Shown here: piece after piece, positions 1 to 64,000 of the stretch
How the letters are laid out: every line of letters begins with the position of its first letter
Numbering within the stretch: the stretch's first letter is position 1
DNA from: an uncultured Ignavibacteria bacterium
Lineage (GTDB): Bacteria > Zixibacteria > MSB-5A5 > SM1-73
Reading direction: 5' to 3'
Assembly (NCBI GenBank): GCA_964588305.1
Contig: CAZPOP010000001.1
Coordinates: 56,736-120,735 of the forward strand
Length of the DNA stretch: 64,000 nt
Translations under genes and position numbers: made by a program
The notes under the pieces: generated by a model
What the model saw: the letters and a program-made list of their open reading frames with translations, nothing else
Told to the model about the DNA's origin: nothing
Databases searched by the model: none

Positions 1-1
1 G

Positions 2-241
2 AAGAATGTGACCTGTATCGTTGCTGGCGGAATGGGAAGACGAGCCGAAGCCCTCTTTGCCGAGAATGGTATCCAGACAATCGTAGGAATCTCCGATCGA
101 GTGGACAAGGTGATAGAGAAGCTGATTTCCGGGACACTTGAAGGGGGAGAAACTCTGTGTAGCCCGGGATCAGGAAGAGGCTATGGTATGGAAAAAAGCG
201 AGTGCGATCATCCGGAAGGCCACAATCACGAGTCCTCGTAA
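2..241 (+). CDS. Dinitrogenase FeMo-cofactor-binding (NifX/NifB-C-like, COG1433-type) domain protein, 5-prime truncated by window edge
   Basis: ORF 8..241 is open back to position 2. MTCIVAGGMGRRAEALFAENGIQTIVG...VIEKL matches the conserved core of the Nitro_FeMo-Co family. Confidence 0.6.
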   Translation, partial: KNVTCIVAGGMGRRAEALFAENGIQTIVGISDRVDKVIEKLISGTLEGGETLCSPGSGRGYGMEKSECDHPEGHNHESS

Positions 242-370
242 GAGGTTTTGACTCATCATTTTCTAAAAAGAAACGGGCTTTTTCATTCATTTGTAAAGGC
301 TCTGGATATGATAAGGATGCGAAAACTACATGGCGGAAACAGAGGTTGGCCTGCATGGAGTCGGGAAGGC

Positions 371-739
371 ATGATTCCGGATCGTCGCCGGCCATTACTT
401 GATTTCTCCCCATCAGGAGGAGAGGATGAACTGGGTGTTTTGAGAAGCCGAGTCCACGTTCTTCGTCAAAGGTTAGAGAGAATCAAACAGAAGATCGGCG
501 AGCCCAGGCCGATCAGAAGTCAAAAGGTTTCGGCAATTGTGGATGAAGAGGAATGCGCAGGCTGTGGGTTATGTTATGAGGTGTGTCCGACCGGAGCGAT
601 TTCCGTTAATGGAATTGCCCAAATCGATAGCAGCAAATGTATAGCTTGCCTGGCCTGTGTGAACCGATGTCCTCAAGGAGCGATAGCTGTTAAGTACAGC
701 AATAGAGAAGGGAATTCTCTCTCCACCTTCGGAAGGTAG
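371..739 (+). CDS. 4Fe-4S dicluster ferredoxin-domain protein with N-terminal helical extension
   Basis: Two CxxCxxCxxxCP motifs ([24 protein letters not shown]). ATG 371 is preceded by GGGAAGG. The longest ORF begins at TTG 248, with alternative ATG at 308. Confidence 0.6.
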
Positions 740-937
740 CCAAGGAAAAAAACTGGAATAATCATATAATTCAAAAGAACATTGTTGACTTTGTGAGAAA
801 TCGCCCGTTTGGGCTGACAGGAAGCCAAGATAGGTAGCTAACAATCTGCCTGGTGATGAAAATGCGAGGAAGGTTTGCTATTGAGATTGAATGAGTGCAC
901 TAAGCAGAATTCCAACTTTTTTAAACGGAGGTGAAAG

Positions 938-1180
938 ATGCCGAGAGGTGATGGAACAGGACCGACGGGTCAAGGACCCGGAACAGGAAGAGGTATGGGT
1001 GGGGGAGGTGGCATGGGCAAAGGAGGAGGTCGAGGCCGAATGGGCGGCAACCGTCCCGGAGCTGGGCCAAGCGGCAACTGTATATGCCCTTCTTGCGGAG
1101 CCAAGACCCCACACCAAGTGGGAGTCCCTTGTTATGATGCAGCTTGCCCCAAATGCGGCGCCAAAATGACCAGAGAGTAG
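938..1180 (+). CDS. Gly-rich small protein with C-terminal CxxC...CxxC (DUF5320-like)
   Basis: RBS GGAGGTG is 6 nt before ATG 938. The N-terminus is a G-rich low-complexity stretch (GTGRGMGGGGGMGKGGGRGRMGG). The C-terminus is CPSCGAK...CPKCGAK. Confidence 0.55.
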   Translation: MPRGDGTGPTGQGPGTGRGMGGGGGMGKGGGRGRMGGNRPGAGPSGNCICPSCGAKTPHQVGVPCYDAACPKCGAKMTRE

Positions 1181-1261
1181 AGGCAGGAAGCGACAGATAC
1201 GCGGTGAGAGCAAAGCGGAGAACTGTGGCTTTGTGATTTTCGCAGACTATGGTGGAGGACC

Positions 1262-1510
1262 ATGCCAATATACGAATATCGATGTGAAGACTGTGGTAAT
1301 GTCTCAGAAATCCTCCAGAGGGGACTGAAGGAAGAAGAACCGCCCGTATGTGCAAACTGCGGTTCAACCAAACTCCGGAGATTGATCTCCTCTCCTGCCT
1401 CGATAATAATGGGAAACTCTTCTCCCAAGGGTACCACCTGCTGTGGGCGAGAAGAACGATGTGATACCCCCCCATGTTCTACCGATGGCACCTGCAGTAG
1501 AGACGGGTAG
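1262..1510 (+). CDS. FmdB-family zinc-ribbon protein
   Basis: MPIYEYRCEDCG...CANCGS is the characteristic CxxC_CxxC_SSSS-type ribbon. Confidence 0.75.
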   Translation: MPIYEYRCEDCGNVSEILQRGLKEEEPPVCANCGSTKLRRLISSPASIIMGNSSPKGTTCCGREERCDTPPCSTDGTCSRDG

Positions 1511-1764
1511 CTTCTTAGCTCACCTGAGGAATCTGTCAAAAAAGCCCAACTTCGGGGCAGGATGAATTCCCGCCCCCATGGGCAACAACGGCTCATCACC
1601 TATGTGCGGGGATTCACCCCGAAGGACACTTTCGCCCTGCCGATGAAGCTTTTGAACAGTGCCTGAAGTTGAACGCTCCGCTCATGCTTCGTGAACAGAT
1701 TCGTCCAAGGAAGACCCAAGAACATTTCGGTTTGGGCGAAAGTCAACAGAAAGGTGGATGCCCA

Positions 1765-2613
1765 ATGATCATCTCAGTCGCCAGCGGCAAGGGGGGAACC
1801 GGAAAGACAACCATAGCTACCAGTCTGGCTCTTTTTCTGTCGGAAGAAGGGTGGAAAAAGATGCAATTCCTCGATTGCGACGTAGAAGAGCCGAACGCCC
1901 ACATTTTCTTGAAGCCCCAAATTGACAGAAGCGAGCCGGTAAATCTCCTCATCCCTAAAGTGGACGAGGGAAAATGCACTTACTGCGGCGAATGCGCCAG
2001 GGTCTGTGCATACAATGCGATAGTCGTATTGAAAAGGGAGGCTTTGGTATTTCCCGAGCTCTGTCACGGGTGTGGTGGATGCAGTCTCCTTTGTCCGGAG
2101 AGCGCGATTAGCGAAGAGAAAAGAGGGATAGGGGTGGTAGAAGAGGGCCGAGTGGGATCTATCAGATTTGTGCAGGGGCGGCTGAACATCGGTGAACCTA
2201 TGGCCACTCCTTTGATAAGGTCTCTGAAGAGGAAAATCAACCCAGAGGGGATCACCATTATCGACGTTCCGCCCGGAACCTCCTGTCCGGTAATTGAAGC
2301 CGTCCACAAAAGTGATTTCTGCATCCTGGTAACTGAGCCGACTCCTTTTGGGCTGAATGATCTCAAGTTGGCAGTTGAAACGATGAAAAAGCTCAAGATC
2401 GATCATGGAGTGGTCATCAACCGGGCAAACATAGGTGATGACAAGGTGAAAGAATACTGTAACAAAGAATCCGTCCCGATTATAGCAGAGATTCCTTATG
2501 ATCGAAATGTTGCTGTTCTTTATTCCTCAGGTATCCCTATGCTGATTGAAGGTGAGAAGTATAGAAAAATTTTCGGTCAGTTATGGGCGTCAATTAAGAA
2601 GAGAGTTAAATAG
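1765..2613 (+). CDS. MinD/ParA-superfamily P-loop ATPase with 4Fe-4S ferredoxin insert (COG1149-like)
   Basis: Walker A GKGGTGKTT is followed by two Cys clusters (CTYCGECARVC, CHGCGGCSLLCP). RBS AAGGTGG is 7 nt before ATG 1765. The longer ORF from 1669 is an unlikely start. Confidence 0.8.
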   Translation: MIISVASGKGGTGKTTIATSLALFLSEEGWKKMQFLDCDVEEPNAHIFLKPQIDRSEPVNLLIPKVDEGKCTYCGECARVCAYNAIVVLKREALVFPELCHGCGGCSLLCPESAISEEKRGIGVVEEGRVGSIRFVQGRLNIGEPMATPLIRSLKRKINPEGITIIDVPPGTSCPVIEAVHKSDFCILVTEPTPFGLNDLKLAVETMKKLKIDHGVVINRANIGDDKVKEYCNKESVPIIAEIPYDRNVAVLYSSGIPMLIEGEKYRKIFGQLWASIKKRVK

Positions 2614-3504
2614 ATGAAACAGTTGACCGTGATAAGTGGGAAGGGGGGGACTGGAAAGACAGTCATCACAGCGTCGTTTGCTTCCCTGGCTGAAAAGAAA
2701 GTGATGGCTGACTGTGATGTGGATGCTGCCGATCTTCATCTTTTGCTTCATCCCAAGATAAGAAAGACCTGCGAATTTAGGGGAGGAAAGAAGGCCGTAT
2801 TGAACCAACAACTGTGCACGAATTGCGGCAGGTGTATAGAGGTGTGCCGGTTCGATGCAATCAGCGAGAACGAAAGACGCAGCCCAGAAGAAAGCCGAAC
2901 AACAATCGATCCTATCTCCTGTGAAGGTTGTGGCGTTTGTGCCCTGATCTGCCCGGTTCAAGCCATCCAAATGCAGGAGAGCCTTTCTGGAGAGTGGTAT
3001 ATTTCGGAGACAGAATACGGCCCCATGGTCCACGCCAGATTGGGAATTGCAGAGGAGAACTCCGGTAAACTGGTGACCGTGGTAAGACATAATGCCAGAC
3101 TTATTGCCCAGGAGAAAGACTTAGATCTGGTGATCGTAGATGGTCCGCCAGGTATCGGCTGTCCGGTGATTGCCTCCATAACCGGAGTGGATCTGGTGAT
3201 GGCGGTTACCGAACCCACCATCTCGGCGATTTCCGACTTAGAACGGGTGTTGAGTCTTGCCCGTCATTTCAAAATAGAGCCTGTGGTGTTAATCAACAAA
3301 TATGATATAAATTTAGAAAACACCAAAAGGATAGAAAACTTCTGCGAAAGAGATGGCATCGAGATTGTGGGGAAGCTCCCCCTCGATAGTGCCGTGACTC
3401 AGGCTATGGTGCAGGGTAAGACAATTATTGAATATGGTGCTTCTGGTCTGGTTACAGAAATCGAAGACTCGTGGGAAAGGATTTCTACAAAATTGAAAAA
3501 ATGA
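2614..3504 (+). CDS. MinD/ParA-superfamily P-loop ATPase with 4Fe-4S ferredoxin insert, second paralog
   Basis: GKGGTGKTV Walker A, then CTNCGRCIEVC and CEGCGVCALICP. The start ATG abuts the stop of the upstream paralog. Confidence 0.8.
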   Translation: MKQLTVISGKGGTGKTVITASFASLAEKKVMADCDVDAADLHLLLHPKIRKTCEFRGGKKAVLNQQLCTNCGRCIEVCRFDAISENERRSPEESRTTIDPISCEGCGVCALICPVQAIQMQESLSGEWYISETEYGPMVHARLGIAEENSGKLVTVVRHNARLIAQEKDLDLVIVDGPPGIGCPVIASITGVDLVMAVTEPTISAISDLERVLSLARHFKIEPVVLINKYDINLENTKRIENFCERDGIEIVGKLPLDSAVTQAMVQGKTIIEYGASGLVTEIEDSWERISTKLKK

Positions 3505-3559
3505 ATTCTCTAACCTCTTGTAGATTTATCAATCCCTAACAAGGGGTGTACATATCAGG

Positions 3560-4315
3560 ATGGAAGGGTTGTATTTTTTGGCTCCCGTGATTTTCTTTGT
3601 TATTTCCTTTGTCTTCTCTATGTTAGGAATGGGAGGGAGTCAGCTTTACGTTCCAATCCTCTATTGGTTGGGAATGGATTTTAAAAGCCAAGCCATACCC
3701 CTGGGACTTTTACTAAATTTATGTGTTCAATTGTCTGCCTTTACCACGTATTCAAGAAAAAGACTGGTGAAGCCCCAGATCGCCTTACCTTTCGCCTTGA
3801 TGATGGTTATCTTTGCCCCATTAGGAGCGATGCTTAACTTTGGGTTGCCGGCTAAACCTATAATATTTCTATTTGCAGTATTTACGCTTTTAGCCGCCAT
3901 TTTGGTTTTGTCCGGCTGGAAGCCTGAAAAAGGAAAATGGAGCAAAAATAGGGAGATGACAATAACTTTGGTCATTGGCTGTGTTCTGGGATTTCTGGTG
4001 GGGCTTATTGGCCGGGGCGGAGGGTCTTTTGTCGTCCCTACACTTCTTATTTTGGGTCTTGATCCTAAAAATGCTGCTGGAACTTCTACCCTCATCGTCA
4101 GCTTTTCATCGGCTACAGGCTTTGTGGCACATTTGCTCAAAGCCAGACTGGATTTCTGGGTAACTTTCCTAACAATTATCTGTGTGATTTCAGGGTCCCA
4201 GATCGGCTCTGGTTTGATGGCTACTAGATTGAAATCACAAACTATAAAAAAGGTTTTTGGAATCGTTTTGATTTTTGTTGCAACCCTACTTTTGAAGGAT
4301 GTGTTTTTGAAGTGA
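3560..4315 (+). CDS. TauE/SafE (TSUP) family membrane permease
   Basis: Polytopic membrane protein with duplicated halves and G-rich motifs (GMGGS.., GRGGGSF) typical of DUF81/TSUP. Confidence 0.65.
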   Translation: MEGLYFLAPVIFFVISFVFSMLGMGGSQLYVPILYWLGMDFKSQAIPLGLLLNLCVQLSAFTTYSRKRLVKPQIALPFALMMVIFAPLGAMLNFGLPAKPIIFLFAVFTLLAAILVLSGWKPEKGKWSKNREMTITLVIGCVLGFLVGLIGRGGGSFVVPTLLILGLDPKNAAGTSTLIVSFSSATGFVAHLLKARLDFWVTFLTIICVISGSQIGSGLMATRLKSQTIKKVFGIVLIFVATLLLKDVFLK

Positions 4316-5247
4316 AAACCATAGTCTATGGACCGGTTCCCTCCCGAAGATTGGGGATTTCTCTGGGAGTGGACATCGTTCCTTACAAGATCTGCAGCTA
4401 TGACTGCATTTACTGCCAGTTGGGGAAGACCACAAATCAAACCACCCAGAGGGGATCCTTTATTCCAGTCGACTCCGTGATAAAGGAGATAAAGGAAGTG
4501 ATAGATCAAAACAGCGACATTGACTACATAACCTTTTCCGGATCAGGTGAGCCAACTTTGAACAAAGACATTGGCCGGATGATAGAAAAGGTAAGGAGAA
4601 TTACCCCCATTCCGGTCGCTGTTCTGACCAATGGATCTTTGCTGTGGGACCGTGAGGTCAGAGAGGATCTGGGCGAGGCGGATCTGGTTGTCCCTTCGTT
4701 GGATGCCGTTTCAGAGAAGGTCTTTCGAAAAGTCAACCGTCCGGTTGCGGGTTTGGGAATTGAAAAGGTTCTACGTGGATTGAAAACCTTTTGCGCGCAG
4801 TTCAAGGGAAAGATCTATTTAGAGATCATGCTGGTCAAAACCGCCAATGACTCTGAAGAGGAAATCGGGGAGATCAATCGATTCGTTAAGAACCTCAGGA
4901 TCGATGAGATTCAGCTTAACACGGTGGTCCGCCCTCCAGGTGATCCAGATGCAAGGCCGCTGAACCAAGAGGAACTGAACGAAGTCAGAAGTTTGTTCGA
5001 TCCGAAGCTCAAAGTGGAAGTGATCGCCAATTTCAAGAGGGAAACAAGCAAGGCTTACCACAAGGATCTGGAGCAGGCAATAATTGAGCTCGTAAGAAGG
5101 AGGCCCACGAAGAAAGAGGAGATGGCCGTTTCCTTAGGAGTCCATCCTAATGAGATTGCCAAGTATTTGCAGGTTTTGGAGGATAATAGAACAATCAAAA
5201 GATCATGGGGCAAGGAGAAGTCGACCGTTTATTTTGTAATCGCTTAA
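4312..5247 (+). CDS. Radical SAM protein (COG0731-like) with C-terminal winged-helix-like region
   Basis: CSYDCIYC is a Cx3Cx2C motif after GPVPSRRLGISLGVD. The GTG start overlaps the TGA of the upstream gene by 4 nt. Confidence 0.7.
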   Translation: MKTIVYGPVPSRRLGISLGVDIVPYKICSYDCIYCQLGKTTNQTTQRGSFIPVDSVIKEIKEVIDQNSDIDYITFSGSGEPTLNKDIGRMIEKVRRITPIPVAVLTNGSLLWDREVREDLGEADLVVPSLDAVSEKVFRKVNRPVAGLGIEKVLRGLKTFCAQFKGKIYLEIMLVKTANDSEEEIGEINRFVKNLRIDEIQLNTVVRPPGDPDARPLNQEELNEVRSLFDPKLKVEVIANFKRETSKAYHKDLEQAIIELVRRRPTKKEEMAVSLGVHPNEIAKYLQVLEDNRTIKRSWGKEKSTVYFVIA

Positions 5248-5259
5248 CGGAGGAAGGCG

Positions 5260-6147
5260 ATGAAAACCTATTTAGATTGTGTCCCTTGCATAATTGAACA
5301 GACAATTAAAGCTGCCAGAGATTTGACCCAAGATTTGGAAAAACAGGAAAGCCTGTTACAGAAGGTATTGGAGATCCTCAGCAACATCTCCTACAACCAG
5401 TCTCCACCTTATCTGGGGAGAGAGGCACATCGGGTGATCCGCTCCATTCTGAATAATCCCGATCCTTATTCAAAACTGAAAAGACGGTTCAACCAGGTGG
5501 GGAAAGAGCTCTTTCCTTCCTTGCAGGAGCGGGTCAATGATTCGAAAGACCCGTTCGCCCAAGCAGTGAAGCTGGCCATTGCCGGTAACATCATCGATTT
5601 TGGTCCCCCGCATCACTTCGAGTTGAGAGAAACCATTGACAAAGCTTTGAAGGCGAAGCCTGCCATTGACCATACCGAGAGTTTAAGAGAAGACATAGAG
5701 TCAGCCTCGACCATCCTCTATCTGGGAGACAATGCTGGGGAGACCTTCTTTGACAGGATACTGATCGAACAAATGCCGGCCAAGGAGATTTACTTTGGGG
5801 TGAGGGGCAGTCCGGTGATAAACGATGCCACCTCGGAGGATGCCTACTGGGCGGGATTAGACAAAAGGACCAAGATCATCTCCAATGGCTCGGATGCCCC
5901 AGGAACCATACTTGAAGATTGTTCTAATGAATTCCAGGACCTCTTTGCCAGATCCGATCTGGTGATCGCCAAGGGACACGGAAACTACGAAACCTTAAGT
6001 GAGGTGCAGGGGAAAAGACTCTATTTCCTTCTCATGGTGAAGTGCGAAACCATAGCCAAGGATATTGGCTGTTCGGTCGGGGAATTCGTGGTCAAGAAAA
6101 CAGAGAGCGTCTTGGAGCCAAAGGCGCAGGCGCTTGGGAAAAAATGA
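5260..6147 (+). CDS. DUF89 / ARMT1-like (damage-control phosphatase family) protein
   Basis: The N-terminus MKTYLDCVPCIIEQ and overall size are typical of DUF89. RBS GGAGGAAGG is upstream. Confidence 0.6.
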   Translation: MKTYLDCVPCIIEQTIKAARDLTQDLEKQESLLQKVLEILSNISYNQSPPYLGREAHRVIRSILNNPDPYSKLKRRFNQVGKELFPSLQERVNDSKDPFAQAVKLAIAGNIIDFGPPHHFELRETIDKALKAKPAIDHTESLREDIESASTILYLGDNAGETFFDRILIEQMPAKEIYFGVRGSPVINDATSEDAYWAGLDKRTKIISNGSDAPGTILEDCSNEFQDLFARSDLVIAKGHGNYETLSEVQGKRLYFLLMVKCETIAKDIGCSVGEFVVKKTESVLEPKAQALGKK

Positions 6148-6395
6148 GACCTGACTTTTGGCCGAAGCCGTGCCGTATCGGGGGAATATTGGCAAAGGAC
6201 GTCCCATCTCTCCAGGCAAGGGTCGAGGGTTAGGGTACTCGCAACCAACTGTTCATTCAGAATCCGAGGCAAGGACCTTATTCTATTGCCCGACTTTGTC
6301 GGGTCACTCAGAGGCACTTCCCTTTTTGGAATTTACACACAACTCGAAGTAAATCCACACAGACGATAACCTCCAAACAAAGCCAAGAAAACCTA

Positions 6396-6424
6396 TTGAC
6401 TTTCGTAAGAGAATAAGATAAGAT
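6396..6424 (+). promoter_or_regulatory. Candidate sigma70-like promoter upstream of the YdiJ-like oxidoreductase
   Basis: TTGACT, then 17 nt, then TAAGAT, about 95 nt upstream of ATG 6519. Confidence 0.3.
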
Positions 6425-6518
6425 TGGAATAGGGAAAACCAATTTATCTTGGAGTCGGACAGAAACACGAATGTCATTAAGGAAGTTTCTTCGATAATCT
6501 TTTACAAGAGAATATAAT

Positions 6519-9500
6519 ATGGCAGGAAAAATGAATCCGGGGCGGCAATCATGGCTGCGAGAGAAATTTGGCAGCCGGGTGAGCTTCAACCGGATCGAGC
6601 GCAAACTGTACGGTCACGACATCGCTGCCATGCCCAGTTTGTTCAAACCGATTATAGGGAACACAATACCGGAGGCGGTGGTTCAGCCGGAGACGGAGCA
6701 CGAGGTCGTCGAGCTGGTACGTTGGGCGGTCACAAACAACATTGCACTGACTCCCCGGGCCAAAGCATCATCCGGCTATGGTGGAGTGATCCCGGTCAAG
6801 CAGGGATTGGTTGTTGACTTTTACCGAATGAAAAAGATTCTGCGCGTCGATGCTGAGGCTCAGACTGCGACGGTTGAAGCGGGAGTGGTTTGGGAGGCCC
6901 TGGACAGGGAACTGGCCAAGCACGGCTTAACTTTGCGGCTCTATCCCAGCAGCTATCCGTCGTCCACTGCCGGCGGCTGGCTGGCTCAGGGCGGTGCCGG
7001 GTTCGGTTCTTACGAGGCTGGTTGGTACCGCGACAACGTGCTGAGCGTCAGGGTGGTGTTGCCCTCCGGGGAGGTGCGCGCGTTTGCCGGCGATGAGTTG
7101 GACCTCATCGCTGACGCGGAAGGCATAACGGGTCTTATCACCGAGGTCACCCTCAAGGTTCAGCCGCTTGAAGAACTTGATGTAGTGAGCATCGGCTGCC
7201 CCAATCCGCATGACCTGCAGCGTCTGATAGAGTCGATCCTCGGCTCGAATTTGCCTATCTGGTCGCTGGTCTTCATCAATCCCAGAATGGCTGAGCTCAA
7301 GAACCGGGCACCTTTGATGGAGCATTACGGGCACCCGGTCGAGGAGCGCGTGCTGCTGCCCGCCGCATACATCATAACTTTAGCTTACCGCAAAAAAGAC
7401 CGCGGATCAGTCACGGACAAGCTGCCAAAACTTCTGAAGCAGTGCGAGGCAGAAATCCTGAGCGAGCGCATAGCTGAGCATGAATGGAAGAACCGGTTCA
7501 AGCTCATGATCGTAAAGCGGCTTGGGCCTTCGTTGGTGCCGGCTGAAGTCGTTATCCCGCTTTCTAACTTGGGAAAGGTGATGACCGAGATCGAGGCCGA
7601 GATTAACCAGCCTTTGGTCAAAGAGGGTTTGGTTATCCGGCAGGGTGCGGGCGGTAAGCCGGAGGTCATCATCCTGGGTTTCATCCCCAGTGACGAGCGC
7701 AAGTTCAGCTACAACTTCGTCTTTGCTTTGGCATTGACTTTGATGAAGATCGCGGAGAAGCACGGTGGTCGACCATACGCAACGGGCATGTATTTCGGAA
7801 GTCAGGCTGACGTTATCTTGGGTAAAGAGAGAGTACAAAAGCTGCGCGCCTTCAAGTCGCAGATCGATCCCAAAGGTATCATGAATCCGGGCAAGGTTAT
7901 TGGCAGAGGGTTGGTTGGCACAACGCTGAGCTTGGCCCGCGCGTTCGAGCCGCTGGTTCGCCCCTTTGGCAATCATGTCATAGCCCAGGTGGGCGAGCGT
8001 CCGACTAAGCCCGTAAGAGGCATTCCGGCGGACGTGGCCTGGTACGCATATGGCTGTTCTCAGTGCGGCTACTGCATCGACGAGTGCGACCAGTTCTACG
8101 GCCGAGGCTGGGAAAGCCAGAGCCCCCGAGGAAAGTGGTACTGGCTTCGGGAGTACATGGAAGGTCGCGAGGAGTGGACCCAGTTCATGGTGGATACCTT
8201 CTTAGTCTGCACTACCTGTGAGTTGTGCAACCTGCGCTGCTCGGCAGTCTTGCCTATTGAGCCGTCGTGGATGAAGCTGCGGGGCAAGCTTATTCATGAA
8301 GACAAGAGAATGACTTTCCCGCCTTTTGAGATAATGGCAGCCGCTCTGCGGGCCGAGGGCGACATCTGGGCCGGTTATCGCAAAGACCGGTCGAATTGGT
8401 TTCCCCCGGACCTTTTGGCAAAGCATGGGCCGGGTCGGAGGTCTAAGAATGTCTACTTTGCTGGCTGCACGGCAAGCTACGTGGAAAAGGACATAGCCAT
8501 GGCCAGCGTACGCTTGCTGGACGAGGCGGGCGTGGATTTCACCTATGTGGGCGAAAAGGAAAACTGCTGCTCCACCCCCATGTTGGTGGCCGGAAAATGG
8601 GACGTATTCCTTGAGACCATGAACAAGAATCTACAGGCAGTCAAGGAGACCGGAGCGGACACGGTGATCTGCTCCTGTCCTGCCTGCGACATGATGTGGC
8701 GCCAGGTGTATCCGAGATGGGCCGAGAAGCTTGGCATTGAGTATGGGATTACCGCCAGGCACTACAGCGAGATCCTATCAGAGAAGATCAAGGCCGGCCA
8801 GTTCAAGTTCCCTCCCAACGACAAGCAACCAGTGACGGTTTCCTGGCATGACTCGTGCCACATAGGTCGGGTTTCTGGAGTGTATGAGCCCCCGCGAGAC
8901 CTGATCAAGGCTATCCCCAACGTGAACTTGGTCGAGATGAGTCACAACCGGGAGGATGCACACTGCTGCGGCTCGGTTCTAACTTTAATTAAGGAGCCGG
9001 CAGTGGCTTATGAGATTGGTCGGACCCGTCTGGAAGAGGCGATTGAAGCCGGGGCAGAAAAAGTTTTGGCCCTGTGCCCTTGCTGTGAATTTCAGTTCCG
9101 GGTGGCCGCAGAAAAGAAGAAAGTCCCGGTAGAGATCGTGGATTTAGCCCGTTTCGCCTCATCGGCACTGGGCTACGAATTCCCCGATCCGCATCCGGAA
9201 GTGGAAGCCCAGTGGGCAGTCTTCGATGCGATGATCGCCCTGATGACGCCGGAAGGCTTCGCTGAGCTGATGAAAACCATGTGGCCGGAGCTTATCAGAG
9301 CCATGCCCTTCAAGATGGGGACAATGATGCGCGTCATGGGGAAGATTCCCGGTGCGCCGAATTTGATGAAGCCGTTGTTCCCTATCCTCTTCCCCAGGCT
9401 CTTGCCAAAGATGATGCCAAAAGTCATGGCGGTGATGCTAAAACGAGTAGGTGAGCGCATCCCCATGCCCGACTACATGGCCGAACAGATGCCGGAGCTG

Positions 9501-9599
9501 ATGCCGAAAGTTATGGACAACCTCATGCCTCACATGATTGGTGATGTGGTTCCCTTAGTAACACAGCCGATGATCGATCACCTAAGAGGAAAGAATTAA
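6519..9599 (+). CDS. FAD-linked oxidase (GlcD-like) fused to 4Fe-4S and two CCG (GlcF/heterodisulfide-reductase-like) domains; YdiJ-like oxidoreductase
   Basis: The N-terminus is an FAD_binding_4/oxidase region. Central region has Cx2Cx2Cx3C clusters (CSQCGYCIDEC, CTTCELCNLRC). The C-terminus has two CCG-type Cys motifs (CCSTP...CPAC, CCGS...CPCC). Total length is 1026 aa. Confidence 0.8.
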   Translation: MAGKMNPGRQSWLREKFGSRVSFNRIERKLYGHDIAAMPSLFKPIIGNTIPEAVVQPETEHEVVELVRWAVTNNIALTPRAKASSGYGGVIPVKQGLVVDFYRMKKILRVDAEAQTATVEAGVVWEALDRELAKHGLTLRLYPSSYPSSTAGGWLAQGGAGFGSYEAGWYRDNVLSVRVVLPSGEVRAFAGDELDLIADAEGITGLITEVTLKVQPLEELDVVSIGCPNPHDLQRLIESILGSNLPIWSLVFINPRMAELKNRAPLMEHYGHPVEERVLLPAAYIITLAYRKKDRGSVTDKLPKLLKQCEAEILSERIAEHEWKNRFKLMIVKRLGPSLVPAEVVIPLSNLGKVMTEIEAEINQPLVKEGLVIRQGAGGKPEVIILGFIPSDERKFSYNFVFALALTLMKIAEKHGGRPYATGMYFGSQADVILGKERVQKLRAFKSQIDPKGIMNPGKVIGRGLVGTTLSLARAFEPLVRPFGNHVIAQVGERPTKPVRGIPADVAWYAYGCSQCGYCIDECDQFYGRGWESQSPRGKWYWLREYMEGREEWTQFMVDTFLVCTTCELCNLRCSAVLPIEPSWMKLRGKLIHEDKRMTFPPFEIMAAALRAEGDIWAGYRKDRSNWFPPDLLAKHGPGRRSKNVYFAGCTASYVEKDIAMASVRLLDEAGVDFTYVGEKENCCSTPMLVAGKWDVFLETMNKNLQAVKETGADTVICSCPACDMMWRQVYPRWAEKLGIEYGITARHYSEILSEKIKAGQFKFPPNDKQPVTVSWHDSCHIGRVSGVYEPPRDLIKAIPNVNLVEMSHNREDAHCCGSVLTLIKEPAVAYEIGRTRLEEAIEAGAEKVLALCPCCEFQFRVAAEKKKVPVEIVDLARFASSALGYEFPDPHPEVEAQWAVFDAMIALMTPEGFAELMKTMWPELIRAMPFKMGTMMRVMGKIPGAPNLMKPLFPILFPRLLPKMMPKVMAVMLKRVGERIPMPDYMAEQMPELMPKVMDNLMPHMIGDVVPLVTQPMIDHLRGKN

Positions 9600-9871
9600 A
9601 CGCGCCCGATATTTGGCGGGAGATTTCGGCCTTCCTCTCTGGCTGGGAACCACGACTGTAATCGCTTCCTCTCGGAACAAGTCTTCGCTTTAGATGGTTC
9701 AATGTTAGCGGTTGCCGAAGGTAAATGGCCTTGACACTTCTTTGTGGATTTTTCATGAGGAATGCCGTGGGCATGATTTCTCGAAAATGAGTCCTTGATG
9801 CCGATATATCAAATGAAGAATCTCTTTTCAGAAATCCCTGGGGAGATTTCTTAATCACCAAAGGTCAACAT

Positions 9872-10852
9872 ATGCTGAAAACGACAGTTGTGGGAAACTA
9901 TCCTAAGATAACGGCGGACAAATCTGCTCCCAATCTCAGATCGGCGCTCAACAAGTTCGATCGAAATAAGATTTCCGAGGAGGAACTGGAGAGGGTTTAT
10001 CAGGAAACTATCCAGAGAGTGATAAGAGAACAGGAAGAGGCAGGCGTGGACCTGATCACCGACGGACAGATCAGGTGGGATGATCCGGTTACTCCATTTG
10101 CCAGAAATATCGATGGACTGGAGGTTGGTGGTTTGATTCGTTTTTTTGACAACAATGTTTATTACCGAAGACCTGTGGTCAAATCCAAGCTGGCATTCAA
10201 GGACTATTCAACCGTGGAGGAATTTGCATTCTTAAAACGGAACTCAACTAAGGAAGTCAAAGCAGTCATTGTCGGCCCGTTCACCTTTGCCAACCTTGCA
10301 AAGGATGAATACTATAACGACATTGACAAACTCACTTTGGATCTGGCCGAAATCCTGAAAAAAGAGGCAAAGAAGTTAGAGGAAGCGGGTGCAGAATTTA
10401 TTCAGATCGATGAGCCTTCATTATGCTTTTCACCCGAGAAGATCGATCTGGCAAATCAAGCAATTAAGGTCATTACCGACGGTTTGAAGGCCAAGACCTT
10501 CTTGTACCTTTATTTCGGGGGGATCAAAAATCTGATTCCCGCACCTTTTGATTTCCCGGTCGACGGGATCGCAATCGACGTTGTCAGCAGACCTGAGAAT
10601 CTTGATCTTATATTGGAAGGTTCATTTGACAAGGAACTTGTCTTGGGCTGTTTGGATGCAAGGAACACAAGGTTGGAGGAAGAAGAGGAGCTTTTGAAGC
10701 TATTCCAGAGAACAACTCAGAAGATTTCCAGTGAGAGGATATACGTCAGTCCATCCTGCGGGCTGGAGTTTCTGCCTCATGAGGCGGCACTCGCGAAATT
10801 GAAAAGGATGGTGCAGTCGGCAAAGAAGTTCAATCTCGGCGGAGACGATTGA
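9872..10852 (+). CDS. MetE-like (UROD/MetE superfamily) protein lacking the zinc-ligand His-x-Cys; resembles MetE N-terminal (folate-binding) domain
   Basis: Clear similarity to cobalamin-independent methionine synthase domains (VGNYPK, DGQIRWDD, IQIDEP, SPSCGLEF). The position of the HxC zinc motif reads FLYLYFGG. Confidence 0.6.
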   Translation: MLKTTVVGNYPKITADKSAPNLRSALNKFDRNKISEEELERVYQETIQRVIREQEEAGVDLITDGQIRWDDPVTPFARNIDGLEVGGLIRFFDNNVYYRRPVVKSKLAFKDYSTVEEFAFLKRNSTKEVKAVIVGPFTFANLAKDEYYNDIDKLTLDLAEILKKEAKKLEEAGAEFIQIDEPSLCFSPEKIDLANQAIKVITDGLKAKTFLYLYFGGIKNLIPAPFDFPVDGIAIDVVSRPENLDLILEGSFDKELVLGCLDARNTRLEEEEELLKLFQRTTQKISSERIYVSPSCGLEFLPHEAALAKLKRMVQSAKKFNLGGDD

Positions 10853-10870
10853 CCAACTGAAGAGGTTGTG

Positions 10871-11836
10871 ATGTTGCTTACTACCACAGTGGGAAGCTTT
10901 CCCAAACCCGATTATCTGGTCAAAGCAAGGAATCTGTTCAGCCGGAAAAAGATCAGCGAAGATGAACTGAGGGAGCTGGAGAGGAAAGCTACGCGCGAGA
11001 TTATAAAACTCCAAGAGGGAATAGGCCTGGATATTCTGGTGCACGGCGAGATGGAACGCGCCGATATGGTGACCTTTTTTGCCGAGAGACTAGAGGGCTT
11101 CGGCATAAGTGGCCTGGTCCGTTCCTATGGCAACAGATACTACAAAAAACCAATTGCTAAAGGGAAGATCAAAAGAAATCATCCCATCGCCCTGGAGATG
11201 TTCCAATATGCGCAGAGCTTGACCCAAAAACCGGTAAAGGGAATGCTTACCGGTCCCTATACCATGTGCGACTGGTCCTTTAATGAATACTTTCCAACAC
11301 GGCGGGATTTGGTTTTGAATTTGGCAGAGGTGGTTCATCAGGAGGCTTTAGATCTGGATCACGCGGGAGCGAAATACATTCAGATAGACGAGCCAGCCAT
11401 CTCCACCCGTCCTTCGGAGATTGATCTGGCAATCGAGGCCATGAAGATCGTTACCGATGGTTTGAGGGCTAAGACCGTTTCTCACATCTGTTACGGAGAC
11501 TTCACCACCATCTATCCCAGGATTCTTAGTCTCGCGGTGGATCAACTGGATTTGGAGTTCGCCAATAACGACTTTGCCAATCTGGAGATTTTCAAGAATC
11601 CCCGCTTCACCAAAGAGATTGCCGTGGGCGTCATCGATGTGCATTCGCACGTGATTGAGACCAAGCAGAAGGTGAAAAGTAACATCAAAAGGGCGTTAGA
11701 GGTTTTTCCTCTGGAAAAGGTCTATATCGACCCGGATTGCGGCTTGAAGACCAGGACGCTGGAAGAGTCAGAGGCGAAGCTGAAGGTTATGGTGTCGGCT
11801 GTGAGGGAAGTTAAGGAAGAAATGGGGCTGAAATAA
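10871..11836 (+). CDS. Core cobalamin-independent methionine synthase (MetE C-terminal catalytic domain-like) with intact Zn ligands
   Basis: VGSFPKP, VHGEMERADMV, IQIDEPA and the SHICYGDF (H-x-C) and DPDCGLK Zn-ligand motifs. ATG at 10871, with an in-frame GTG at 10868. Confidence 0.7.
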   Translation: MLLTTTVGSFPKPDYLVKARNLFSRKKISEDELRELERKATREIIKLQEGIGLDILVHGEMERADMVTFFAERLEGFGISGLVRSYGNRYYKKPIAKGKIKRNHPIALEMFQYAQSLTQKPVKGMLTGPYTMCDWSFNEYFPTRRDLVLNLAEVVHQEALDLDHAGAKYIQIDEPAISTRPSEIDLAIEAMKIVTDGLRAKTVSHICYGDFTTIYPRILSLAVDQLDLEFANNDFANLEIFKNPRFTKEIAVGVIDVHSHVIETKQKVKSNIKRALEVFPLEKVYIDPDCGLKTRTLEESEAKLKVMVSAVREVKEEMGLK

Positions 11837-11837
11837 A

Positions 11838-13733
11838 ATGGCAGATCCATTTTTGGAAAGACTGAAAAAGGGAACCATGCTCTGCGACGGTGCCATGGGA
11901 ACTCTGCTTTACTCCCGAGGAACAGGATTCGAGCATCCCTTTGATGAGCTGAATCTGTCTAAGCCGGACATGGTTCAGAAAGTCCATCAGGATTATATCA
12001 AGGCCGGAGCAGAGATTATCGAGACCAACACGTTCGGAGGGAACAGATACAGGCTGGGCGCTCATGGGCTTCCGGGAAGAATCAGAGAGATCAACATCAG
12101 AGGAGCAGGTATTGCCCGGGAGGCACGAGAGATTGAGGGTGAACCTGTCTTTGTGGGCGGGTCGATCGGACCTCTGGGAAGACCGCTGGCTCCCATCGGA
12201 AAGATCACCTCAAAGCAGGCTTTTGAAGCGTTTCAGGAGCAGGCAGAAGCACTGGCTGAAGCCGGAGTGGATCTTTTCATAATCGAGACCTTTTCCGATT
12301 TGGTTGAAATCAAGGAAGCTATCAGAGCCGTAAGAGGAGCATCCAAGCTACCGATCATTGCCCAGATGACATTTACCGAGGAGGGTTTGACCTTGATGGG
12401 CCACACACCTTCCGGGATTGCCAAAGAGCTGGAAAAGATAGAGGTTGACGTCATTGGCGTCAATTGCAGCGTAGGCCCGCAAAGGGTTCTGGATGCAATT
12501 CACCAGATGAGAAAAGTCACCTCTTCCAAATTATCTGCTCAGCCCAATGCAGGATTCCCCAGGTTTGTGGACGGAAGATTCATATATCTTTCCTCGCCGG
12601 AGTATTTTGCAGAATATACCAAGAGATTTCTCAGCGCTGGGGTGGCGGTTTTGGGAGGTTGCTGCGGCACCACGCCTGAGCACATTCAAGCCATGGCCAA
12701 GGTGCTCAAAGAGAAAGAATCCGGCTCAAATGAAAATGCCGGAGTAATCGAAGTCGAAAGAGAGTTCGAGGAGCAAGTCACCGTAGAAGAGTTGATTGAA
12801 CCCTCGACTTTTGCTTCTAAACTGAAAGAGAAATTCGTGATCTCGGTGGAATTGGATCCTCCCCGCGGCGTGAATCCCAAAAAGGTTTTAAGGCAAGCTC
12901 AATTGATCAGGGACAGGGGCATCGATGCGGTGAACATAGCCGACAGCCCCATGGCCAGGGTCAGGATGGGCTGTCTTTCTTTGGCCGCTCTGGTCAAAGA
13001 GAAAGTAGGGCTGGAGGTTATTCTTCATCTGACCTGCCGGGACAGAAACCTTATGGGACTGCAGTCCGATCTGATGGGAGCGCACGCTTTGGGCATTCGG
13101 AGTATACTTGCCGTAACCGGCGATCCTCCCAGATTGGGAGATTACCCTCATGCCACGGCAGTCTATGACGTCGATTCCATAGGTTTGGTAAAGATAATCA
13201 AGAAGCTGAACCAGGGCACGGACTGGGCCGGCAACTCCATAGGCTCGCCCACCTCCTTTTGTACCGGGGTAGGCGCAAATCCGAATGCACTCGATTTTGA
13301 AAAGGAAATGGAGAGATTGAGGCAGAAAGTTGAAGCCGGTGCAGATTTCATCTTCACTCAACCTCTGTATGATAATGAAACCTTGAATGGTTTTTTGGAA
13401 AGAGCGCAAGGGTTGAATCTTCCTATTCTGGTGGGCCTGCTCCCCTTGCACAGCTTCAGACAGGCGGAGTTTTTGCATCATGAAGTCCCAGGCATTGCCA
13501 TCCCTCAGAACATACGAGACAGAATGAAAAGCGCGGGTGAAAGGGGAATAGAAGAAGGCATTACTATCGCCAGAGAATTCTTAGAAGAGATTAAACAGAG
13601 AATTTCCGGAGTTTATCTGGTTCCCTCCTTTGGAAAAGTCGAGTTGGCATTGGAAGTAGTAGAAGATATCTCCTTTTCAAAATACCTTTCCTCTCCACAA
13701 AGCGACGGGGGTAGAAACCCTTTCACAGCGTGA
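11838..13733 (+). CDS. Bifunctional homocysteine S-methyltransferase / methylenetetrahydrofolate reductase (YitJ-like fusion)
   Basis: The N-terminal half is an Hcy-binding S-methyltransferase domain (CDGAMGT, ETNTFGGN, GGCCGTTP). The C-terminal half is MetF-like (ILHLTCRDRN, AVTGDPP). Confidence 0.8.
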   Translation: MADPFLERLKKGTMLCDGAMGTLLYSRGTGFEHPFDELNLSKPDMVQKVHQDYIKAGAEIIETNTFGGNRYRLGAHGLPGRIREINIRGAGIAREAREIEGEPVFVGGSIGPLGRPLAPIGKITSKQAFEAFQEQAEALAEAGVDLFIIETFSDLVEIKEAIRAVRGASKLPIIAQMTFTEEGLTLMGHTPSGIAKELEKIEVDVIGVNCSVGPQRVLDAIHQMRKVTSSKLSAQPNAGFPRFVDGRFIYLSSPEYFAEYTKRFLSAGVAVLGGCCGTTPEHIQAMAKVLKEKESGSNENAGVIEVEREFEEQVTVEELIEPSTFASKLKEKFVISVELDPPRGVNPKKVLRQAQLIRDRGIDAVNIADSPMARVRMGCLSLAALVKEKVGLEVILHLTCRDRNLMGLQSDLMGAHALGIRSILAVTGDPPRLGDYPHATAVYDVDSIGLVKIIKKLNQGTDWAGNSIGSPTSFCTGVGANPNALDFEKEMERLRQKVEAGADFIFTQPLYDNETLNGFLERAQGLNLPILVGLLPLHSFRQAEFLHHEVPGIAIPQNIRDRMKSAGERGIEEGITIAREFLEEIKQRISGVYLVPSFGKVELALEVVEDISFSKYLSSPQSDGGRNPFTA

Positions 13734-14190
13734 GTAAGGCCAGCTCCGGTGGCGTTGGTGGGCTTGGTGACCTTGGTGATCTTCGTTTTGAAAATTTTCT
13801 TCCTCACTAATCATCTCCTCCTGTCTTTCCATATAGCTCCCTCTCAATAACAGGCGACCTATAGGTTTCACCACAAAAGTTGTGGGGAAAATGCTCGGCG
13901 TGGGTGAGTGTTCCCCAAGTCAGTGATGATTTTTCCCGGTTGACCAACCCAAGTCATATTGTCAGTGAAAAACACCGACAGGGAGTGGGGACAGGGGGTC
14001 TTTGTCCTGTAGTTGGACCCATTCAACGATTTATCTTGACTTTTGTTCGTCTCGCAATTATAGTTCTACGAAACTCGACGAGAGAGAGAAAGTGATTGAG
14101 ATAGAATAGGCTTTACGCGCTAGATAGAGACAAGAAACAGTTCCTTCACTATGGTTATTTAACATCGACAGGAGCCGTTGTACTGAAGCG

Positions 14191-15429
14191 ATGAGGACAG
14201 TAACAACAAATCAGGAAAAAAGTGCTAAGGTGTATTCAAGTCCTATGAGTCCACCCATTGTTTCAAGCGACGTAACGCCGGATACGCCGCTTGACAATAT
14301 GAACCTGAATTGGCGTGAGAAGGATTTACCTGAGAAAGAGCGGACAAAACACGTTCACAGGCTACATCCATACTTAGGTAAATTCATACCCCAACTGGTC
14401 GAAATCTTCCTCCGAAAATACTTCCTTCCTGGCCAAACGGTACTTGACCCATTTTGCGGATCGGGAACGACCTTGGTTCAAGCTAATGAGCTTGGGATCA
14501 ATGCGATAGGGTACGACATCTCTGCTTTTAACATACTAATTTGTCGTGCAAAGACGACCAAGTACAATGTCGAGAAGGCACGTGTTGAGGTGTTTGATAT
14601 ATTGAATAAGGTGCGTTCTTTGACCGGGACCAACAAGAATCAGGGAGACTTTTGGGACCAGAGTTTTGCTTCGCACCCGTTGTGTGAGTCAGCTAGTCGG
14701 TACCTAAGAAATTGGTTCGCACCGCAGGCCCTGCGTGAATTGCTAACGTATAGGCAACTGATCGATGAAGGGGACTATTCTTGCAGTGACTTACTTAAAG
14801 TTGTCCTATCTCGGTCTGCGAGGTCAGCTCGTATGACTACTCATTACAACCTTGATTTCCCTAAGGACCCGCAAAGGGAGCCATATTGGTGCCATAAGCA
14901 CGCGAGAACATGTCAACCCACAAAGGAAGCCTTCAAGTTTTTGAGGCGATATAGCATAGACACCATGAGAAGAATTGAGCAATACGCCGCGCTGCGGACG
15001 AACGCAAGAGTGATCGCTAGACACGTAGACAGCCGCCGTGAGAAATACCCAGCAATCGACGGGGTGATTACGAGTCCGCCATATGTCGGGTTGATTGACT
15101 ACCACGAGCAGCACATTTACGCTTATCACTTACTTGGACTTAATGAACGCCGTCATCACGAAATTGGGTCTGCGGCTAATGGGTCAAGCCAAAAGGCGAA
15201 GGAGGAGTATCAGCGAGACATTTGTGAGGTTTTTGCGCGGATTGTGAAATCGATGTCGAGAGGAGGCTATCTAATTGTTGTGGCGAACGATAAGGCAAAT
15301 CTGTATGGGAAGATAGCGGACATGGTGGGAGCGGAGGTGGAGGGGATTGTGGAACGTCACGTCAATCGCAGGACGGGTAGACGAGCGACTGATTTCTACG
15401 AGTCAGTTTTCATCTGGCGGAAAGGGTAA
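14191..15429 (+). CDS. DNA methyltransferase, N6_N4_Mtase family (motif IV SPPY suggests N4-cytosine)
   Basis: DPFCGSGTT AdoMet motif and TSPPY catalytic motif. Adjacent to a candidate endonuclease. Confidence 0.75.
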   Translation: MRTVTTNQEKSAKVYSSPMSPPIVSSDVTPDTPLDNMNLNWREKDLPEKERTKHVHRLHPYLGKFIPQLVEIFLRKYFLPGQTVLDPFCGSGTTLVQANELGINAIGYDISAFNILICRAKTTKYNVEKARVEVFDILNKVRSLTGTNKNQGDFWDQSFASHPLCESASRYLRNWFAPQALRELLTYRQLIDEGDYSCSDLLKVVLSRSARSARMTTHYNLDFPKDPQREPYWCHKHARTCQPTKEAFKFLRRYSIDTMRRIEQYAALRTNARVIARHVDSRREKYPAIDGVITSPPYVGLIDYHEQHIYAYHLLGLNERRHHEIGSAANGSSQKAKEEYQRDICEVFARIVKSMSRGGYLIVVANDKANLYGKIADMVGAEVEGIVERHVNRRTGRRATDFYESVFIWRKG

Positions 15430-15440
15430 CTCAAGAGAAT

Positions 15441-16280
15441 ATGCGGGCTATTAAGCGCAACACACGAGTTAAGATTAAAGCTTACCTTGAGGTTTTTGTT
15501 GAGAACCTTGTGAAGGAGTACAGGGGCCGCGTAATTCCACCGATTGGCTCAGCGAAGAAGTACTTGAGAAAGAAATCCTCGAAGGGACAGCTTAAACCTT
15601 TTCATGCTGCAATAATTCCGCATGGGTTGCTTCGCATCAATGAGTTTGAAAGAGGCTTCAGCACCGGCTTGGGGACAACATTTGAAGAATGTGCCCGTCT
15701 GATTGCACAAGACCATCATAGCGAAGCTCAACGAGGTTATAACCTCACGGCCACAGTGAGCAATGCAGCTGTAGAGGAGATTGACAGACAGGTAAGTGTT
15801 TTGGAGCACACAGTGGACATGAAAAACCGAAAGCCTTCCCTTCACGCGATGATTGAGGCTGTTATGGGCGCTCGAAGAGATGACGATTTGTCACAAAGGA
15901 CAAGCCGGGCGGATTTATATATCCTTGAGAAAGACGGTAACGAGCTGTTCTTTGAGATGAAATCTCCGATGCCAAACAAAGGACAGTGTCTGGAAGTTAC
16001 ACAACGAGTGCTGAGATTTCATTTGTTGCGGGGCTCCGGCCGCCCAGTGGTGAGTTCGTACTTTGCTATGGCTTATAATCCTTATGGGCCTAATCGGTCT
16101 GACTACAGGTGGTCATTTGCCTTGAACTACACGCCCTTTGATGAAATGATACTACTTGCTCAAGAATTCTGGGAGCTTGTAGGAGGCAGGACGGCCTATG
16201 AGGAATTGATAGAGATTTACCGCGAGGTAGGCCATGAAAAGGCAAAGTATATGGTTGATGCTTTGGCTTTCGGATTTTAG
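15441..16280 (+). CDS. Putative Type II restriction endonuclease (PD-(D/E)xK-like motif)
   Basis: The gene starts 9 nt downstream of the MTase stop. RADLYILEKDGNELFFEMKS fits a D...E.K nuclease core. No family was recognised by eye. Confidence 0.4.
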   Translation: MRAIKRNTRVKIKAYLEVFVENLVKEYRGRVIPPIGSAKKYLRKKSSKGQLKPFHAAIIPHGLLRINEFERGFSTGLGTTFEECARLIAQDHHSEAQRGYNLTATVSNAAVEEIDRQVSVLEHTVDMKNRKPSLHAMIEAVMGARRDDDLSQRTSRADLYILEKDGNELFFEMKSPMPNKGQCLEVTQRVLRFHLLRGSGRPVVSSYFAMAYNPYGPNRSDYRWSFALNYTPFDEMILLAQEFWELVGGRTAYEELIEIYREVGHEKAKYMVDALAFGF

Positions 16281-16296
16281 TAATCCATTCTCTAAT

Positions 16297-16322
16297 GCTT
16301 CGGGAATACGAACTCCCGAAGC
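16297..16322 (+). terminator. Perfect 9-bp-stem hairpin immediately after the endonuclease gene
   Basis: GCTTCGGGA atacgaac TCCCGAAGC. No clear U-tract follows, so this would be an atypical terminator. Confidence 0.3.
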
Positions 16323-16395
16323 TAAATGGGGTCAGTATTTCCCTCAACACAACTCTCTTTCGTCGCGGGCGCCCCGTCCGTGGCGCTGACAATAT

Positions 16396-16420
16396 GGTAA
16401 CGGACGAGGCGTCCGTTACC
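16396..16420. repeat. Perfect 11-bp-stem GC-rich palindrome
   Basis: GGTAACGGACG agg CGTCCGTTACC. Confidence 0.6.
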
Positions 16421-16643
16421 AACAGTAGGGAGCGGGTATCCACTCGAAAGGTCAAGCTGAAGGGACGGTTGAAAGAGTCCAAAAGATCGTCTTTGCGAGC
16501 GGAGCGAAGCAATCTCGCTCCATATAAATCAATGAGTTAGAGATTGCGTCGTCGTCCATACGGACTCCTCGCAACGACAAAAAAGGGGTTTTTCAAGAAT
16601 CCTTGACGCTTGACAGTCCAGAGTCTCTCATAGCAGACTCAAT

Positions 16644-19010
16644 TTACGGTTTCTTGTGAATCATGAAATCTAAGTCTATCTTTTTCCCATCCGTTTTGCA
16701 GATTATGGCTCCGGAATTCAAGGTTCGGTGATATTCGACTTGGGGAAATTCAAGTGCCATCAAGGTGGGAATCTTGTCCCTTTGATAACGGAGATAATGA
16801 CGGGTGAAGATAATCTTCTGAGGCCTTATCTTTTGAATCATTCTCTTTGTGTCCTCATAATCTCCCAACTCGGAGATAACCAGAACCTCACAGCCCGTTA
16901 TTCTGTCCCACGCAAAGCCCGAGTCAAACTCTAGCTTCTTCATTCCATCCAGGAGGCAAAAATCCAGATCCTTGCATGAAATCTTGACGATCTTGCCGTC
17001 AGGAGAGAATTGATATTTTCGAGTGCTGGAGTAATCAAACAAGGAAATGCTTAGTTCCTTTTGCTCATCTGAGATTTCCTTGATCGAGTCCAGAGAGATC
17101 ATTTTGTCCGACATTCTCTCGACGAAGCCCTCCTCAATTGCTTCTGCTGAACCATCAGACTGCGGCATCAACAGTTGTTCTATTTTGACCTCTTCAGCAA
17201 CGGATTTGGCTGAGTTGATATTTTCCCCACTGCCATCTGTGAGGATTAATCTGTCAATCTCTGTGATGCCATTCTTATACAAGAACGGAATGACAACGTA
17301 TTCTCCAGAATCGAAATCGCCCTCTTTATTGCCGGCGTTTATCACAAAGGTCTGATTATCAGGAAGCTCCATAACAGCACAACTTCCCTGCCCCACATCC
17401 AAGAAGGTCAGCTTGAGAAGATGGCTATCACTTGTCAACAGTCCTTTCCATGCAAAGACATTTCCAAATATCACCAGGGAGAAAATGATGGCTTTTCGCT
17501 TTTGAGCTATGGGGCTGAGCAGAAGCCATATAAACAGATAATAGACGATGAAGGTTAGAATCGAGGGGGACGCCACGGTTAGTTTCGTTATCGGCAAGGT
17601 GGCAAAGAAGGTGTTGAGCTTCAAAGTCAAATGCAGAAAAACCCAGTTGGAAGCAGAGAAGATGCTTGCCAAGCCTGAGCTGAAGATAGCAGAAAACAGG
17701 GTAAAACCGGAGAAGACAACGGACAGGCTTGCCAATGGAACTATGAACAGATTCGCGACGACCACAATCATGGGAACCGTATTGAAATAATAGGCCAGAA
17801 TGGGGAACAGAATGATCTCCACAGACAATGAAACCAGGCAGGGAAGAATTATCCAACGCCACAGCTTTTTATGGGATTTGCTCACATACTTTGCTAACAT
17901 TTCGCTTAGCTTTGGAACCAAGATAACGATGGCAAAAACCGAGGCGAAGGAAAGCTGGAAACCTACATCGAAGAGGAAAAGAGGAGAGAAAAGCAAGATT
18001 ACCAAAGCAGAGAATGAGACCAGATTTATCAGCTGCACATCTTTGTACAAAAGCACACCTAGTAGCATCACCGAAGCCATTATTCCTGCCCTCACCACAG
18101 GGGGATCATTGTGGACCAAATTGGAGAAGATAAAGATGCAGATCAAAGTTATAATGGTGGTGGGGATTTTGGGAACTCGCAGCAGGCTGAGAAGCGCAAA
18201 GATGATACCGACGACCAGCCACACGTTGGAACCGGAAACTACCAGGAGATGAACCGTGCCCGTGTCTCGGAACATGTCGTAGATGTCTTTGGGAATGTCT
18301 CTGGTTTCGCCCAGCAGGAATCCGGAAAGGAGCGCCTTGTGATTGCCGGAGAGGGTCTGGTCAAATACTCCCAATATCCATTTCCTCAAGGGAATAACTA
18401 TTTTGGACAACAATACACCGCCCGGTTCCTTGCTGATTACTTGAACCTTGTCCGCTCCGGACAAGGTCACCATGCCATGGATTCCCTTCCGGCTAAGATA
18501 CTTTCTGTAATCAAACGCGCCTGGGTTTCTTACCGGAGATGGCTCGTACAAGAATCCTTTGAATTCGATTCTGTCCGCATAGTCAAACCTGAAGGTCGGT
18601 TCTTTTATCTTCAGAATTATCTGTCCTGAAGTGGCTATCGTCTTCTTTCCCGTAGAGAGAGTCTGGGCCTGGACTTTTAGGAAAGTTTTGTTGACTCTTA
18701 CGTCCGGCTGATCTCCGATCTTGCCGGTTATGGTAACGGATCGATTTAGATTCAGGAAATTGCTTACGTGATTTGGGGGGAAATCCCTGGTAAGAACCTC
18801 GTATCTAAAGAATCCGGCTAAAATGATGGCAAGGACCATAAAAACGCTGGCGCTTTTTTGGTCTTTTCTTAGGAGAAAAAGAAGGCAAAACAGAAGAGAA
18901 AGAATCAGAATGGAAAATATAAGAGGCGTGGGAAGGTCAAAGTAACTGCCGATGAGAATCCCGGTTACAAAAAGGATCAGAGCATAAAAGGCAGGTCGTC
19001 TCATGTCCAA
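16644..19010 (-). CDS. comEC: DNA internalization competence protein ComEC/Rec2 (DUF4131 + competence + MBL-fold domains)
   Basis: 788 aa polytopic protein. The C-terminal region (LTFLDVGQGSCAV...) is a metallo-beta-lactamase fold. The N-terminal and membrane core are ComEC-like. Confidence 0.85.
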   Translation of the reverse strand: MDMRRPAFYALILFVTGILIGSYFDLPTPLIFSILILSLLFCLLFLLRKDQKSASVFMVLAIILAGFFRYEVLTRDFPPNHVSNFLNLNRSVTITGKIGDQPDVRVNKTFLKVQAQTLSTGKKTIATSGQIILKIKEPTFRFDYADRIEFKGFLYEPSPVRNPGAFDYRKYLSRKGIHGMVTLSGADKVQVISKEPGGVLLSKIVIPLRKWILGVFDQTLSGNHKALLSGFLLGETRDIPKDIYDMFRDTGTVHLLVVSGSNVWLVVGIIFALLSLLRVPKIPTTIITLICIFIFSNLVHNDPPVVRAGIMASVMLLGVLLYKDVQLINLVSFSALVILLFSPLFLFDVGFQLSFASVFAIVILVPKLSEMLAKYVSKSHKKLWRWIILPCLVSLSVEIILFPILAYYFNTVPMIVVVANLFIVPLASLSVVFSGFTLFSAIFSSGLASIFSASNWVFLHLTLKLNTFFATLPITKLTVASPSILTFIVYYLFIWLLLSPIAQKRKAIIFSLVIFGNVFAWKGLLTSDSHLLKLTFLDVGQGSCAVMELPDNQTFVINAGNKEGDFDSGEYVVIPFLYKNGITEIDRLILTDGSGENINSAKSVAEEVKIEQLLMPQSDGSAEAIEEGFVERMSDKMISLDSIKEISDEQKELSISLFDYSSTRKYQFSPDGKIVKISCKDLDFCLLDGMKKLEFDSGFAWDRITGCEVLVISELGDYEDTKRMIQKIRPQKIIFTRHYLRYQRDKIPTLMALEFPQVEYHRTLNSGAIICKTDGKKIDLDFMIHKKP

Positions 19011-19160
19011 TCTTTGGCCTGAACCATTTGGTTCGCACCTGAGAATCCAGGAACCTTGGAGTCAAAATCAATTGGTTGTGATCATTATAGGACTTGGGAA
19101 CCGATTGTCAAGAGATTGTTCTTGGGATTTTCTAGAGTGAGGGAATTGAGAAGGCTGCCT

Positions 19161-19213
19161 GCGAAGTGATAGGTCCTAACCGGGATAGGGGTACAACCCC
19201 TATCCCAACAAAG
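19161..19213. repeat. 53-nt repeat copy A containing the 25-bp perfect palindrome GGGATAGGGGtacaaCCCCTATCCC
   Basis: Lies in the comEC-gtrA divergent intergenic region. The palindrome is at 19182..19206. Confidence 0.8.
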
Positions 19214-19236
19214 TGACGAAACGGAGAAAGCGACAT

Positions 19237-19289
19237 GCGAAGCGACAGGTCCTTATTGGGACAGGGGTACAACCCCTGTCCCAACAAAG
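19237..19289. repeat. 53-nt repeat copy B containing the palindrome GGGACAGGGGtacaaCCCCTGTCCC
   Basis: Differs from copy A by a compensatory T:A to C:G change within the stem. The palindrome is at 19258..19282. Confidence 0.8.
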
Positions 19290-19547
19290 GTGTGAGAAGA
19301 TTGAGAAGGTTCCATGCCAGGGTATTCTGCCCTGACCAAGATAAGGGGATAATGTTAGGCCGAAAGGCTGCACTGAACCACCGGCATTTGTCTGACCCTA
19401 AAAGAACTTGACTTTTTGAGGGGGATGGATAAAATAAAGCAAGATAAGAACGAGAAGCAGGGAGAAAGAAAAGCACAGGGACGTATATGTGGGCCTCGGA
19501 TACAGAGAACTTATCTGCAATGTCTTATCAAACATGAGAAAGCCTCA

Positions 19548-19958
19548 ATGATACAGATTCAATCATATGAAGACCTGTTACGGAAGTTTATCAAATTCGG
19601 GATTATTGGTTTTTCCGGCTTGATAATTGATTTTGGAGTTACCTATTTCTGCAAAGAAAAAGTCAAGATTCAGAAATACATTTCAAATGCCATAGGTTTT
19701 ACCACAGCCGCCAGCTCAAACTATTTTTTCAACAGGACCTGGACATTCCAAAGTGACAACCCTCGTATTCTGTCCGAATACTCAAGCTTTCTGGTTATAT
19801 CAGCAATTGGACTCGGAATAAATAGTCTTGTATTGTGGCTGTTAGTCAGCAGGTTCAAACAGAATTTCTACCTGTCGAAATTAATGGCCATAATAGTGAC
19901 CACAGTCTGGAACTTCACAGCCAATTACCTATATACTTTCAGTTATCTTCGTCGCTGA
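19548..19958 (+). CDS. GtrA-family membrane protein
   Basis: About 135 aa, 4 TM. FGIIGFSGLIIDFGV...WNFTANYLYTF is typical of GtrA. ATG 19548 is chosen over the long upstream extension of the ORF. Confidence 0.7.
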   Translation: MIQIQSYEDLLRKFIKFGIIGFSGLIIDFGVTYFCKEKVKIQKYISNAIGFTTAASSNYFFNRTWTFQSDNPRILSEYSSFLVISAIGLGINSLVLWLLVSRFKQNFYLSKLMAIIVTTVWNFTANYLYTFSYLRR

Positions 19959-19967
19959 ACAAGCAAT

Positions 19968-21479
19968 ATGGATAGAAAGCATTTACCTTTCTGGCTTGCC
20001 ACCATTTCCCTTTTTGCAGCACTGATCTTACCCACCCTGCTGAAAGACGGGATGTTCATGGATGGGCTTTTTTACAGTGTCCTTTCCAGAAATTTGGCTG
20101 AAGGTAGGGGCACCTTCTGGAACCCACATCTGACCGAAACGTTATACAATACATTCCACGAACATCCACCGTTGGTTTTTGGGATACAGTCTTTATTTTT
20201 CAGGATATTTGGTGATCACCTGCTGGTGGAGAGATTCTATTCGCTTCTTACAGCAATAATAACAGGCTGTTTTATCACGTTAATATGGAAGGAGATTTTC
20301 AAACAAAAGACTGAATTGGCAAGTTTGAGCTGGCTGCCTTTTCTTTTCTGGATTATTATTCCCCTGACCCATTGGTCATACAGGAACAACATGCTTGAAA
20401 ACACCATGGGCGTTTTCACCATTGTTGCCGTGTTTGTGTTTATCAAAGGGTTAAGTTCAAACAGGAAAATCTTTCTTCATTTGACTCTCGCTGGTTTCCT
20501 TATTCTCTTGGGGTTCTTGTGTAAGGGGTTTGTGGCATTGTTTCCGCTTGCAGTTGTGGCACTTTATTGGTTGATATTCAAAAACACCTCCTTTAGCAAA
20601 ATGACAGTTTATTCACTGATGCTGTGCTTTGTGGTCTTGTTGTTGTTATCGCTCATATTGCTTGACGCCGAGGCCCACCAAAGCTTATTGAAGTATCTTG
20701 ATGGACAAGTTGTGCGAAGCCTTAAAGGCGAAAGAGGACTCGTCGGTGAGAGGTATCATATCATCCAAACGTTGTTTACGGAGTTGCTCCCGGTGATGAT
20801 CTTGACAACAATAATGTTGATTCCCGCCAAGTTGAGAAAAATCAATATGAGTGGAATCGGAATTCACAAAAAATGGATGCTGTTGTTATTCGGCATCGGC
20901 GTTTCGGCTTCATTCCCAATAATGATAAGCGCTAAACAGTTAGGCTTTTATGCAGTACCCTCATTTCCGTATTTTGCAATTGGCTTCGCAATAATTGCGG
21001 CACCGGATCTGAATGAATTACTACAACGGGCAAACCCTGAAAACAAATGGTTCAGGATGTGTATGTGGGCATCTTCAATTCTTTTGATTTTTGTTATTGC
21101 TTTTTCAATGCTGCAAGTAGGAAAAATCGGCAGGGATCATGATAAACTCAGAGATATATATACGATTGGCAGAATCCTCCCCAGAGACTCAATTATCAGT
21201 ATTTGTCCTTCCATGCGAGGTGATTGGTCCTTACACGGCTACTTCGCACGTTATTTCAACATCAGTCTGGACCACACCGAGAAGGAATACAAGTATTATT
21301 TGACCGATAAAAGTTGTGATGGCTCTCTTTCAGAGGAATATAGCAAAATTGAACTGCCGACTAATATTTATAATTTATATCGAATCAAGGAGATAAAGAC
21401 AGGATTTTCAAGGCACTCCAAGCAATACAGCGTGAGCGCCGATTGCACTGGATCACACTTTGCTGCTTGCTCTCGGTGA
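19968..21479 (+). CDS. GT-C glycosyltransferase (family 39 / ArnT / PMT_2-like)
   Basis: 503 aa polytopic protein. The N-terminal loop is MDGLFYSVLSRNLAEGRGTFWNPHL...HEHPPL. Pairing with gtrA is typical. Confidence 0.65.
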   Translation: MDRKHLPFWLATISLFAALILPTLLKDGMFMDGLFYSVLSRNLAEGRGTFWNPHLTETLYNTFHEHPPLVFGIQSLFFRIFGDHLLVERFYSLLTAIITGCFITLIWKEIFKQKTELASLSWLPFLFWIIIPLTHWSYRNNMLENTMGVFTIVAVFVFIKGLSSNRKIFLHLTLAGFLILLGFLCKGFVALFPLAVVALYWLIFKNTSFSKMTVYSLMLCFVVLLLLSLILLDAEAHQSLLKYLDGQVVRSLKGERGLVGERYHIIQTLFTELLPVMILTTIMLIPAKLRKINMSGIGIHKKWMLLLFGIGVSASFPIMISAKQLGFYAVPSFPYFAIGFAIIAAPDLNELLQRANPENKWFRMCMWASSILLIFVIAFSMLQVGKIGRDHDKLRDIYTIGRILPRDSIISICPSMRGDWSLHGYFARYFNISLDHTEKEYKYYLTDKSCDGSLSEEYSKIELPTNIYNLYRIKEIKTGFSRHSKQYSVSADCTGSHFAACSR

Positions 21480-21563
21480 GGAACCTTAGCAGGGAGCGAT
21501 GCGCGGGAGTGTCAGGCCTGAAGGATTCTTGATGAAGCCATACTCGCAAGACGTCTCTATCAG

Positions 21564-21581
21564 GTTCACCTAAAGGTGAAC
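21564..21581. repeat. Hairpin GTTCACCtaaaGGTGAAC followed by ACTCC (family also at 43274 and 53314)
   Basis: Lies between convergent GT39 and osmC genes. The weak T-run (AGTTTTCT) makes it a candidate bidirectional terminator. Confidence 0.4.
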
Positions 21582-21612
21582 ACTCCAGTTTTCTATCTCT
21601 GCATCAAAATCG

Positions 21613-22029
21613 CTATTTATTGTTGATATTCCAATTATGGGTAATTTCAGCTTTTTCTCTCAACATGGCAGTGACCGAGCAATACTTTTCCTGAGACAGC
21701 TCGATTGCTTTTTTCACATTCTCTTCTTTGATGTCTCTTCCGACAAAATCATAATGGATGTTTATTTTGGTGAATATCTTGGGATGCTCCGGCGCCCGTT
21801 CGGAATCGATCTTGACGGTCATGCTTTCTAAATCGGTCCTCATCTTTTTTAGAATGGATACCACGTCCATGGCGGTGCAGCCGCCTAACGAGACCATCAG
21901 AAGCTCCATGGGCGCGGGTCCCTTGTCCTCGCCTCCGACTTCCGGTTTAGCATCCATCAGGACCGAATGCCCGGATTCGGTTTTTGCCTCAAATACCATT
22001 TTTCCCTTCCAGGTGAATTCGGTCAGCAT
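21613..22029 (-). CDS. OsmC/Ohr-family peroxiredoxin-like protein
   Basis: 138 aa. GGCTAMDV and CSVTAML are conserved Cys motifs of OsmC. Confidence 0.8.
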   Translation of the reverse strand: MLTEFTWKGKMVFEAKTESGHSVLMDAKPEVGGEDKGPAPMELLMVSLGGCTAMDVVSILKKMRTDLESMTVKIDSERAPEHPKIFTKINIHYDFVGRDIKEENVKKAIELSQEKYCSVTAMLREKAEITHNWNINNK

Positions 22030-22378
22030 GTGTTCTCCTTATTAAAGAAATCTATAAATTCTATTTAACATTTACCACCCAGCCAATGATTTATTCATTA
22101 GGAATGAACAAGCAAGCCGTGAAGGCTTGCCTGCGCGCCAAAGGGGAAGAAAGGCTGAGTCTTTTTATCTGATTTGGTCTTCGATGTTCTTCTGTTCCTC
22201 CGGAACAGCGCAACTTCTTTTCAGTCAGGTGTTGACACCCAATAAGGGCAGCAGGAATCCCCAGATCAAAAGCCACAAGACAAAGATCAAGACGAAAGTC
22301 AGGATGGTTTTTAAATCCATGATTTTACTTTTCATATTTTTAGGCTGCAGAGGAGACTCCTCTGAAGAAAGTGCTCTA

Positions 22379-22615
22379 TCACGTGCAAGGCTTGTGTCCG
22401 TATCCGCAGATCGGGCAAACGATCTCGTCGCCGTCTCTTTTCAGCTTGCCAAAATGGCAAAAGGGGCAATCCTGTCCTTCGGAGAGAATCTCAACCGCGC
22501 TCCCTGGATTTTGAGAGCTGATTTCAAGTTCCGCCTTCCTGACCGGGCAGATCGGCGGCGAGCTAATCGCTGTGGTTTTTTCTTGACTACCCATACGGGA
22601 AACCTGTTTGCTCAT
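22379..22615 (-). CDS. Small zinc-ribbon protein (hypothetical)
   Basis: CPFCHF...CPICGY ribbon. An internal ATG at 22615 is chosen to avoid overlap. The longest ORF runs to 22681. Confidence 0.35.
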   Translation of the reverse strand: MSKQVSRMGSQEKTTAISSPPICPVRKAELEISSQNPGSAVEILSEGQDCPFCHFGKLKRDGDEIVCPICGYGHKPCT

Positions 22616-22644
22616 ACGTTTTTCAGCCTTCACGGGAGATTCTT

Positions 22645-23073
22645 TCAATCGCAGTGTTTCCTGCACTCTTTGGCCATACATCTGTCCATCACCACTGTGA
22701 TGCCGTTTTGAGAAACTTTCAAGGCAGCAGGGTGATTTATCACCCCCTCCTGCATCCAGAGCACCTTGGCTTTAATCTTTATGGCCTGGTCCACTATGTC
22801 CGGGACGTGCTCCGGTCGGCGGAAGATGTCAACGATCTCTACCTTATCTGGTATGGAGGTTAAGTCGGGATAGGCTTTTTCTCCCAAGACCTCAGTCTCG
22901 TTGGGATTCACCGGAATGATCTTGAAGCCCTTTCTCTGCAAATGTCTTGCCACCCCGTACGAAGGTCTGGTGAGATCGGAGGAGAGCCCCACCACTGCCA
23001 CGTTCTTACGATTTGACAATATCTCCTTTATCCGGTCGTCCGATGGATTTTGGTGCTCTTCGGAATCAACCAT
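22645..23073 (-). CDS. CoA-binding domain protein (YccU-like)
   Basis: VAVVGLSSDLTRPSYGVARHLQRKGFKIIPVNP is a CoA_binding_2 Rossmann-type motif. Confidence 0.7.
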   Translation of the reverse strand: MVDSEEHQNPSDDRIKEILSNRKNVAVVGLSSDLTRPSYGVARHLQRKGFKIIPVNPNETEVLGEKAYPDLTSIPDKVEIVDIFRRPEHVPDIVDQAIKIKAKVLWMQEGVINHPAALKVSQNGITVVMDRCMAKECRKHCD

Positions 23074-23128
23074 AAAGGCCCTTCGGCATCCTCATTCGGC
23101 AAAAGGCGATCTTGCACATTCACACTCG

Positions 23129-23455
23129 CTATTTGACGATCTTGTCGATCTTTTCGACAAAATGCTGCTTGGGGACTGCCCCGACGATCTGATCCACCAC
23201 CTTCCCCTCTTTGAAAAACAGAACGCTGGGTATGCTCATGATCCCGTACTGGCCGGCAGTTTGACTATTCTCGTCCACATTTAATTTCCCCACCTTTATC
23301 TTTCCCTCATAATCTTCGCCGATCTCTTCGACAATCGGACTGACCATATGACAGGGTCCACACCAGGGAGCCCAGAAATCGACCAAAAAGAGCAGATCAG
23401 ATTTCAAAACTTCACCTTCAAAATTGCCGTCATTTATTTCTACGGGCGAACTCAT
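23129..23455 (-). CDS. trxA: Thioredoxin
   Basis: WCGPC active site. 108 aa. Confidence 0.9.
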   Translation of the reverse strand: MSSPVEINDGNFEGEVLKSDLLFLVDFWAPWCGPCHMVSPIVEEIGEDYEGKIKVGKLNVDENSQTAGQYGIMSIPSVLFFKEGKVVDQIVGAVPKQHFVEKIDKIVK

Positions 23456-23491
23456 TTTAACCTCCTCATATCAAAAATTGTGAATGATTGA

Positions 23492-24517
23492 TCACGAACG
23501 ACAAATCTCTTTCAGCTTTTCTTCCATCTCCTTCAACCGCTTGATATATTCAGGCAAACGGGAAAGGCAGGCTTCAATCTTTTTGGTTTTCTTGATTTCG
23601 CGTGCGGGATAGCCAAAGATAACCATGTTCTCAGGAATATCTTTGGTCACCCCTGACTTACCCCCGATCATTACGTTATTCCCGATTTTTATGTGTCCGA
23701 TTAATCCTACCTGTCCTCCCAGAATTACATTGTCTCCTATTTTCGTGCTTCCGCTGATTCCCACCTGGCCTGCGATGATGCAGTTTTTTCCTATGACCAC
23801 GTTATGCCCGATCTGCACCAGGTTGTCTATCTTCGTCCCTTGGCCTATCCGGGTGGCGCCCAGGGTGGCGCGATCGATGGTCACATTGGCCCCGATCTCC
23901 ACGTCATCCTCGATTATCACTTTGCCCATCTGAGGAATCTTGTGATGCATTCCCCTCTCCTGAGCATAGCCAAATCCATCCGAGCCAATCACCGCTCCCG
24001 AATGGATGATAACATTTTTGCCGATCTCTGTGTTTTCCCGTATGGTAACGTGCGGGTAGATCAGACAATTCTCTCCCACAATACTTCCGGCTCCGATAAA
24101 GGAGCCGGCCAAGACCGTTACCTTCCGCTCAAGACAAACATTATCCTCAATGACCACATAAGGTCCCAGATGGACCTCTTGGCCCAGCTTCACCTCCTTG
24201 CCCAAAACGGCAGTAGGATGGATGGTCTGGGGATACTCTCTTTTCGTTTCAAAAAAAAGCTCCATGACCCGGGAGAACGCAAGATAGGGATTGGCATGCC
24301 TGATCAACGGAACTTCTGCCTTTTCTGTTTCCTTCCCCACTATCACACAGGATGCGGAGGTCTTCTTCAGGAAAGCTTTATACTTTGGATTCGCCAAAAA
24401 GGTTAACTCGCCCACCTGGGCTTCCTCTATTCCCGCCACTCCGGATATTTCAACGGAGGGGTCCCCGACCAACTCTCCTTGGACGTACTCAGCTATCTCT
24501 TTCAACTTCTTCGGCAT
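23492..24517 (-). CDS. lpxD: UDP-3-O-acylglucosamine N-acyltransferase LpxD
   Basis: LpxD N-domain plus long left-handed hexapeptide-repeat region. ATG 24517 ([11 protein letters not shown]) is preferred over the extended ORF to 24655. Confidence 0.85.
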
Positions 24518-24659
24518 CTTGTCTTTAACTTGTTTGGTTCTTTTGCCGACCGAACGTGAGGCTCCCCACACAAAGGAGCCTTGCTCGCTCAATCTCTCCC
24601 ACCTGTGGTGCTTACCACAAGTCTCGTGCCAAAAGCAGGCACTACAGCCAGCCACCGCC

Positions 24660-25253
24660 TTATTCTAGTTTGTCCAGTTCCTCCAAAACCAAGTCGGTTA
24701 GATCCAGAGTTTTCTTTGCGTATGCGATGTTGCCGTTGACCGAATCAAAGATCATGATGATGTTTTCCTCCGTGGCGATCTTTTCCAAAACCAGATTGAT
24801 CTTATCCAGGATCGGTTTGGTCAACTCCGCATTTCTCTTTTCCGCCTTTCCCCCCGGACCGAAGACGTCATTGGTGAATTTTTGGTACCTGCGCTGCTGA
24901 ACTTCCAGTGAATCCTCTTTCTCCTGTCGTTTGGCCTGGCTCAAGATGAGACTGGTTTTTTCCAAGTCCGCCTTCAGGCTGTCAATGGTCTTTCCCATCT
25001 GGGCGGCTTCATCCTCCCAGGTTTTCACATCCTGATCGAATTTTGCCTGGGCATCCTTGAACTCCTTAAATTCGGTTCTGAGACGCATGGAATCCACGTA
25101 ACCGATTCTCCCCTCCTGGGAGGACGTGGAACTGGGGAGAAACAAGACAAACGATATGATCAAGGCCAGGCAAAAAGCAGCCAATGACGAATGACCGATG
25201 ACGAATGGTACTAGACTTTTTCGCCCTGCCCAACTTCCGGTTCCTGACGGCAT
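24660..25253 (-). CDS. skp: OmpH/Skp-family periplasmic chaperone
   Basis: Signal/TM segment followed by a coiled-coil Lys/Glu-rich region. Sits between bamA and lpxD, the conserved position. Confidence 0.7.
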
Positions 25254-25391
25254 TTTGTTTTTCCTCCTGCAAAAAGTGCTTTATCGTTTTACGTTCAACA
25301 AGACCTTCCAAATCCACCGAGGCACCGGTTAGACGATACCTCATGGCCGGAGATGAAGATGATCCTCAGACCCAGGACCTTTGGCCTGTTT

Positions 25392-27755
25392 CTAGAAGGT
25401 GGTTCCGAACTGGAAATGGGGTCTCCACTCACCCTTTTCCGGGTGATCGAATCCGTAGGCAAAATCAAATCCGATTACTCCCATGCCAGGCACCACCAAT
25501 CTGGCTCCCAAACCGGCAGATCTGAAAAGATCAAGGTCTGATTTGTGTCTTAAGGCAAAAGGTCGGATGGCCCGCCCCGACATCCAGGCGTTGCCCGCGT
25601 CGGCAAACAATAGCGCGTAAATCTGCTGCTCAACTATGGGGAATTGATATTCCACGTTGTAAACTAAAACCGACCGTCCCCTCAGAAGATTTCCTTCCGA
25701 GTCAGCCGGGCCAATGGATCCATCAGAGTATCCCCGGATCATTCCGTCTGGATCAGTCCCGCCGGGCGAGAAGCGTTCGCTGTAAACCTCCGCAGCTTCC
25801 CTGTCTTTCCCATCCAATACCCCCACCCTCGCGTGAAAGGCAAGGACGAATTTCCAAAAGGTCGTCAGATAGTATTTGGCCTCGAATATGTGTTTGTGAT
25901 AGGATGAGTTTCCTCCCAAGGCCTCTGCAGCTAATTCGGTGTACCAGGAGAGGACCGACCCCCGGGTGGCAAACTGAGGCAGGTCTCTTGAATCCCTGAG
26001 AAAGTTAATGGAGGTGCTTGCGCTTCTGCGAGGCCATTCGACTAAGGCAAGAGGATTAACGTAACCGGAAGGATTGATGAATTCAGACACATGATCAAAA
26101 GACAGGGGGAGATTTACCTGCCAAAGGGGATGAGAAGGACGAGTGATGTCGTAAGCGAAATCGTAGTATCTCAACTTCTCCAGCCGGTAGCGCCAATAGA
26201 CTCTGAAAAAATCGTCCGGCCAGGATAACCTTCTCCCCAACCTCAAGGAGAATCCTCTGGTCTCTTCGGTAAATTCATCGTACCAGTCCCGGTTTATCTG
26301 ATAGATGTCGAAGCCCACCGACGTGGGGGTGTCTCTGAACCAGGGCTCGGTGAAGCTGATCTCCACGGTCTGCCTGGTTTTACCGAAGTCCCAGTTTAGT
26401 TTGGCGCTTTGACCATTTCCGAAAAGATTGGGGATTCCCAACCCTATGTTTCCCACCAATTTGTCGCGGGCGCTGTATCCGGCTCCGAACATGATCTGCC
26501 CGGTGGGTTTCTCTTCGACTCTTATGGAGAGGTCGATGTCGCCATTCTCCAGAACCTCGTAATCCGGCTCCACATTGGCAAAGTAGTTGAGATACATCAC
26601 GTCCCTGATGCTGCGCATGAGAGATGAACGTCTAAACTTCTGCCCCGGAAGAAGGGAAAGCTCTCTCCGGATCACCTTCTCCTTGGTCTTGGTATTACCC
26701 TGGATATTTACCATCCGGACGTTCGCCGGCATCCCCTCGGTTATGTGATAATCGACGTTCACCATCGTATCCCGGGTGGTAGTCTTGTCCTCTATCACCA
26801 CATAGATGTGGCCCTCCTCCTGATAAAGCGAATAGATGTTGCCCAGAGTCTCTTCATATTTCTCTTGATTGTAGATTTCATCCTTTTTGAATTTGACCAG
26901 CTTATTCAGCTTTTCTTCAGAAAAAAGTTTGTTCCCTTCCCAGCTGGCCTCTCCGAACTTATACCTGTCCCCTTCGGTCAAGAGAATCTGGATATACATG
27001 TCCTTGGGGGAAAGACTATCATACCAAATCGAGTCAGAGATTACACCCGCATCCAAATATCCCTCTTTTTTGTAGAATTCTACGATTTTCTCCTTATCCT
27101 CTTCGAATTCCTCGGGGTCAAACCCGCCGGAGCGCCACCAGCGATCTTCCTTGTTCTTCATCTGCTTTCTGATCTTTTTGTCTGTGAAGACCTGGTTGCC
27201 TTCGACGGTGATCCTTTTGATACTTACCTTTTTGCCCTCCTTTATCTTGAACTCCAAAGCCACTTCCCCTTCTTTGTCCGTCTCCAGAACCTGAGATTGG
27301 ATTTCAGCGGCAAGATAACCTTTCTCCCTGTAGATTGATCTTATGTTCTCCACGTCAGCCTTCACGTCCATGGGGCTTATTACCTTGCCCAAAGTGGTAT
27401 TAAGCTTCTCTTTGATTTCGTCTGTTTTTATTTTTTTATTTCCCGATATCTGGACGCTGGACGCTCTGGGATATTCTTTTACCTTGAAGTAAAGCTGCAT
27501 CCCCTCCTCTGTCTCTTTGCCTTGGATCTGAACGTCGGAGAAGAGTTTAATGGCGTATAACCTCTTGATGGCATTCTGGATTGCGGCTGGGTCCAACTCC
27601 GAGCCAGCTTTCAGCCCCGATGCATTCATAATCAGGGACCTGTCCACAGTCCGGTTGCCCTGCACCTCTATCTTGGAGATAACCACGGCGGAGGAGATTT
27701 GGCAACACAATGCGGAGAGGAAAAAGGTGAGTGCGAAAAAAATCCTTCTTAGCAT
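25392..27755 (-). CDS. bamA: Outer membrane protein assembly factor BamA
   Basis: Signal peptide, POTRA repeats, C-terminal beta-barrel ending in FQFGTTF. 787 aa. Confidence 0.85.
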   Translation of the reverse strand: MLRRIFFALTFFLSALCCQISSAVVISKIEVQGNRTVDRSLIMNASGLKAGSELDPAAIQNAIKRLYAIKLFSDVQIQGKETEEGMQLYFKVKEYPRASSVQISGNKKIKTDEIKEKLNTTLGKVISPMDVKADVENIRSIYREKGYLAAEIQSQVLETDKEGEVALEFKIKEGKKVSIKRITVEGNQVFTDKKIRKQMKNKEDRWWRSGGFDPEEFEEDKEKIVEFYKKEGYLDAGVISDSIWYDSLSPKDMYIQILLTEGDRYKFGEASWEGNKLFSEEKLNKLVKFKKDEIYNQEKYEETLGNIYSLYQEEGHIYVVIEDKTTTRDTMVNVDYHITEGMPANVRMVNIQGNTKTKEKVIRRELSLLPGQKFRRSSLMRSIRDVMYLNYFANVEPDYEVLENGDIDLSIRVEEKPTGQIMFGAGYSARDKLVGNIGLGIPNLFGNGQSAKLNWDFGKTRQTVEISFTEPWFRDTPTSVGFDIYQINRDWYDEFTEETRGFSLRLGRRLSWPDDFFRVYWRYRLEKLRYYDFAYDITRPSHPLWQVNLPLSFDHVSEFINPSGYVNPLALVEWPRRSASTSINFLRDSRDLPQFATRGSVLSWYTELAAEALGGNSSYHKHIFEAKYYLTTFWKFVLAFHARVGVLDGKDREAAEVYSERFSPGGTDPDGMIRGYSDGSIGPADSEGNLLRGRSVLVYNVEYQFPIVEQQIYALLFADAGNAWMSGRAIRPFALRHKSDLDLFRSAGLGARLVVPGMGVIGFDFAYGFDHPEKGEWRPHFQFGTTF

Positions 27756-27896
27756 CTATTCTTTACCCGATAGTTGCTGACTCGGATTGGCAAGCCCCGC
27801 CAGAGCGGGATCTACGACTTCAGCTTAACCGTTTTAACCTCTGGAAAATAAATCGTCTTAGTCCGCCTAAAGGGCGTCTTCAAAGGGCCCGACGCA

Positions 27897-27963
27897 TCAT
27901 TCTGAGGAAACCCACCAGAGGTGTGAACCGCATGCTGCACACCAAGGGTGGGGTCAGAATGAC
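27897..27963. repeat. MITE/BIME-like element bounded by TCATTCTGAGG ... GGTCAGAATGAC inverted termini
   Basis: Inverted termini enclose an internal imperfect hairpin (CCACCAGAGGTGTG...CACACCAAGGGTGG). Lies between rplU and bamA. Confidence 0.6.
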
Positions 27964-28075
27964 AAGTTTGTCAATTTCAAGTTTTTCGGAAGTTCCAAAA
28001 GGTGGACACTCCAACTCATCTCATACCGAAGTTTCCAAAAAACTCATCCTTCGTCCGTTACCCATAATTCGTTAT

Positions 28076-28390
28076 TTACAAAGGCGCGTGTATTTTGTTG
28101 ATCCTGACCTCGGTATACTGCTGCCTGTGACCTTTCTTTCTTCTATACTTCACTCTCCGTTTGAATTTAAAGACGGTGATTTTTTCAGCTTTTCCTTGGG
28201 ACAAGACTTCTCCTTCGACCTTGGCGTCATTCACGTAAGGCGCGCCTATCAAAGGTTTCTCTCCGCCGACCAACAGGACTTTGTCGAAGGTGATCTTATC
28301 CTTCGGTTTTGCTCCCAACCGGGGAATCCGAACCTTTTCTCCCTCTTTGACGTTGAACTGAAATCCCCCGCTTTCCACAATGGCGTACAT
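28076..28390 (-). CDS. rplU: 50S ribosomal protein L21
   Basis: MYAIVESGGFQFNV...KFKRRVKYRRKKGHRQQYTEVRI. Confidence 0.9.
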   Translation of the reverse strand: MYAIVESGGFQFNVKEGEKVRIPRLGAKPKDKITFDKVLLVGGEKPLIGAPYVNDAKVEGEVLSQGKAEKITVFKFKRRVKYRRKKGHRQQYTEVRINKIHAPL

Positions 28391-28568
28391 AATGTTCTCC
28401 TTTGAATTCGTTACCGTGCCGGAATCACTTCACCGTAACCCCTGGTTTGGAGGGCTCACCGGTTGGGTCAAGGAATTCGACCGGCACAAAAGACCCCAGC
28501 TTCCTTCCCCAAAGGTTTATACTAATATATTTCGCTTTAGTTTCAAGTCAAGGCAAATCCGGGATTGG

Positions 28569-30122
28569 TTACTTGTTCTTTGCGATTCCGTATAGCTCCG
28601 TTATATCCATGTCTTCATCGGCCGAAAAAACCTTGAATCTTTCGGCGGGCAACTTCTCGTCCTTGATCAGTTCTATATCTAACTTCAACTCCTTGTGCAA
28701 CGTCTGAATACGATTCGCCTTGCGACTGGCTAAGATCTCGCCCAGCTCCGGGTTGACATAGAGTTTATATCTCTTGGACTTCGAGCCGACCTTTGCCCTC
28801 TTGAACCACCTTTCGATTTTCATGCACACCGTCTCTTTGGACACCACCCGGCCGATGCCCTGACAACACGGACATCTTTCGCTCAGGGTGTACAATATGG
28901 AGGGTCTGATCCTCTGCCGGGTCATCTCGATCAATCCGAAATCAGAGATGGGGAGGATGCTGTTTTTGGATCTATCATTTCTGAAAGCGTGTCTAAATTC
29001 GTCAAAGACCTTTTTTCGGTTCTCCGCGGACTCCATGTCTATGAAATCCACGACGATCAGACCCCCGATATCCCTTAACCTGATCTGGCGAGCGATCTCC
29101 TTGACTGCTTCCATATTGGTTTTGAGCACGGTGGACTCCTGGGTGGTTTTTCCCACAAATCGGCCGGTGTTCACGTCGATGGTGACCATGGCCTCGGTCT
29201 GGTCGATGACGAAGTAGGCTCCTTTTTTTATCCATACTTTTCTCTCCAGCATCTTTTCGATCTCCGGCTCGATGTTGTAGGCATCGAAGATGGGAACCTT
29301 GCCTTCATATAGTTTCACCTTGAAACGCAGACTCCGGGCGACGGACTTAAGATAAGAGAGGATGGTTTTGCATTCCTTCTTGGAGTCCACTATTACCGTG
29401 TTCACCTCGGGAGTGAGAATGTCTCGCATTATGCTGGAGACCATCCCAATATCCTTATGAAGCAAGGCCGGAGGCTTTTTCTTCTCGGCTTGTTTTTTTA
29501 TCTTTTTCCAGAGCCCGACCAAATTCTTGATATCCGATTTGAGTTCCTTTTTCTCCTTTTTTTCGGCCACGGTGCGAACGATGCATCCAAATCCATCCGG
29601 CAGAAGCTCATAGGCGAGTCTTTTCAGCCTTCTCTTCTCTGTCCAGTTGGATATCTTTCGGGAAACCCCCACATGATCCTCGCCGGGAACCAAGACCACG
29701 TATCTTCCCGGGAGGGAAAGCTGGGTGGTCACCCGGGATCCTTTTGTGCCGATGGGCTCTTTGGTAACCTGCACAAAGATCTTCTGCCCCTGCTTCAGGA
29801 CCTCCTGGATACTCTGGGGAGTTGCTTTTTGTCTTTCTCTCCCTTCCTCCTCCTCCAAGAGTTCAGCCTCATAGAGAAGATCAAGCTGGCTTTTGAAATC
29901 TCCGATGTCCGAGAAATGGAGAAAGGCGCTTTTGTCCAATCCGATATCGACGAAGGCGGCCTGCATCCCCGGGAGAACCGCCTTGACCACGCCATGATAG
30001 ATGTCCCCCACCATTCTTTCCTTTTCCGGACGTTCCACCAAAAGCTCCACCAGCTTCAAATCCTCCAATATGGCCAGGCGGGTTTCATATTCGGAGACGT
30101 TGATGATTATGTCCTTCTGCAA
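28569..30122 (-). CDS. rng: Ribonuclease E/G family protein (RNase G-like)
   Basis: N-terminal S1 domain followed by the RNase E/G catalytic core. 517 aa. Confidence 0.8.
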   Translation of the reverse strand: MQKDIIINVSEYETRLAILEDLKLVELLVERPEKERMVGDIYHGVVKAVLPGMQAAFVDIGLDKSAFLHFSDIGDFKSQLDLLYEAELLEEEEGRERQKATPQSIQEVLKQGQKIFVQVTKEPIGTKGSRVTTQLSLPGRYVVLVPGEDHVGVSRKISNWTEKRRLKRLAYELLPDGFGCIVRTVAEKKEKKELKSDIKNLVGLWKKIKKQAEKKKPPALLHKDIGMVSSIMRDILTPEVNTVIVDSKKECKTILSYLKSVARSLRFKVKLYEGKVPIFDAYNIEPEIEKMLERKVWIKKGAYFVIDQTEAMVTIDVNTGRFVGKTTQESTVLKTNMEAVKEIARQIRLRDIGGLIVVDFIDMESAENRKKVFDEFRHAFRNDRSKNSILPISDFGLIEMTRQRIRPSILYTLSERCPCCQGIGRVVSKETVCMKIERWFKRAKVGSKSKRYKLYVNPELGEILASRKANRIQTLHKELKLDIELIKDEKLPAERFKVFSADEDMDITELYGIAKNK

Positions 30123-30922
30123 CTTTTTTCTCCTTTCACTCTTTCCCAGAGGCGGGGTGAACTGCCATCGAGGACGAAGCCGATTGCTTGTTCCAATTCC
30201 TCAAAATCAACCTCAGTGTTCACACAGGGGCCGTGCGGTCTCTGATTCAGAATGCCGTAGACCGGAATGGGATAAGCGTCCTGGATCCCTGATGATAAGT
30301 CCCTTTCGCAGGCAACTGCCACGATTACCGTGGGATTCTCATCCACGATCACCTTGCGGGCCAGAGTTCCGCCGGTGGCAATGGAGACGGAGGCACCGCA
30401 CCTATCCCCCAACTGGAGGATCTCTCCGATCTTACACCGTCCGCATCTGTGACAATTGTCTATACTTGCAGTCACCCGGTAAGGACAATCGTAATTCTGT
30501 AAACACTGAGGAAGAAGAATCAGAAGCCGGTCTTTGGCTATCCTCTTCCGAGTCGCCTTGAAAAGCGAGTTGTTTACCGCAATGAACGACTTGCGAATCT
30601 GGTCTTTTGAGAGTCCAAAGATTTTTCCTAAGATGATGTTGATGGGAAAAAGGATCTTCAGGGTGATCTGTTTCTCCCCATGGGGGAACAGAAAATCCTT
30701 TTCCAAAGCCGAGGACAAGACGATTAGAAACAGTCCTCCGGAGACGGTGATCAAAAACAGGAAAATCGTCACCTTTGCCACCAGACTTAGAAAAGGACTG
30801 ATGGCAATGAGCCGGGGGGAGATCAGATACCAGAGAAGAAATACCAGAAGTATCAAAACCATCTGGCTCAAAATGGACAGGAGCAGAAACTCCCATTTCT
30901 TTCTGGTCAAAGACTTTTCCAT
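30107..30922 (-). CDS. DUF116-like membrane protein with Cys cluster
   Basis: N-terminal TM segments. LLPQCLQNYDCPY...CHRCGRCKIG Cys motifs. Overlaps the rng start by 16 nt. Confidence 0.5.
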   Translation of the reverse strand: MEKSLTRKKWEFLLLSILSQMVLILLVFLLWYLISPRLIAISPFLSLVAKVTIFLFLITVSGGLFLIVLSSALEKDFLFPHGEKQITLKILFPINIILGKIFGLSKDQIRKSFIAVNNSLFKATRKRIAKDRLLILLPQCLQNYDCPYRVTASIDNCHRCGRCKIGEILQLGDRCGASVSIATGGTLARKVIVDENPTVIVAVACERDLSSGIQDAYPIPVYGILNQRPHGPCVNTEVDFEELEQAIGFVLDGSSPRLWERVKGEKSCRRT

Positions 30923-31058
30923 CGCGTTTTTGCCTCTATCTTATCTTCTCGCCGGACCAGTGCCGGAACAACCTTATTTGGCGTCCGGGCAGCATTCATG
31001 GTAAGGAAATTAACCTCAGAGGATTCCGGGGCCGTGTCGGAACGATTAACAAAGATGT

Positions 31059-31991
31059 CTACCCCAACTTTTCTCCCACGCTGATTCTGTATCCCCGAAC
31101 GAATTCTTCCGCCGACATCTCTCTCTTGCCCTCGGGCTGCAGCTCCAGGATGTTCAAAATCCCCTTTTTGGTCTTTACCCATATTTTCTCTTTGCCATCC
31201 GCCGACACCACTTCGCCGAATCCATCGGAAAAAGGGGTTTCACCGACAACCTCGGCTTTGCGAATCTTCAGGATTTTCCCTCGGTAGAAAGTGAAGGCGG
31301 CCGGCACGGGCGAAAGTCCTCTGATCTGATTCTTGATTGGAATCGCCTCGTTCGACCAGTCAATCCGGCAATGCTCCCGGGTGATCTTCGGAGCCGGGGT
31401 AGCTGAGGTATGATCCTGTTTTATGGGTTTCGCTTCACCCTTTTCAATTAGATCCACCGTCTCCAGCAGAAGATCCGCGCCCAAGCTTGCCATCCTATCG
31501 TGGAGTTCCCCAAAATTCTCCTCCGGCAGAATATCCACCTCTTTTTGCAGAAGCAGATCACCGGTATCCACCTTTTTTTGGATGTAGAAAGTGGTCAATC
31601 CGGTCTTGGTCTCCCCATTTATCAAGGCCCAATTGATGGGAGCAGCACCCCTGTATTTAGGCAGAAGAGAGGCATGAAGATTTACCGTCCCCAACCGGGG
31701 CAGAGAAAGAATCCTCTCCGGCAGGATACGAAAGGCTACCACTACAGAAAGATCAGGATATAGTTCCTTCAAAGAGTGGAAAAAACCGTCAGATTTCAGA
31801 TTCTGCGGAGTCAGAATTTTCAGATTATGCTCTTTGGAGAATCTTTTTACCGAAGATTCCGAAAGCACCAAACCTCTCCCCTTGGGCTTATCCGGGCCGG
31901 TTACCACTCCCACCACTTCACACTTGCTGTTTACCAGTCTCTCCAAACTGGGAATGGCAAAATCGGGAGTCCCCATGAATACGACTTTCAT
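31059..31991 (-). CDS. fmt: Methionyl-tRNA formyltransferase
   Basis: MKVVFMGTPDFA...NLHASLLPKYRGAAPI. Confidence 0.9.
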   Translation of the reverse strand: MKVVFMGTPDFAIPSLERLVNSKCEVVGVVTGPDKPKGRGLVLSESSVKRFSKEHNLKILTPQNLKSDGFFHSLKELYPDLSVVVAFRILPERILSLPRLGTVNLHASLLPKYRGAAPINWALINGETKTGLTTFYIQKKVDTGDLLLQKEVDILPEENFGELHDRMASLGADLLLETVDLIEKGEAKPIKQDHTSATPAPKITREHCRIDWSNEAIPIKNQIRGLSPVPAAFTFYRGKILKIRKAEVVGETPFSDGFGEVVSADGKEKIWVKTKKGILNILELQPEGKREMSAEEFVRGYRISVGEKLG

Positions 31992-32011
31992 GGATTCGTA
32001 ACGAATTGAGA

Positions 32012-32524
32012 TTATCGGTTAGATAGTTTCTTCAGTTTCTTGGCCAGGAGCCGCCGCCTTATGGAGCTCAGGCGATCAACGAACAAAAGACCATTCAGAT
32101 GATCGATCTCATGTAGCAGGACACGGCTCAGAAAACCCTTCCCCTGGATTTCGATCTCTTTTTCATCCAAGTTTACACCTTTGACTAACACTTCCAACCG
32201 GCGGGTCACGTCGGCATAGGTGCCGGGAAGGGAGAGACATCCCTCCTCGGAAGTCTGTTCTCCATGCGATTCCACCAACACAGGGTTGACTACGATCAGA
32301 GGAGAGTCCTGCCCGGGGCGGGCGGAAAAGAACGAACGGTCGATCACGAAAAGCATCTTCTCTTCCCCAACCTGATTGGCCGCCAGTCCGATTCCTCCTG
32401 CTTCCTTCAGAGTTTTCAGCATATCGAAGGCCAGTTTCCGTGTATCTTCATCAACCCGGGTGATCTTTTTGGCTCGTTTTCTTAAGACCGCATCGCCGTA
32501 TATTTTGATGGGCAAAATGGCCAT
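32012..32524 (-). CDS. def: Peptide deformylase
   Basis: GIGLAANQVG, EGCLS, HEIDHLNG motifs. Confidence 0.9.
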   Translation of the reverse strand: MAILPIKIYGDAVLRKRAKKITRVDEDTRKLAFDMLKTLKEAGGIGLAANQVGEEKMLFVIDRSFFSARPGQDSPLIVVNPVLVESHGEQTSEEGCLSLPGTYADVTRRLEVLVKGVNLDEKEIEIQGKGFLSRVLLHEIDHLNGLLFVDRLSSIRRRLLAKKLKKLSNR

Positions 32525-32610
32525 TTAGTAACCTTTTGTTATCTTCAGAACGAACTCGTAACCTTTTGTTTCTTATGCGGACCAAACTCTGCCGCTACAC
32601 GTAACGAGCT

Positions 32611-32931
32611 CTACTCTTCTGTTCCTACTCGACCTGCAACAGAACTTTTCAGGAATTCTATCTTCACGTTGTCCGCCACCTTCAAGACTACCGTATTATC
32701 CTTCTCATTCATTCCCACGATGGTCCCGAACATGCCGCTGTTGGTGACCACCTTATCTCCCTTCCTTAAGGTGGACAGCATCCCTTTTTGCTCCTTTTGC
32801 CTTTTCTGCTGGGGCCTTATAAGGAGAAAATAAAGTATTACTATCATGGCAATGAAGGGCAAAAACGCTGCTATTCCTCCTCCTTGCCCTCCACCACCCT
32901 GAGTGCCCATAGCATAGGCTGTCTCGATCAT
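32611..32931 (-). CDS. yajC: Preprotein translocase subunit YajC
   Basis: Single TM followed by LRKGDKVVTNSGMFGTIVG. Confidence 0.8.
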   Translation of the reverse strand: MIETAYAMGTQGGGGQGGGIAAFLPFIAMIVILYFLLIRPQQKRQKEQKGMLSTLRKGDKVVTNSGMFGTIVGMNEKDNTVVLKVADNVKIEFLKSSVAGRVGTEE

Positions 32932-33149
32932 GACTCCTCCGAAAATTAGAAATTCAAAAAGAAAAATTCGAAAATTCCATCAAAAGATAAAAATCGTTGT
33001 TTAAGCAATGTTCTTTTCAAAATACCAAGTACCAACAGACGTTTTGCGCTTCTTCACAAACCAGGTGTAGGCACGCATATGGGTGCCAGACCAGGTCATG
33101 AAGTCGTAGCTTCTATAAATATTAATCTTCAATTTTGAATTGCAATTTT

Positions 33150-33224
33150 GCACTTCGTGCTGCCCTTCGGTTCCGCATTTCGTCCTGCCCTTCGGTCCCG
33201 CATTTCGTCCTGCCCTTCGGTCCC
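33150..33224. repeat. Three tandem copies of a 25-nt unit (GCATTTCGTCCTGCCCTTCGGTCCC)
   Basis: Direct tandem repeats in the tgt-yajC intergenic region. The first copy is slightly diverged. Confidence 0.85.
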
Positions 33225-33225
33225 G

Positions 33226-33299
33226 AGACCTCAGGGTCGAGGGAAGACTCAATGTCGAAGGAAGACCTCAGGGTCGAGGGAAGACTCAGTGTCGAAGGA
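33226..33299. repeat. Two tandem copies of a 37-nt unit (AGACCTCAGGGTCGAGGGAAGACTCARTGTCGAAGGA)
   Basis: Immediately follows the 25-nt array. One A/G difference between copies. Confidence 0.85.
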
Positions 33300-33324
33300 C
33301 ATTTTGCTTTTTCAGTTTTCAATT

Positions 33325-34536
<1,212 letters not shown>

Positions 34537-34584
34537 TCAAGGCGAGTCTCCGGTCGTTAGAAACCCCTTGAACTCTCGAAAGAT

Positions 34585-34671
34585 GTCATTCTGATCCCGC
34601 CGAGGCGGGAGAAGAATCTAAAACTTATGACATATTTAATTCATTAGATTCTTCACTTCGTTCAGAATGAC
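34585..34671. repeat. MITE/BIME-like element: GTCATTCTGA...GAAGAATCT unit and its inverted copy
   Basis: Left unit carries an inserted GC hairpin CCCGCCgagGCGGG. Right unit is AGATTCTTCacttcgTTCAGAATGAC. Lies in the tgt-downstream intergenic region. Confidence 0.65.
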
Positions 34672-34771
34672 AGAAGTGATATTTTCATCGTTGTAGCGTC
34701 CCGCCTTTGGCGGGATTACCCGCCACATCTCTGGGTTCGGGGTGAGGGCACCCCGAAACAACGGTAGCTAT

Positions 34772-35353
34772 TTAAATCCTTCCCTCGGTATATCCATACG
34801 CTCCCAAAGGACGAGACAATCCCCAATACTGTTGAGCCTTGGTGCAGTATGCCACCGGCTTCAATTTGGCAATGTCGGGACTACCTTTGCCGTCCAGATA
34901 CTCTGAATCTATGTGTGTGGCCAAAATCTCCCCGACGAAAAGATCGTGAGATCCCAAACTGGTGATGGTTCTGACCGCGCACTCAAGATTAATCGGGCAC
35001 TGGTCAATCAACGGCGCGTCCACCCTTGTTCCCTTGACTGGAGTCAGTTTTGTCTCCTTGAATTTGTCCACGCTCTTTCCCGATTTTATCCCGCAATAAT
35101 CGGTTTGCGGAAGCAACTTCTCGGTTATGACGTTGACCACGAACTCCTTTGACTCGGAGATGATGCCGTGCGAAAATCGTCCCTTTCTTATGGCTATGGT
35201 TATCATGGGCGGCTCGGAACATGCTATGCCCGACCAGGCGATGGTGATGATATTCGGCTTTTGGCCTTTCCTCTGACAGCTCACCATCACCACCGGCATG
35301 GGAATCAACATGGTCTGAGGTTCCAGTAGTTTTTTGGGCATCCCCTTCTCCAA
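34772..35353 (-). CDS. Flavin reductase-like (FMN-binding split barrel) family protein
   Basis: LIPMPVVMVSC...NIITIAWSG is the typical flavin_reduct N-terminus. Confidence 0.7.
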   Translation of the reverse strand: MEKGMPKKLLEPQTMLIPMPVVMVSCQRKGQKPNIITIAWSGIACSEPPMITIAIRKGRFSHGIISESKEFVVNVITEKLLPQTDYCGIKSGKSVDKFKETKLTPVKGTRVDAPLIDQCPINLECAVRTITSLGSHDLFVGEILATHIDSEYLDGKGSPDIAKLKPVAYCTKAQQYWGLSRPLGAYGYTEGRI

Positions 35354-35432
35354 GATTATTTGTCAATCGTGCAGTTCATTCCTCCTCAAGCTCGTCTTGT
35401 TTAACTGAGGTAACTTGAGAAGAAATAACAAC

Positions 35433-35472
35433 GTCAAGCAGTCCCCCGCCTCTGGCGGGAGACATGCTTGAC
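35433..35472. repeat. Hairpin element GTCAAGCA...TGCTTGAC carrying an internal CCCGCCtctGGCGGG hairpin
   Basis: 8-bp outer stem plus 6-bp GC inner stem. The same inner hairpin occurs in the GTCATTCTGA family. Confidence 0.6.
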
Positions 35473-35582
35473 CTGTGGTAACCGGTCAAGCTTCCGATCT
35501 CGACCAAAAGGAATTTCGAAAATCCCAATTCTTTTTAACCTCATCTGTTACAAAGGCTGAAACCCTAGTTCCACCACTGACA

Positions 35583-35882
35583 CTACATCTCCACCACTTC
35601 CTCGCCGCTGAAGGTATCCACCTGGCTCAAAAGCTCGGTTAGTCTGTTTCTGATGGCTTCCTTTGTTTTGCCGATCACCTCTTCTGCCTCTTCGGGAGCC
35701 TGACACTTGAGGGAGATGTTTATCTCGTCGAGCCTTCTGGTTCCAAGACCGTCGGAGGAGAAGTCCACAAAGGGCATCCCGAACTTCTCGATTTTTTGGG
35801 TTTCCTCTTCGTTGAAATCTACATTCTCAAAAGAGATGTGATATTCACCGGCCCTCAACAGCTTTGTTACTTTCAACCTCAT
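35583..35882 (-). CDS. Hypothetical protein (99 aa)
   Basis: ORF only. No recognisable motif. Confidence 0.3.
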   Translation of the reverse strand: MRLKVTKLLRAGEYHISFENVDFNEEETQKIEKFGMPFVDFSSDGLGTRRLDEINISLKCQAPEEAEEVIGKTKEAIRNRLTELLSQVDTFSGEEVVEM

Positions 35883-35979
35883 CTTTCCTCCTTTCAGCTA
35901 GATGCTGAGCAAGCGTTTCCTTTGAAGCTGCATCACGATGCCGTTATCCTGATGCGCAAATGCAACCACGGTGTCGGGA

Positions 35980-37371
35980 TCACGAAATCCCCGTACACCT
36001 AAATGCCTCCCTTACCGTCTTCACCCCGGCCAGCTTGATGTCGAATCGTTGATTCAAGGATTTCAGGTTACCTTGCGGGATGATACAGTTCTCAAAACCC
36101 AATTTTTCCGCCTCCTTTATCCTCCTTTCCATCTGGTTTACCGCACGCACCTCCCCTCCCAATCCCACTTCTCCGATTATAGCAGATTTATTATCTGCCG
36201 GGACGTCTTTGAAACTGGAGGCGATTGCCACCATAGTCCCCAAATCCACCGCTGGTTCCTCGGTCCTGACCCCCCCCGCCACGTTGACGAATACGTCGAA
36301 TGCTCCCAGGCCTATGTCCGCCCTCTTCTCCAGAATGGCCAAAAGCAAAGCCAATCTCTTGTAATCGATTCCCGAGCATACCCTCTGGGGCATGCCATAA
36401 CTGGAGGGAGAGACCAAAGCCTGCAATTCCAGAAGCAGAGGTCTGGTTCCCTCCAGAGTACATACCACCACAGAGCCGGAGATGTTCCTGGCCCTTTCGG
36501 AGAGGAACAAAAGCGAAGGATTCTCCACCTGACGAAGTCCCTTCTCCTGCATCTGAAATATACCGATTTCATTGGTGGAACCAAAACGATTCTTGACCGT
36601 TCTCAAAATTCGATAGATATGATTTTTTTCGCCTTCAAAATAGAGAACCGTATCCACCATGTGTTCTAATACTTTCGGCCCGGCGATGGAACCATCCTTG
36701 GTCACGTGCCCGACCAGAAACACCGAACTGCCGGTCTCCTTGGCGAAATTAATAAGACTGTGTGCGCATTCCCTGATCTGGCTTACGCTTCCCGGAGTGC
36801 TTTCCAGGTTTTGAGTGTAAGTAGTCTGGATCGAATCGATCACCACGATGAAGGGAACCTCCTGCTTTAAGACCTCCAGGATCAAATCAAGATTGGTTTC
36901 GGTCAAAATCTCGATTTTATCCGGGAGGATTCCTAGCCTTTCCGCCCGGAGTTTAATCTGCTTCAAAGACTCCTCTCCGGTAATATACAACACTTTGCCA
37001 CAATTCGAAGCATAAACCTTGTGGTTCATATCGGAGGTGATCTTTTCTGATATTTGCAGAAGCAGAGTCGATTTGCCGATCCCCGGATCTCCACCTACCA
37101 GAACCACTGATCCCCTGACGATCCCGCCTCCCACCACCCGGTCGAACTCCTTTAGACCAGTTTTGATTCTGTCTTCATCCCGAACGTCCACCTCGCCCAA
37201 GGGAATGGGAGCGATTTTTCGCCTTGCACCCGCTCTCTTGTGCCCCCTGACCCGCTCCTCGATCATGCTGTTCCAGGTACCGCAATCCGGACATTTCCCC
37301 ACCCAGCGCAGGGAGTGATGGCCGCAGCTCTGGCAGATATAAACTGTTTTGACTTTATTTGGGTTAAGCAT
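35980..37371 (-). CDS. radA: DNA repair protein RadA/Sms
   Basis: N-terminal C4 zinc finger (CQSCGHH...CPDCGTW), Walker A GDPGIGKST, Lon-like C-domain. Confidence 0.9.
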   Translation of the reverse strand: MLNPNKVKTVYICQSCGHHSLRWVGKCPDCGTWNSMIEERVRGHKRAGARRKIAPIPLGEVDVRDEDRIKTGLKEFDRVVGGGIVRGSVVLVGGDPGIGKSTLLLQISEKITSDMNHKVYASNCGKVLYITGEESLKQIKLRAERLGILPDKIEILTETNLDLILEVLKQEVPFIVVIDSIQTTYTQNLESTPGSVSQIRECAHSLINFAKETGSSVFLVGHVTKDGSIAGPKVLEHMVDTVLYFEGEKNHIYRILRTVKNRFGSTNEIGIFQMQEKGLRQVENPSLLFLSERARNISGSVVVCTLEGTRPLLLELQALVSPSSYGMPQRVCSGIDYKRLALLLAILEKRADIGLGAFDVFVNVAGGVRTEEPAVDLGTMVAIASSFKDVPADNKSAIIGEVGLGGEVRAVNQMERRIKEAEKLGFENCIIPQGNLKSLNQRFDIKLAGVKTVREAFRCTGIS

Positions 37372-37380
37372 AGGTCTTTT

Positions 37381-37415
37381 TTGTCCGTTGTCCGCCGTCC
37401 GCAGTCCGCCGTCTG
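37381..37415. repeat. Left inverted repeat flanking the four-helix-bundle gene
   Basis: TTGTCCGTTGTCCGCCGTCCGCAGTCCGCCGTCTG. Its partner lies at 37799..37828. Confidence 0.6.
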
Positions 37416-37422
37416 GCAGAAT

Positions 37423-37776
37423 CTACTTAAGCTTCTTCCTGAGTGCCTGCAACTTGGCGAACATTTTCTCACCGAAAACATAAGCGTCGTTAAAAACTCT
37501 CTCCTCAACATATTTCCTTCGCTTTGCCAGATGCAAACAACCGATAACCTCTATCAGAGACCTAATGGCGATGCCGATAAAGCGGTGAAACTCCATATTT
37601 GATTGACTGGTGGAACCTTCCGCGATATTTAAGGAACTAGAAGTGGCGGCTCTTAGCATTTGAGACGTTAAGTTATACTGCTCTTTTGCAGGTAATTTCT
37701 TGCTGATTTCGTATACCTTATCCGAATACTCTAGTGACAACTGCCACACTTCCAATTTTTCGAATTTAAAAGCCAC
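37423..37776 (-). CDS. Four-helix-bundle protein (23S rRNA intervening-sequence protein family)
   Basis: LEVWQ...A...NIAEG is the signature of the TIGR02436-type family. GTG start. Confidence 0.75.
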   Translation of the reverse strand: MAFKFEKLEVWQLSLEYSDKVYEISKKLPAKEQYNLTSQMLRAATSSSLNIAEGSTSQSNMEFHRFIGIAIRSLIEVIGCLHLAKRRKYVEERVFNDAYVFGEKMFAKLQALRKKLK

Positions 37777-37798
37777 GTCGATTCTCTTATCAGTCTTA

Positions 37799-37828
37799 CT
37801 GCGGACGGCCGACGGCGGACAACCGACG
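37799..37828. repeat. Right inverted repeat flanking the four-helix-bundle gene
   Basis: CTGCGGACGGCCGACGGCGGACAACCGACG. Its reverse complement shares GTTGTCCGCCGTC and CGTCCGCAG with the left copy. Confidence 0.6.
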
Positions 37829-37831
37829 TCT

Positions 37832-38578
37832 TCAGACTGCCGTTATAGGTCCCTGCCCGCTTCCTTCGATGAACTGCTTGACCACAGGATGATCGGTATC
37901 TTTCGTCTCATCCGGCGTTCCCACAAAGATGATCTTTCCTTCATATAGCATGGCGATGCGATCGGCTATTTTGTAAGCTGAGGTCATGTCGTGGGTGACG
38001 GCGATGGAAGTGATGGAGAGCGCATCTCGGCAGCTGACGATGAGCTCGTTTATCACGTCTGCCATGATCGGGTCCACGCCGGTGGTGGGCTCGTCGTAGA
38101 GAACGTACTCCGGATCCATGGCGATAGCTCGGGCCAGCCCCACCCTCTTTCTCATACCTCCTGAAAGCTCGGCCGGCTTTTTCTCTTCGATCCCGGAGAG
38201 CCCCACCAACTTCAAAGTCTTGGTGACTTTCTCTTTTATTTCCACTTCCGGCATTTTGGTGTGTTCCCTTAGGCCCAATCCCACGTTTTCATCCACGGTC
38301 ATGGAATCGAACAGGGCCGAGCCTTGAAAAAGCATTCCGAATTTCTGCCTCATTTGGTTCAATTGCCCATCGTTATACGCAGTTATATCTTCGCCGTCCA
38401 CCAGAACCTGTCCCCGGTCGGGTTTTAGAAGTCCAATGATGTGTTTCAGAAGGACGCTTTTCCCACAGCCACTTCTTCCTATGATCACCGTGGTTTCGCC
38501 CTTTTGGATATCCAAATCCACGCCTCGCAACACCTGATTCTCTCCGAAGTCCTTGTGTACGTCCTTGATTTCTATCAT
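37832..38578 (-). CDS. mlaF: ABC transporter ATP-binding protein, MlaF/Ttg2A-like
   Basis: GRSGCGKS Walker [15 protein letters not shown] signature, about 248 aa. The matching MlaE permease lies 3.8 kb upstream. Confidence 0.7.
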
Positions 38579-38596
38579 GCTCTTTTTCTAAAACTT

Positions 38597-39952
38597 CTAA
38601 AGGGTTTCACTTTCTATCGCCTCTTCCACTTTTCTTTTCGCCTCTTCCAATAATTCTTTCGCTTTTCTTCTTGCTTCATGAGATTGACGGACGAGTAAGG
38701 CGATTTCTTTCTGGATCTTATCAGGCATTATGGGAATTGTAATTCTCTTGAGAGACGCCTTCGGAACGGCAGTCAAAATCGTGCCTGCACATTGTTTTTT
38801 GAGTTGCGCTTGGAGAACTATACTTTTTGATAAAACCAATAACACCTCGGGAAGGATTTTTATATACCTGAACTGGAAAAAACCAGTAGAGGCTAAGGCT
38901 CCTTCATACGCTTGACCGACCAAGGCTACTTTCTCTAAAGAACCTTCCACGCTTGAAACTATTATGTCATTCTTTCTTAAAACCCTCCTCGCTCTGCTTG
39001 GGGCCTCTTCACCTTTTATCTCACTTACGCTGTTTACGACTCCAATAGAAGGGTCTATGTCAGCCAATTCGACATAAGAAAAGGTTTTATGGGGGTGTCT
39101 CATGGGATCAAAATCAGGCTTGATACTCTTAACATAATTTAACAACCACGAATGACCATTTTGATAATCCAATATGCATTTTATCACTTCTTCGTAAGCA
39201 GGCTGGAAATACTCAGCATCTGCACGATGAACTGCAAATGTTTTGGAAAGATTAGCAGTATAAGAAAGTTCGTATTTTGCCTTAAAATTGGTTAATCCTA
39301 ATTCTTCTAAAAGCAGGTTTTCAGCTTGCGAAAATAAATTACGCGAATCTTCAAGCAATATAGTGGCCTGTTTAGTTGTTTTCCCTATCTGCTCAGCATT
39401 CTTTATTTCGGGGATTAATAACTCTTCGATTTTTTCGATAAACAGATTCAATTGAACATTACCAGTTGACTCTCTGAATGCCTGGAATCTCCCGTATTTT
39501 GAATTGAGAAATGTCGATACATAAAATGGATCAAACTTCTTATTCTTTAACCGCACAATTCCAACATGCCTATCTGCATTAATTGGTAACATGCACGCTG
39601 AAACAACAGCAGTGTTGCCAATGGTGCCTACTGATGAAATAATTATGTCTCCGACACTTAATGAAGTTCTAAGATTTCTTTGGTGTTGCTCAGCAGAGAT
39701 GCGAGTATTTGCCGATAAGTCAAAATCATTATCTTGAACTGATTGAGCAGAGATTATTCTTATTTTGCTATTAGGATCATAGTCAATGGATGAATGAATC
39801 CCATCCGTGATTAAGGCAAAGCGTTTTAATGGTTTACTACTGATTTTGAGAAGTCTCTTTTCTAATTTTAGATATAATGGCTGATAATATTCAGCATCCA
39901 ACCTTTTGGTTCCTTTAAGATCAGATATATTAGATACACTTACCACAGCCAT
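38597..39952 (-). CDS. Restriction-modification specificity (S) subunit with two target-recognition domains
   Basis: 451 aa. Two TRD halves separated and terminated by conserved coiled-coil spacers (HsdS/BcgIB-like). Immediately downstream of a methylase gene. Confidence 0.75.
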   Translation of the reverse strand: MAVVSVSNISDLKGTKRLDAEYYQPLYLKLEKRLLKISSKPLKRFALITDGIHSSIDYDPNSKIRIISAQSVQDNDFDLSANTRISAEQHQRNLRTSLSVGDIIISSVGTIGNTAVVSACMLPINADRHVGIVRLKNKKFDPFYVSTFLNSKYGRFQAFRESTGNVQLNLFIEKIEELLIPEIKNAEQIGKTTKQATILLEDSRNLFSQAENLLLEELGLTNFKAKYELSYTANLSKTFAVHRADAEYFQPAYEEVIKCILDYQNGHSWLLNYVKSIKPDFDPMRHPHKTFSYVELADIDPSIGVVNSVSEIKGEEAPSRARRVLRKNDIIVSSVEGSLEKVALVGQAYEGALASTGFFQFRYIKILPEVLLVLSKSIVLQAQLKKQCAGTILTAVPKASLKRITIPIMPDKIQKEIALLVRQSHEARRKAKELLEEAKRKVEEAIESETL

Positions 39953-39955
39953 ATC

Positions 39956-42358
39956 TTAACCGCGCCAAAAATCGAAACTTTGCTCTTTGGCAAATTTAAC
40001 AAAAGCTTCTGCTATCTCATCCAAATCATGGTTTATTTCTGGGTGTTCATCTTTTCCGAGTACAAGCTCACCATTTGGGCCTTTTTTATATCTATATTCG
40101 CCACTCTCGTCTTTGACTGGTTTCTGATTTACAGCAAAGAATATAGGATAATCCATCTCTTTTATAACTTTGCCGTCAAGCCAGAATTTCTTGAACTGCT
40201 CGGTTATCTTTTCTTCATTCAAAACTAGATAAATTTGCCCTCCCAATACTCGCGCTGAGACTTCACGGCGAAGTTTTTTAAGTTTAATGTTTAAGATTTT
40301 GATTTCTTTGTTCAACTCTCTTTTTCTGTGATGTTGTGTGGTGCTGTCTAATTGTTTCTGTTTTTCTTCTAATATTTCTTGTAGTTCTTGTATCTCGTCA
40401 ATTACGGCCTTAATCGGCTTTGTCGCTTTTGTTTCCTTTTCTTCAGACTGTTCACCTTCTTCCGTCTCCTCTTCCTCCAATTCTTCTACAGTCCCAAAAT
40501 AAGTTTCAATGAAAGATTTTAGTTCCTCGGTGAGACCCTCTTCATTTGTGGGTTTAGCCCAGTTCACCCCCTTGTATTTGTCTTTCAGGTTTGCAATAAA
40601 ACCTTCCCATTCTCCCTCATACTTCGCTTTAGTTTCCTGAATTGTTTGCTTTTCTTTGTCTGTGTATTTCTGTAAGAATAAGACGCTGGTTTTTGTTCCA
40701 GTATGGGGTTTAAAGGAATTTCCATGCAAACCAACCACTGCTAAAATTCGAGCTTGGTCGATAACAAACCTACGAATATATTCAGCATTTGTGTTATTTA
40801 ATATGCCTTGGGGCAGAACGATAGCGATTCTACCGCCCTGTCGTATAAATTGGAGGCAGCGATTTAGAAAGAGAATATGTCTCCCTATTTTTTTCACTAA
40901 TTTACCATTTTTCTCAGCTAACTCATACAACCTTAAGATATCCTTTTCCTTGACAGTTCCCGCGAAAGGCGGATTAGTCATGAGAACATCAAAATCGAAG
41001 TATAGGAACTTGTCTTGATTTTCTCTGTCCTTTTCCGGCTCACCAAATCTGAAAAGTCTGGATCTCAATCCCGCCTTAGTTTCATCGTTCCAAGTTTGCG
41101 GTGCTAACGAGTTATCTTTGTACACATGAGATTTACCGTCTCCCACTATCAGATTAATAGCTTTTGCTATTTTTACTGCCTTTTTAGCAAAATCAATCCC
41201 CACAATATTGTTTTGGGCAAAATTCTTAGCGGCTGGCGGAAGCTCCTTGCCGGTAATAGCACCGCCAGCAACCCGCATAACAGAATGCAAAAGGAAACCA
41301 GCTGAGCCACATGCAGGGTCTATCACAAATTCGTCTGGCTTGGGATTGAGCATCTCCACAACCATATCTTCAACCGGTCTCGGTGTGAAGAATTGCCCTT
41401 CCTTTTTCTTAGATACTTGTGGAATTAGGTATTCAAACGCCTCATCAATTATTCGAAGATTTGAATTGAACAACTTTATCTTTTCCAGAAAGGAGACACA
41501 AACCTTTAAGTGTTCATCTCTGAGTTCTATTTTGTCTGTAGGTTCAAACACTCCGCTCCATTGTCTTTTTGCTCCTTCGAGTAGATTGCTTATCTCTCTT
41601 TTTATTTTCGCAGCACTTCTGTCACCTACATAAAATCCTAATTGGTAATTTTTGTCGTTTATTCCCTTTGTTTCATCATATAGTTTTGCATATATTAACT
41701 TAAAAATCTCTTCGAAGGGATCCACGCCAGCATTGCCTAGAACAAGTTCCTCGAGATCCAGGAGTATTTTCTTGAGTGTTGTTTTGCCTTGTCGCAATTC
41801 ATCATATTCCTCTAACCAACCTATGGTCCATCTTTCTGTGAGAATATCTATAAGTGTTTCTGTGACTCTTGGAATCCGTGGGATTTCTACAAAAATATTT
41901 GGCTTCTCGCGATGGAGCCGTATTATCTCATTCCCGTTAGACCATACTCCTATGGGGGCTCCCTCTGCGTTACAATAACTCTTCAGTTGTTCTAAACCGT
42001 CTGTTCTTTTTGGTCTTTTTACTTCGAATATTATATATGGATGTGTTAAGTCGTCATGTAAAACGAGAATATCGGCCAGTCCAGAATCCCGAGACCCAAA
42101 ATAAACTACTCTTTCAACGTCAATTCGATTCAGTGGGTAATGGTATTCGTGGAAAAGTCTTTTAATCCAAAGTTGCCTGACAATCTCTTCTGGTTTTGCC
42201 GGTTTATATTTATTTTTTACTTGACACTTGATAGCAAATTTTCCGTCCCTCTTTATTATTAGTCCCTCTATTTCCTTTATCTCTCTTGTAGTAAAAAGAG
42301 ACAAACCATGCTTAACATCAGGGGTGGAGAAAATCGTTTGGATCTTTCCGTTCGGCAT
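39956..42358 (-). CDS. N6-adenine DNA methyltransferase (gamma-class, HsdM/BcgIA-like) fused to an N-terminal PD-(D/E)xK nuclease-like domain
   Basis: FxGxG-type motif DPACGSAGFL, then NPPFAG. The N-terminal ~170 aa contain ADILVLHDD...IIFEVKRPK (D...E.K). The C-terminus is an acidic coiled-coil. The locus has no helicase/HsdR gene. Confidence 0.7.
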   Translation of the reverse strand: MPNGKIQTIFSTPDVKHGLSLFTTREIKEIEGLIIKRDGKFAIKCQVKNKYKPAKPEEIVRQLWIKRLFHEYHYPLNRIDVERVVYFGSRDSGLADILVLHDDLTHPYIIFEVKRPKRTDGLEQLKSYCNAEGAPIGVWSNGNEIIRLHREKPNIFVEIPRIPRVTETLIDILTERWTIGWLEEYDELRQGKTTLKKILLDLEELVLGNAGVDPFEEIFKLIYAKLYDETKGINDKNYQLGFYVGDRSAAKIKREISNLLEGAKRQWSGVFEPTDKIELRDEHLKVCVSFLEKIKLFNSNLRIIDEAFEYLIPQVSKKKEGQFFTPRPVEDMVVEMLNPKPDEFVIDPACGSAGFLLHSVMRVAGGAITGKELPPAAKNFAQNNIVGIDFAKKAVKIAKAINLIVGDGKSHVYKDNSLAPQTWNDETKAGLRSRLFRFGEPEKDRENQDKFLYFDFDVLMTNPPFAGTVKEKDILRLYELAEKNGKLVKKIGRHILFLNRCLQFIRQGGRIAIVLPQGILNNTNAEYIRRFVIDQARILAVVGLHGNSFKPHTGTKTSVLFLQKYTDKEKQTIQETKAKYEGEWEGFIANLKDKYKGVNWAKPTNEEGLTEELKSFIETYFGTVEELEEEETEEGEQSEEKETKATKPIKAVIDEIQELQEILEEKQKQLDSTTQHHRKRELNKEIKILNIKLKKLRREVSARVLGGQIYLVLNEEKITEQFKKFWLDGKVIKEMDYPIFFAVNQKPVKDESGEYRYKKGPNGELVLGKDEHPEINHDLDEIAEAFVKFAKEQSFDFWRG

Positions 42359-42411
42359 TTTTCACCCGATCAATCAATATTTTGATTAATTTGATTGTGC
42401 ATAATAAGTCT

Positions 42412-43164
42412 TTATCCAAAGAGAATCGAAGCCACCACGTAATCTGCTATGAGTATCAGAACCGATGCTACAACCACGGCCTTGGTAGCCGATCTTCCCA
42501 CGCCTTCCGCTCCCCCTGTGGTTCTAAATCCCTGATAACAGCCAATGATTGAGATTATGCCGCCGAAGACGAAGGCCTTCAAAAGTCCGGAGGTCAAATC
42601 CATCATTTTGAAAAAACTTTTTAAGCCATTGAAAAAGGTATACGGCGAGACGTGCAGGGAAACTGTCGATACCCCCAGTCCTCCCAGTATGGCGATGGCA
42701 TCCGCAAAGACGGTGAGTACCGGAAGCATAATCAACCCAGCCACGAATCGGGGTACCACCAGGTATTCCACCGGATCCAAGGCTAAAGTCTCCAGGGCAT
42801 CGATCTGTTCGGTTACTTTCATGGTACCCAATTCAGCCGCTATCGCAGCCCCTACCCTTCCCGCCACCACCAGAGCGGTCAACACCGGCGCCAGCTCGAT
42901 CATCACCGCCTTGCCTACAGCCGTACCTATATACCTCATGGGGACGTAATCCGATATTTGGTAGACTGCTTGAACCGCGGTTACGGCTCCGGTGAAAATG
43001 GAGACCAAAACAACCAGAGGAAGAGAATTTACGCCCATCACCAGCATCTGCTCGGTGGTGAGCCGGGACCTGGTGAAAACGCTGGGCAGACCCAGAAAGG
43101 TTCTTCTGATCAGTATTGCCAGTCCGCCCACGTTCTCAACAAACGAAAGGGCCTTCCTTCCCAC
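42412..43164 (-). CDS. mlaE: ABC transporter permease, MlaE family
   Basis: 250 aa polytopic protein. The N-terminus is VGGLAILIRRTFLGLPSVF...TTEQMLVMGVNSLPLV. Confidence 0.75.
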   Translation of the reverse strand: MGRKALSFVENVGGLAILIRRTFLGLPSVFTRSRLTTEQMLVMGVNSLPLVVLVSIFTGAVTAVQAVYQISDYVPMRYIGTAVGKAVMIELAPVLTALVVAGRVGAAIAAELGTMKVTEQIDALETLALDPVEYLVVPRFVAGLIMLPVLTVFADAIAILGGLGVSTVSLHVSPYTFFNGLKSFFKMMDLTSGLLKAFVFGGIISIIGCYQGFRTTGGAEGVGRSATKAVVVASVLILIADYVVASILFG

Positions 43165-43273
43165 GAAGGTGAAAGCGTTGTCTTGAGTGGTGAAAAGCCT
43201 CGTCTTATTCTCCTTTACAAGGTTTAAGGTGAAGGGTGTAAGGTTAAGTCCCCACCCTTCTCGCCTTTGCCTG

Positions 43274-43319
43274 GCTCACCTATTTATGGTGAGCTTATCG
43301 AACGGAAGGTGAACACTCC
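43274..43319. repeat. Hairpin GCTCACCtatttatGGTGAGC followed by GGTGAACACTCC motif
   Basis: Lies between mlaE start and dnaB stop. Shares the GGTGAACACTCC tail with the 21564 element. Confidence 0.4.
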
Positions 43320-43631
43320 GAATTCCTTCTCTCCCAGCAACGCGACGAATTTACCTGTCCACTCGTATAGGCATACAGTCGTGCCTACAAAGAAGGTTTC
43401 TGTTTTCATCGGTTAGCGGTGTAGGTTTAGATTCGCTTCACTCACTACAAGTCGACTACGTATCGTATCCCGTCTGTGGGTTTCGTCTACCGTATTTCGG
43501 TCGATAGACGTGTGACGAGGACTCTTCAGACGATACGTGACCGAGGCCGTAACCTCCCAAAACGAAAACCCAAGATGCAACAGTTATTTAATTGTCAAAG
43601 CAGCAGACACCTACTTAAACCTCTCGTCTTC

Positions 43632-45011
43632 TTAGAACGGTACTTCCTTATGGATAAACTCCATATTTTCAAACCTGGCGTAGTCCTTTATGAAGGTTAA
43701 TCTGAGGTCTCCGGTGGGACCGTTGCGGTGTTTGCTCACAATTATCTCGGCCACCCCTTCGGCCGGGGCTCCGTCTCTGAACTTTTCTATGCCGTAGAAT
43801 TCGGGGCGATAGACGAAAACCACCACGTCCGCATCCTGTTCGATGGCTCCGGATTCACGCAAATCGGCAAGCATGGGCCTTTTATCTCCGCCTCGATCCT
43901 CCACCTTTCTAGAAAGCTGTGACACCGCAATTACCGGAACTTCGAGCTCCTTGGCCAATCCCTTCAGTGATCGGGAGATCATGGAAATCTCCTGTTGTCT
44001 GGACTCCGATCTCTTGGGTCCCTGCATCAGTTGCAGGTAATCCACGATGACCAATCCCACGTTATGTTGAGCCTTGAGCCTTCTGGCTTTTGCCCGCATC
44101 TGGAGGATTCCCAGATTGGGGGTGTCGTCTATGAATATCTTGGACTCGGCCAAAGGCCCCACCGCCACTGCCAGGTTACTGTATTCATGGTCGCTGATTC
44201 TTCCGGTTCTCATCTTATGGGTGGAAAAGCGCGCCCGGCTGCACAGCATCCTCTGTGCCACCTGGCTTTTTGCCATCTCCAGGCTGAAAACTCCCACCGG
44301 GACTTTCTCTTCGATAGCTAAGTGCTCGGCAACGGATAAACAGAAGGCGGTTTTTCCCATGGAGGGACGGCTGGCCACCACGATGAGATCCGAATTTTGC
44401 AGTCCTCCGGTCAAGGTATCCAATTCGACGAAACCGGTGGGGAGCCCGGTGACCATCCCCCCTTTCTTCTGGTATTCCTCTATGGCTTCAAAAGTGTGCG
44501 GAAGAAGCTCGCCGACCGAGACAAATCCCTCCTTTATTCTTTTCTCGGAGATGCTGAAAATCACCTGTTCTGCCCGATCCAGAAGATCGTCCACCTCCAG
44601 GCTGGCGTCGTAACATTGCGAGACTATCTGGGTGGAGGTGTCGATCAACTTTCGCAGGGTGGCTTTTTCTAAGACGATGTTGGCATGATACTCTATGTTG
44701 GCGGTGGTGGCGATTCTTTCGGTCAACTCCAGAAGGTATACCCTCCCCCCCACGTTATCCAGTTCTTTTCTTCTGGCTAATTCATCCGAAACCGTGATGA
44801 TGTCTACCGGCTGGTTCTTATCATACAGATCCACCACAGCAGAGAATATCTTCTGATGGTCGTCCCGATAAAAGGAATCCTTCTCGATTATCTCCACCGC
44901 CTTTCCGATAGCTTCTTTATCCAGAAGCATTGCGCCCAAGACCGCCTGTTCTACTTCGACGGACTGCGGAGGGATTCTCTCATGTGGTGATGTGTCTTTT
45001 CGGTCTACCAT
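43632..45011 (-). CDS. dnaB: Replicative DNA helicase DnaB
   Basis: N-terminal domain (PPQSVEVEQAVLGAMLLD) and RecA-like domain with GSRPSMGKTAF Walker A. Confidence 0.9.
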   Translation of the reverse strand: MVDRKDTSPHERIPPQSVEVEQAVLGAMLLDKEAIGKAVEIIEKDSFYRDDHQKIFSAVVDLYDKNQPVDIITVSDELARRKELDNVGGRVYLLELTERIATTANIEYHANIVLEKATLRKLIDTSTQIVSQCYDASLEVDDLLDRAEQVIFSISEKRIKEGFVSVGELLPHTFEAIEEYQKKGGMVTGLPTGFVELDTLTGGLQNSDLIVVASRPSMGKTAFCLSVAEHLAIEEKVPVGVFSLEMAKSQVAQRMLCSRARFSTHKMRTGRISDHEYSNLAVAVGPLAESKIFIDDTPNLGILQMRAKARRLKAQHNVGLVIVDYLQLMQGPKRSESRQQEISMISRSLKGLAKELEVPVIAVSQLSRKVEDRGGDKRPMLADLRESGAIEQDADVVVFVYRPEFYGIEKFRDGAPAEGVAEIIVSKHRNGPTGDLRLTFIKDYARFENMEFIHKEVPF

Positions 45012-45041
45012 GTAGGCCTCATATCAATTGAGAATGACAAG

Positions 45042-46310
45042 CTAATTCAGGTTTGGGAAATGAAAGGCAATCACTGCTAGTTTGACCTCTCGACTTTCGT
45101 CACCTGGCAGGTGAAAACGAAAATTGAACCATGACTCTTCGGTTTTGCCGGAAAGATCGAGATAGTCCTCATGTTCTTTCGTACGGTTTTCTACAACTTC
45201 GAGCACTGACGAGAAACCTTTGTTTCGCACAAAGAGAATCACAGCTGCTTTCGAGTCTCGCCAAGTCAAATAACCTAGCAGTTGAGAAATTGCTTTCATA
45301 TATTCTTTTATGCCCTCCCAGAACTTGCATTCTGCCACAAAGACATTTTTGTTCTCATGACGGATCAAAATGTCAGTTTTTCCGCTCTTGTTGAATGTCT
45401 CACCAGTCGCCGCTCCTTCAAACCAGGGCCCAAGTTGCATAAGAAAATGATCCCGTAAAGCCTCTTCGTTCTTTTGATCATAGGTGGCCGGCAGGCGCTC
45501 TAAAGCTTTGCCAAAATCATAAATAATCTTAAGAATATCGTTGTAGACTTGGATGTCGAGGGTCGGCTCTGGTGAAAAACCCCCTGATTGCGTGCTGGGT
45601 TTCTTTATTAGTTGTCTCTTCGCTGGTGCAGCGGGAATCGCAAACGTCTCGGGAACATCCTTACGTTTCCGTACTGGAACACCGAGACTGGCCACGAAAT
45701 TCCTCTGTTTCAGGATGTTTTGTTTGCGCCCTTGGAATAGGTTGCTGACCAAGGTCCGGAGTTGCGAATTATAGGAGCTGACCTGTCCCGCTACGCTTGC
45801 GTGTTGCTGTTGAATCAGCCTTATTCTCTCATCGGCTTCCCTTTTTATTTTCTCCGCATCCCCATATAAGTCTGGAATCTTAAAGCAAATGCACCCTTCT
45901 TCTATCATTACCTCATAGGTCATCATAGCAAAGGCGCTTGGCCGACATCGCAGGAGATCAACGTCTCCGCTGAACGGCAAATGGTACTTTATGACCTGTC
46001 GTGGATGTGTGCCGCTTCTGTTAACGAAATGGACTTCTCGTGGAAAGCGCGCTTTAGGTATTTGCTCCTCAGCTGTCGTTACATACTTCCCGGCGAAGTC
46101 GATTTCTAGGTTGTCAACTCTGAATTCTTCTCTCAAATACTCGATATACTGGTTCTCGTTCACGTTCAAAATATAGTCCTCATCTTCCGATTTTATTTTT
46201 CCTCGGAGTCTTTCAGTGTTTGCATCTAAGTAGTCACTTAGTTGAATGTTCCAAAAGATACTGAAGCCTCCCGTATTCCTAAAGGACATGCTCCTCTCCC
46301 TCCCCTTCAC
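45042..46310 (-). CDS. Hypothetical protein with C-terminal PD-(D/E)xK nuclease-like core
   Basis: GKTDILIRHENKNVFVAECKFWEG is a canonical D-x(n)-E-x-K motif. The N-terminal ~300 aa is unrecognised. Single gene between dnaB and udg. Confidence 0.4.
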   Translation of the reverse strand: MKGRERSMSFRNTGGFSIFWNIQLSDYLDANTERLRGKIKSEDEDYILNVNENQYIEYLREEFRVDNLEIDFAGKYVTTAEEQIPKARFPREVHFVNRSGTHPRQVIKYHLPFSGDVDLLRCRPSAFAMMTYEVMIEEGCICFKIPDLYGDAEKIKREADERIRLIQQQHASVAGQVSSYNSQLRTLVSNLFQGRKQNILKQRNFVASLGVPVRKRKDVPETFAIPAAPAKRQLIKKPSTQSGGFSPEPTLDIQVYNDILKIIYDFGKALERLPATYDQKNEEALRDHFLMQLGPWFEGAATGETFNKSGKTDILIRHENKNVFVAECKFWEGIKEYMKAISQLLGYLTWRDSKAAVILFVRNKGFSSVLEVVENRTKEHEDYLDLSGKTEESWFNFRFHLPGDESREVKLAVIAFHFPNLN

Positions 46311-47014
46311 TGTGTGCCCAATCTCTCATACTGTCGTCTTAGCAGTTTCACATCCTCCCAGGTAGGCCTCTTGTACTGGGGGTATCTCAAGAGTGCCGCC
46401 GGGTGATAGGTAACCAGGAATTTCGTCCCGTGATAATCGTGAATCTTACCTCTCAATTGGCCCAAAGGAGCTTTTGTTTTCAGAAGTGCCTGCGCGGCTA
46501 TCCTTCCCAATGCGCATATTATCTTGGGTTGGATGATTCTGATCTGCTCCAACAGATGTGGCTCGCACATCTGGACCTCATCCGGCAAGGGATCCCGATT
46601 CTCCGGAGGACGGCATTTCAGGATATTGGCGATATAGACCTCGTTCCTGCTGAACTTTATCGCCGCCAAAATCTTGTCTAAGAGGTGTCCTGCTCTCCCT
46701 ACAAAAGGCTCTCCCTGCAAGTCCTCTTCTCTTCCCGGAGCCTCTCCTACGAACATGACTTCAGCATTCTGGTTTCCCGCTCCAAAAACGAGGTTGGTTC
46801 TGCTCTGGTGGAGATTGCATTTCTTACAGTCCTTTATCTCTTGATGGAGATCAATCAATGTCTTAACCGAGGTATTGAGTTTTTTCACACTTGATTTCCT
46901 GCCCCTTGGCTGGGCATAGACTTCATCGAACCCGAGCTCTACCTGTTGCTTCAAGAAGTTTCTTGCCAGGGCAACGGCCTGAAGCATTTTCTCGTAGCGA
47001 TCATCCGGTCTCAT
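46307..47014 (-). CDS. Uracil-DNA glycosylase, family 4 (Fe-S type)
   Basis: CKKCNL...GEAPGREED...GRAGHLL motifs. Confidence 0.85.
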
Positions 47015-47059
47015 CTTTTTCGGATTTGAGGCGTAAGATTTCTGTAAAATCCTTACGGA

Positions 47060-48271
47060 TCAACTCCCTTTCTTTTTTCTTAGAAGCAGCTTAACTCTGT
47101 CTACTATCTTGGCTGCCACCTCTTTTTTGGAGAGCAAGGGAAGCTTCTCCGTTCTTCCACGTCTGTCAATCAGCGTGACCTGATTGGTAGCCACTTCGAA
47201 GCCTGCGCCGGAGACTTTGGGATTGTTGACCACGATCAGATCCAGATTTTTTTCGGCCATCTTCTTTTTTGCATTTTTTATATCGTCCTCAGTCTCAAGA
47301 GAGAAGCCGACTAGAATTTTGTCTTTTTTTCTCTTGCCCATTTCTTTCAAAATGTCTACAGTGGGCTTAAGTTTCAAGAGGATCTCCTGCTCTCCCTTTT
47401 TGATTTTCTCTTTTGAGATTAGGCTGGGAGAAAAATCGGAGACCGCCGCGGCCATGATCAAGGCATCCGCTCTTCTGAAAGCGGCTCTGACCGCACCAAG
47501 CATTTCTTTGGCGGTTTTAACCTGGACGAAACTCAAGCCGGAGGGACGGGGCAAGCTTGAAGGTCCGCTGATCAAGGTCACCTTTGCCCCTCTTTGAAAA
47601 GCCTCACAGGCTATGGCATATCCCATCTTTCCGCTGGAGCGGTTGGAGAGAAATCTTACCGGGTCCCAGGGTTCTTCGGTTCTGCTTGCGGTCACCAAAA
47701 TCGACCTTCCTTTAAGATCTTTTTCTCTGGTCAACAGCTCCACCGCCTCAGCCACGATGGTCTCTGGCTTGGCCAATCTTCCTTTCGCCACAATGCCGGA
47801 AGCCAACTCTCCCACCTCCGGTTCGATGAATTTGTATCCTAATTTCTCCAAATAGGAGAGATTTTCCTGGAAGATTGCATTCTCATACATGTTGACGTTC
47901 ATGGCCGGAGCGATTAAAACAGGTGCTTTGGAGGAGATGACGATGGTGGTGAGTATATCGTCCGCCATGCCCGATCTTATTTTGCCGACGACATTGGCTG
48001 TGGCCGGTGCGATCAGGATCAAATCGGCCCAGCCGGCTAAATCCACATGTCTTATCCCCACGAATCTTCTCTTGGGAAACATTTCGGTGACCACCTCGTT
48101 TTCCGAGAGGGTCTCTAAAGTTAAGGGGGTGATGAATTTCTTGGCATTCTCGGTCATCACCACCACAACCTCGGCGCCGAGCTTTTTCAATCTCCTGGTG
48201 ATGTCGCAGGCCTTGTAAGCGGCGATGCCGCCGGTGATTCCCAGGATTATTTTCTTGTTTTCAAGTGTCAT
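47060..48271 (-). CDS. coaBC: Bifunctional phosphopantothenoylcysteine decarboxylase / phosphopantothenate-cysteine ligase
   Basis: Flavoprotein N-domain (ILGITGGIAAYKA) plus DFP C-domain. ATG 48271 is preferred. The ORF extends to 48295. Confidence 0.9.
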   Translation of the reverse strand: MTLENKKIILGITGGIAAYKACDITRRLKKLGAEVVVVMTENAKKFITPLTLETLSENEVVTEMFPKRRFVGIRHVDLAGWADLILIAPATANVVGKIRSGMADDILTTIVISSKAPVLIAPAMNVNMYENAIFQENLSYLEKLGYKFIEPEVGELASGIVAKGRLAKPETIVAEAVELLTREKDLKGRSILVTASRTEEPWDPVRFLSNRSSGKMGYAIACEAFQRGAKVTLISGPSSLPRPSGLSFVQVKTAKEMLGAVRAAFRRADALIMAAAVSDFSPSLISKEKIKKGEQEILLKLKPTVDILKEMGKRKKDKILVGFSLETEDDIKNAKKKMAEKNLDLIVVNNPKVSGAGFEVATNQVTLIDRRGRTEKLPLLSKKEVAAKIVDRVKLLLRKKKGS

Positions 48272-48339
48272 TATCTTAAGAAAACCCCGAGGCATAAAGG
48301 CTCGGCTGCGCGATAATATGAGGAAAACATGATGACCGT

Positions 48340-48412
48340 GTCATTCTGAGCCCCGCCTCTGGCGGGACGAAGAATCTCAAAAGACGAGATGCTTCGCTTC
48401 GCTCAGCATGAC
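48340..48412. repeat. MITE/BIME-like element of the same family (GTCATTCTGAG...CTCAGCATGAC)
   Basis: Left unit has the CCCCGCCtctGGCGGG insert. Right unit is GAGATGCTTCgcttcGCTCAGCATGAC, with a compensatory T>G / A>C pair relative to the left unit. Confidence 0.65.
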
Positions 48413-48442
48413 GACTGCCTTTCGCTTCAGTGTTATTTATGA

Positions 48443-50572
48443 CTATTTCAAAAGCAGCATTTTCTTCGTCTCCGAGACCACCGTTTCATTTCTTTCCACG
48501 GTAAGCTTATAGAAGTAGATGCCGCTTGCGACACGCTCTCCGGCGTTCCCCTTTCCATCCCACGTAATCGTATAAGCACTTGAGGGCTGGAATCCATGTA
48601 CAAGTGTCCTGATTTCCTGACCCAACAGGTTATATATCTTGAGCGTAACCTGGCTGCGCTTGCTTAGCGCGTACTCGATAGTCGTCTGAGGATTGAACGG
48701 ATTGGGAAAATTCTGCGCCAGATCGAAATCTTTGGGAGAGCCGACGAATTCGTCGTCATCCTCTTCTACCGACGTACAACCGCCGTTTGTGGTGTGCAGG
48801 ATTGTGCCATACTCGCCTACGGCCCAACCGGTGCTGGTATCCGTAAAACAGACGCTGTAAAGCCAATTCGAAGTTCCGGAGCTCTGCGCGTCCCAGTTGC
48901 TTCCACCATCAGTGGTGTGTATGATCGTGCCGGAGGCTCCTACCGCCCAACCCTTACCGACATCGATGAAACAGACGCTTTCGAGGTAGTTGAAAGTTCC
49001 AGAATCCTGAACGGCCCAGTTGCCTCCTCCATCGGCGGTGTGTAAGATTATACCGTCCCCACCCACTATCCACCCAGTGTCGGCATCGGTGAAGTAGACG
49101 CTATTGAGCCGCAGGGAAGTTCCAGAACTTTGAGGACTCCAGTTACCCCCAGCATTGATGGTGTGCAAGATTGTGCCGGAATCTCCTGAAACCCAGCCGA
49201 CATCGGCGTCTATGAAATACACGCAATAAAGCCACTGGGAAGTTCCGGAATTTTGGGCATCCCAACTGCTTCCCCCGTCGGTGGTCTGTAAGATTACGCC
49301 GGAATCTCCTACTGCCCAGCCAGTATCGCCGTCCGAGAAATATACACCGTAAAAATGATCTGAAGTTCCAGGAGTTTGAGCATCCCAGTGGCCACCTTGA
49401 TCGGTGGTGCGTAAGATCGTGCTGTCCAAACCTGCCGCCCAACCAGTGCTGTCGTCTGCAAAATGGATACTGAAAAGGTGACTAAAAGTTCCAGAGCTAT
49501 CGGCATGCCAGCTGCTGCCTTTATCGGTGGTGTGTAAGATCGTGCCAAAATCCCCTGCTGCCCAGCCAGCGCTGTCATCTGTGAAACAAACACTCCTCAG
49601 GTGATTTGGGGTCCCGGAAGTTTGACGATTCCAGTGGTCCCCTTCGTCTGCGGTCTTTAAGATGGTACCGCCGTATCCTACCGTCCAGCCCGTAGTGGCG
49701 TCCGCGAAATAGACGCCATTCAGACCACTTGACGCTCCGGAAGTCTGAGCATCCCAGTCGGCACCGCCGTTGGTGGTGTGCAAGATCGTACCGTACTCTC
49801 CTACTGCCCAGCCGGCATCGGCATCTACAAAATAGACGCCGAAAAGCGGCTGTAAAGTTTCGGAAGTCTGAGGACTCCAGTTGCCTCCGCTATTGGTGGT
49901 GTAAAGGATCGTGCCTGCCTCCCCTACTGCCCAGCCAGCACTGGCGTCCGCAAAATAGACGCCGTTAAGCCACTCCAGAATTCCAGAAGTCTGAGCATCC
50001 CAGTTGCTTCCCCCATTGGCGGTGTGTAGGATCGTCCCTGAATCTCCTACTGCCCAGCCGGTATCGGCATCCACAAAATAGACACCGTAAAACGATTGGT
50101 TAGTTTCCGATGTCTGAGGATTCCACTTGCTTCCACCGTTTGTGGTGTGCACGATTACGCCACTCTGTCCGACTGCCCAGCCGTTATCGGCATCCGTAAA
50201 ATAGACGCTCTTGAGGCGATTGGGAGTCTCGGAATCCTGAGGATCCCAATTGTCCCCACCGTCGGTGGTGTGCAGTATCGTGCCATGATCACCTACTATC
50301 CACCCGGTATCGGCATTCATGAAATGGACACCGAAAAGGTGACTTGACGTTCCGGAACTCTCAGGACTCCAGCTGCTTCCGCCGTCTGTGGTGTATAAGA
50401 TCGTCCCAACATCTCCTACCGCCCAGCCAGTATCGTCGTCTGTGAAAAAAACACTCCAAACGGTATTACCCTGAAGCAGAGGATTCTGCCAGTGCCAGCC
50501 TTGCTGGGCATAGCTCGTGGCTGCCACAAGCGTCAATCCCAAAATTATCAAGATTCTCTTGAACAAAACCAC
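48443..50572 (-). CDS. Secreted Ycf48/BNR-like repeat beta-propeller protein with T9SS C-terminal sorting domain
   Basis: Signal peptide. About 14 repeats of GTILHTTDGGxxWxxQxSGT...L..V.F.D...GWAVG. C-terminal FPNPFNPQTTIEY...LKIYNLLGQEI...GIYFYKL is the T9SS CTD. Confidence 0.75.
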   Translation of the reverse strand: MVLFKRILIILGLTLVAATSYAQQGWHWQNPLLQGNTVWSVFFTDDDTGWAVGDVGTILYTTDGGSSWSPESSGTSSHLFGVHFMNADTGWIVGDHGTILHTTDGGDNWDPQDSETPNRLKSVYFTDADNGWAVGQSGVIVHTTNGGSKWNPQTSETNQSFYGVYFVDADTGWAVGDSGTILHTANGGSNWDAQTSGILEWLNGVYFADASAGWAVGEAGTILYTTNSGGNWSPQTSETLQPLFGVYFVDADAGWAVGEYGTILHTTNGGADWDAQTSGASSGLNGVYFADATTGWTVGYGGTILKTADEGDHWNRQTSGTPNHLRSVCFTDDSAGWAAGDFGTILHTTDKGSSWHADSSGTFSHLFSIHFADDSTGWAAGLDSTILRTTDQGGHWDAQTPGTSDHFYGVYFSDGDTGWAVGDSGVILQTTDGGSSWDAQNSGTSQWLYCVYFIDADVGWVSGDSGTILHTINAGGNWSPQSSGTSLRLNSVYFTDADTGWIVGGDGIILHTADGGGNWAVQDSGTFNYLESVCFIDVGKGWAVGASGTIIHTTDGGSNWDAQSSGTSNWLYSVCFTDTSTGWAVGEYGTILHTTNGGCTSVEEDDDEFVGSPKDFDLAQNFPNPFNPQTTIEYALSKRSQVTLKIYNLLGQEIRTLVHGFQPSSAYTITWDGKGNAGERVASGIYFYKLTVERNETVVSETKKMLLLK
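49567..50572. repeat. About 1-kb near-identical direct repeat (copy 1) covering the N-terminal third of the first T9SS propeller gene
   Basis: Identical 83-aa antisense ORFs at 50096..50347 and 52504..52755 demonstrate at least 252 nt of perfect identity. Protein N-termini are near-identical for ~335 aa. Confidence 0.8.
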
Positions 50573-50604
50573 CTCCTGTCTGATTTCTTCCGTCTCACTT
50601 TTCC

Positions 50605-52971
50605 CTATTTCACCAGCAACATCTTCCTCGTTTCCGAGACCACGGTCTCATTTCTTTCCACGGTAAGCTTATAGAAGTAGATGCCGCTTGCCGCCCTCTC
50701 TCCGGATGTCCCCTTTCCGTCCCAGGTTATCTTGTGAGGACCTGAGGGTTGGAATCCATCTACAAGAGTCCTGATTTCCTGACCCAATAGGTTATATATC
50801 TTGAGAGTGACCTGGCTGTGTTTAGTTAGCGCATACTGGATGGTGGTCTGAGGATTAAATGGATTGGGGTAGTTCTGTGCCAAGCTTAGAGTCTTGGGCA
50901 AGTTGACGAATTCGCTTCCCTCTTCTTCTACAGCAGTTACACCTCCTGTTGTGGTGTGCAAGATTGTGCCAAAGTTACCTACTGCCCAGCCTGTGTTGGC
51001 ATCGACAAAAAAGATACTATTGAGCGCATTTGAAGTGCCGGAATTCTGTTCGCTCCAACTGCTTCCCCCATCGGTGGTGTGCATAATTATGCCAGACTCA
51101 CCTACTATCCAGCCGGTATCAGCGTCTATGAAATAGACGCCATAATGGTGACTGGAGGTTCCAGAAGTTTGAGGATTCCAATTGCTTCCACCATTGGCGG
51201 TGTGTAAGATTGTGCCACTATTTCCCACTGCCCAGCCAATGTTCGCATCCACAAAACAGACAGCGGAGAGGTCCCTCGGAGTTGGGGGAGCTTGAGCATT
51301 CCAGTGATCTCCGCCATCGGTGGTGTGTAAGATTGTGCTATCATATCCTACCACCCAACCTGTATTGGCATCTGTGAAATAGACACTTGGAAGGTAATTT
51401 GAAGTTCCAGAAACTTGAGCAATCCAGTTGCTTCCACCATTGGTGGTGTGCAAGATCGTGCCCTTATTTCCCACTGTCCAACCAGTGCTGTCATTTGCAA
51501 AAAAGACACTGACAAGATGATTTGAGGTTCCCGGAGTTTGGGGATTCCAGTTTTCGCCTCCATCCATGGTGTGTAAGATTGTGCTATCCCGTCCTACTGC
51601 CCAGCCCAGATTCTCATCTGTAAAACAAACGCCTAAAAGGTTCTTTGAAGTGTGAGATGTCTGATCAGTCCAGGTGTCTCCACCATCACTGGTGTGTAAG
51701 ATGGTGCCAGCATCTCCTGCTGCCCAGCCAGTATTGTCATCTATAAAATGGAGTCCATAAAGCTTTTCTAAAGTTCCGAAAGTCTGATGGTTCCAGTAGC
51801 TTCCGCCGTCAGTAGTGTAAAAGATTGAACCAGCACTTCCCACTGCCCAGCCAACCCTGGCATTAATAAAATAAACACCACTAGCGCAAGCTGAAGTCCA
51901 GGGAGTTTGAGCATTCCAGTTGGTTCCGCCATCTGTGGTGTGTAAGATCGTGCCGAAATCCCCTGCTGCCCAGCCAGCACTGTCATCTGTGAAACAAACA
52001 CTCCTCAGGTGATTTGGGGTCCCGGAGGTTTGACGATTCCAGTGGTCCCCTTCGTCTGCGGTCTTTAAAATCGTACCGCCGTATCCTACCGTCCAGCCCG
52101 TAGTGGCGTCCGCGAAATAGACGCCATTCAGACCACTTGAAGCTCCAGAAGTCTGAGCCTCCCAGTCGGTACCGCCGTTGGTGGTGTGTAAGATCGTTCC
52201 GTACTCCCCTACTGCCCACCCGGCATCGGCATCCGTAAAATAGACTCCGAAAAGCGGCTGCAAAGTTTCGGAAGTCTGAGGACTCCAGTTGTCTCCGCCA
52301 TTGGTGGTGTAAAGGATTGTGCCTGCCTCCCCTACTGCCCAGCCAGTACCGGCGTCGGCAAAATAGACACCGTTCAGCCACTCCAGAATTTCAGAACTCT
52401 GAGCAGTCCAGTTGTTTCCCCCATTGGCGGTGTGTAGGATCGTCCCTGAATCTCCTACTGCCCAGCCGCTATCGGCATCCACAAAATAGACACCGTAAAA
52501 CGATTGGTTAGTTTCCGATGTCTGAGGATTCCACTTGCTTCCACCGTTTGTGGTGTGCACGATTACGCCACTCTGTCCGACTGCCCAGCCGTTATCGGCA
52601 TCCGTAAAATAGACGCTCTTGAGGCGATTGGGAGTCTCGGAATCCTGAGGATCCCAATTGTCCCCACCGTCGGTGGTGTGCAGTATCGTGCCATGATCAC
52701 CTACTATCCACCCGGTATCGGCATTCATGAAATGGACACCGAAAAGGTGACTTGACGTTCCGGAACTCTCAGGACTCCAGCTGCTTCCGCCGTCTGTGGT
52801 GTATAAGATCGTCCCAACATCTCCTACCGCCCAGCCAGTATCGTCGTCTGTGAAAAAAACACTCCAAACGGTATTACCCTGAAGCAGAGGATTCTGCCAG
52901 TGCCAGCCTTGCTGGGCATAGCTTGTGGATGCTAAGAGTATTAGTCCTAAAACGATAAGGGTTCTCCTCAA
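50605..52971 (-). CDS. Secreted Ycf48/BNR-like repeat beta-propeller protein with T9SS C-terminal sorting domain (tandem paralog)
   Basis: Same architecture at 788 aa. The N-terminal ~335 aa is nearly identical to the downstream paralog. Confidence 0.75.
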   Translation of the reverse strand: MRRTLIVLGLILLASTSYAQQGWHWQNPLLQGNTVWSVFFTDDDTGWAVGDVGTILYTTDGGSSWSPESSGTSSHLFGVHFMNADTGWIVGDHGTILHTTDGGDNWDPQDSETPNRLKSVYFTDADNGWAVGQSGVIVHTTNGGSKWNPQTSETNQSFYGVYFVDADSGWAVGDSGTILHTANGGNNWTAQSSEILEWLNGVYFADAGTGWAVGEAGTILYTTNGGDNWSPQTSETLQPLFGVYFTDADAGWAVGEYGTILHTTNGGTDWEAQTSGASSGLNGVYFADATTGWTVGYGGTILKTADEGDHWNRQTSGTPNHLRSVCFTDDSAGWAAGDFGTILHTTDGGTNWNAQTPWTSACASGVYFINARVGWAVGSAGSIFYTTDGGSYWNHQTFGTLEKLYGLHFIDDNTGWAAGDAGTILHTSDGGDTWTDQTSHTSKNLLGVCFTDENLGWAVGRDSTILHTMDGGENWNPQTPGTSNHLVSVFFANDSTGWTVGNKGTILHTTNGGSNWIAQVSGTSNYLPSVYFTDANTGWVVGYDSTILHTTDGGDHWNAQAPPTPRDLSAVCFVDANIGWAVGNSGTILHTANGGSNWNPQTSGTSSHHYGVYFIDADTGWIVGESGIIMHTTDGGSSWSEQNSGTSNALNSIFFVDANTGWAVGNFGTILHTTTGGVTAVEEEGSEFVNLPKTLSLAQNYPNPFNPQTTIQYALTKHSQVTLKIYNLLGQEIRTLVDGFQPSGPHKITWDGKGTSGERAASGIYFYKLTVERNETVVSETRKMLLVK
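51966..52971. repeat. About 1-kb near-identical direct repeat (copy 2)
   Basis: See copy 1. Boundaries are approximate, +/- 30 nt. Confidence 0.8.
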
Positions 52972-53313
52972 CGTAATTACCTCCTTTTCAAATTTTGGCG
53001 GGCACGTTTACCTTGCCTAATGCTATATAGCAAATTTCAATTCCGAAATCAAGATTTTTCATTGAAAGCTCTGAAAGAGTCGAATTGGGTTTCGTTCGTC
53101 ACTAACCCCCTCGTCCGTGACGCCTTATGGTAACGGGCAAGGCGAGCTTGTGGAATTGCTTTCCCTCCCTCGATGGGAGGGATTAAGGGAGGGTGAAAAA
53201 TCATGATTCAGCAACATGTTCACCCCCACCTTTATCCTCCCCCGTCAAGGGGGAGGAACTGTTCAACAGACTCAAGGTGTCCGTTACCAACGACAGAACA
53301 AAAACTTGGCCTG

Positions 53314-53331
53314 GTTCGCCTAAAGGCGAAC
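53314..53331. repeat. Hairpin GTTCGCCtaaaGGCGAAC followed by ACTGC
   Basis: Same element as 21564 with a compensatory A:T to G:C change. Lies between the T9SS gene and purH. Confidence 0.4.
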
Positions 53332-53377
53332 ACTGCAGATTCTCTCCAGATTCTTCTGCCAAGTTTCTCAGGACTTC

Positions 53378-54973
53378 TCACCCATGTCTGAAATGCCTTA
53401 TTCCCGTAAAGACCATGGCGATCTTGTGTTCGTTGGCCGCCTTGATTACCTCCGGATCGCCCTTGGAACCTCCTGGCTGAATTATCGCCACCACCCCGGC
53501 CTGGGCAGCAGCATCCACCCCATCTCTCATGGGAAAGAAGGCGTCGGATGCCAGAACTGAGCCTTTGGCCTTCTCGCCGGCCTTTCTTGCGGCAATTATG
53601 GAGGAATCAACCCGGCTCATTTGACCGGCGCCGATGCCTACCGTCCTCTCACCCTGGGCCAGGAGTATGGCATTGGATTTAACGTGTTTCACCATCCTCC
53701 AGGCGAAGAGAAGTGATTTGATCTGCTCCGCTGTCGGAGAAAGGTCGGTCACCACCTTCAGATCGTTCTCTTTTATCTGATGGTCGTCGGGGCTCTGAAC
53801 CAGAGCTCCTCCTCTGATAATCCTAACCTCGTTTAGCTTGCCATTCTTCGATTCCAACAATTCGGGACACGCAAGAAACCTGCGGTTCTTCTTCTTCTTC
53901 AAAAGCTCAAGCGCCTCCGGTTCGTATCCGGGTGCAAGCACGCATTCTACAAAGAAGGTTTCATGTATCTTCTTGGCGGCTTCCATATCAACCACTCCAT
54001 TTAGACCTATTATGCATCCAAAGGCGGAGACCGGATCGCAAGCCAAGGCATCTTCGTAAGCTTGGGCCAGATTGTCGGCACAGGCAGCGCCACATGGGTT
54101 CGTGTGTTTCAACACTACTGCAAAATGCCTTTCCGAAAAATCCCTTAACATGGCTAATGCCGCTTCCAGATCGTTGATGTTGTTATAGGAAAGCTCCTTG
54201 CCGGATAGGATCTGGCAGCGGGGAATGCTTGCTCCCTTGAAGATAGTGTCTCTGTAAAACGAAGCCCTCTGATGGGGATTTTCCCCGTATCTTAGGCTCT
54301 GGATCTTTTCGAAACTCAGGTTCAGGTAATCGGGGAATTGGTTTTCCTCTTGGAAAGAAAGCTGACTGAAGTAATTGGAAATCATGGTGTCGTAATGGGC
54401 GGTGTACTCAAACACCTCTCGGGCCAAATCCTGACGCGTGGCCAGGCAAAACGAGCCATCGTTTTCCTCAAGCTCTTTTATGATCTGGTCATACTTTTTT
54501 GGATTCACCACCACCGCCACCGATTCGAAATTCTTGGCTGCAGCCCTGATCATGCTCGGCCCGCCTATGTCGATGTTCTCGATTGCCTCCTCCTGGGTGA
54601 CATCAGCCTTCTTCACCGTCTCCTCAAAGGGATACAGGTTAACCACAACCAAATCGATACATTTGATGTCCTGTTCGCCCATCTCCTTTTTGTGGTGTTC
54701 GTCTTGCCTTCTGGCCAGGATCCCCCCGAAGACCTTGGGATGCAAGGTCTTCACCCTTCCGCCCAGGATTTCGGGAAAACCGGTGAAGGACGAGATGGAG
54801 ATCGATTTTATGCCTGCCTTCTTCAACTCGGCCTGGGTCCCTCCGGTGGAGACGATTTCCACTCCAAGTTTTGATAGAATCGTGGCAAGGTCAACTATAC
54901 CTCTTTTGTCCGACACGCTTAGCAAGGCCCTTTTTATCTTCACCCGTCCCGAATCATTTTCTTCTTTTGTCAT
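53378..54973 (-). CDS. purH: Bifunctional AICAR transformylase / IMP cyclohydrolase
   Basis: KRALLSVSDK MGS-like N-domain plus AICARFT domain. ATG 54973 is preferred to the ORF start at 55036. Confidence 0.9.
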   Translation of the reverse strand: MTKEENDSGRVKIKRALLSVSDKRGIVDLATILSKLGVEIVSTGGTQAELKKAGIKSISISSFTGFPEILGGRVKTLHPKVFGGILARRQDEHHKKEMGEQDIKCIDLVVVNLYPFEETVKKADVTQEEAIENIDIGGPSMIRAAAKNFESVAVVVNPKKYDQIIKELEENDGSFCLATRQDLAREVFEYTAHYDTMISNYFSQLSFQEENQFPDYLNLSFEKIQSLRYGENPHQRASFYRDTIFKGASIPRCQILSGKELSYNNINDLEAALAMLRDFSERHFAVVLKHTNPCGAACADNLAQAYEDALACDPVSAFGCIIGLNGVVDMEAAKKIHETFFVECVLAPGYEPEALELLKKKKNRRFLACPELLESKNGKLNEVRIIRGGALVQSPDDHQIKENDLKVVTDLSPTAEQIKSLLFAWRMVKHVKSNAILLAQGERTVGIGAGQMSRVDSSIIAARKAGEKAKGSVLASDAFFPMRDGVDAAAQAGVVAIIQPGGSKGDPEVIKAANEHKIAMVFTGIRHFRHG

Positions 54974-55151
54974 TTGTTGTCTCCTTTGGCTGAGAGTATC
55001 AATTAAAAATGCGGAATTCAAAACTCTAAATTGCAATTCAAAAATTCGGTCGAAATCTAAGTACAGGAAGAGTAATTTTAAATTTTGAGTTGAAGTTTTG
55101 CGTTTTTAGTTTTGATCTTTTAATTTTCACGGACCATTCACCAAGTGATTC

Positions 55152-56057
55152 TCATGCGACTAATCTCAGATAAGCCTGCTCGTATCTTTCTAGAGTTTTA
55201 AGTATCACCTCTTCGGGCAGTTCCGGGGCCGGAGGTTTTTTATTCCAACCTATGCTTTCCAAATAATCCCGGACAATCTGTTTATCAAAAGCTTCCTGTG
55301 GTTTCCCCACCTTGTAAATCTTCTTATCCCAGAATCTGGACGAGTCCGAGGAGAATATCTCGTCGATTAAGATTAACTTTTTATCTATCATCCCGAATTC
55401 AAATTTGGTATCCGCAATGATCATTCCTCTTTTTTCCGCATAATCCGCAGCCTTTTTGTACACCCGAATACTTTTGCTCCTTAATCTCAAGGCCACGTCT
55501 TCTCCGACCATTTTTATCACTTGTTCAAAGGTAAGGCTTTCATCATGCCCCTCTTCCGCTTTGGTGGTGGGCGTAAATATGGGATAAGGTAGTCTTTCTG
55601 ATTCTCTGAAATGAGTCGGGAGGTCTATTCCGAAGAGGTCTACCGATTTTGACTTACCTACATACAATCTTTTTTGCTTGTACTCCTTCCACAGAGATCC
55701 GGAGATGTATCCTCTCACCACACACTCGATGTCGATCCTCTTGGCCTTCTTGACCAGCATGGATCTCCCTTCGAGAACGTTTCGGTATTTCTGAAGATCT
55801 TCAGGATACTGATCAACATCAGAGGTGATCAGATGATTTCCAACCACGCCCTTGACCAGATCAAACCAGAACAAGGACATCTGGGTCAAGACTTTGCCTT
55901 TTCCGGGAATGCCGGTGGGAAGAACCACGTCGAAAGCGGATATTCTGTCGGTTGCCAGGATTAGAAGCTTATCACCCAGATCGTAAACGTCCCTGACCTT
56001 TCCCTTGGCGAAGAGTTTGTATTCTTTGATATCAGTTTCCATCAACGGTTGTTCCAT
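55152..56057 (-). CDS. purC: Phosphoribosylaminoimidazole-succinocarboxamide synthase
   Basis: GKVRDVYD...LILATDRISAFD SAICAR synthetase motifs. Confidence 0.9.
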   Translation of the reverse strand: MEQPLMETDIKEYKLFAKGKVRDVYDLGDKLLILATDRISAFDVVLPTGIPGKGKVLTQMSLFWFDLVKGVVGNHLITSDVDQYPEDLQKYRNVLEGRSMLVKKAKRIDIECVVRGYISGSLWKEYKQKRLYVGKSKSVDLFGIDLPTHFRESERLPYPIFTPTTKAEEGHDESLTFEQVIKMVGEDVALRLRSKSIRVYKKAADYAEKRGMIIADTKFEFGMIDKKLILIDEIFSSDSSRFWDKKIYKVGKPQEAFDKQIVRDYLESIGWNKKPPAPELPEEVILKTLERYEQAYLRLVA

Positions 56058-56083
56058 TTAACCTCCGAATTTGTAGTGAGTTT

Positions 56084-56109
56084 GTCAAGCAGGCTTCGCC
56101 ATGCTTGAC
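56084..56109. repeat. Hairpin element GTCAAGCAggcttcgccaTGCTTGAC
   Basis: 8-bp stem in the purC-purN intergenic region. Confidence 0.6.
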
Positions 56110-56200
56110 CTACAAGCTGCTCTTCTGGAGTGTAAAGCTTCAGCTTTACCATTGGCAAACCTGAAGGTCAACTTTGATCTTGAGATTTGCACTCCAGGTT

Positions 56201-56827
56201 TTAGTCTCTGATATATGCTTTCTTATCCTTTATCTCGACTTTACCTTCCGCAAAAAGCCGAATGGCTTTGGAATAAAGCTCGTGCTCGTGCGGCAATACC
56301 CTCTGCTGCAAAATCTCCGGAGTGTCCTCAGCCAGAACCGGCACGCATTTCTGCACGATGATGGCACCATGGTCATAGATTTCATCCACCAGGTGGACGG
56401 TCACGCCGGTGACCTTCACTCCCGAATCGATCACCGCCTCGTGCACGTGGATGCCATACATACCCGATCCGCCAAAGCTGGGAAGAAGCGCCGGATGAAT
56501 GTTCAGTATCTTATTCTTATATGCCCTGACCACATTGGGCGAAAGCATTTTCATGTATCCGGCCAAAATGATCAGATCGGTTTCATTCTCTTTCAGGATG
56601 GAAAGGAGCTTTTGATCGAACTCTTCCGGCGTGGCAAATTGCTTGTGGCTTAGGTGAATTGCCGGAATGTTATGGTTTCTGGCACGCTCCAGGGCACCCG
56701 ATTTGCTGTTGTTGCTTATCACCGCTTTGATCTGTGCATTCAGAATTCCTTTTTCGATATTGTCGATTATGGCTTGCAGGTTAGTTCCACCACCTGAAGC
56801 CAAAGCCACCAAATTCAACTTTTTCAT
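56201..56827 (-). CDS. purN: Phosphoribosylglycinamide formyltransferase
   Basis: LASGGGTNLQAII...NIHPALLP formyl-transferase motifs. Confidence 0.85.
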   Translation of the reverse strand: MKKLNLVALASGGGTNLQAIIDNIEKGILNAQIKAVISNNSKSGALERARNHNIPAIHLSHKQFATPEEFDQKLLSILKENETDLIILAGYMKMLSPNVVRAYKNKILNIHPALLPSFGGSGMYGIHVHEAVIDSGVKVTGVTVHLVDEIYDHGAIIVQKCVPVLAEDTPEILQQRVLPHEHELYSKAIRLFAEGKVEIKDKKAYIRD

Positions 56828-56857
56828 ATCGAAAAATCTCCTCTATTACTTTCATCT

Positions 56858-56908
56858 GTAGCGGAGGTCTTCAGACCTCCATTGTGGAAAGCTGAAGCTT
56901 TCCGCTAC
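56858..56908. repeat. Composite structured element: outer stem GTAGCGGA/TCCGCTAC enclosing two hairpins
   Basis: Inner hairpins are GGAGGTCttcaGACCTCC and GGAAAGCtgaaGCTTTCC. Lies between purN and the MNT gene. Confidence 0.55.
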
Positions 56909-57028
56909 ATTTGCCGTTCTGCGTGTATCTGAGGTGGCCAGAAGGCGAGTTGGGCAAAGTATCATAATGATGAAGTCAGATACACTCTCTTGGGTGATGG
57001 ACGATTTTTCACGCCTCCTTTTTTTCTT

Positions 57029-57343
57029 TCATGCTGGCATTCCTTCCCTTCGCACATTCATAAGCAATGGACTGTTAACTGTGGAGTAGTCTTCCTCAGA
57101 CACGGGGTAAACCGATATAAGCGCACCGTATTTTAGGTTTATATCTGTGATTATATCTATCATCCTGTCTATCTCTCTCCCGGGAATAACTTTTCCTTCC
57201 AGAATGATAAGCAGGTCTATATCTGATTCTTCTTTTGCCTCACCTCTTGCCCAGGAGCCATAAAGGATAACATTCCTTAATCTGTTGCCATATAATTCAT
57301 TGATTTCTTCTTTGAATTCCTTAAGTATTCCTTTTATTCTCAT
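57029..57343 (-). CDS. Nucleotidyltransferase-domain protein (minimal nucleotidyltransferase, MNT-type)
   Basis: GSWARGEAKEESDIDLLI is the GS-x9-13-DxD pol-beta-type NTase motif. 104 aa. Confidence 0.75.
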   Translation of the reverse strand: MRIKGILKEFKEEINELYGNRLRNVILYGSWARGEAKEESDIDLLIILEGKVIPGREIDRMIDIITDINLKYGALISVYPVSEEDYSTVNSPLLMNVRREGMPA

Positions 57344-57638
57344 GGCACTGCCGTCTTTCTGTAATTTAATTATTATGCGACCAATATATTTCTTCTGTTT
57401 GAAGTTCGGCTAGTGTTCTGCGTGCTTGTGAGGTGCCGAAGGCATTTGGGCCAATGCACGAAGCGCCACAGCTGGTTGAACGGTGTTAGCCACTTTTGGC
57501 TTTCTTGTATCACTACTTGATGAACTCAAACCTTTTCCCCCTTTATTTGCGTAGTCCGACCATATTGCTATTGCGAGCCGTTGCTGAGCCAACGCTAGGC
57601 ACGACTGAGCCTAACAGATTCGTGACTTCGGCATAAAA

Positions 57639-57854
57639 TTACACACCGTAATCTTGCTTAAATTGCAGCCATATAGCATTGGCTGTGAGTAGCTCTGCAT
57701 CGCTTTTAGCTATTTTGGCGATTTGCTGAATAATCTTGAGTTTTCTTTTGGCATAGGCTTTTTCGCTTATACCACGAGTCCAGACAGCACGGTGGAGATT
57801 GTCAAGCTCATCCATCAATTGCTTAAATGTCTTCTTCTTCCGAGATAAACCCAT
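57639..57854 (-). CDS. Small hypothetical protein (71 aa)
   Basis: Strong RBS GGAGG is 7 nt upstream of ATG 57854. Lys-rich helical sequence. The ORF track extends to 57911 via an alternative start. Confidence 0.35.
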   Translation of the reverse strand: MGLSRKKKTFKQLMDELDNLHRAVWTRGISEKAYAKRKLKIIQQIAKIAKSDAELLTANAIWLQFKQDYGV

Positions 57855-57955
57855 GATTAACCTCCTTTCAAGAATGTGGATGTTGTGGTGGTGCTTCAGT
57901 CCAAAGTTCAAAAAGTCTTAGCTTTTTTCGCTTCCTATAAGGGTACATTTTCAAG

Positions 57956-58390
57956 CTACAATTTAAGAAATTTATCCATGGCTTTTTTCTCATCACCCTT
58001 ACAACGAGCTACCAGGTACCAATACATAACTTGGCTATTAGCAACAGGCGCCCCATGATGTCTCAAAATGTCCAGAAGTTGTTTCAACTCTTGCTCTGCT
58101 TCGGGGAATCGTCCCACCTTACAGTACGCCATGGCCCGGATTTTCCTCACCTCGTATGAGTTGACCAGGCCTGGCGGGGCATCCAGCAAGTAGTCGTAAA
58201 GCACAATAGCCCCAGAGAAATCACCTCTCTCATACAAGACATTTGCTTGGTCATAAGTAGCTCGAGCTTGCTCAGGAGTGGCAATCTGCCCGGACGGCGG
58301 GACTTGAAGACTTGCATCAGCTTTGTCCCTAGAAGCTGGTTTTCCATATTTCCGAAGCTTTCTTCTAGACAACCAATGAAAGAATCCCAT
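57956..58390 (-). CDS. Tetratricopeptide-repeat-like protein
   Basis: TPR-like pattern (YDQANVLYERGDFSGAIVLYDYLL...AYCKVGRFPEAEQ). Confidence 0.5.
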   Translation of the reverse strand: MGFFHWLSRRKLRKYGKPASRDKADASLQVPPSGQIATPEQARATYDQANVLYERGDFSGAIVLYDYLLDAPPGLVNSYEVRKIRAMAYCKVGRFPEAEQELKQLLDILRHHGAPVANSQVMYWYLVARCKGDEKKAMDKFLKL

Positions 58391-58555
58391 TTTGTTTCCT
58401 TTCTATTGCGCTCGCCCAATCCTAGCTGACGTGTCCCAGATGAGCGAAGTCGCAAACCGGTTCGGACGCGGGAAGTGAAGTCGGCAACCCAGCATTATCT
58501 GCTGTTACGGACAATTCCCCTTTCAGAACCCCTTATAATAGAGAATTAACCTGAC

Positions 58556-59296
58556 TCACCTTCCCTTACCGAATCCAGACAGCCAAACCGGTATGAGGGC
58601 TCCAATTCCACCAGCAAAGGCCGGCCCTACATACAGGACTATAAGCGATATCAAACGGTCTGGTTTTTGACCACCTTCAGTTAGGAACCCTTCAACATGT
58701 GGTGCCAATAGCAGGACAACGAGTGTGAGGATAAAGGCCAGAATATAGCTGACCACCATGGCTCCTTCGAAGGGTCTAAACTTTCCTTTAGATCTCAGTT
58801 GGTCGATCTGTACTTTAATACCAGAGGAGATCAGAATCGTTCCAAGCACTCCTCCGACCACAGCTCCACCGATGCCGTGACGTACTCCCCCAATCATCAC
58901 CCCTATAAGAGAACCTATTCCAGAAAACGCAGAGATGCCTTTGTCTTTCGCCTCGTGTGTAATTTCTTCCTCTATTGCTTCTTTGACTGCTTTTTTCTGA
59001 GGGGGAGGCGTCTCACCTCGCTCTATGAGTAATTGCTTTACAGCTTCAAATTCTTCTTCTGAATACTGTTCTCTATCATTTTCTTCCCATATTTTCAGTA
59101 ACTCCTCGGTGTTTTCGGACTCCATATTTTTGCGAATTTCCTGTACTAATTCTCTGTCCGTGAGTTGGAGGGCAGTCTGCTGATTTGGTATCACATTGTT
59201 AGCCCCACAATGTTTACACTCTGCCATTTCTCCTCGTTTCAGGAACTTAACTATAATATCTTCTCCGCAATTTTGACATTTAAATTTAAAAGCCAT
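58556..59296 (-). CDS. Zinc-ribbon membrane protein (hypothetical)
   Basis: N-terminal CQNCG...CKHCG ribbon, acidic linker, then C-terminal Gly-zipper TM segments. Confidence 0.45.
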   Translation of the reverse strand: MAFKFKCQNCGEDIIVKFLKRGEMAECKHCGANNVIPNQQTALQLTDRELVQEIRKNMESENTEELLKIWEENDREQYSEEEFEAVKQLLIERGETPPPQKKAVKEAIEEEITHEAKDKGISAFSGIGSLIGVMIGGVRHGIGGAVVGGVLGTILISSGIKVQIDQLRSKGKFRPFEGAMVVSYILAFILTLVVLLLAPHVEGFLTEGGQKPDRLISLIVLYVGPAFAGGIGALIPVWLSGFGKGR

Positions 59297-59432
59297 TCTC
59301 AGCCTCCTTCCTTTTGCAAGACGGCAAATAACAAGTAATACCCGTATTATTGCGTTTTATTCGCAAAAAAAGGGGATTTTTCACCAGTTAGGCGAATATG
59401 CCGAACCACGAGTTGTTTAATGGCATTTTGCT

Positions 59433-59642
59433 TTATTTAGTAAGGTATTTCAAGCGTGTTTCACATTCCGGACAAACTTGATTCAACTTCCATTTTTGTT
59501 CACACTCAAGACACATTACGTTACCACATTGTTTAGAGTAAAGAGGCACACAACTCCGAAGATAAGATATAGCCTCACCATTTAATGTATCAGCAAGAGC
59601 TTGCCTCAGGGGGACTGTAGATGGCAACGCCACTTGTTTCAA
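59433..59642 (-). CDS. Small Cys-rich hypothetical protein
   Basis: TTG start. C-terminal CLECEQ...CPECE ribbon. Weak call. Confidence 0.25.
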   Translation of the reverse strand: MKQVALPSTVPLRQALADTLNGEAISYLRSCVPLYSKQCGNVMCLECEQKWKLNQVCPECETRLKYLTK

Positions 59643-60039
59643 ACCACATACACAACAGTATCTTTCACCTGTTTTGCGAAACTCAGCATTTTCGAACCGG
59701 TTATATTTATCATTATGTTTACATTTAACATCCGTTCTCAGTTTAAAACGTTTCTTATGTTGAGCCCCCCCTTTCTTTGCCTTGAAGCCTTAAAATCAAC
59801 AGTGGTTGCAGGAGTACATCGCTTGCGTTGAGCCTTTTTTGGTATGCGTTGGTACTCCTACTTGACCTTATGCCGTCCAAACAACTTGTCTAGGAGGCCT
59901 ATTCTGATACTCCTTTCTTTTGTGCGCGAAATGGCATATAACTATTAACAACCATCTTACTACTTTTATGACCATAAAGGGAAAATCTTTCCTGCCTGTC
60001 AGCAGACAGGGATTCCCTTTCCTCTGCCGTTCCACAACG

Positions 60040-60510
60040 TTACCTATAAGCATCTTGCCCAAAGAAGTATCTAAACCCGATAGCTCCGTTGAGACTAAAG
60101 TCTGTGCTGGGCGCCAAATCAAGTATGGGAACGATCTCAAGGAAAAAGTCGAAGGGTGACTTATCGAAAAGGTAGTCAATGCCCAAAGGAAAACGAACAC
60201 CCACTTTGCTGTCCTCCTCGAACTTGACCCGCCCGCCTATTCCATAATAAGGAAGCAACTCGCCTTTGTCTACATCAGAGAACCTGAACTTGTGCAGAAG
60301 GAAATCTCCGTGCACGTGCATGGAACTTTCCTTCTCGAATGACCAGGCGACTGCTCCATCGATTGCTGTGCCGTGTCCGGTCCACAGCTTGCCGCTTATT
60401 CCGGTAGGCTCGCCTAAGATGACTCCCAATCCAAAACCATGATTCTGTGCCTGAACACTGCCACAGATTAGCACTGCGGTTAGCACAAGAAAAATCATTG
60501 ACCTAACCAT
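60040..60510 (-). CDS. Small outer-membrane beta-barrel-like protein with signal peptide
   Basis: RBS AAAGGAGAG precedes ATG 60510. Signal peptide ends ...SVQAQ. Alternating amphipathic beta-strand pattern. C-terminal aromatic residue. Confidence 0.5.
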   Translation of the reverse strand: MVRSMIFLVLTAVLICGSVQAQNHGFGLGVILGEPTGISGKLWTGHGTAIDGAVAWSFEKESSMHVHGDFLLHKFRFSDVDKGELLPYYGIGGRVKFEEDSKVGVRFPLGIDYLFDKSPFDFFLEIVPILDLAPSTDFSLNGAIGFRYFFGQDAYR

Positions 60511-60617
60511 CTTAAACTCTCCTTTTTGGACCGACACCAGATGATCATCCCCATTGTCGCGTCTGTGACTGCAACCGGGAAAACTACGAGTTCGATTTTA
60601 TCCCCTGTTGCGGAATA

Positions 60618-61091
60618 CTACTCACAGCTACCTTTGCCAAAAACAAATCTGATCCCAAAGCCCGCCTTTAAATCACCTTCCGTCGCTGGCGTCAACTCCA
60701 GCAAAGGAACGATCTCAAAAAAGACGTCGAGAGGTGTTTTTGGGAAGAAGTAATCTATGCCCAAAGGAATTCGAAGCCCAACTTTGTTGCTGTCGGCAAA
60801 CTCAAACTTAGCTCCCATCCCGTAATAAGTCAGGAATTTGCCCTTCACCTCTTGTGACAGATGTTGGTGGTGGAGAAGGAAATCCCCGTGCAGATAGAAG
60901 AAATCATCCCCGTCATCTGACCAGGCAACCTCTGCATCAATTGCCGTGCTCTTTCCTATCCACAGCTTGGTGCTTATTCCTGTTGGATCATCCACAATAA
61001 TGCCCAGTCCAAAACCTTTGCCCTGTGCTTCAACCGCGCCGCAGGTTGCCAGGGCCGTTAGTGCAATAACCAGAATCCACCTAACCGTCAT
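60618..61091 (-). CDS. Small outer-membrane beta-barrel-like protein (tandem paralog)
   Basis: About 45% identical to the downstream gene, with the same GFGLG...PTGIS..LW.G...AID..VAWS...HGDFLLH core. ATG 61091 follows an AAGGAA RBS. Confidence 0.5.
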   Translation of the reverse strand: MTVRWILVIALTALATCGAVEAQGKGFGLGIIVDDPTGISTKLWIGKSTAIDAEVAWSDDGDDFFYLHGDFLLHHQHLSQEVKGKFLTYYGMGAKFEFADSNKVGLRIPLGIDYFFPKTPLDVFFEIVPLLELTPATEGDLKAGFGIRFVFGKGSCE

Positions 61092-61213
61092 AACAGTTCC
61101 TTTCTTTGAAAATGTCTTCTTTGTAAGAAGCGCTCCAGCCTTGGACAAGTGTCATGCTTAGTTGCCGTTGTTACTGGCAGCGTTGTGCACATTCGTCTCC
61201 AGGCGCATATCTG

Positions 61214-61579
61214 TTATCGAAACTCCACCAATTCATGAACGTTGCCAAATGGATCTTTGAAGGCTGCATACACACCCGCAGGGAACTTCTGCGGCGTTTC
61301 GTGGATGAATTCGACTCCTTTGTTCTTCAAGTCATTCATGCTGGAAGTCAGATCATCGGTCTGAATACAAATCAGAGTTTGGACCACGCTCGGGTAGTCT
61401 ATTTGTGCCGGCTTGTCTGCCTCATGCAAGAGGAGACGGCATCCTTCATGAACTAAATCCACGGCAACCGGATGATAGTAATGCTCTTTCGAGACTTCAA
61501 ACCCCAAGGTGTTGCTGTACCAGTCCATGGCCTTATCGAGGTCGCTAACGCCAATTTGGATAATACAAACGTTCGGCAT
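61214..61579 (-). CDS. VOC (glyoxalase/bleomycin-resistance) family protein
   Basis: 121 aa with a paired beta-alpha-beta-beta-beta module pattern. C-terminal FKDPFGN...EL is typical of VOC. Confidence 0.75.
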   Translation of the reverse strand: MPNVCIIQIGVSDLDKAMDWYSNTLGFEVSKEHYYHPVAVDLVHEGCRLLLHEADKPAQIDYPSVVQTLICIQTDDLTSSMNDLKNKGVEFIHETPQKFPAGVYAAFKDPFGNVHELVEFR

Positions 61580-61611
61580 TCTTCACCTGTTCTGGTTGCC
61601 TGTTGAAACAC

Positions 61612-63063
61612 CTATTCTGTCTCACGTTTTGAAAGCTTCCCCTTCAGGATTTCATTTACCAGTTTGGGATTCGCCTTTCCTTTGGTTTCTTTCATAACCT
61701 CGCCCACAAAAAACCCAAAGAGCTTTTTTTCTCCGGCATGATATCTTTCTACATTCTCCTCATATTCCTTTAATACACTTTCTATAATCAAAGTCAAATC
61801 CTTTTTGTCGGTTATCTGCACCAATCCTTTTTCTTCTATTATCTGTGAAGCTTCCTTCCCGGTCTCTGCCATCTGGGCAAACACCTCTTTTCCCATCTTC
61901 CCGCTGATGGTTCCCTGATCTATCGCTCTTAACAAACCCGCTAAATCCACCGGGCTGATTTTGAAATCTGTTATCCCAATCTTTCTCTGGTTCAATTCTC
62001 TTAAGATTTCTGTCATCACCCAATTGCTTACCTTTTTCCCATCCGCGTAGTTCTTCATGCACTCCTCATAATATTCCGCCAACTCTTTGGAGACAGTCAG
62101 AACTTCGGCGTCATATTCCGGGATTTGGTAATCCCGGATGAATCTCTCCCTCGTCTGATCCGGAAGTTCCGGTAGGTCTCTTCTGACCTGATGGAGCCAT
62201 TCATCTGAGATAGCCAAGGTGACCAGATCAGGCTCGGGGAAGTATCTGTAATCGTGAGATTCCTCCTTGCTCCTCATGACAAACGACATTTGCCTTCTTT
62301 CATCCCAGAGCAGGGTCTCCTTTTCTATGGTTCCGCCTTTTTCCAAAATGCCGATCTGCCTTCTTATCTCATAATCCAAAGCCTTCTCCACACCCCGGAA
62401 GGAATTCATGTTCTTGACTTCTGTGTTGATTCCTAATTCTTCCGCGCCCCTGGGTCTTACAGACACATTTGCATCGCATCGCAGTGCCCCCTCTTCCATA
62501 TTGCCGCTGCATACCCCAAGATATTGAACCATCTGCTTCAATTTGTTCAGGTACAGATATGCCTCCTGAGGAGAACTTATATCCGGCTCACTGACGATTT
62601 CAAGAAGAGGGATACCGCACCGGTTCATATCCACAGAGGTTCGCGCATCATCCCCCTCGTCTTCCGGATGCACTGATTTTCCAGCGTCCTCCTCCAGATG
62701 AATCCGGGTAATTCTGACTTTTTTACTGTCGCCGTTTGTTTGAATCTCGATGAAGCCAGCCGTAGCCAAAGGCTCTTCGTATTGGGATATCTGGTAGCCT
62801 TTGGGCAAATCGGGATAAAAATAATTCTTTCGGGCGAAGATGCTTTTGGGATTGACTTGTCCACCGACTGCCAAAACCATCTTTATAGCATACTCCACAG
62901 CCTTTTTGTTCAACACCGGCAAGACTCCTGGCATCCCCAGACAGACCGGACAGGTCTGGGTATTGGGGGGACTGCCAAATTTGGTGGAACATCCACAGAA
63001 TATCTTGGACTCTGTCAGAAGCTGAGCGTGAACCTCCAGGCCGATTTTGCTTTCGTATTCCAT
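61612..63063 (-). CDS. gatB: Asp-tRNA(Asn)/Glu-tRNA(Gln) amidotransferase subunit B
   Basis: IGLEVHAQL...CGC...CPVCLGMPGVLP N-terminus and GatB/YqeY C-domain. Confidence 0.9.
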   Translation of the reverse strand: MEYESKIGLEVHAQLLTESKIFCGCSTKFGSPPNTQTCPVCLGMPGVLPVLNKKAVEYAIKMVLAVGGQVNPKSIFARKNYFYPDLPKGYQISQYEEPLATAGFIEIQTNGDSKKVRITRIHLEEDAGKSVHPEDEGDDARTSVDMNRCGIPLLEIVSEPDISSPQEAYLYLNKLKQMVQYLGVCSGNMEEGALRCDANVSVRPRGAEELGINTEVKNMNSFRGVEKALDYEIRRQIGILEKGGTIEKETLLWDERRQMSFVMRSKEESHDYRYFPEPDLVTLAISDEWLHQVRRDLPELPDQTRERFIRDYQIPEYDAEVLTVSKELAEYYEECMKNYADGKKVSNWVMTEILRELNQRKIGITDFKISPVDLAGLLRAIDQGTISGKMGKEVFAQMAETGKEASQIIEEKGLVQITDKKDLTLIIESVLKEYEENVERYHAGEKKLFGFFVGEVMKETKGKANPKLVNEILKGKLSKRETE

Positions 63064-63090
63064 CTTCTCGGATTGACTCTTGGTTCTTCT

Positions 63091-63144
63091 CGCGTAGCGG
63101 AGTCTTTATGGCTCCGTGCAGAGGCGTGAAGCCTCTGCTACGCG
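63091..63144. repeat. Composite structured element homologous to 56858..56908
   Basis: Outer stem CGCGTAGC/GCTACGCG. Hairpins are CGGAGtctttatggCTCCG and GCAGAGGCgtgaaGCCTCTGC. The second hairpin covaries with the first copy (GAAAGC/GCTTTC vs AGAGGC/GCCTCT) and keeps the loop yTGAAG. Confidence 0.55.
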
Positions 63145-63211
63145 GTAATCAGACCGGACCTTCGCAGGCTAGACCTTGCGGCTACCAAAACCATGATTCT
63201 GAGTCTTGTAG

Positions 63212-63237
63212 GTCGAGCATGGCGAAGCCTGCTCGAC
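63212..63237. repeat. Hairpin element GTCGAGCAtggcgaagccTGCTCGAC (inverted copy of 56084..56109 with compensatory stem change)
   Basis: Loop is the reverse complement of the 56084 copy. The stem A:T becomes G:C on both arms. Flanking CTACAAG / CTTGTAG are also conserved. Confidence 0.6.
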
Positions 63238-63256
63238 ATTCCTTCTCCGAAAAAGG

Positions 63257-63997
63257 CTATTTGACATTATCTCTAATCAATGCAAGCATCTCGTCAAGCC
63301 CCTGTATCATTCGGCGGTAGCTGCCAACAAAGAAATCCGGTAACTCATCTCTTTCCTGCTGAAGTCTAGATAGCTCCTCAGGGTTTTGGACATTCTTCAG
63401 GAAAGACTCGAAGTACGTCGCTGTCGAGCATTTTCTGTGGACTATTTGCCGACGTCTTCGGTTAATTGTGTCCTTGTATTGCTCTTCTTTAAATCTCAAA
63501 AGACTTTGGAAATTTCGGTCTGCTGCTAGTTCTGTAGCGAGCTTGTCCATTAGAGGCGAAAAATATACTTTCTCTGAGTCACTTTCAGCTTGAAAAAAGA
63601 TATTCAAGAAATTTGCGACTCTATTCCAGAAGTTGTATAAACGCATAAACACATCGTCGACAAAGTAGAAAAAGCGGTTGTCCAGTTCCGTCTCGAATAA
63701 ACCGCCTATGGGACCGTATTGGCTTCGAGTTATTTGGAATCTTACCAAGCCTATTTCGGATAACAAAAGTGCATTGGCGATCGCAAATCTCGCCTCACGC
63801 CCAATGCGAAGCAAATCTTCCTCTTGGAAGTCCACCTGTCCGTTCTTGTTGTATTTGGGTCTCAGATGACCTATGTGCTCCGCAAACTTCTTAAAGTAGT
63901 TACCCTCGTGGACCACATCAATTAGCCGCTGCTGTTTGAAAATCCTATGGATTTCTTCTAAATAACGTTTGAAGGTTTCTCGTGAGGTTGTCCTCAT
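63257..63997 (-). CDS. Hypothetical protein (246 aa)
   Basis: ORF with ATG 3 nt from the window end. No family recognised. Confidence 0.4.
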   Translation of the reverse strand: MRTTSRETFKRYLEEIHRIFKQQRLIDVVHEGNYFKKFAEHIGHLRPKYNKNGQVDFQEEDLLRIGREARFAIANALLLSEIGLVRFQITRSQYGPIGGLFETELDNRFFYFVDDVFMRLYNFWNRVANFLNIFFQAESDSEKVYFSPLMDKLATELAADRNFQSLLRFKEEQYKDTINRRRRQIVHRKCSTATYFESFLKNVQNPEELSRLQQERDELPDFFVGSYRRMIQGLDEMLALIRDNVK

Positions 63998-64000
63998 GAC

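Follow-up and report, generated by a model that had tools for sequence, protein, structure and literature searches.

The window, a stretch of 64,000 nucleotides, opens with nine genes for predicted metal and Fe-S proteins, and the question is what system they form and which enzyme it might serve. The preliminary description had taken these co-directional, tightly spaced genes for a conserved but uncharacterised module of anaerobes, with a 1026-aa FAD/Fe-S/CCG oxidoreductase immediately downstream as the nearest candidate client.

Gene layout and conservation of the cluster

All nine open reading frames (2..6147) were present on the + strand, their predicted domains were backed by Pfam, and no classical nif gene was among them, as had been stated. 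In order, they encode a NifX-like protein (g1), a ferredoxin (g2), a DUF5320-type protein (g3), an FmdB protein (g4), two ATPases (g5 and g6), a TauE protein (g7), a radical SAM protein (g8) and a DUF89 protein (g9). The tight spacing held for g5 to g9 (gaps of 0, 55, -4 and 12 nt), but not before g3 (198 nt) or g5 (254 nt). The nine genes had been read as the unit, but a metagenome contig (L001) with 100% identity to the window over 4889 nt showed that they are the downstream two-thirds of a unit of about 14 genes, probably from a Zixibacteria-like anaerobe, which is cut by the window edge and starts about 2.9 kb upstream of it. L001 adds five cluster genes, which encode, in order, a DUF134 regulator, an Mrp/NBP35 Fe-S carrier ATPase, two DUF5320 proteins and an orange-protein-like NifX domain protein.

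The genes around the ATPase were then counted in 80 species-level loci (1.10 Mb, from more than 15 phyla of anaerobes including Archaea). The partner ATPase was present in 71 loci, a NifX-like gene in 66, DUF5320 in 52 and Mrp in 41, and the conserved core consists of these families: the ATPase pair, the NifX-like protein, DUF5320 and Mrp. These families are found again, in one direction, at 80 loci of different species, which puts the gene arrangement far beyond chance, and the view of a metal- and Fe-S-handling module conserved in anaerobes was correct.

Three small proteins lie around this core. The ferredoxin g2 (+, probably 308..739 according to the L001 gene call, with an ORF also from 248) has two Pfam Fer4 stretches for 2x[4Fe-4S] behind an N-terminal extension of about 90 aa, and its type is an accessory part, found in 9 of the 80 loci. 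The FmdB protein g4 (1262..1510, +; Pfam Zn_ribbon_8, 59 bits; NCBIfam TIGR02605) has a CxxC...CxxC zinc ribbon, and its family occurs in 28/80 loci. The protein g3 (938..1180, +) is small, basic and Gly-rich, with the DUF5320 N-terminal motif MPRGDGTGP.GQGPGTGRG and a 6-Cys ribbon; it is the one case where the profile searches fell short, with 22 bits against the Pfam cutoff of 27 bits, but its motif is found in both of the bona fide DUF5320 genes just upstream on L001 (48 and 84 bits). The medians for its homologues in related loci (n=28) are 6 Cys, 29% Gly and a pI of 9.6, and DUF5320 proteins have 23-30% Gly and a pI of 9.4-10.7.

Correspondence to the orange protein complex of Desulfovibrio

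[quoted passage not shown] The orp genes are off under N2 sparging and syntrophic growth (PMC8359166).

We compared the cluster with the operons orp3-orp4-orp5 and orp7-orp8-orp9 (DVU2103-DVU2109) of D. vulgaris Hildenborough and with those of D. alaskensis G20. Both systems have a paralogous MinD-like ATPase pair with two [4Fe-4S] motifs in each protein, an orange-protein-type NifX domain protein, an Mrp/NBP35 protein plus a Di-Nase domain and a small Cys-rich protein before the ATPases, and both are restricted to anaerobes. The genes here form one co-directional operon, whereas those of Desulfovibrio form two divergent ones, and the regulator here is DUF134 instead of the PAS-sigma54 activator OrpR. 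Neither a sigma54 promoter nor OrpR was found at this locus, but PAS-sigma54 activators with the domain architecture of OrpR were found in 16 of the 80 related loci. Three DUF5320-type proteins, the ferredoxin, the FmdB ribbon and TauE are additional here, and so are the radical SAM and DUF89 proteins, in a comparison that covers the operons as described.

MrpORP (Orp9, NCBIfam NF041136), which joins an Mrp/NBP35 Fe-S carrier to a C-terminal Di-Nase domain, is split here into two genes with three others between them. The best match of the upstream Mrp gene was the MrpORP model (387 bits, model positions 1-256), ahead of ApbC (246 bits), and the protein keeps the CxxC motif (CPHC). The window holds the 3' end of g1 (2..241, +; Pfam Nitro_FeMo-Co, 'Di-Nase'), that is the C-terminal 79 aa of 133 codons; the full-length gene (L001 3889-4290) matched MrpORP positions 265-365 with 97 bits. 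Neither gene alone reaches the 450-bit equivalog cutoff, but g1 keeps the HFG.C motif and the terminal C-D-H motif, which is described in PMC6345978, and is the stand-alone counterpart of the MrpORP/Orp9 C-terminal domain. The orange-protein-like NifX gene on L001 matched the orange protein of D. gigas (PDB 2WFB, E 6.7e-20). In Desulfovibrio the operon order is orp5-orp4-orp3 (PMC8359166), and g3 is a candidate Orp5-type small Fe-S protein because it likewise lies shortly before the two ATPase genes. That g5 and g6 are orthologous to DVU2103/DVU2104 is suggested by architecture and gene order, by the matches to MrpORP and the orange protein, and by the published description of the system. The best overall explanation of the cluster, and the one we consider fairly probable, is an ORP-type operon whose products handle Fe-S or metal-sulfide clusters.

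The ATPase pair

The ATPases had been described as paralogues with ferredoxin inserts, and this was confirmed: g5 (ATPase A, 1765..2613, +, its start probably as given by the L001 gene call and the alignment of homologues) and g6 (ATPase B, 2614..3504, +) are 32% identical and have the same architecture, a Pfam CbiA/ParA P-loop domain with a Fer4 insert. In g5, a MinD/NifH-class (SIMIBI) ATPase, the Walker A motif has the deviant form GKGGTGKT and the inserted domain is a 2x[4Fe-4S] ferredoxin, as in the Orp3/Orp4 type; Orp3 and Orp4 are paralogous ATPases with two ferredoxin motifs each (PMC6345978). The start codon of g6 abuts the stop codon of g5, and ATPase A lies directly upstream of ATPase B in the 71 loci that have both. 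Orthologues of g6 from more than 15 phyla were 50-69% identical to it, and many of the 707 representative homologues at E<=1e-30 were A-B fusions (about 30 among the best 150); in 4 loci (L032, L051, L065, L138) the two are fused in gene order. The AF2 model of g6 (pLDDT 88.8) gave MinD, FleN/FlhG, NifH and HypB as best folds, the closest solved one being MinD (Foldseek E 5e-12), followed by FleN/FlhG and NifH. In an alignment with sequences that we take to be those of NifH and MinD, the Cys that follows the switch II Asp at a distance of seven residues aligned with NifH Cys132, a position taken by Asp in Mrp and by Thr in MinD. Because of the A-B fusions, the deviant Walker A motif, which was invariant in the alignment of homologues, the MinD/FleN/FlhG/NifH folds and this Cys, g5 and g6 are probable heterodimer partners.

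The pair shares the deviant Walker A motif and the fold class with NifH, MinD, HypB, CooC and Cfd1/Nbp35, and its Fe-S insert lies in the region where NifH carries Cys97. It differs in that the P-loop fold of each subunit is interrupted by a separate 2x[4Fe-4S] ferredoxin domain, and in that the dimer would be one of paralogues. We found no solved structure of a P-loop ATPase with an inserted ferredoxin domain.

The closeness of g6 to MinD brings up a different reading, in which the complex would act as a MinD-like spatial regulator that places the division septum or another polar structure in anaerobes, with its Fe-S clusters serving as redox sensors only. The authors of the Desulfovibrio work favour a link of the ORP complex to cell division; the orp genes are described as 'putatively involved in cell division', and polar localisation of MrpORP was reported (PMC6345978, PMC3897727). 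But the NCBIfam MinD models scored only 56-58 bits against cutoffs above 200, no minC/minE-like gene recurred among the 80 loci, and the neighbours that do recur are Fe-S and metal proteins, Fur-family regulators, radical SAM proteins and a phosphatase. Moreover, the Archaea and Bacteria that carry the cluster are very diverse and do not divide by the same machinery. We therefore regard a spatial regulator as unlikely.

Accessory genes and the role of the complex

All nine genes had been counted as one module, but radical SAM was found in only 19 of the 80 loci, DUF89 in 18 and TauE in 4. The radical SAM protein g8 (4312..5247, +, Pfam Radical_SAM) has a compact PFL-activase/NifB-like core with one CX3CX2C cluster site only; a conserved GPVPSRRLGxSLG motif marks its N-terminus, and a winged helix its C-terminus. 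The DUF89 protein g9 (5260..6147, +; Pfam ARMT1-like/DUF89, 241 bits) has the metal-dependent phosphatase fold of subfamily I with DNxGE and KGxGNxE motifs and a conserved CxxC + Cys. It matched PH1575 (PDB 2G8L) and AF1104 (2FFJ) over the full length (E ~1e-48) with the same catalytic motifs and cysteines, but at about 35% identity and with scores that miss the NCBIfam equivalog cutoffs (206 bits against 440 and 178 against 500), and while g9 is embedded in an ORP-type operon, the loci closest to PH1575 (L088 and L089) have no ORP gene near DUF89.

If the radical SAM protein acted as NifB, the NifX-like proteins as precursor carriers and the ATPase pair as NifH, the cluster could build a complex FeMo-co-like inorganic or organometallic cofactor, maybe a Mo/W-S or carbide-type cluster. 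But the only cysteines conserved among the g8 homologues are the three of CX3CX2C, so that ligands for NifB-type auxiliary K clusters are lacking, radical SAM is absent from about 70% of the loci with full flanks (present in 11/38) and so is not a core step, and no NifEN-like scaffold recurred among the 80 loci, which leaves cofactor assembly quite improbable.

It could also be that radical SAM, DUF89 and TauE are unrelated neighbours behind the ORP core, since most ORP-type loci lack each of these families. Radical SAM and DUF89 occurred together in only 7/80 loci and neither occurred in 50/80, and about half or more of the DUF89-I genes with readable flanks had no ORP gene near. But all 19 radical SAM and all 18 DUF89 copies were co-directional with the cluster, from at least 12 phyla including Archaea, where well below one copy is expected by chance over 1.10 Mb, assuming by our own estimate about one copy per family per 3-Mb genome. 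The radical SAM copies are moreover one family with a common N-terminal motif; 7 of them abut ATPase B, and in 3 of 3 contexts looked up for homologues the gene sits after the ATPase pair. In the reverse direction, ORP genes or the radical SAM gene were present in 9 of the 20 DUF89-anchored loci that extend 3 kb or more to either side. The counts thus refute the unrelated-neighbour reading for radical SAM and DUF89, which are recurrent accessories of ORP-type clusters but not universal parts, and for the three families together it is very unlikely. For TauE it is plausible: g7 (3560..4315, +; TauE/SafE (TSUP) membrane transporter family, Pfam TauE 141 bits), which overlaps g8 by 4 nt, belongs to a family that is an occasional accessory of these clusters, adjoining a cluster gene co-directionally in L008, L022, L044 and L084.

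That the system matures the downstream oxidoreductase, which is adjacent and co-directional across a 370-nt gap in which no terminator-like site was found, is hardly credible and largely refuted by the neighbourhood data, because a close homologue (>=200 bits) lay beside the cluster in 0 of the 80 loci and L008, the closest relative with the same gene order, lacks it, although an HdrD-like CCG protein lies between the radical SAM and DUF89 genes of the metagenome locus L118. Weak CCG or FAD-domain hits, some of them 4-9 kb off or on the opposite strand, numbered only 5-6 across the 1.8 Mb of 160 loci, which is roughly the chance level by our own estimate of how frequent such genes are in anaerobes. 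The oxidoreductase is most likely not part of the system.

For the ORP-type operon, the most likely role is an ATP-driven complex that would carry Fe-S or metal-sulfide clusters, or pass them on, where conditions are sulfidic and the potential is low. The products of g5 and g6 would pair as an ATP-dependent sandwich heterodimer, of the MinD/NifH class and with four [4Fe-4S] clusters on the ferredoxin inserts, and the one Cys at the NifH Cys132 position suggests that it may hold a further cluster at the interface. The NifX-like proteins would act with it as non-covalent binders of inorganic metal-sulfide clusters, and together with them and the basic Gly/Arg-rich DUF5320 proteins the heterodimer may hold, reduce or hand over Fe-S or metal-sulfide clusters when sulfide and iron are plentiful. 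This link to iron and sulfide is drawn from FUR-family regulators in 10 loci, the Feo, Fur and ferritin-like genes flanking L003, the orp expression pattern and the DUF5320 composition, which resembles the cationic Gly-rich tail by which IssA, the NifX-family storage protein of Pyrococcus furiosus, binds thioferrate (PMC5524996). A globular domain of the NifX family, basic Gly-rich sequences and expression tied to sulfide-rich conditions are found in both systems, and MTH1175, on which the IssA model was built, is among the best solved relatives of the orange-protein-like gene, but the basic segments here are separate DUF5320 proteins and not a tail of the NifX domain, and the analogy is compositional only, with no evidence of thioferrate here. 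TauE may move a sulfur anion, and the optional radical SAM and DUF89 proteins probably act on a protein component or on a small phosphorylated molecule used by the complex. No report of a link between these two and the ORP operon was found in the literature searched. Their frequent travelling with this operon is possibly a new part of the system, and the link is testable.

Gene content and identity of the cluster

All nine plus-strand ORFs of the preliminary description were present at 2..6147 of the window, and they encode the C-terminal part of a Nitro_FeMo-Co protein (g1, 2..241), a 2x[4Fe-4S] ferredoxin (g2, 308..739), a protein with a DUF5320-type N-terminus and a 6-Cys ribbon (g3, 938..1180), an FmdB zinc ribbon (g4, 1262..1510), two P-loop ATPases with ferredoxin inserts (g5, 1765..2613; g6, 2614..3504), TauE (g7, 3560..4315), a radical SAM protein (g8, 4312..5247) and a DUF89/ARMT1-like protein (g9, 5260..6147). 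Profile searches with Pfam and NCBIfam confirmed all of its domain calls, with the DUF5320 score of g3 (22 bits) lying under Pfam's cutoff. The tight spacing it described held for g5 to g9 (gaps of 0, 55, -4 and 12 nt) and not before g3 (198 nt) or g5 (254 nt). When L001, the contig introduced below, was searched, these two gaps gave no Rfam match at E<=0.1, so that a structured RNA or riboswitch there was rejected, and they contained no notable repeats. The N-terminal extension of g2 was compared with the DUF5320 coiled coil and showed no similarity. On identical JGI contigs the automatic gene calls lack both g3, which is Gly-rich, and g4, the FmdB ribbon, and place there an out-of-frame ORF (window 891-1169, plus strand; L001 4940-5218) and an antisense ORF (window 1132-1599, minus strand; L001 5181-5645). 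Since automatic calls miss these two genes, small DUF5320-type and ribbon genes are probably under-annotated in metagenomes.

Exact look-up of g6 located L001, a JGI metagenome contig that matches the window at 100% identity over 4889 nt and reaches 4049 nt further upstream. The nine genes are thus not the whole unit, because the window edge cuts the cluster. After ybaB and recR, L001 carries on the same strand the genes for a DUF134 DNA-binding protein (the cluster's regulator), an ATPase of Mrp/NBP35 type (NUBPL-type ParA, 337 bits) that contains the motif CPHC, a pair of genuine DUF5320 proteins scoring 48 and 84 bits, a Nitro_FeMo-Co protein of 121 aa (L001 3489-3854; Pfam, 89 bits) and the full-length g1 of 133 aa.

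NCBIfam pointed at MrpORP, and the literature then named the system as the orange protein (ORP) complex. In D. vulgaris Hildenborough, Orp3 and Orp4 are paralogous ATPases with two [4Fe-4S] ferredoxin motifs each, Orp5 is a small Fe-S protein of the complex, Orp8, the "orange protein", belongs to the NifX family and has a non-covalently bound Mo-Cu-S cluster, and Orp9 (MrpORP) joins an Mrp/NBP35 domain to a NifX-like (Di-Nase) domain in one protein; a [4Fe-4S] cluster passes in vitro from MrpORP to the Orp3-Orp4-Orp8 proteins, and ORP operons occur in anaerobes, with expression confined to low redox potential (PMC6345978, PMC3897727, PMC8359166). [quoted passage not shown] Both domains are therefore encoded in the cluster as separate genes and the fused architecture is absent, so that MrpORP is split in two here, which fits the several independent origins reported for the fusion (PMC6345978). 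The 121-aa Nitro_FeMo-Co protein matched the D. gigas orange protein structure 2WFB (E 6.7e-20); g1 gave no match to it. A small Cys protein followed by two ATPases is also the order of orp5-orp4-orp3 in Desulfovibrio, and g3 (6 Cys) and g4, which precede the ATPases, are by their position candidates for the Orp5 part; because of that order, g5 and g6 are not individually assigned to Orp4 and Orp3.

Based on these comparisons, in which Desulfovibrio Orp3 and Orp4 entered by their description, we consider it very probable that the cluster is an ORP-type operon. The label "uncharacterised" had to be given up, as the MrpORP model, 2WFB and the ATPase pair with two ferredoxin motifs each identify the core as a known system, and the first interpretation is partly supported. 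Regulation differs from Desulfovibrio, where the ORP system has the PAS-sigma54 activator OrpR and a sigma54 promoter: here the regulator is DUF134, and no sigma54 -24/-12 promoter above chance was found in L001, with fewer matches than the shuffled expectation. Activators of OrpR architecture (PAS-sigma54) were found in 16 of 80 related loci, so sigma54/OrpR is a lineage feature and not a defining one.

Conservation of the cluster and its downstream neighbours

One genome per GTDB species was scanned with an alignment of both ATPase types as query, and the best 80 loci were retained, none of them from Desulfovibrio. Their g6-type ATPases are 50-69% identical to g6 over more than 15 phyla, and the ORP complex is a widespread feature of strict anaerobes in both domains. 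The bacterial lineages were Zixibacteria, Ignavibacteria, Planctomycetota, Omnitrophota, Chloroflexota/Dehalococcoidia, Clostridia, Atribacteria, Acidobacteriota, Aminicenantes, Elusimicrobia, Verrucomicrobiota and Desulfobacterota, and the archaeal ones Bathyarchaeia, Methanophagales, Methanocellaceae, Methanosarcinales, Thermoplasmatota and Altiarchaeota. Six-frame ORFs of the 80 loci were then searched with the window proteins, and the cluster families were found to recur outside this genome: g5-type ATPase in 71 loci, NifX-like in 66, DUF5320 in 52, Mrp in 41, FmdB in 28, DUF134 and radical SAM in 19 each, DUF89 in 18 and ferredoxin in 9. An MBL-fold protein, absent from the window, was present in 18 loci, and unbiased clustering of all ORFs added SAM methyltransferase (14 loci), FUR-family (10), DnaJ-domain (10) and CGGC-domain (8) proteins, among others. 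Real but divergent TauE genes (Pfam and an HMM) lay beside cluster genes in 4 of the 80 loci, which is only suggestive of a link to ORP-type clusters and ruled out TauE as a core part.

By its closest named homologues the window is provisionally placed with Zixibacteria. An Ignavibacteria MAG (L008, 4352-13471) repeats the gene order of L001 plus window, with TauE, radical SAM and DUF89 all in place; it has an MBL-fold gene in addition and lacks the downstream oxidoreductase, and its ATPase is 67% identical to g6. Lateral transfer between lineages of the FCB group, or a binning issue, could explain this likeness.

The 1026-aa FAD/Fe-S/CCG oxidoreductase encoded directly after g9 had been named as the likely client of the cluster. 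A close homologue (>=200 bits) was found in 0 of the 80 loci, and related CCG or FAD-domain matches numbered 5-6 in 160 loci (1.8 Mb), some on the opposite strand or several kb away, which by our own estimate is about chance level for such common genes. On these neighbourhood counts the client role was rejected, which removes a false lead. A simple scan found no terminator between g9 and the oxidoreductase gene, so read-through into it is possible. A link to CCG-type proteins was hinted at just once, by an HdrD-like protein (Fer4_8 and two CCG domains) encoded between radical SAM and DUF89 genes on one metagenome contig (L118, 735-1910), which we note without drawing conclusions.

Over its last ~150 aa (window 9150-9599) the oxidoreductase has a Met/Pro-rich C-terminal extension with MPKVMAVMLKRV and MPELMPKVMDNLMPHM and without a Pfam match past about residue 878. 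Beyond it lies ordinary chromosome with comEC, lpxD and bamA. At 9872-13733, two short MetE-like genes (Meth_synt_2, 326 and 322 aa) and, after them, a homocysteine S-methyltransferase-MTHFR fusion (631 aa) look like a compact methionine/methyl-THF module, and at 14191-16280 an N4/N6 DNA methyltransferase adjoins a TdeIII-type restriction endonuclease as a type II restriction-modification pair. The GC skew changes sign at ~21000-22500, and gene orientation flips from plus to minus near 21-22 kb.

Association of radical SAM and DUF89 genes with ORP-type clusters

Every radical SAM and DUF89 copy near the ATPase was on the ATPase strand, and 7 radical SAM genes abut ATPase B, the g6 type. In 38 loci the flanks span 5 kb or more on both sides; 11 of these have radical SAM, 9 have DUF89 and 16 have either. 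The 80 loci sum to 1.10 Mb, in which less than one chance copy of radical SAM or DUF89 is expected if, by our own estimate, each family has ~1 copy per 3-Mb genome. Three radical SAM homologues looked up separately all lay directly after the ATPase pair. Long ORFs on L106, L025 and L163 were considered as fusions of radical SAM or DUF89 to other families and rejected, as they consisted of an upstream open frame with no extra domain.

Twenty-three cluster-linked homologues of g8 have a common GPVPSRRLGxSLG motif, and of their cysteines only the CX3CX2C triad reaches a conservation of 90% or more, so the family would lack an auxiliary cluster. The name TYW1 or "wyosine synthetase" that JGI gives to g8 homologues lacked support, since the combination of a TYW1 equivalog score and a Wyosine_form domain was not found. 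Pfam assigned g9 to ARMT1-like with 241 bits over 4-275; g9 shares the invariant D/N/G/E of DNxGE and K/G/N/E of KGxGNxE with PH1575 and AF1104, keeps their CxxC and Cys, and scored under the NCBIfam equivalog cutoffs (206 vs 440 bits for NF040824; 178 vs 500 bits for NF041594). By these features g9 is assigned as a typical DUF89 subfamily I member, not an equivalog of characterised enzymes, and is a predicted phosphatase.

The association was also examined in reverse, with 80 metagenome loci anchored on DUF89 subfamily I (reference sequence PH1575). An ORP-type gene was near DUF89-I in 21 of these loci and a radical SAM gene in 10, and of the 20 loci whose flanks span 3 kb or more on both sides, 9 carried at least one of the two. 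Several DUF89-anchored loci carried a radical SAM and DUF89 pair without visible ORP genes, and the two loci closest to PH1575 had neither gene type nearby. On these counts, DUF89-I is tied to the ORP-type system often but not always. The searchable literature gave no report of a radical SAM/DUF89-ORP link, with an earlier mention possible in the founding 2011 paper; that one radical SAM family and DUF89-I accompany ORP-type clusters across phyla thus appears undescribed. The same appears true of the present version, which combines in one operon a split MrpORP, DUF134, three DUF5320-type genes, TauE, radical SAM and DUF89.

The ATPase pair and the possible function of the complex

The description of g5 and g6 as paralogous P-loop ATPases with ferredoxin inserts was borne out, each having CbiA/ParA and two Fer4 stretches, with 32% identity between them. 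Both keep a deviant Walker A motif (GKGGTGKT), eight invariant insert Cys and three further near-invariant Cys. At E<=1e-30, the ATPase has 707 representatives (50% identity), and we found no solved structure of this ferredoxin-insert type. The two ATPases are fused in gene order, the g5 type before the g6 type, into single proteins of 600-700 aa in four related loci (L032 8822-10876, L051 5033-6910, L065 153-1994 and L138 16956-18911), and about 30 of the 150 top-ranking representatives from a 1.84-billion-protein library have this form too. The recurrence of such fusions argues for a heterodimer of g5 and g6.

In an alignment with NifH, MinD and the Mrp gene, the invariant Cys183 of g6 (window 3160), seven residues past the switch II Asp, appeared to line up with NifH Cys132, a [4Fe-4S] cluster ligand; g5 has an equivalent Cys, whereas Mrp has Asp and MinD has Thr at this position. 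Cys183 may be an interface cluster ligand, and together with its g5 equivalent it suggests a NifH-like, nucleotide-controlled cluster face. Our working model is that an ATP-driven complex would hold Fe-S or metal-sulfide clusters and hand them over under sulfidic, low-potential conditions, with radical SAM and DUF89 as optional modifiers of some component. We hold this hand-over model with moderate confidence against cell-division or cofactor-synthesis alternatives.

The authors of the Desulfovibrio studies suggest that the ORP complex is linked with cell division (PMC6345978, PMC3897727, PMC8359166). The AF2 model of g6 (pLDDT 88.8) had MinD as its best fold match, followed by FleN/FlhG, NifH, HypB, BchL and Cfd1, but the g5/g6-type ATPases scored far under the MinD models (58.5 bits against a cutoff of 213 for minD_bact; 56-62 against 202 for minD_arch), and no MinC or MinE gene was among the recurrent families of the 80 loci. 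Assembly of a FeMo-co type cofactor (NifB/NifX/NifH/NifEN) shares NifX-like proteins with the cluster, but the g8 homologues lack NifB-type extra Cys/His ligands for auxiliary K clusters, and no NifEN/NifDK-like scaffold or nitrogenase gene was found among the recurrent families or in the annotated first 27.7 kb of the window; the preliminary description had likewise seen no classical nitrogenase gene among the nine.

Returning to the hand-over model, several observations concern iron and sulfide. The DUF5320 proteins contain 23-30% Gly, are basic (pI 9.4-10.7) and have RG repeats, with six Cys added in the g3 subtype; they are alike in composition to the cationic Gly-rich tail of IssA, a NifX-family protein, which binds thioferrate (PMC5524996). 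Neither N2-sparged nor syntrophic cultures have their orp genes switched on (PMC8359166); in our reading, which is not that of its authors, both conditions mean little free sulfide. In L003, a 2.7-Mb genome and one of the three separately looked-up radical SAM loci, the cluster is flanked by FUR, FeoA, FeoB, encapsulated-ferritin/rubrerythrin-like, CGGC-domain and further NifX-like genes (2517-3211, 12708-14154 and 17247-18971), which points to a link to iron homeostasis.

A wider proposal, which we consider unlikely, is that ORP-type operons are an anaerobe-wide store or mobiliser of iron-sulfide or other metal-sulfur species. The inorganic material would sit on NifX-like domains and basic Gly/Arg-rich DUF5320 proteins, its reduction or release would be driven by a heterodimeric, NifH-like ATPase that has ferredoxin domains of its own, and in about one third of the lineages a dedicated PFL-activase-like radical SAM protein and DUF89 would modify a component or a small-molecule ligand.

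The ORP assignment supplies the cluster with a literature and a biochemical starting point. The radical SAM/DUF89-I link is concrete and testable, and it offers a handle on the role of the ORP complex and on the purpose of prokaryotic DUF89. If the wider proposal were true, both the DUF89-I enzymes of prokaryotes and this family of radical SAM proteins would gain a first physiological context, and the ORP complex would belong with metal-sulfur metabolism instead of "cell division".

Follow-up and report, generated by a model that had tools for sequence, protein, structure and literature searches.

We found that an oxidoreductase gene in the window (the whole 64,000-nucleotide stretch of DNA analysed here) ends in a Met/Pro-rich tail that is almost certainly a genuine, conserved and folded domain. 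It sets apart a subfamily of GlcD-HdrD-type flavo-iron-sulfur oxidoreductases that had not been described before, which is extremely conserved and spreads horizontally among anaerobic bacteria and archaea. Our favored reading, which we hold tentatively and at somewhat below even chances, is that the tail is a putative Met-lined hydrophobic module at the CCG end of an electron wire, where it may bind a lipophilic partner, either a quinone or a sulfur compound. Anaerobes often have fusion enzymes of the FAD/Fe-S/CCG kind, and how these pass their electrons on is rarely known. Knowing the ligand of the tail would probably reveal the physiological partner of the enzyme, and characterization of the tail would add a new domain family and fold.

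Domain architecture of the oxidoreductase

The part of the protein upstream of the tail had been described as an FAD oxidase with 4Fe-4S and two CCG domains, and the Pfam domains agree (Table 1). The FAD module was detected as FAD_binding_4 (E = 6.4e-39) and FAD-oxidase_C (E = 2.9e-8). It matched glycolate oxidase and D-lactate dehydrogenase in a sequence search of the PDB, and mouse LDHD in a Foldseek search (E = 3.5e-22, TM(target) 0.79). By domain content and fold, the window protein is a VAO/PCMH-type FAD-linked oxidase of the GlcD / D-2-hydroxyacid dehydrogenase branch. The window protein and the relative P0384 have the GEHG-type His of this branch (H415, in 'KHGG'), but the divergent orthologs P0296 and P0322 lack it, and the substrate is therefore uncertain.

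The electron-transfer part is strongly conserved. Across 52 sequences, down to 37% identity, the Cys residues of the two CxxCxxCxxxC motifs (513/516/519/523 and 564/567/570/574) and of the CCG domains (650/683/684/720/723 and 780/816/817/853/855/856, with G818 after C817) were invariant. The dicluster domain was the most conserved segment of the protein (entropy 0.23), and both CCG motifs (CXnCCGXmCXXC) are complete in the window protein. Pfam placed the second CCG stretch at aa 774-861, and a PDB sequence search matched the CCG region to HdrB and to residues 395-744 of EtfD (9ojn_A), which align to window protein residues 547-883 (E = 1e-20). In the linker that leads to the tail, G885 is invariant, F888/P889 are conserved in at least 90% of sequences, and the full-length AF2 model has a pLDDT of 87-93. 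Read directly from the sequence, the N-terminus (MAGKMNPGRQSWLREKFGSRV...) has neither a hydrophobic signal segment nor a twin-Arg motif, and no 19-residue segment of the whole protein is of transmembrane grade (max KD19 = 1.29). The protein is predicted to be cytoplasmic.

Table 1 Features of the oxidoreductase gene, in positions of the window.
Feature	Position	Strand	Description
Whole gene	6519..9599	+	ORF; 1026-aa FAD / 2x[4Fe-4S] / 2xCCG oxidoreductase with C-terminal Met/Pro-rich domain
FAD-linked oxidase module	6669..7898	+	FAD_binding_4 aa 51-187, FAD-oxidase_C aa 221-460; GlcD / D-2-hydroxyacid dehydrogenase fold
Ferredoxin-like dicluster domain	8055..8246	+	aa 513-576, Pfam Fer4_17
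Two CCG (HdrB/HdrD-type) Cys-rich domains	8439..9128	+	aa ~641-870; Pfam CCG in 2 stretches, E = 2.3e-30
Conserved linker between CCG2 and tail	9129..9185	+	aa 871-889, ...DLARFASSALGYEFP; mean identity 0.82
Met/Pro-rich C-terminal domain	9186..9596	+	aa 890-1026; stop codon 9597-9599
Long helix 5	9354..9458	+	aa 946-980; Pro ladder 952/955/959/963/967, basic polar stripe (DSSP of AF2 models)
Long helix 6	9471..9584	+	aa 985-1022; Met every 4th residue (983-1003), Pro 992/996/1004/1012, acidic polar stripe

The Met/Pro-rich tail is a conserved, folded domain

The enrichment in Met and Pro that first drew attention to the tail is real. The tail (aa 890-1026) contains 22 Met (16.1%) and 19 Pro (13.9%), compared with 2.5% and 6.1% in aa 1-889 (binomial probability 5.6e-14 for >=22 Met and 4.4e-6 for >=19 Pro). 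The window has 46 long ORFs, which total 17,539 aa with 1.98% Met, and no other 137-aa stretch in them held more than 9 Met. The tail peptides quoted in the original prediction were found in the ORF translation. There are two copies of MPKVM (aa 966-970 and 995-999), Met returns at every fourth residue (983/987/991/995/999/1003), Pro recurs at 955/959/963/967 and in helix 6, and MxxxM and MxxM spacings are abundant. This pattern is not a DNA repeat. Tandem Repeats Finder detected zero tandem repeats in the tail DNA, in which only two short direct repeats, at chance level, were present.

Modelled alone with AF2, the tail was predicted to form six helices (892-908, 911-919, 922-927, 933-941, 946-980, and 985-1022) with a pLDDT of 91.6 and a pTM of 0.80; in the full-length AF2 model, the tail blocks had a pLDDT of 75-89. 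These models show the tail as an all-alpha C-terminal domain of ~135 aa that is predicted to fold autonomously. A weak internal similarity was found between helix 5 and helix 6 (local score 42, compared with 23.9 +/- 4.9 in shuffled sequences, of which 10 in 2000 scored as high). Neither sequence nor fold comparison matched the tail to anything in Pfam, NCBIfam, or PDB, and this domain of ~135 aa with its unusual period-4 Met-Pro ladder is the signature of the subfamily.

The tail was present in 120 out of 120 full-length homologs at 75-96% identity, and its entropy (0.495) was the second lowest of all segments (FAD 0.69/0.78, CCG 0.63). An exhaustive phmmer search of 1.84 billion representatives gave 214 matches, and all complete ones were 1000-1030 aa long with a single architecture and tail identities down to 33%. 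The tail was found only as the C-terminus of FAD + 2x[4Fe-4S] + 2xCCG proteins. Relatives with tail identities of 30-50% still have 14-22% Met, a content found in 17 of 20 distant aligned tails. M929, P930, P984, and P996 were kept in all 20; M950 was kept in 19, the remaining row being a gap, and P955, P992, and P1004 were also kept in 19. One clade (P0289/P0335/P0376) has ~10% Met with Leu/Val in place of many Met residues, so Met is not strictly needed at many positions. The tail pN was 0.08-0.12, compared with a pS of 0.7-0.9 (saturated). Tail and overall identities in four relatives were 69/66% (P0249), 47/45% (P0296), 43/41% (P0322), and 33/37% (P0384), that is, the tail evolves at the rate of the core. 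The earlier description of a low-complexity run is thus not borne out, as the tail is conserved position by position and predicted as a folded six-helix domain, and the disorder check that it proposed gave high predicted order and strong positional conservation, which speak against a disordered tail.

The original prediction had also raised a possible frameshift near position 9180, and none was found. A frameshift, read-through, or mis-assembly giving a spurious low-complexity C-terminus can practically be dismissed. Frameshifted assemblies do occur in the family, as seen from some database entries, for example P0036 and P0087, in which a short ORF on a long contig begins within the CCG domain, but the frame and length of the tail are constant in the 120 full-length homologs and in 80 genome loci, the junction (aa 871-899) is nearly invariant and in one frame across the 120 homologs, the tail pN is far below pS, and the AF2 confidence is high. 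This evidence refutes an artefact.

Distribution and gene neighbourhood

Both bacteria and archaea carry relatives, in at least 571 species genomes. The best 80 loci share 69% identity or more with the window protein, which implies recent horizontal spread and strong selection. Carriers included Zixibacteria, Chloroflexota, Gemmatimonadota, Ignavibacteria, Syntrophia/Smithella, Planctomycetota, WOR-3, Aquificota, and the methane-oxidising archaeon Ca. Methanoperedens, and many were Dehalococcoidia MAGs. An ortholog was also present in cultured Desulfurobacterium species, among them Desulfurobacterium indicum (WP_076712547.1), and the question of what the tail does is therefore directly testable.

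The recurrent neighbours of the gene were regulators, FadL/TodX hydrophobic-compound channels (at 8 loci, plus Desulfurobacterium), FMN reductases, and rhodaneses, and no others; no cytochrome b, HdrE-type, or ETF partner was conserved beside it. The regulators were two-Cys types of the ArsR/SmtB and CsoR/RcnR families. Neighbouring ArsR regulators had their nearest counterparts in the HlyU/BigR/PagR/SqrR group rather than among SmtB/CzrA/CadC, and the CsoR-like regulator beside the Desulfurobacterium ortholog has Tyr where Cu(I)-CsoRs have a ligand His (7mq1 has Asn there). Genes of stress defence often adjoined, encoding rubrerythrin, AhpC, desulfoferrodoxin, OsmC, WrbA-like or FMN reductases, and nitroreductase, and msrA/msrB were not recurrent among the neighbours. 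In one Gemmatimonadota genome, the upstream gene encodes an ArsP_1 + HMA permease. The two-Cys ArsR- and CsoR-type regulators, FadL-type channels, and rhodaneses nearby hint at reactive-sulfur or stress chemistry. If this link is true, the subfamily would represent an activity in redox defence or sulfur cycling that is widespread in anoxic sediments.

A putative partner-binding module

In the role that we favor, electrons from a substrate oxidised at the N-terminal FAD would pass through the two [4Fe-4S] clusters to the clusters of the two CCG domains, along a path that would parallel the EtfD and HdrBC wire. The Met/Pro domain, linked to CCG2, would offer a deformable Met-lined hydrophobic surface or pocket to a lipophilic partner, and would replace the cytochrome b membrane subunit of HdrDE and EtfD. 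Candidate partners are the head group of a membrane quinone or a hydrophobic compound with S-S bonds, such as S8, a polysulfane, or an organic per-/disulfide.

Several observations point toward such a role. MLIVFWC make up 43% of the tail residues and STNQ 7%, and the tail appears to have more hydrophobic surface than a helical domain of 137 aa would bury alone. The tail comes after CCG2, to which the conserved linker joins it. A cytochrome b/HdrE/ETF neighbour is not conserved at these loci, and FadL/TodX channels, FMN reductases, and rhodaneses recur there. The EtfD wire is a precedent, as is the quinone contact of the CCG subunits of GlpABC, GlcDEF, and type E SQR, which are thought to touch the quinone pool (PMC2754724). 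In sulfur oxygenase reductase, the sulfur-substrate pore is gated by conserved Met pairs (PMC7398979). Other observations point away from a binding role, namely the Met-poor clade, a net charge of ~0 to -4 that is unfavourable for anionic membranes, and other CCG proteins that meet their partners without such a domain. Cultured relatives of the Dehalococcoidia are reported to respire without quinones, and the presence of the gene in this group therefore weakens the quinone version.

It is doubtful that the family is a reactive-sulfur-inducible S-S reductase (acting on persulfide, polysulfane, or S8) or a thiol:acceptor oxidoreductase of anaerobes. In such a system, two-Cys regulators, either ArsR-type (HlyU/BigR/SqrR-like) or CsoR-type (CstR-like and without the Cu-ligand His), would derepress the gene and a FadL-type channel would let in a hydrophobic sulfur compound. 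The Met/Pro ladder would be a novel type of thioether-lined module that passes the sulfur chain to the HdrB-type CCG clusters, and a 2-hydroxyacid oxidised at the FAD would be the electron source.

Alternative explanations for the tail

The tail may instead cap or brace the CCG module or mediate homodimerisation, its unusual Met/Pro helical packing being free of ligand, which we regard as unlikely. This would fit the compact, confidently predicted fold, the use of Leu/Val for Met in one clade, and the evolution of the tail at the core rate. The basic stripe of helix 5 (7 K/R, 1 D/E) and the acidic stripe of helix 6 suggest an intramolecular hairpin, and the period-4 apolar stripe winds round each long helix, as expected if the helices are buried on several sides. 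However, packing leaves the deep retention of 14-22% Met unexplained, since Leu/Ile would pack equally well, and related FAD/Fe-S/CCG enzymes are stable without a tail. The period of the stripe also bears on an amphipathic membrane helix, one of the two roles first proposed for the tail. An in-plane anchor, with helices lying in the membrane interface and the enzyme tethered as a monotopic protein, has a precedent in SdhE, GlpC, and GlcF, CCG subunits without transmembrane helices that are proposed to be monotopic anchors via amphipathic helices (PMC2754724). It would also accord with the short tail segments with hydrophobic moments >0.5 and with the lack of a conserved membrane partner gene nearby. 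Yet the hydrophobic period of long helices 5 and 6 is 4.0 and 3.8 (peak at 90-95 degrees; in helix 5, a moment of 0.55 at 90 degrees), and the moment at 100 degrees is 0.10 in both. The tail of the window protein has 15 K/R vs 14 D/E and so a net charge of +1, that of the family consensus is -4, no 19-residue segment is hydrophobic enough to span a membrane, and AF2 predicts a compact globular domain rather than extended helices. A membrane anchor of this kind is therefore quite unlikely. Of the original tether idea, docking to a hydrophobic partner in the broad sense stays the best guess, and the simple amphipathic anchor fares poorly.

The other role first proposed, Cu(I)/Ag(I) binding, is very improbable, also when widened to any soft-metal site of Met thioethers (possibly Hg or As) for sensing, sequestration, or catalysis. 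Plentiful MxxxM/MxxM spacings, adjoining regulator families that include metal sensors, and the ArsP_1 + HMA permease upstream in one genome would be in keeping with such a site. Against it, the window tail and most aligned tails contain no Cys (the rest almost none), His1005 is not conserved, and one clade exchanges Met for Leu/Val. Cu(I) sites built from Met alone are typically found in periplasmic proteins, whereas no signal or Tat peptide is evident here. The Met-rich segments of known Cu proteins are flexible and show little conservation, the opposite of this conserved and folded domain. The neighbouring regulators point the same way, with Tyr at the Cu-ligand His position of the CsoR-like protein and ArsR proteins nearest to the HlyU/BigR/PagR/SqrR group. 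About equally remote is a sacrificial antioxidant shield, in which surface Met would scavenge oxidants, guard the O2-sensitive CCG clusters, and be recycled by methionine sulfoxide reductases. Met-rich scavenger peptides exist, and both the stress-defence genes and the two-Cys regulators beside the gene would be compatible with a shield, but a generic sink needs neither a fixed fold nor Met, Pro, Trp, and Phe conserved at particular positions, and no recurrent msrA/msrB neighbour was found.

Comparison with known systems

The comparison with homologs supports the tail as a genuine, family-specific addition to an otherwise complete FAD/Fe-S/CCG oxidoreductase. The earlier 'YdiJ-like' label is only loosely right. 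E. coli YdiJ, a D-2-hydroxyglutarate dehydrogenase, resembles the window protein in length (1018 aa), in its N-terminal FAD_binding_4 domain, and in its Fe-S segment. However, BLASTP aligned just 145 aa of the FAD domain, at 31% identity, and gave nothing else significant, and YdiJ has no Pfam CCG domain, compared with two in the window protein, and no Met/Pro tail. Orthology to YdiJ was rejected, as the NF049975 model scored 64.6 bits against a cut-off of 1350 and covered only aa 48-194.

Periplasmic Met-motif Cu(I)/Ag(I) proteins (CusF, CopC/PcoC, the CueO Met-rich insert, and the Ctr1 Mets motifs) share dense MxxM/MxxxM spacings with the tail, but the window protein is predicted to be cytoplasmic, without a signal peptide. 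Its fold is conserved, it has no His/Trp/Cys co-ligands that are conserved, and the regulators beside its gene lack metal-sensor signatures. The SRP54 M domain, Get3, and calmodulin have flexible Met-lined grooves that bind hydrophobic ligands. Like the tail they are helical and Met-rich, but no sequence or fold similarity was detected, and those domains do not have the regular Pro ladder and period-4 pattern of the tail.

Dld-II, GlcDEF, LdhH (a quinone-dependent lactate dehydrogenase), and the glcD-hdrD pairs of MCR-encoding archaea have the same FAD + Fer4 + CCG architecture, and lactate or 2-hydroxyacid oxidation has been proposed to be coupled with quinone or heterodisulfide reduction (PMC3949148; bioRxiv 10.1101/390617). 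The NCBIfam equivalog scores of the window protein were far under the cut-offs (LdhH 127.8/800, GlcD, TIGR00387, 104.5/567.9, and GlcF 51.1/333 bits). The LdhH, TfrB, GlpC, and GlcF models align up to ~863-878, the end of CCG2, and none includes the tail. In subunits of the SdhE/GlpC/GlcF type, the proposed amphipathic helices lie inside the CCG domains, with no added Met/Pro domain.

A close parallel for the electron wire is found in mycobacterial EtfD (PDB 9ojn) and in HdrD of the heterodisulfide reductase HdrDE, in which a dicluster domain is likewise followed by two CCG domains with all cluster Cys kept. In the EtfD structure, the Fer4 + 2xCCG module is an electron wire from a flavoprotein to heme b and menaquinone (PMC13083937). 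HdrDE and EtfD connect to the membrane through cytochrome b, present as a 5-helix domain or subunit, whereas the window protein has no transmembrane segment or heme domain and instead combines an N-terminal FAD oxidase with the C-terminal Met/Pro domain. The C-terminus of EtfD (residues 778-1042) is disordered, while that of the window protein is predicted to be folded.

A conserved Met/Pro-rich domain at the C-terminus of the oxidoreductase

We analyzed the composition of the C-terminal tail of the FAD/Fe-S oxidoreductase encoded in the window and found that it contains 22 Met (16.1%) and 19 Pro (13.9%), compared with 2.5% Met and 6.1% Pro in the first 889 residues. The binomial probability of at least 22 Met in the tail is 5.6e-14, and 137-residue stretches elsewhere in the window's 46 long ORFs hold at most nine Met each. 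The richness in Met and Pro that the original prediction described was thus borne out, and the motifs it quoted are present, with two copies of MPKVM. From 983 to 1003, every fourth residue is Met, and Pro occurs at 955/959/963/967 and 992/996/1004/1012. The prediction had also called the tail a low-complexity repetitive run. This label is wrong: searches for tandem and direct DNA repeats found nothing meaningful, and the tail is conserved and predicted to be folded.

No Pfam match was found beyond residue ~870 of the enzyme, and the tail had no match in Pfam or NCBIfam scans, in a PDB sequence search, or in a tblastn search of 72,556 plasmids. Our literature search found nothing describing the tail domain or the enzyme family.

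Features of the enzyme, its genomic surroundings and related loci (L0xx, genome loci carrying relatives of the enzyme gene)
Feature	Location	Strand	Remark
Enzyme ORF, 1026 codons	window 6519-9599	+	tail at its 3' end
FAD_binding_4	aa 51-187		Pfam
FAD-oxidase_C	aa 221-460		Pfam
Ferredoxin-like dicluster domain	aa 513-576		Pfam
Two CCG (HdrB/HdrD-type cysteine-rich) domains	second stretch aa 774-861		Pfam
Met/Pro-rich tail	aa 890-1026; window 9186-9596
Radical-SAM protein, 311 aa	window 4312-5247		upstream of enzyme
ARMT1-like/DUF89 damage-control phosphatase, 295 aa	window 5260-6147		upstream of enzyme
Two short MetE-like (Meth_synt_2) proteins	window 9872-10852, 10868-11836		downstream of enzyme
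Fused homocysteine S-methyltransferase + MTHFR (YitJ-like)	window 11838-13733		downstream of enzyme
ArsR/SmtB-family regulator, ~110 aa	L004:5651-5986; L014:5640-5972; L050:5609-5956		~30 loci besides L004
FadL/TodX channel	L031:4650-5939; L044, L058, L060, L066, L069, L072, L073
CsoR/RcnR-family repressor, Desulfurobacterium indicum (MOEN01000006.1)	L090:5709-5987		upstream of enzyme
Divergent enzyme ortholog with tail, D. indicum, WP_076712547.1	L090:6001-9093
FadL-type (FadL/TodX outer-membrane) channel, D. indicum	L090:9145-10356		downstream of enzyme
AhpC, D. indicum	L090:10411-10881		after FadL-type channel

Searching with the tail alone identified 431 proteins, the best 120 of which were 75-91% identical across the entire tail. 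A search with the full protein gave 120 full-length homologs (1022-1047 aa, 75-96% identity), and the tail was found in all 120. An exhaustive phmmer search of 1.84 billion representative proteins returned only 214 matches. The complete matches were all 1000-1030 aa long and had the same architecture, with tail identity as low as 33% (homologs P0249, P0296, P0322, and P0384), while the seemingly short ones were contig-edge fragments or frameshifted calls. In the homolog alignment, mean column entropy was 0.495 in the tail, 0.69 and 0.78 in the FAD domains, 0.63 in the CCG domains, and 0.23 in the ferredoxin segment, which was the sole segment with lower entropy than the tail. The set of homologs was too uniform for coevolution analysis.

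Among 20 aligned distant tails (30-50% identical), 17 retained 14-22% Met. M929, P930, P984, and P996 were kept in all 20 rows, P955, P992, and P1004 in 19, and M950 also in 19, with a gap in the remaining row. In one clade, many of the tail Met were replaced by Leu or Val, and Met fell to ~10%.

We found no frameshift at the junction between the second CCG domain (CCG2) and the tail, which is nearly invariant among homologs. In two pairwise comparisons of the tail with orthologs, non-synonymous differences amounted to 0.08-0.12 per site and synonymous sites were saturated (0.7-0.9), so that pN << pS can be stated but a dN/dS value cannot. This excludes a frameshift or read-through artefact, and the probability that the tail is an artefact of any kind is negligible. 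The results show that the tail is a real, family-defining alpha-helical domain without described relatives.

Predicted structure of the tail

AlphaFold2 on the full-length alignment (pLDDT 82.6, pTM 0.79) predicted an all-helical tail with pLDDT 75-89. When the tail was modeled alone from 40 sequences, six helices were predicted (pLDDT 91.6, pTM 0.80), and the tail probably folds autonomously. Two of the helices are long, spanning residues 946-980 (helix 5) and 985-1022 (helix 6). Helix 5 carries seven K/R and one D/E, and helix 6 one K/R and six D/E; these opposite charges suggest that the two form a salt-bridged hairpin. They also share a weak internal similarity, with a score matched by 10 of 2000 shuffles. 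The tail consists to 43% of MLIVFWC and to 7% of STNQ residues and carries a net charge of +1 (window protein) or -4 (family consensus). No transmembrane segment was found across the whole enzyme, where the maximum 19-residue hydrophobicity was 1.29.

The hydrophobic periodicity of helices 5 and 6 peaks at 90-95 degrees (period 4.0/3.8, moment 0.55/0.34), and the moment at the canonical 100 degrees is near nil (0.10). The apolar stripe would therefore wind round the axis of a regular alpha-helix, which fits helices that are buried on multiple sides or that the Pro ladder under-winds. Across residues 946-1022 (window 9354-9584), Met and Pro likewise follow the 4.0/3.8 period and not 3.6, with Pro at every fourth or eighth residue. 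It would be structurally unusual for a helix to run unbroken through such a ladder, and AlphaFold2 may over-regularise this stretch.

Distribution across bacteria and archaea

Scanning a single genome for each species revealed a relative of the enzyme in at least 571 genomes; the best 80 shared at least 69% identity along their full length. The bacterial loci among these 80 came from Zixibacteria, Anaerolineae, Dehalococcoidia, Caldilineae, Gemmatimonadota, Ignavibacteria, Syntrophaceae/Smithella, Desulfarculaceae, Desulfomonilia, Phycisphaerales, and WOR-3, and the archaeal ones from Ca. Methanoperedens, including strain BLZ2 (L059, NZ_NTMG01000078.1). The archaeal loci (L022, L057, L059, L064, and L077, labeled Ca. 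Methanoperedens or 'uncultured archaeon') were 69-73% identical to the window protein. That bacterial and archaeal proteins are so alike implies horizontal, inter-domain spread under strong constraint. A more divergent ortholog (45% identity) was found in cultured Desulfurobacterium species. The tail is a new, sharply conserved domain that marks a redox enzyme of anoxic environments, one that is very widespread and moves horizontally.

We searched the homologs for stand-alone or otherwise-fused tails. Two candidates (P0273 and P0289) were rejected as contig-edge fragments. A third, P0303, is a 225-aa ORF (L084:1217-1894) in which ~60 N-terminal residues of an alpha/beta-hydrolase are followed by a complete Met/Pro tail; it is untrustworthy as a genuine fusion, being known from one 2.3-kb contig only. 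The join, at '...GLGIEHPDP', resembles both parents, and the ORF could reflect chimeric assembly or be what remains of a gene. Four homologs on contigs of 22-150 kb (P0010, P0029, P0036, and P0087) had only short calls of 151-217 aa that start within CCG2 and have out-of-frame N-termini, so some assemblies contain a frameshifted or split enzyme gene. The long tblastn span in L030 reflects no insertion but a second, adjacent FAD_binding_4 paralog (L030:4456-5883), which is 34% identical to residues 50-217 and is encoded immediately downstream of the enzyme gene in this one MAG.

Gene neighborhood of the enzyme

Across the best 80 loci, the neighborhood was not conserved except for an upstream ArsR-family regulator, which was encoded directly upstream on the same strand in ~31 and was immediately adjacent in 22. 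Of 31 such regulators, 30 have a Cys ahead of the DPxRL helix and 28 contain two or more Cys. Their closest solved relatives are HlyU, BigR, PagR, and SqrR and not classical metal sensors. The top specific NCBIfam models, both below cut-off, were BigR and TsoR; a literature search for 'TsoR' with 'ArsR' found no paper. In eight loci from Smithella/Syntrophaceae/Desulfomonilia, a FadL/TodX outer-membrane channel (Pfam Toluene_X) is encoded between the ArsR and enzyme genes, which hints at a hydrophobic substrate.

Further recurrent neighbors were flavin/FMN reductases, WrbA-like proteins, nitroreductase, rhodanese(-rubrerythrin), and OsmC. Rhodanese-domain proteins were encoded close to the enzyme gene, no more than a few kb away, in L019 and seven more loci; the scanned example (L019:2267-3112) is a fusion with a rubrerythrin/ferritin-like domain. 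In L002, genes for a rubrerythrin and for an ArsP_1 + HMA permease flank the enzyme gene. No cytochrome b, HdrE, or ETF partner recurred among the neighbors in related loci.

The genes at the Desulfurobacterium indicum locus form an apparent operon. Its CsoR-family repressor has Cys37 and Cys66, and Tyr62 at the position of the Cu(I)-ligand His of Cu(I)-sensing CsoRs. Chain 7mq1, a persulfide-sensing CstR, has Asn at this position. The cultured Desulfurobacterium locus offers an experimentally tractable system.

In the window, no ArsR gene was found at 6148-6518, the stretch directly upstream of the enzyme gene. The enzyme gene sits between the radical-SAM and ARMT1-like genes, apparently a pair with a 12-nt gap, and methionine-synthesis genes, an arrangement absent from the 80 related loci. 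For this reason we no longer connect the Met-rich tail with the adjoining methionine-biosynthesis genes, and their adjacency looks coincidental. Rfam gave no match in the whole window at gathering thresholds, so that no riboswitch, of the SAM or B12 class or any other, was detected between the enzyme gene and these genes.

Possible roles of the tail

We tentatively favor a role for the tail as a Met-lined binding surface for a lipophilic partner, replacing a cytochrome b subunit. By analogy with EtfD and HdrBC (PMC13083937), the Fe-S clusters would act as a wire from the flavin to the CCG clusters. The conserved linker would fix the Met/Pro domain, which may be too hydrophobic to be self-sufficient, to CCG2, and its Met-lined surface could bind a quinone or a hydrophobic sulfur/disulfide compound at the CCG end, standing in for the cytochrome b subunit of HdrDE and EtfD. 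The version with a reactive-sulfur substrate, pointed to by the thiol-type regulators, rhodaneses, FadL channels, and S-S chemistry typical of CCG clusters, is attractive, unproven, and on present evidence improbable. Sulfur oxygenase reductase, whose sulfur pore is gated by conserved Met pairs (PMC7398979), provides a loose precedent.

Docking to a hydrophobic partner survives as a general idea. The specific mechanisms of the original prediction, a Cu site and an amphipathic anchor, are weakly supported. A monotopic amphipathic anchor is rather improbable, since the winding stripe and the near-nil moment at 100 degrees do not fit a flat in-plane membrane helix. Binding of Cu(I)/Ag(I) by the tail has a slim chance, slightly below that of an antioxidant Met shield, itself very unlikely. 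A purely structural or oligomerisation role is unlikely, if less so than the anchor.

Comparison with known oxidoreductases

The N-terminal half of the enzyme has a D-lactate/D-2-hydroxyacid dehydrogenase fold, and the Fe-S half aligns with mycobacterial EtfD (9ojn) and HdrB. Conservation of the GEHG-type His does not extend to divergent orthologs. The NCBIfam alignments of LdhH, TfrB, GlpC, and GlcF stop at enzyme residues ~863-878, showing that these proteins end level with CCG2. E. coli YdiJ is 31% identical to the enzyme over 145 FAD-domain residues only and has neither a Pfam CCG domain nor the tail, and the enzyme scores 64.6 bits against the YdiJ model (cut-off 1350). The earlier description 'YdiJ-like' therefore holds as a loose architectural analogy but not as orthology. 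The enzyme is of the GlcD-HdrD type with an undescribed C-terminal domain. It is a cytoplasmic, self-contained oxidoreductase with FAD, 2x[4Fe-4S] and 2xCCG, and it differs from YdiJ, GlcDEF, LdhH, and EtfD.

Follow-up and report, generated by a model that had tools for sequence, protein, structure and literature searches.

The locus described here raises the question of whether cobalamin-independent methionine synthase (MetE) can be made by a bacterium as two separate polypeptides. Two adjacent MetE-like genes, ORF1 and ORF2, lie within the window (the whole stretch of 64,000 nucleotides that was analysed), and the original prediction was that they divide MetE into a zinc-less half resembling the N-terminal domain and a catalytic half. 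We consider this the likely answer: as judged from sequence, ORF1 and ORF2 are probably the two subunits of a split MetE, a reading supported by the residues at diagnostic positions, by neighbor-joining (NJ) trees, by the pairing of the two genes across genomes, and by dN/dS ratios.

Two genes in one reading frame

ORF1 occupies positions 9872–10852 (326 aa) and ORF2 positions 10871–11836 (321 aa); these and all other features located below are on the forward strand. Both match the MetE family in Pfam far beyond chance, in agreement with their earlier description as adjacent MetE-like ORFs of about 325 aa, 15–18 nt apart. The spacer is 18 nt when counted to the ATG at 10871 and 15 nt when counted to an alternative GTG start at 10868, which would give an ORF2 of 322 aa. 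The ATG is the likely start, because a Shine–Dalgarno-like GAAGAGG (10859–10865) lies 5 nt 5′ of it, homologues start with MLLTT, and the gene calls in public data, made independently, give proteins of 326 and 321 aa. ORF2 would thus be translated from its own ribosome-binding site.

The two ORFs had been described as lying in different frames, which proved incorrect: their starts are 999 nt apart (10871 − 9872), and straight-through translation over the junction (...NLGGDD*PTEEVVMLLTTTVG...) meets a single TGA (10850–10852) followed by six sense codons. Such a junction is also what would be seen if the TGA had arisen by recent nonsense mutation or through a sequencing error, or served for programmed read-through, in one gene for a fused MetE of 650 aa; the TGA is followed by C, a relatively leaky context, and fused homologues do exist (e.g., the 699-aa P0228). 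We nevertheless regard a single gene as extremely improbable. The TGA, the 18-nt spacer, the Shine–Dalgarno-like sequence and the ATG are all kept in three independent metagenomic relatives (L088, L089, and L090), in which neighboring codons differ and the stop is followed by G. Across the 73 genomes in which such a pair is adjacent (see below), all relative frames occur (10, 14, and 49 genomes for frames 0, 1, and 2), with gaps of −44 to +185 nt and thus sometimes with overlaps. The connecting peptide, moreover, would have just six residues, whereas in alignment the N-half of E. coli MetE continues for about 30 residues beyond the last one of ORF1 and its C-half starts about 45 residues ahead of ORF2. 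The independent gene calls, finally, are of two proteins and not of one.

The downstream gene: a predicted catalytic subunit

ORF2 matches Pfam Meth_synt_2 (PF01717) with E = 3e-84 and 283 bits, and is recognized by the NCBIfam equivalog model NF003317, “methionine synthase” (score 435.5, cut-off 406), while scoring below the cut-offs of the other short methionine-synthase models (NF002119, NF002272, NF006589, and NF004875). It is 38.6% identical to the C-domain of E. coli MetE and 38.8% identical to the split-MetE catalytic subunit of Halobellus limi. At 14 diagnostic positions ORF2 reads SEYGNRWDHCEHSC, compared with SEYGSRWDHCEHSC in the E. coli C-domain. That the downstream ORF has intact zinc-ligand positions is borne out by alignment to E. 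coli MetE: H205 and C207 (H205-I-C207, 11483–11491), E229 (11555–11557), and C290 (11738–11740) are the equivalents of H641, C643, E665, and C726, respectively. The motifs quoted for it earlier, SHICYGDF, DPDCGLK, and VHGEMERADMV, are all present, and the Ser/Glu/Asp set that binds homocysteine is kept as S9, E60, and D173. ORF2 accordingly has what characterizes the catalytic component of a split MetE, namely a length of at most 400 aa, a PF01717 domain, the H-x-C / E / C ligands, and the Ser/Glu/Asp set.

Counting against the split reading, the catalytic subunits of the ORF2 family have threonine at the position of E. coli MetE E605, which we take to be a folate contact (UniProt P25665), and are missing eight residues of the surrounding loop.

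The upstream gene: an N-domain-like partner

[quoted passage not shown] Its length of 326 aa (at most 400 aa is the limit) and its PF08267 score (the cut-off being 27 bits) are those of a split-MetE N-domain component, but it misses the screening rule of Price et al. by which PF08267 should outscore PF01717 (114.6 vs. 145.1 bits). This rule is a search heuristic and not a biological definition; by its authors' own account it loses true partners such as AMET1_0515 (PMC7857596).

At the 14 diagnostic positions ORF1 reads NQFDNNLDYYDRNC and the N-domain of E. coli MetE -DFNTNLDTYDRNC. The ligand positions are Y-x-Y / D / C in ORF1 and T-Y-D-C in the E. coli N-domain: the motif FLYLYFGG (10499–10522) places Y212 and Y214 where the His-x-Cys ligands would be, D236 (10577–10579) falls at the position of the Glu ligand, where 46/46 N-like proteins and the E. 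coli N-domain likewise have aspartate, and C296, within SPSCGLEF (10748–10771), is a remnant of the fourth ligand, kept as cysteine in the E. coli N-domain and variable (C, A, T, or S) in the ORF1 family. The earlier description of an upstream ORF devoid of zinc ligands therefore holds for the replaced H-x-C pair, but not for the last cysteine, which is retained, and the glutamate has given way to aspartate. Two homocysteine-contact positions are occupied by N9 and Q66. Alignments identify R90-FFDNNVYYRRP (10139–10174) as the counterpart of K117-WFNTNYHY in the E. coli N-domain, the K117 equivalent being arginine in all 46 of the sampled N-like proteins; at the same position ORF2 has RSYGNRYYKKP, which is of the C-domain type. 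The N-domain-specific residues FD[NT]N, x-Y-D, and RN are common to ORF1, the E. coli MetE N-domain and the haloarchaeal N-subunits, and the N-domain-like DGQIRWDD noted earlier is likewise found in ORF1.

An AF2 model of ORF1 has a pLDDT of 86.7, and its top Foldseek matches are MetE structures, with a TM-score of about 0.88 over the query; the fold search thus returns a MetE-type barrel, its output giving no indication of N or C barrel. Full-length identity between ORF1 and ORF2 is 34%, compared with 18% between the two halves of E. coli MetE. Both genes are under purifying selection, with dN/dS of 0.08–0.13 for ORF1 and 0.06–0.07 for ORF2, and many residues are invariant throughout the ORF1 family.

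Placement of the two families

Scores of single sequences and of profiles are ambiguous, as ORF1 and its family match the C half of MetE slightly better than the N half: the ORF1-family HMM gives 153 bits for the E. coli C-domain and 126 bits for the N-domain. For this reason the assignment to N or C was made on signature positions and bootstrapped trees. The E. coli N-domain itself scores 18 bits with the ORF2-family HMM, against the 126 bits with that of the ORF1 family. In the NJ trees, the stand-alone N-like proteins, the MetE N-domains and the haloarchaeal N-subunits are separated from the catalytic subunits and the MetE C-domains in 100/100 bootstraps, both with and without the haloarchaeal pairs; these pairs (Halobellus and Haloarcula, from a plasmid collection) are our named split-MetE references. 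The ORF1 family comprises 286 clusters at 50% identity (E < 1e-30), and 133 of 137 full-length representatives that were inspected have the N-type pattern. Neither ORF comes near the model of the canonical single-chain enzyme, TIGR01371, with 135 for ORF1 and 315 for ORF2 against a cut-off of 930.

A conserved gene pair

The catalytic gene directly follows the N-like gene in 73 of 78 species-level genomes, drawn from many bacterial phyla and some archaea, and the pair is also kept in the close relatives L003, L005, L088, L089, and L090. A relative is encoded in 559 of 600 pattern matches among species-representative genomes, and the 80 that were inspected represent about ten labelled bacterial groups. 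Sequence data of this kind suggest that split MetE is common in uncultured phyla, among them Zixibacteria, Chloroflexota/Dehalococcoidia, Actinomycetota, and Omnitrophota.

In a few relatives (L001/L002, L009, L012, L013, and L028), the N-like gene has no adjoining catalytic gene and is found in other contexts, such as after a GAF-response-regulator gene or between genes for an acyl-CoA dehydrogenase and a Zn-ADH. These would fit an ORF1 that acts independently as an enzyme or binding protein, for example as another methyltransferase, and is only loosely tied to ORF2; so would the many invariant residues of the family, its weak similarity to the URO-D/MtaA family, and the name “methylcobamide–CoM methyltransferase” carried by some database entries for ORF1 homologues. 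The URO-D match, however, is below the Pfam cut-off (18.6 vs. 23.9 bits), ORF1 is without the His-x-Cys zinc motif employed by thiol methyltransferases of this kind, and adjacency to a catalytic gene is the rule; unlinked components, moreover, occur occasionally in split MetE itself, as in Pyrolobus fumarii (PMC7857596). An independent function of ORF1 is, we believe, very improbable. In the genomes of these uncultured phyla the N-like subunit is often misnamed, either in this manner or with the full name of MetE, which has consequences when their independence from B12 is reconstructed from metabolic genes.

Probable operon and surroundings

One nucleotide after the stop of ORF2, a third gene (11838–13733) encodes a bifunctional homocysteine S-methyltransferase/MTHFR of the YitJ type, with Pfam S-methyl_trans and MTHFR domains and 770 bits against the NCBIfam model NF006396 (cut-off 453). 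The spacers of 18 and 1 nt make co-transcription of all three genes probable. In 13 of 78 other genomes, archaeal ones included, such a fusion gene is found within 4 kb of the pair, and L005 and probably L089 also have it near the pair.

These neighbors bear on the alternative offered with the original prediction, in which ORF2 is a folate-independent “core” synthase taking its methyl group from a corrinoid protein, and ORF1 is a degenerate paralogue with no or a minor role in methionine synthesis. ORF2 does have the size of a core enzyme and is without the loop segment that contains E605 in fused MetE, and ORF1 is nearer to the catalytic barrels (34% to ORF2) than is the N half of E. coli MetE to its C half (18%). 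The recurrent neighbor, however, is an MTHFR gene and not a gene for a corrinoid protein, and no B12-binding, CoFeSP-type, or DUF1852 (MesX) domain was found among the 34 window ORFs scanned. Furthermore, ORF2 passes NF003317 and fails the other short methionine-synthase models, while purifying selection on ORF1 is strong, its family is large, conserved and marked by N-domain signature residues, and the pairing with a catalytic gene is kept in 73/78 genomes. Together with the diagnostic positions and the trees, these observations disfavor a core synthase with a degenerate paralogue, which we hold to be improbable.

The leader/promoter region upstream of ORF1 (9735–9871) is kept only in the closest relatives and contains the palindrome TTGATGCCGATATATCAA at 9795–9812; its folding energy is unremarkable (z = −0.62), and covariation drawn from three sequences only is thin. 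A riboswitch or other structured leader 5′ of ORF1 was considered and rejected, as no match reached the Rfam gathering thresholds anywhere in the window and only noise was returned at E ≤ 10 over 9500–9950; thus no SAM or B12 riboswitch was found upstream of ORF1 with Rfam. A scan of 9400–14300 for promoters and terminators gave counts no better than those of shuffled sequence. A functional link to the gene further upstream, for a 1026-aa FAD/Fe-S/CCG oxidoreductase, was likewise rejected, this gene being present in L090 and absent from L089 and the more distant relatives.

A model for the proposed split enzyme

In the split MetE that we propose, ORF2 would be the catalytic (βα)8 barrel, binding zinc through H205, C207, E229, and C290 and activating homocysteine, while ORF1, a putative folate-binding and non-catalytic subunit, would correspond to the N-terminal barrel of MetE as a separate chain that lacks a zinc site. 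Going by fused MetE, in which the two barrels stand face to face, ORF1 would dock on ORF2, shut the active-site cleft and aid the binding of methyl-folate. The adjacent MTHFR fusion, whose product would make 5-methyl-THF, points to this compound as the methyl donor; methyl-THF or another methyl-pterin is also the donor that Price et al. predicted for split MetE (PMC7857596). The sequences show the homology of each subunit, the ligand patterns, a conserved gene order, purifying selection and the tie to MTHFR, and we infer the physical ORF1–ORF2 heterodimer, the methyl-THF donor and the exact role of ORF1.

A variant of this model, which we think unlikely, treats ORF1 as detachable: ORF2 alone would accept methyl-corrinoids, the ORF1-bound form would use methyl-THF, and the bacterial split would represent an intermediate on the way from core-MetE to fused MetE. 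A surviving intermediate comes into consideration because the divergence between ORF1 and its partner (34% identity) is much smaller than that of any fused N-domain and because the family scores about equally against both halves.

ORF1 and ORF2 are a further bacterial example of the split MetE described in 2021, and the basic picture given then is unchanged by the present survey. Split MetE is so far a prediction, and a pair from a mesophilic bacterium, with MTHFR encoded in the operon as well, makes a convenient test system; as the N-terminal barrel is separate it can be omitted, and its contribution to MetE would be directly readable.

Comparison with known systems

Split MetE was defined by Price, Deutschbauer and Arkin in 2021, mostly in archaea and with one bacterium named; their rule for the catalytic component was at least 200 bits against PF1269 (METE_PYRFU) in phmmer, and they cite co-fractionation of PF1268 and PF1269 of Pyrococcus furiosus as evidence of a complex (PMC7857596). 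A listing of 2026 still has split MetE as “previously proposed,” and no later biochemical work on it was found in our literature search. The archaeal systems (P. furiosus PF1268/PF1269, Halobacteria, and Thermoprotei) likewise consist of two genes of about 320–360 aa, the N-like one followed by the catalytic one, and the haloarchaeal loci have the same gene order as here. Their catalytic subunits carry the H-x-C / E / C ligands of ORF2, whereas the N-subunits lack this His/Cys/Glu set, the corresponding positions being H-Y-D-T in Halobellus and N-Y-D-T in Haloarcula; both pairs fall on the same sides of the trees as ORF1 and ORF2 (100/100) and have the signature YDNN / x-Y-D / QN. ORF1 is 26–30% identical to the haloarchaeal N-subunits and 31–33% identical to their catalytic subunits. 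Further differences lie in the host, here a diderm, Zixibacteria-like bacterium, and in the C1 neighbor, which is a folate-type MTHFR fusion here and a methylene-tetrahydromethanopterin reductase two genes upstream in Halobellus.

Fused MetE (E. coli, TIGR01371; the T. maritima, Arabidopsis, and Candida structures) has both barrel types, likewise ordered from N to C, in a single chain where here there are two polypeptides and no inter-domain linker. S433/E484/D599, W561, and the zinc ligands of the fused enzyme are kept in ORF2, and ORF1 keeps N-domain signature residues, the K117 equivalent (as arginine) among them; the eight-residue REGLPLRR loop with E605, in contrast, is absent from ORF2. 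With 34% identity between the halves here and 18% in E. coli, the N-like half is much less degenerate than its fused counterpart.

The core synthases (MesA of methanogens, MesB/core-MetE of Dehalococcoides, MesC, and MesD with MesX) are lone zinc barrels of about 320–340 aa, and ORF2 is of the same size and fold. Core synthases, however, have no N-like partner and depend on corrinoid proteins or on MesX plus O2, whereas ORF2 has a conserved N-like partner and a linked MTHFR gene; a core synthase is recognized as a lone barrel associated with corrinoid proteins, the Wood–Ljungdahl pathway or MesX, and the scan of 34 window ORFs gave no B12-binding, CoFeSP-type or DUF1852 (MesX) domain. The third gene, finally, passes the model of Bacillus subtilis YitJ (NF006396) and is an accessory to the split enzyme, not part of it: a recurrent neighbor (13/78) but not a universal one.

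Two adjacent MetE-like genes in one frame

On the forward strand lie, head to tail, ORF1 (9872–10852; 326 aa) and ORF2 (10868/10871–11836; 322/321 aa), which are unmistakably both MetE-like, as originally predicted, and which contain every motif quoted in that prediction. Against Pfam, ORF1 scores 145 bits with Meth_synt_2 and 115 bits with Meth_synt_1, and ORF2 scores 283 bits with Meth_synt_2; ORF2 also passes the NCBIfam equivalog NF003317 “methionine synthase” (435.5, cut-off 406), with ORF1 under the cut-off at 276.6. Translation of ORF2 most likely begins at the ATG at 10871, because a Shine-Dalgarno sequence (GAAGAGG) lies 5 nt 5′ of it, homologues start MLLTT..., and the 321-aa form corresponds exactly to public gene calls.

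The two ORFs had been described as lying in different frames, which is wrong: straight-through translation stays in one frame (...NLGGDD*PTEEVVMLLTTTVG...), the junction at 10850–10873 reading ...GGDD*PTEEVVMLLTT..., so that a single TGA (10850–10852) and six sense codons part ORF1 from ORF2. The three closest relatives also have this in-frame layout. That one gene has been broken by an error, or is read through at the in-frame TGA, is nevertheless barely credible: the TGA, 18-nt spacer, Shine-Dalgarno sequence and ATG are all kept in the closest relatives (82–91% identity), the “linker” would be just six residues, and in the wider family the frame relation is not fixed (frames 0, 1 and 2 in 10, 14 and 49 paired cases). 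Conservation of the junction and variability of frame thus disfavour a frameshift or nonsense artefact, and read-through fusion is no feature of the family.

Assignment of the two halves

ORF1 and ORF2 were aligned with both halves of E. coli MetE (K-12 record), and 14 diagnostic positions were read: the zinc ligands H641/C643/E665/C726 and homocysteine contacts S433/E484/D599, as given in PMC7857596, plus flanking signature residues. ORF2 (SEYGNRWDHCEHSC) reads as a catalytic subunit beside the E. coli C-domain (SEYGSRWDHCEHSC), and ORF1 (NQFDNNLDYYDRNC) as a counterpart of the E. coli N-domain (-DFNTNLDTYDRNC). ORF1 has Y212 and Y214 in place of the His-x-Cys pair and Asp for Glu, with the last Cys kept, which is the same pattern as in the N-domain of fused MetE; it also carries the N-domain-specific motifs R/K-(W/F)-F-(D/N)-x-N-Y-(H/Y)-Y and (A/G)-R-N. 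The AlphaFold2 model of ORF1 (pLDDT 86.7) is a MetE-type barrel. Among 37 split-MetE catalytic subunits sampled from loci L008–L087, the His, Cys and Cys ligands are kept in all, and six have Ala at the Glu position (E. coli E665).

Whole-sequence scores are less clear-cut about ORF1 than these residues. The C half of Candida MetE scores higher against it than the N half (88 and 63 bits), as do the E. coli halves against the ORF1-family HMM (153 and 126 bits); the ORF2-family HMM gives 294 and 18 bits. Together with the full-length identity between ORF1 and ORF2, 34% against 18% between the E. coli halves, the scores indicate an N-type barrel whose divergence from catalytic barrels is far smaller than that of fused N-domains. 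Bootstrapped neighbor-joining (NJ) trees settle the placement: in 100/100 replicates the stand-alone N-like proteins group with the E. coli N-domain, the N half of the 699-aa fused homologue P0228 and the haloarchaeal N-subunits, and the catalytic subunits with the MetE C-domains. Residues and trees agree with the predicted assignment of a zinc-less, N-domain-like ORF1 and a ligand-bearing, catalytic ORF2; the concern that ORF1 might align best to C-domains holds for the bit scores, which slightly favour the C half, and fails for residues and tree.

Family and conservation of the pair

An exhaustive HMMER search with ORF1 gave 286 clusters (50% identity level) at E<1e-30; among the best 150, 133 of 137 full-length representatives are stand-alone proteins of ~320 aa with the N-type pattern. 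Scanning a single genome for each species gave at least 600 pattern matches, and 559 of the 600 listed encode an ORF1 relative. The best 80 loci are labeled Zixibacteria, “Ignavibacteria,” Eisenbacteria, Chloroflexi/Dehalococcoidia, Actinomycetota, Omnitrophota, Limnochordales, Bacillota and Planctomycetales, with one Thermoplasmata and one “Nanoarchaeota” MAG; remoter members are archaeal (Aig-, Micr-, Aenigm- and Korarchaeota, Thermoproteota). For several Zixibacteria homologues (the P0010, P0014, P0015, P0036, P0042, P0103 set), NCBI gives “methylcobamide--CoM methyltransferase” and JGI the full MetE enzyme name; neither suits a zinc-less, N-domain-like subunit, and the URO-D/MtaA similarity is under the Pfam cut-off.

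Of the 78 loci with sufficient flanks (from the best 80), 73 have a catalytic-type gene directly after the N-like gene on the same strand, at −44 to +185 nt. Nei–Gojobori dN/dS is 0.08–0.13 for ORF1 and 0.06–0.07 for ORF2: selection maintains ORF1, which is no decaying copy. An independent function for ORF1 is very unlikely; a few genomes carry the N-like gene apart from any catalytic gene, but ORF1 has no zinc site and unlinked split-MetE components are already known in Pyrolobus.

In a subclade of Zixibacteria/“Ignavibacteria” MAGs 63–66% identical to ORF1 (L001/L002, L009, L012, L013), the N-like gene stands after a GAF-response-regulator gene with no catalytic MetE gene adjoining; in L001, the gene of a secreted-looking 385-aa protein with no Pfam match follows. 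In L028 (Ca. Thermofontivivens), the N-like gene lies between acyl-CoA dehydrogenase and Zn-ADH genes, again with no adjoining catalytic MetE.

Operon and genomic context

One nucleotide after ORF2, on the same (+) strand, begins a third gene, for a 631-aa homocysteine S-methyltransferase/methylenetetrahydrofolate reductase (MTHFR) that passes the YitJ-type bifunctional equivalog model (770 bits, cut-off 453). The same fusion accompanies the pair, within 4 kb on either side, in 13/78 genomes (from the best 80), including both archaeal MAGs; locus L005 also has it. The split pair of Halobellus limi has a methylene-tetrahydromethanopterin reductase gene two genes upstream, so the recurrent neighbor is a reductase making the methylated C1 carrier. 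The 34 window ORFs scanned include no B12-binding or corrinoid-protein gene. A core enzyme (ORF2) beside an idle paralogue (ORF1) is improbable, since ORF1 is under selection, the pairing is conserved and the genes are linked to MTHFR.

No riboswitch was found 5′ of ORF1. In its leader (9735–9871), which contains the palindrome TTGATGCCGATATATCAA at 9795–9812 and, at 9823–9856, a small hairpin with a T-rich tail behind it, the ~110 nt upstream of ORF1 are highly conserved between the window and its close relatives L088 and L089, despite a different upstream gene in L089; this conservation does not extend to L090, a relative at 82% identity. The leader matches nothing in Rfam and its folding energy is unremarkable; it may be the promoter or operator of the met operon.

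Directly upstream of the operon in the window and L090, though not in L089, is a gene (6519–9599, +) whose 1026-aa product fuses an FAD-linked oxidase (FAD_binding_4/FAD-oxidase_C), a 4Fe-4S dicluster and two CCG (HdrD-like) domains, with a strikingly Met/Pro-rich C-terminal tail of ~100 residues (...MPKVMAVMLKRV...MPELMPKVMDNLMPHM...). Directly 3′ of the operon lies a type II restriction-modification pair (14191–16280, +; N6_N4_Mtase DNA methylase and TdeIII-family endonuclease). A second such system (38597–42358, −), a fused HSDR_N/N6_Mtase/Eco57I-type enzyme with an adjoining specificity (Methylase_S) gene, sits inserted between ABC-transporter ATPase and MlaE permease genes. Two tandem paralogous genes (48443–52971, −; 709 and 788 aa) encode multiple BNR/YCF48-like repeats together with a FlgD-Ig domain and a C-terminal sorting domain of the Por secretion (T9SS) type. 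The rest is an ordinary diderm bacterial chromosome (BamA, OmpH, LpxD, DnaB, Fmt/Def, RNase E/G).

Proposed mechanism

Fused MetE is a double barrel with its two halves face to face; on that analogy we infer a heterodimer in which ORF2 would be the catalytic barrel, binding zinc and homocysteine, and ORF1 a second, non-catalytic barrel that would dock onto ORF2, shut the cleft and help to bind methyl-THF(Glu)n. The methyl donor would be 5-methyl-THF, supplied by the MTHFR domain that the third gene encodes. At the folate contacts of E. coli MetE (UniProt P25665), which we take to be K117, K20, W561 and E605, the N-like proteins have Arg for K117 (46/46) and for K20 (29/46), and the catalytic subunits have Trp at W561 (37/37) and Thr for E605 (35/37), the 8-residue loop around the latter being absent; the pterin site may thus differ in detail.

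Comparison with known systems

Conserved pairing, NJ tree and dN/dS bear out the original prediction, its statement on frame excepted, that MetE is here split into two genes. Such adjacent genes for N-domain and C-domain proteins were described as “split MetE” by Price, Deutschbauer and Arkin (PLoS Genet 2021; PMC7857596); they found it “primarily in archaea,” most Halobacteria and Thermoprotei having no other methionine synthase, cite evidence of a complex for P. furiosus PF1268 and PF1269, and name a single bacterium (Sulfobacillus sp. hq2). Split MetE was still listed as a proposal as of 2026, and our literature search found no biochemical work on it after 2021. ORF1 fails that paper's Meth_synt_1 > Meth_synt_2 screening rule, which gives false negatives according to its own authors and is not a biological criterion.

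Being two polypeptides, with TIGR01371 scores far under the cut-off, the pair is not canonical, single-polypeptide MetE; nor does it fit the core synthases MesA–D, since a dedicated partner is present and corrinoid context is absent among the 34 ORFs scanned. Haloarchaeal split-MetE pairs, whose genes overlap by 4 nt, match it in gene order, signatures and tree positions. The window pair is the “split MetE” of PMC7857596, a new bacterial member of a kind of system already described, to which it modestly adds a wide spread in uncultured bacteria, a recurrent linkage to the MTHFR fusion, and an unusually small distance between the N-like subunit and its catalytic partner in sequence.

Follow-up and report, generated by a model that had tools for sequence, protein, structure and literature searches.

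Paired hairpins between divergent comEC and gtrA promoters as probable members of a REP/RAYT system in Zixibacteria

The comEC-gtrA intergenic region

The window (the whole 64-kb stretch of DNA that was analysed) carries comEC on one strand and, divergently, gtrA followed by a glycosyltransferase gene on the other (Table 1). A promoter-like sequence faces each side, and the one for gtrA also occurs in the closest relative. Two hairpins sit between the −35 boxes of these sites, 71 nt and 126 nt upstream of them, and thus outside both predicted transcripts; the two neighbouring genes are both oriented away from them.

Both hairpins are intergenic, and each is a 25-nt perfect palindrome, GGGATAGGGGTACAACCCCTATCCC in copy 1 and GGGACAGGGGTACAACCCCTGTCCC in copy 2, lying 76 nt apart. 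An exact match of the sequences to their positions was made, and 100 shuffles of the sequence gave 0 such palindromes as the expectation by chance. The two differ at a single, compensated pair, T to C on one arm and A to G on the other, and share the flank GCGAAGYGAYAGGTCCT. The stems are 11 bp long with a loop of 3 nt (GGGATAGGGGT/ACCCCTATCCC), and that of copy 2 can be extended to 15/16 pairs. Folding of the minus strand across the region returned the two hairpins alone. The palindromes, their spacing, the compensated difference, the common flanks and the divergent neighbours (now identified by Pfam domains) had all been described in a first-pass annotation of this DNA and hold up here; its stem of 10 bp was a perfect hairpin but 1 bp too short, and the 53-nt element that it delimited is a genuine repeat but part of a longer one.

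That longer repeat is a tandem array with a unit of 76 nt (repeat families D1 and D2), in which two full units with 80% identity, each holding one hairpin, are followed by a partial third of 26 nt. Outside the hairpin, 13/51 positions of the unit differ between the copies. Tandem Repeats Finder overlooked the array at 80% identity, and a different repeat search detected it. A 114-aa open reading frame overlies the repeats on the minus strand; it has no Pfam match and the unit of 76 nt is not a multiple of 3, and it is therefore unlikely to be coding.

Table 1. Features of the window around the hairpins. Bit scores refer to the covariance model R1, built from 38 hairpin copies of the family with both window copies among them.
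Feature	Position	Strand	Remarks
N6/N4 DNA methylase gene	14191-15429		with the next gene, a type II restriction-modification pair that adjoins the comEC 3' end
TdeIII-family endonuclease gene	15441-16280		
Second palindromic repeat	16395-16421	-	ctgtTGGTAACGGACGcctCGTCCGTTACCA; same TGTT foot; downstream of comEC
Nested long inverted repeat	~16480-16580	-	GTCGTTGCGAGGAG...GACGACGCAATCTC ... GAGATTGCTTCGCTCCGCTCGCAAAGACGA; downstream of comEC
comEC	16644-19004	-	Pfam Competence + DUF4131
comEC promoter	19111..19084	-	TTGACA-16-TATAAT; 12/12 match to the sigma-70 consensus; context, not part of the element
114-aa open reading frame	19132..19476	-	overlies the repeats
Tandem array	19136..19317	.	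unit of 76 nt
Full unit 1	19136-19211		
Full unit 2	19212-19287		
Partial unit	19292-19317		26 nt
Hairpin copy 1 (probable REP)	19172..19216 (hairpin proper 19182-19206)	-	5' flank TTTGTT, then GGGATAGGGG-TTGTA-CCCCTATCCC; 49.7 bits, E 5e-14 against R1 (training set includes this copy)
Hairpin copy 2 (probable REP)	19248..19292 (hairpin proper 19258-19282; extended stem 19253-19287)	-	5' flank TTTGTT, then GGGACAGGGG-TTGTA-CCCCTGTCCC; 54.5 bits, E 1e-15 against R1 (training set includes this copy)
Promoter-like site for gtrA	19408..19435	+	TTGACT-16-TAAAAT; 10/12 match to the consensus; context only
gtrA	19548-19958	+	GtrA_DPMS_TM; ATG 19548 the probable start
PMT_2 glycosyltransferase gene	19968-21479		downstream of gtrA
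Putative short open reading frame	22100-22400	-	starts ATGGATTTAAAAACCATCCTGAC; upstream of osmC

The array stands by itself in the window. Beyond the two copies, R1 found no further match with E<1 in the 64 kb, and no inverted partner was detectable within the 76-nt unit (R1, <3 bits). Both copies lie on the same strand and are therefore direct-orientation singlets rather than the two inverted REPs that make up a REPIN doublet. Nothing in the whole window reached an Rfam gathering score, and at E<=10 the region gave only chance-level, microRNA-like matches (E 0.35-3). No terminator-like site was called on either strand between 18800 and 19800, and no T-run follows the hairpins, the 10 nt after their stems holding 1-2 T. 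A search with five RAYT proteins (tblastn) gave no match in the window better than E 0.2.

Two further ideas about the region were set aside. The flank switches between GATAGG and GACAGG together with the stem, a three-way covariation that might reflect another way of pairing or the remains of an inverted partner; this is unproven, with R1 seeing no partner there (<3 bits) and a MAFFT alignment giving only weak likeness to partner hairpins, and coincidence is plausible, as many flank positions differ between the copies anyway. A cyanobacterial origin, judged by the HIP1 element, was rejected, the one GCGATCGC in 64 kb being at chance level.

A dispersed hairpin family and its transposase

Read along the window's minus strand, the hairpin has a 5' foot TGYT followed by GGGRYAGGGG-TTGTA-CCCCYRYCCC. 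When one genome per species was scanned for the exact pattern, in which two stem pairs were free to vary, 11 loci were returned, of which 7 are in Zixibacteria MAGs and 2 in one MAG labelled Ignavibacteria; the free pairs were complementary in 11/11. A metagenome scan with three free pairs added 27 loci. All copies, together with comEC and RAYT loci fetched separately, were grouped by common flanking sequence into 27 clusters, namely the window, two look-alikes from outside the phylum (L002 and L011) and 24 other groups that share no flanks. Wherever the taxonomy of a family locus is known, it is Zixibacteria.

The MAG labelled Ignavibacteria contributes L001 and L006 (CAZMZF010000023.1 and CAZMZF010000032.1, with the record title "uncultured Ignavibacteria bacterium"). 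We rejected a sharing of the repeat across phyla, since the contigs of this MAG are Zixibacteria-like: the S46 peptidase of L006 shares 93% identity with Zixibacteria proteins, and its top matches, where named, all come from Zixibacteria. Judged from these sequences, the label points to mislabelling or mis-binning. L006 also encodes a Mutator-family transposase. Matches in Rhodanobacteraceae and Roseiflexaceae differ from the family in both stem and flanks and are likely to be look-alikes. Viral contigs, searched for the same stems with any loop, yielded only generic terminators. Because the loops of these viral stems are unrelated, the stem by itself is not diagnostic, and it is the stem together with the loop TTGTA that defines the family.

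High copy number is a classical feature of REPs, which are short extragenic palindromes of about 20-40 nt. With the strict pattern, each representative genome yielded only 1-2 copies, and R1 saw 2 in the 64-kb window, so that a high copy number in any single genome would be conjectural.

The 38 copies that make up R1 show how the hairpin varies. Within the TGYT foot, which may serve as a guide, G8 and T10 are each at least 90% conserved. Stem positions are paired in 98.6% of cases. The two variable stem pairs switch together (AU 21 and GC 16 at one, CG 19 and UA 16 at the other, counts which are not independent events, many copies coming from few subtypes), and seven fully complementary stem variants occur. 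The proposal of the first-pass annotation that selection acts on a structure is thus supported at the level of the whole family.

About one third of the clusters contain an opposite-strand partner. Using R1, we found partner hairpins (23-37 bits) at a distance of 5-15 nt in L016, where there are three such sites, and in L008, L032, L035, L043, L049 and L051. In these doublets a hairpin preceded by its TGYT foot is followed by a spacer and then by a hairpin in the opposite orientation with its own foot at the far end, partners with a TGGTT-like foot being among them. Such inverted doublets have the REPIN layout known from Pseudomonas and E. coli (PMC3337134).

One further arrangement was seen next to the repeat. 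In L003 (4790-4892), and also in L004, L038 and L046, the hairpin is immediately preceded on its 5' side by a 23-nt unit, AGCGTTAGTAAGTTTTCTACCCC, repeated 4-7 times in tandem; each unit ends in the CTRCCCC of the repeat's 3' arm. A gene for a 570-aa protein has its ATG 13 nt beyond the hairpin, and the arrangement is kept in the four contigs.

A candidate for the enzyme that handles the repeat came from L044, in which two inverted copies of the hairpin bracket a 148-aa open reading frame (2704-3150) between pgk and gap. This frame matches the Pfam family Y1_Tnp (29.3 bits, cut-off 23). Its full-length homologues, among them one from a Zixibacteria MAG, are ~185 aa long and go by the name RayT in some sources. 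The gene of ~185 aa occurs between gap and pgk in several Zixibacteria lineages (L044, L059, L060 and L061-L064), inside an otherwise conserved glycolytic run (pfk, gap, pgk, tpi, secG). An HUH motif (MPEHIHLV) and a YIHxNP motif are invariant in these proteins, and they pass the NCBIfam equivalog for the REP-associated tyrosine transposase (110-123 bits, cut-off 80).

Family hairpins flank the gene in every one of these loci, in inverted orientation. Upstream, ~10 nt before the ATG, stands TGTT-GGGACAGGGG-TTGTA-CCCCTGTCCC (TGTT-GGGACAGGGGTTGTACCCCTGTCCC), with an ACA stem; on the other side an inverted copy, CGGATAGGGG-TACAA-CCCCTATCCG (CGGATAGGGGTACAACCCCTATCCG), with an ATA stem, lies at the stop codon or overlaps it. 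The two window copies have this same pair of stems. ACA and ATA being the standard stem variants of the family, the compensatory change between the window copies does not require two mutations at this locus.

The presence of a Y1_Tnp protein raises the alternative that the hairpins remain from the ends of an autonomous insertion sequence of the IS200/IS605 type, rather than REPs serviced by a domesticated single-copy RAYT, and the ends of IS200/IS605 elements are indeed subterminal hairpins (PMC3479197). The protein, however, fails the IS200 model (22-30 bits, cut-off 55), and most hairpin copies have no transposase gene nearby. The gene moreover occupies one syntenic position, between gap and pgk, across lineages with 66-100% identity. 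Such constancy argues for vertical inheritance and not transposition, and single-locus, vertically inherited RAYTs have precedents (PMC5581495, PMC3479197). We consider an insertion-sequence origin of this kind extremely improbable.

More distant RAYTs, with 54% identity (L065 and L067), are flanked by different palindromes. Those of L065, at 2760-3000 and 3546-3750, are very long and include TTCAGGATATATATCCTGAACG arrays; those of L067, at 2800-3000 and 3549-3700, are likewise very long and include GATCGAACCGGGTTTCCTAACCCGGTTCGGG and GGGATTCATATCCCG. A repeat sequence that changes with the transposase, as these comparisons suggest, is what would be expected if each RAYT clade has its own REP.

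Orthologous comEC loci

Five orthologous comEC loci, L013-L017, were fetched for comparison. The window itself derives from a Zixibacteria genome. The ComEC homologues with <=85% identity all come from Zixibacteria where their source is named, and one public contig of 2.5 kb is identical to the window across the entire comEC-gtrA intergenic region. In L013 (ComEC 85% identical), gtrA is also divergent, and the region consists of a single unit in which the flank is kept and the hairpin is degenerate (11 bits against R1). L014 (80%) has neither gtrA nor the glycosyltransferase gene; osmC directly precedes comEC, and TTGTT-GGGATAGGGG-tcgcg-CCCCTATCCC, a hairpin with a different loop, directly follows the osmC stop codon. 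The family hairpin is absent upstream of comEC in L015 (77%) and in L016 and L017 (both 76%), where other hairpins are found instead. The comEC promoter, TTGACAATCC...TATAATGAT, is kept in all five.

The gtrA-glycosyltransferase pair (19548-21479) is restricted to the window and L013, its closest relative, and osmC directly precedes comEC, on the same strand, in L014, L016 and L017. By this gene order, the pair is a two-gene insertion, in opposite orientation, between osmC and comEC in the lineage of the window.

These loci bear directly on the suggestion of the first-pass annotation that the palindromes are operators of a dimeric regulator acting on the divergent comEC and gtrA promoters. Perfect dyad symmetry and the presence of two sites between divergent promoters are what such a regulator would call for. 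Yet the comEC promoter is retained in the five loci and the palindrome is decayed, moved or absent; the palindrome is therefore not a conserved control element of either promoter. Further points against an operator are the distances from the −35 boxes, the recent arrival of gtrA, the occurrence of the palindrome at unrelated loci, mostly at gene 3' ends, and the 76-bp spacing, which by arithmetic corresponds to ~7.2 helical turns and places the two sites out of phase. An operator function is thus very improbable.

Chosen by comEC, these loci are also an unbiased sample with respect to the motif. R1 found 3 copies in L016 (15.8 kb), 1 in L014 and 2 decayed ones in L015, and the doublets of L016 occupy intergenic spots that are empty in the window. 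One such spot, downstream of a small open reading frame located upstream of osmC, was considered as a pair of filled and empty sites that might document mobility, with the doublet of L016 set against the window and L014. We rejected it as clean evidence, as the sequences diverge past the doublet and the boundaries are unclean. A putative short frame upstream of osmC, beginning ATGGATTTAAAAACCATCCTGAC, is present in the window and in L014 (1780-2000) and absent in L016, in which the doublet stands in its place.

Another alternative is that the hairpins function mainly in minus-strand RNA, as terminators, 3'-end stabilisers or the 3' end of an sRNA, and that the family is a set of similar terminators and not of transposase-dependent repeats. 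Across the family, the hairpin in TTGTA orientation follows a co-oriented gene in about 15/24 clusters (a hand tally on crude open reading frame calls), the stem is followed within 10 nt by an average of 3.6 T as against 1.7 on the other strand, a clear T-run is present in L043, L051, L056 and L057, the L014 hairpin comes directly after the osmC stop codon, and REP doublets co-opted as terminators are known (PMC3337134). The window copies themselves, however, have no T-run on either strand, no terminator call and no co-oriented gene upstream, and no Rfam family matches them. Independent terminators would not be expected to share a near-identical stem, loop and foot at unrelated loci, to form inverted doublets or to flank a RAYT gene; departures from pairing, 3 G-U and 3 A-C by hand count, give no strand-specific RNA signature. 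We regard this as an unlikely account of the family, and an RNA-level role as a possible secondary one, co-opted beside the REP function.

For the window, the narrower claim of an sRNA or terminator specific to comEC and gtrA is contradicted by the missing T-runs and Rfam matches and by the palindrome's occurrence at many unrelated intergenic sites. The first-pass annotation had itself named a search of relatives as the check on its reading, with a generic REP as the contrary outcome; the many unrelated sites and the RAYT flanks come near to that outcome, although the window itself has only two copies.

Other repeats were noticed around comEC. The second palindrome downstream of the gene has counterparts in L013 (at position 3827) and, upstream of comEC, in L015; L047 holds a version with a compensated A/T swap (GGTATCGGAC/GTCCGATACC). 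Its R1 score is only 6.5 bits, and it probably represents another REP-like family. The motif GTCATTGCGAGG...CGACGAAGCAATC of the nested inverted repeat occurs at the orthologous spot of L013 as well as at the unrelated loci L051 and L056, and is a third dispersed repeat type.

Interpretation and comparison with known systems

Taking all of this together, we estimate at about 85% the probability that the two window hairpins are REPs of a Zixibacteria-specific family and part of a REP/RAYT system. Their membership in the family is established by sequence and structure, and so are the family's dispersal, its doublets and, in relatives, its association with a RAYT. We found no description of Zixibacteria REPs in the literature searched. 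What is new here is the phylum and the repeat consensus, the REP/RAYT system as a kind being already known.

The E. coli transposase TnpA-REP recognises the REP as a single-stranded hairpin plus its foot (PMC3479197). By analogy, the HUH/Y1 transposase of Zixibacteria would recognise the repeat as a single-stranded DNA hairpin with a 5' tetranucleotide, the predicted substrate being single-stranded TGTT-GGGAYAGGGGTTGTACCCCTRTCCC, and would cut and join DNA at such sites, thus spreading and maintaining the family. Formation of the hairpin would be needed by the RAYT, and perhaps for uses by the host, so that changes in the stem would always be compensated.

In the lineage of the window, the 76-nt segment bearing the REP would then have been duplicated in tandem, as suggested by the single-unit state of L013; there is precedent for REP units repeated in tandem (PMC3337134). 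The site is upstream of the promoter of comEC and corresponds to one that directly follows osmC in a relative, and the later insertion of gtrA and the glycosyltransferase gene would have left the REPs between divergent promoters. If comEC or gtrA is affected at all, this is probably incidental, for example through a block to minus-strand read-through or a supercoiling-sensitive cruciform.

A bolder proposal joins two ideas. One is that Zixibacteria have a REP-RAYT system that evolved rules of its own, in which the palindrome is perfect, the foot is TGYT and the RAYT gene has its fixed place between gap and pgk. The other is that the intact window pair is no dead remnant but is kept by the host as an insulator, or as a cruciform sensitive to supercoiling, between the comEC and gtrA promoters. 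This second idea comes from the contrast between the decayed single copy of L013 and the two window copies, whose scores are among the highest in the family. We consider the combination unlikely.

Several consequences follow if the hairpins are REPs. A false lead is removed, as they would be no regulatory site for competence or glycosylation, and annotation should mask them as repeats. A REP/RAYT system is documented in an uncultivated phylum of the FCB group, with its repeat consensus and its gap-pgk RAYT. The biology of REPs and RAYTs has been worked out almost entirely in Gammaproteobacteria, and a distant system with another foot and perfect stems offers a point of comparison for the recognition of hairpins by RAYTs. 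R1 can moreover serve as a marker for tracking repeat turnover in Zixibacteria metagenomes.

Three known systems invite comparison. Intrinsic (Rho-independent) terminators share with the family a G+C-rich stem-loop that often comes after a gene, and a subset of family copies has a T-run; in contrast to terminators, the window copies have neither a T-run nor an upstream gene on that strand, and identity across unrelated loci is far higher. The IS200/IS605 elements would be alike in combining a hairpin and a 5' guide tetranucleotide with a Y1 HUH transposase and single-stranded DNA, but the Zixibacteria hairpins are dispersed apart from any transposase gene, which for its part keeps to its place between gap and pgk.

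The closest likeness is to the REP/REPIN-RAYT systems of Gammaproteobacteria, such as the REPs and BIMEs of E. coli with TnpA-REP and the REPINs of Pseudomonas fluorescens. Common to them and to the Zixibacteria family are an extragenic palindrome with a conserved 5' tetranucleotide foot, dispersal over unrelated intergenic sites with frequent inverted doublets, and a small HUH/Y1 transposase at one syntenic locus with repeats on both sides. They also share a repeat that varies by transposase clade, decaying singlets, tandem clusters and some copies with terminator-like T-runs. The differences lie in the details of the repeat. The foot is GTAG in E. coli and TGYT in Zixibacteria; E. coli REPs are imperfect, a mismatch or bulge being needed for binding (PMC3479197), whereas the Zixibacteria stems are perfect over 10-11 bp. 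Compared with gammaproteobacterial REPs, the density in the window also looks low, at 2 in 64 kb, and its copies form a direct tandem of singlets rather than a doublet.
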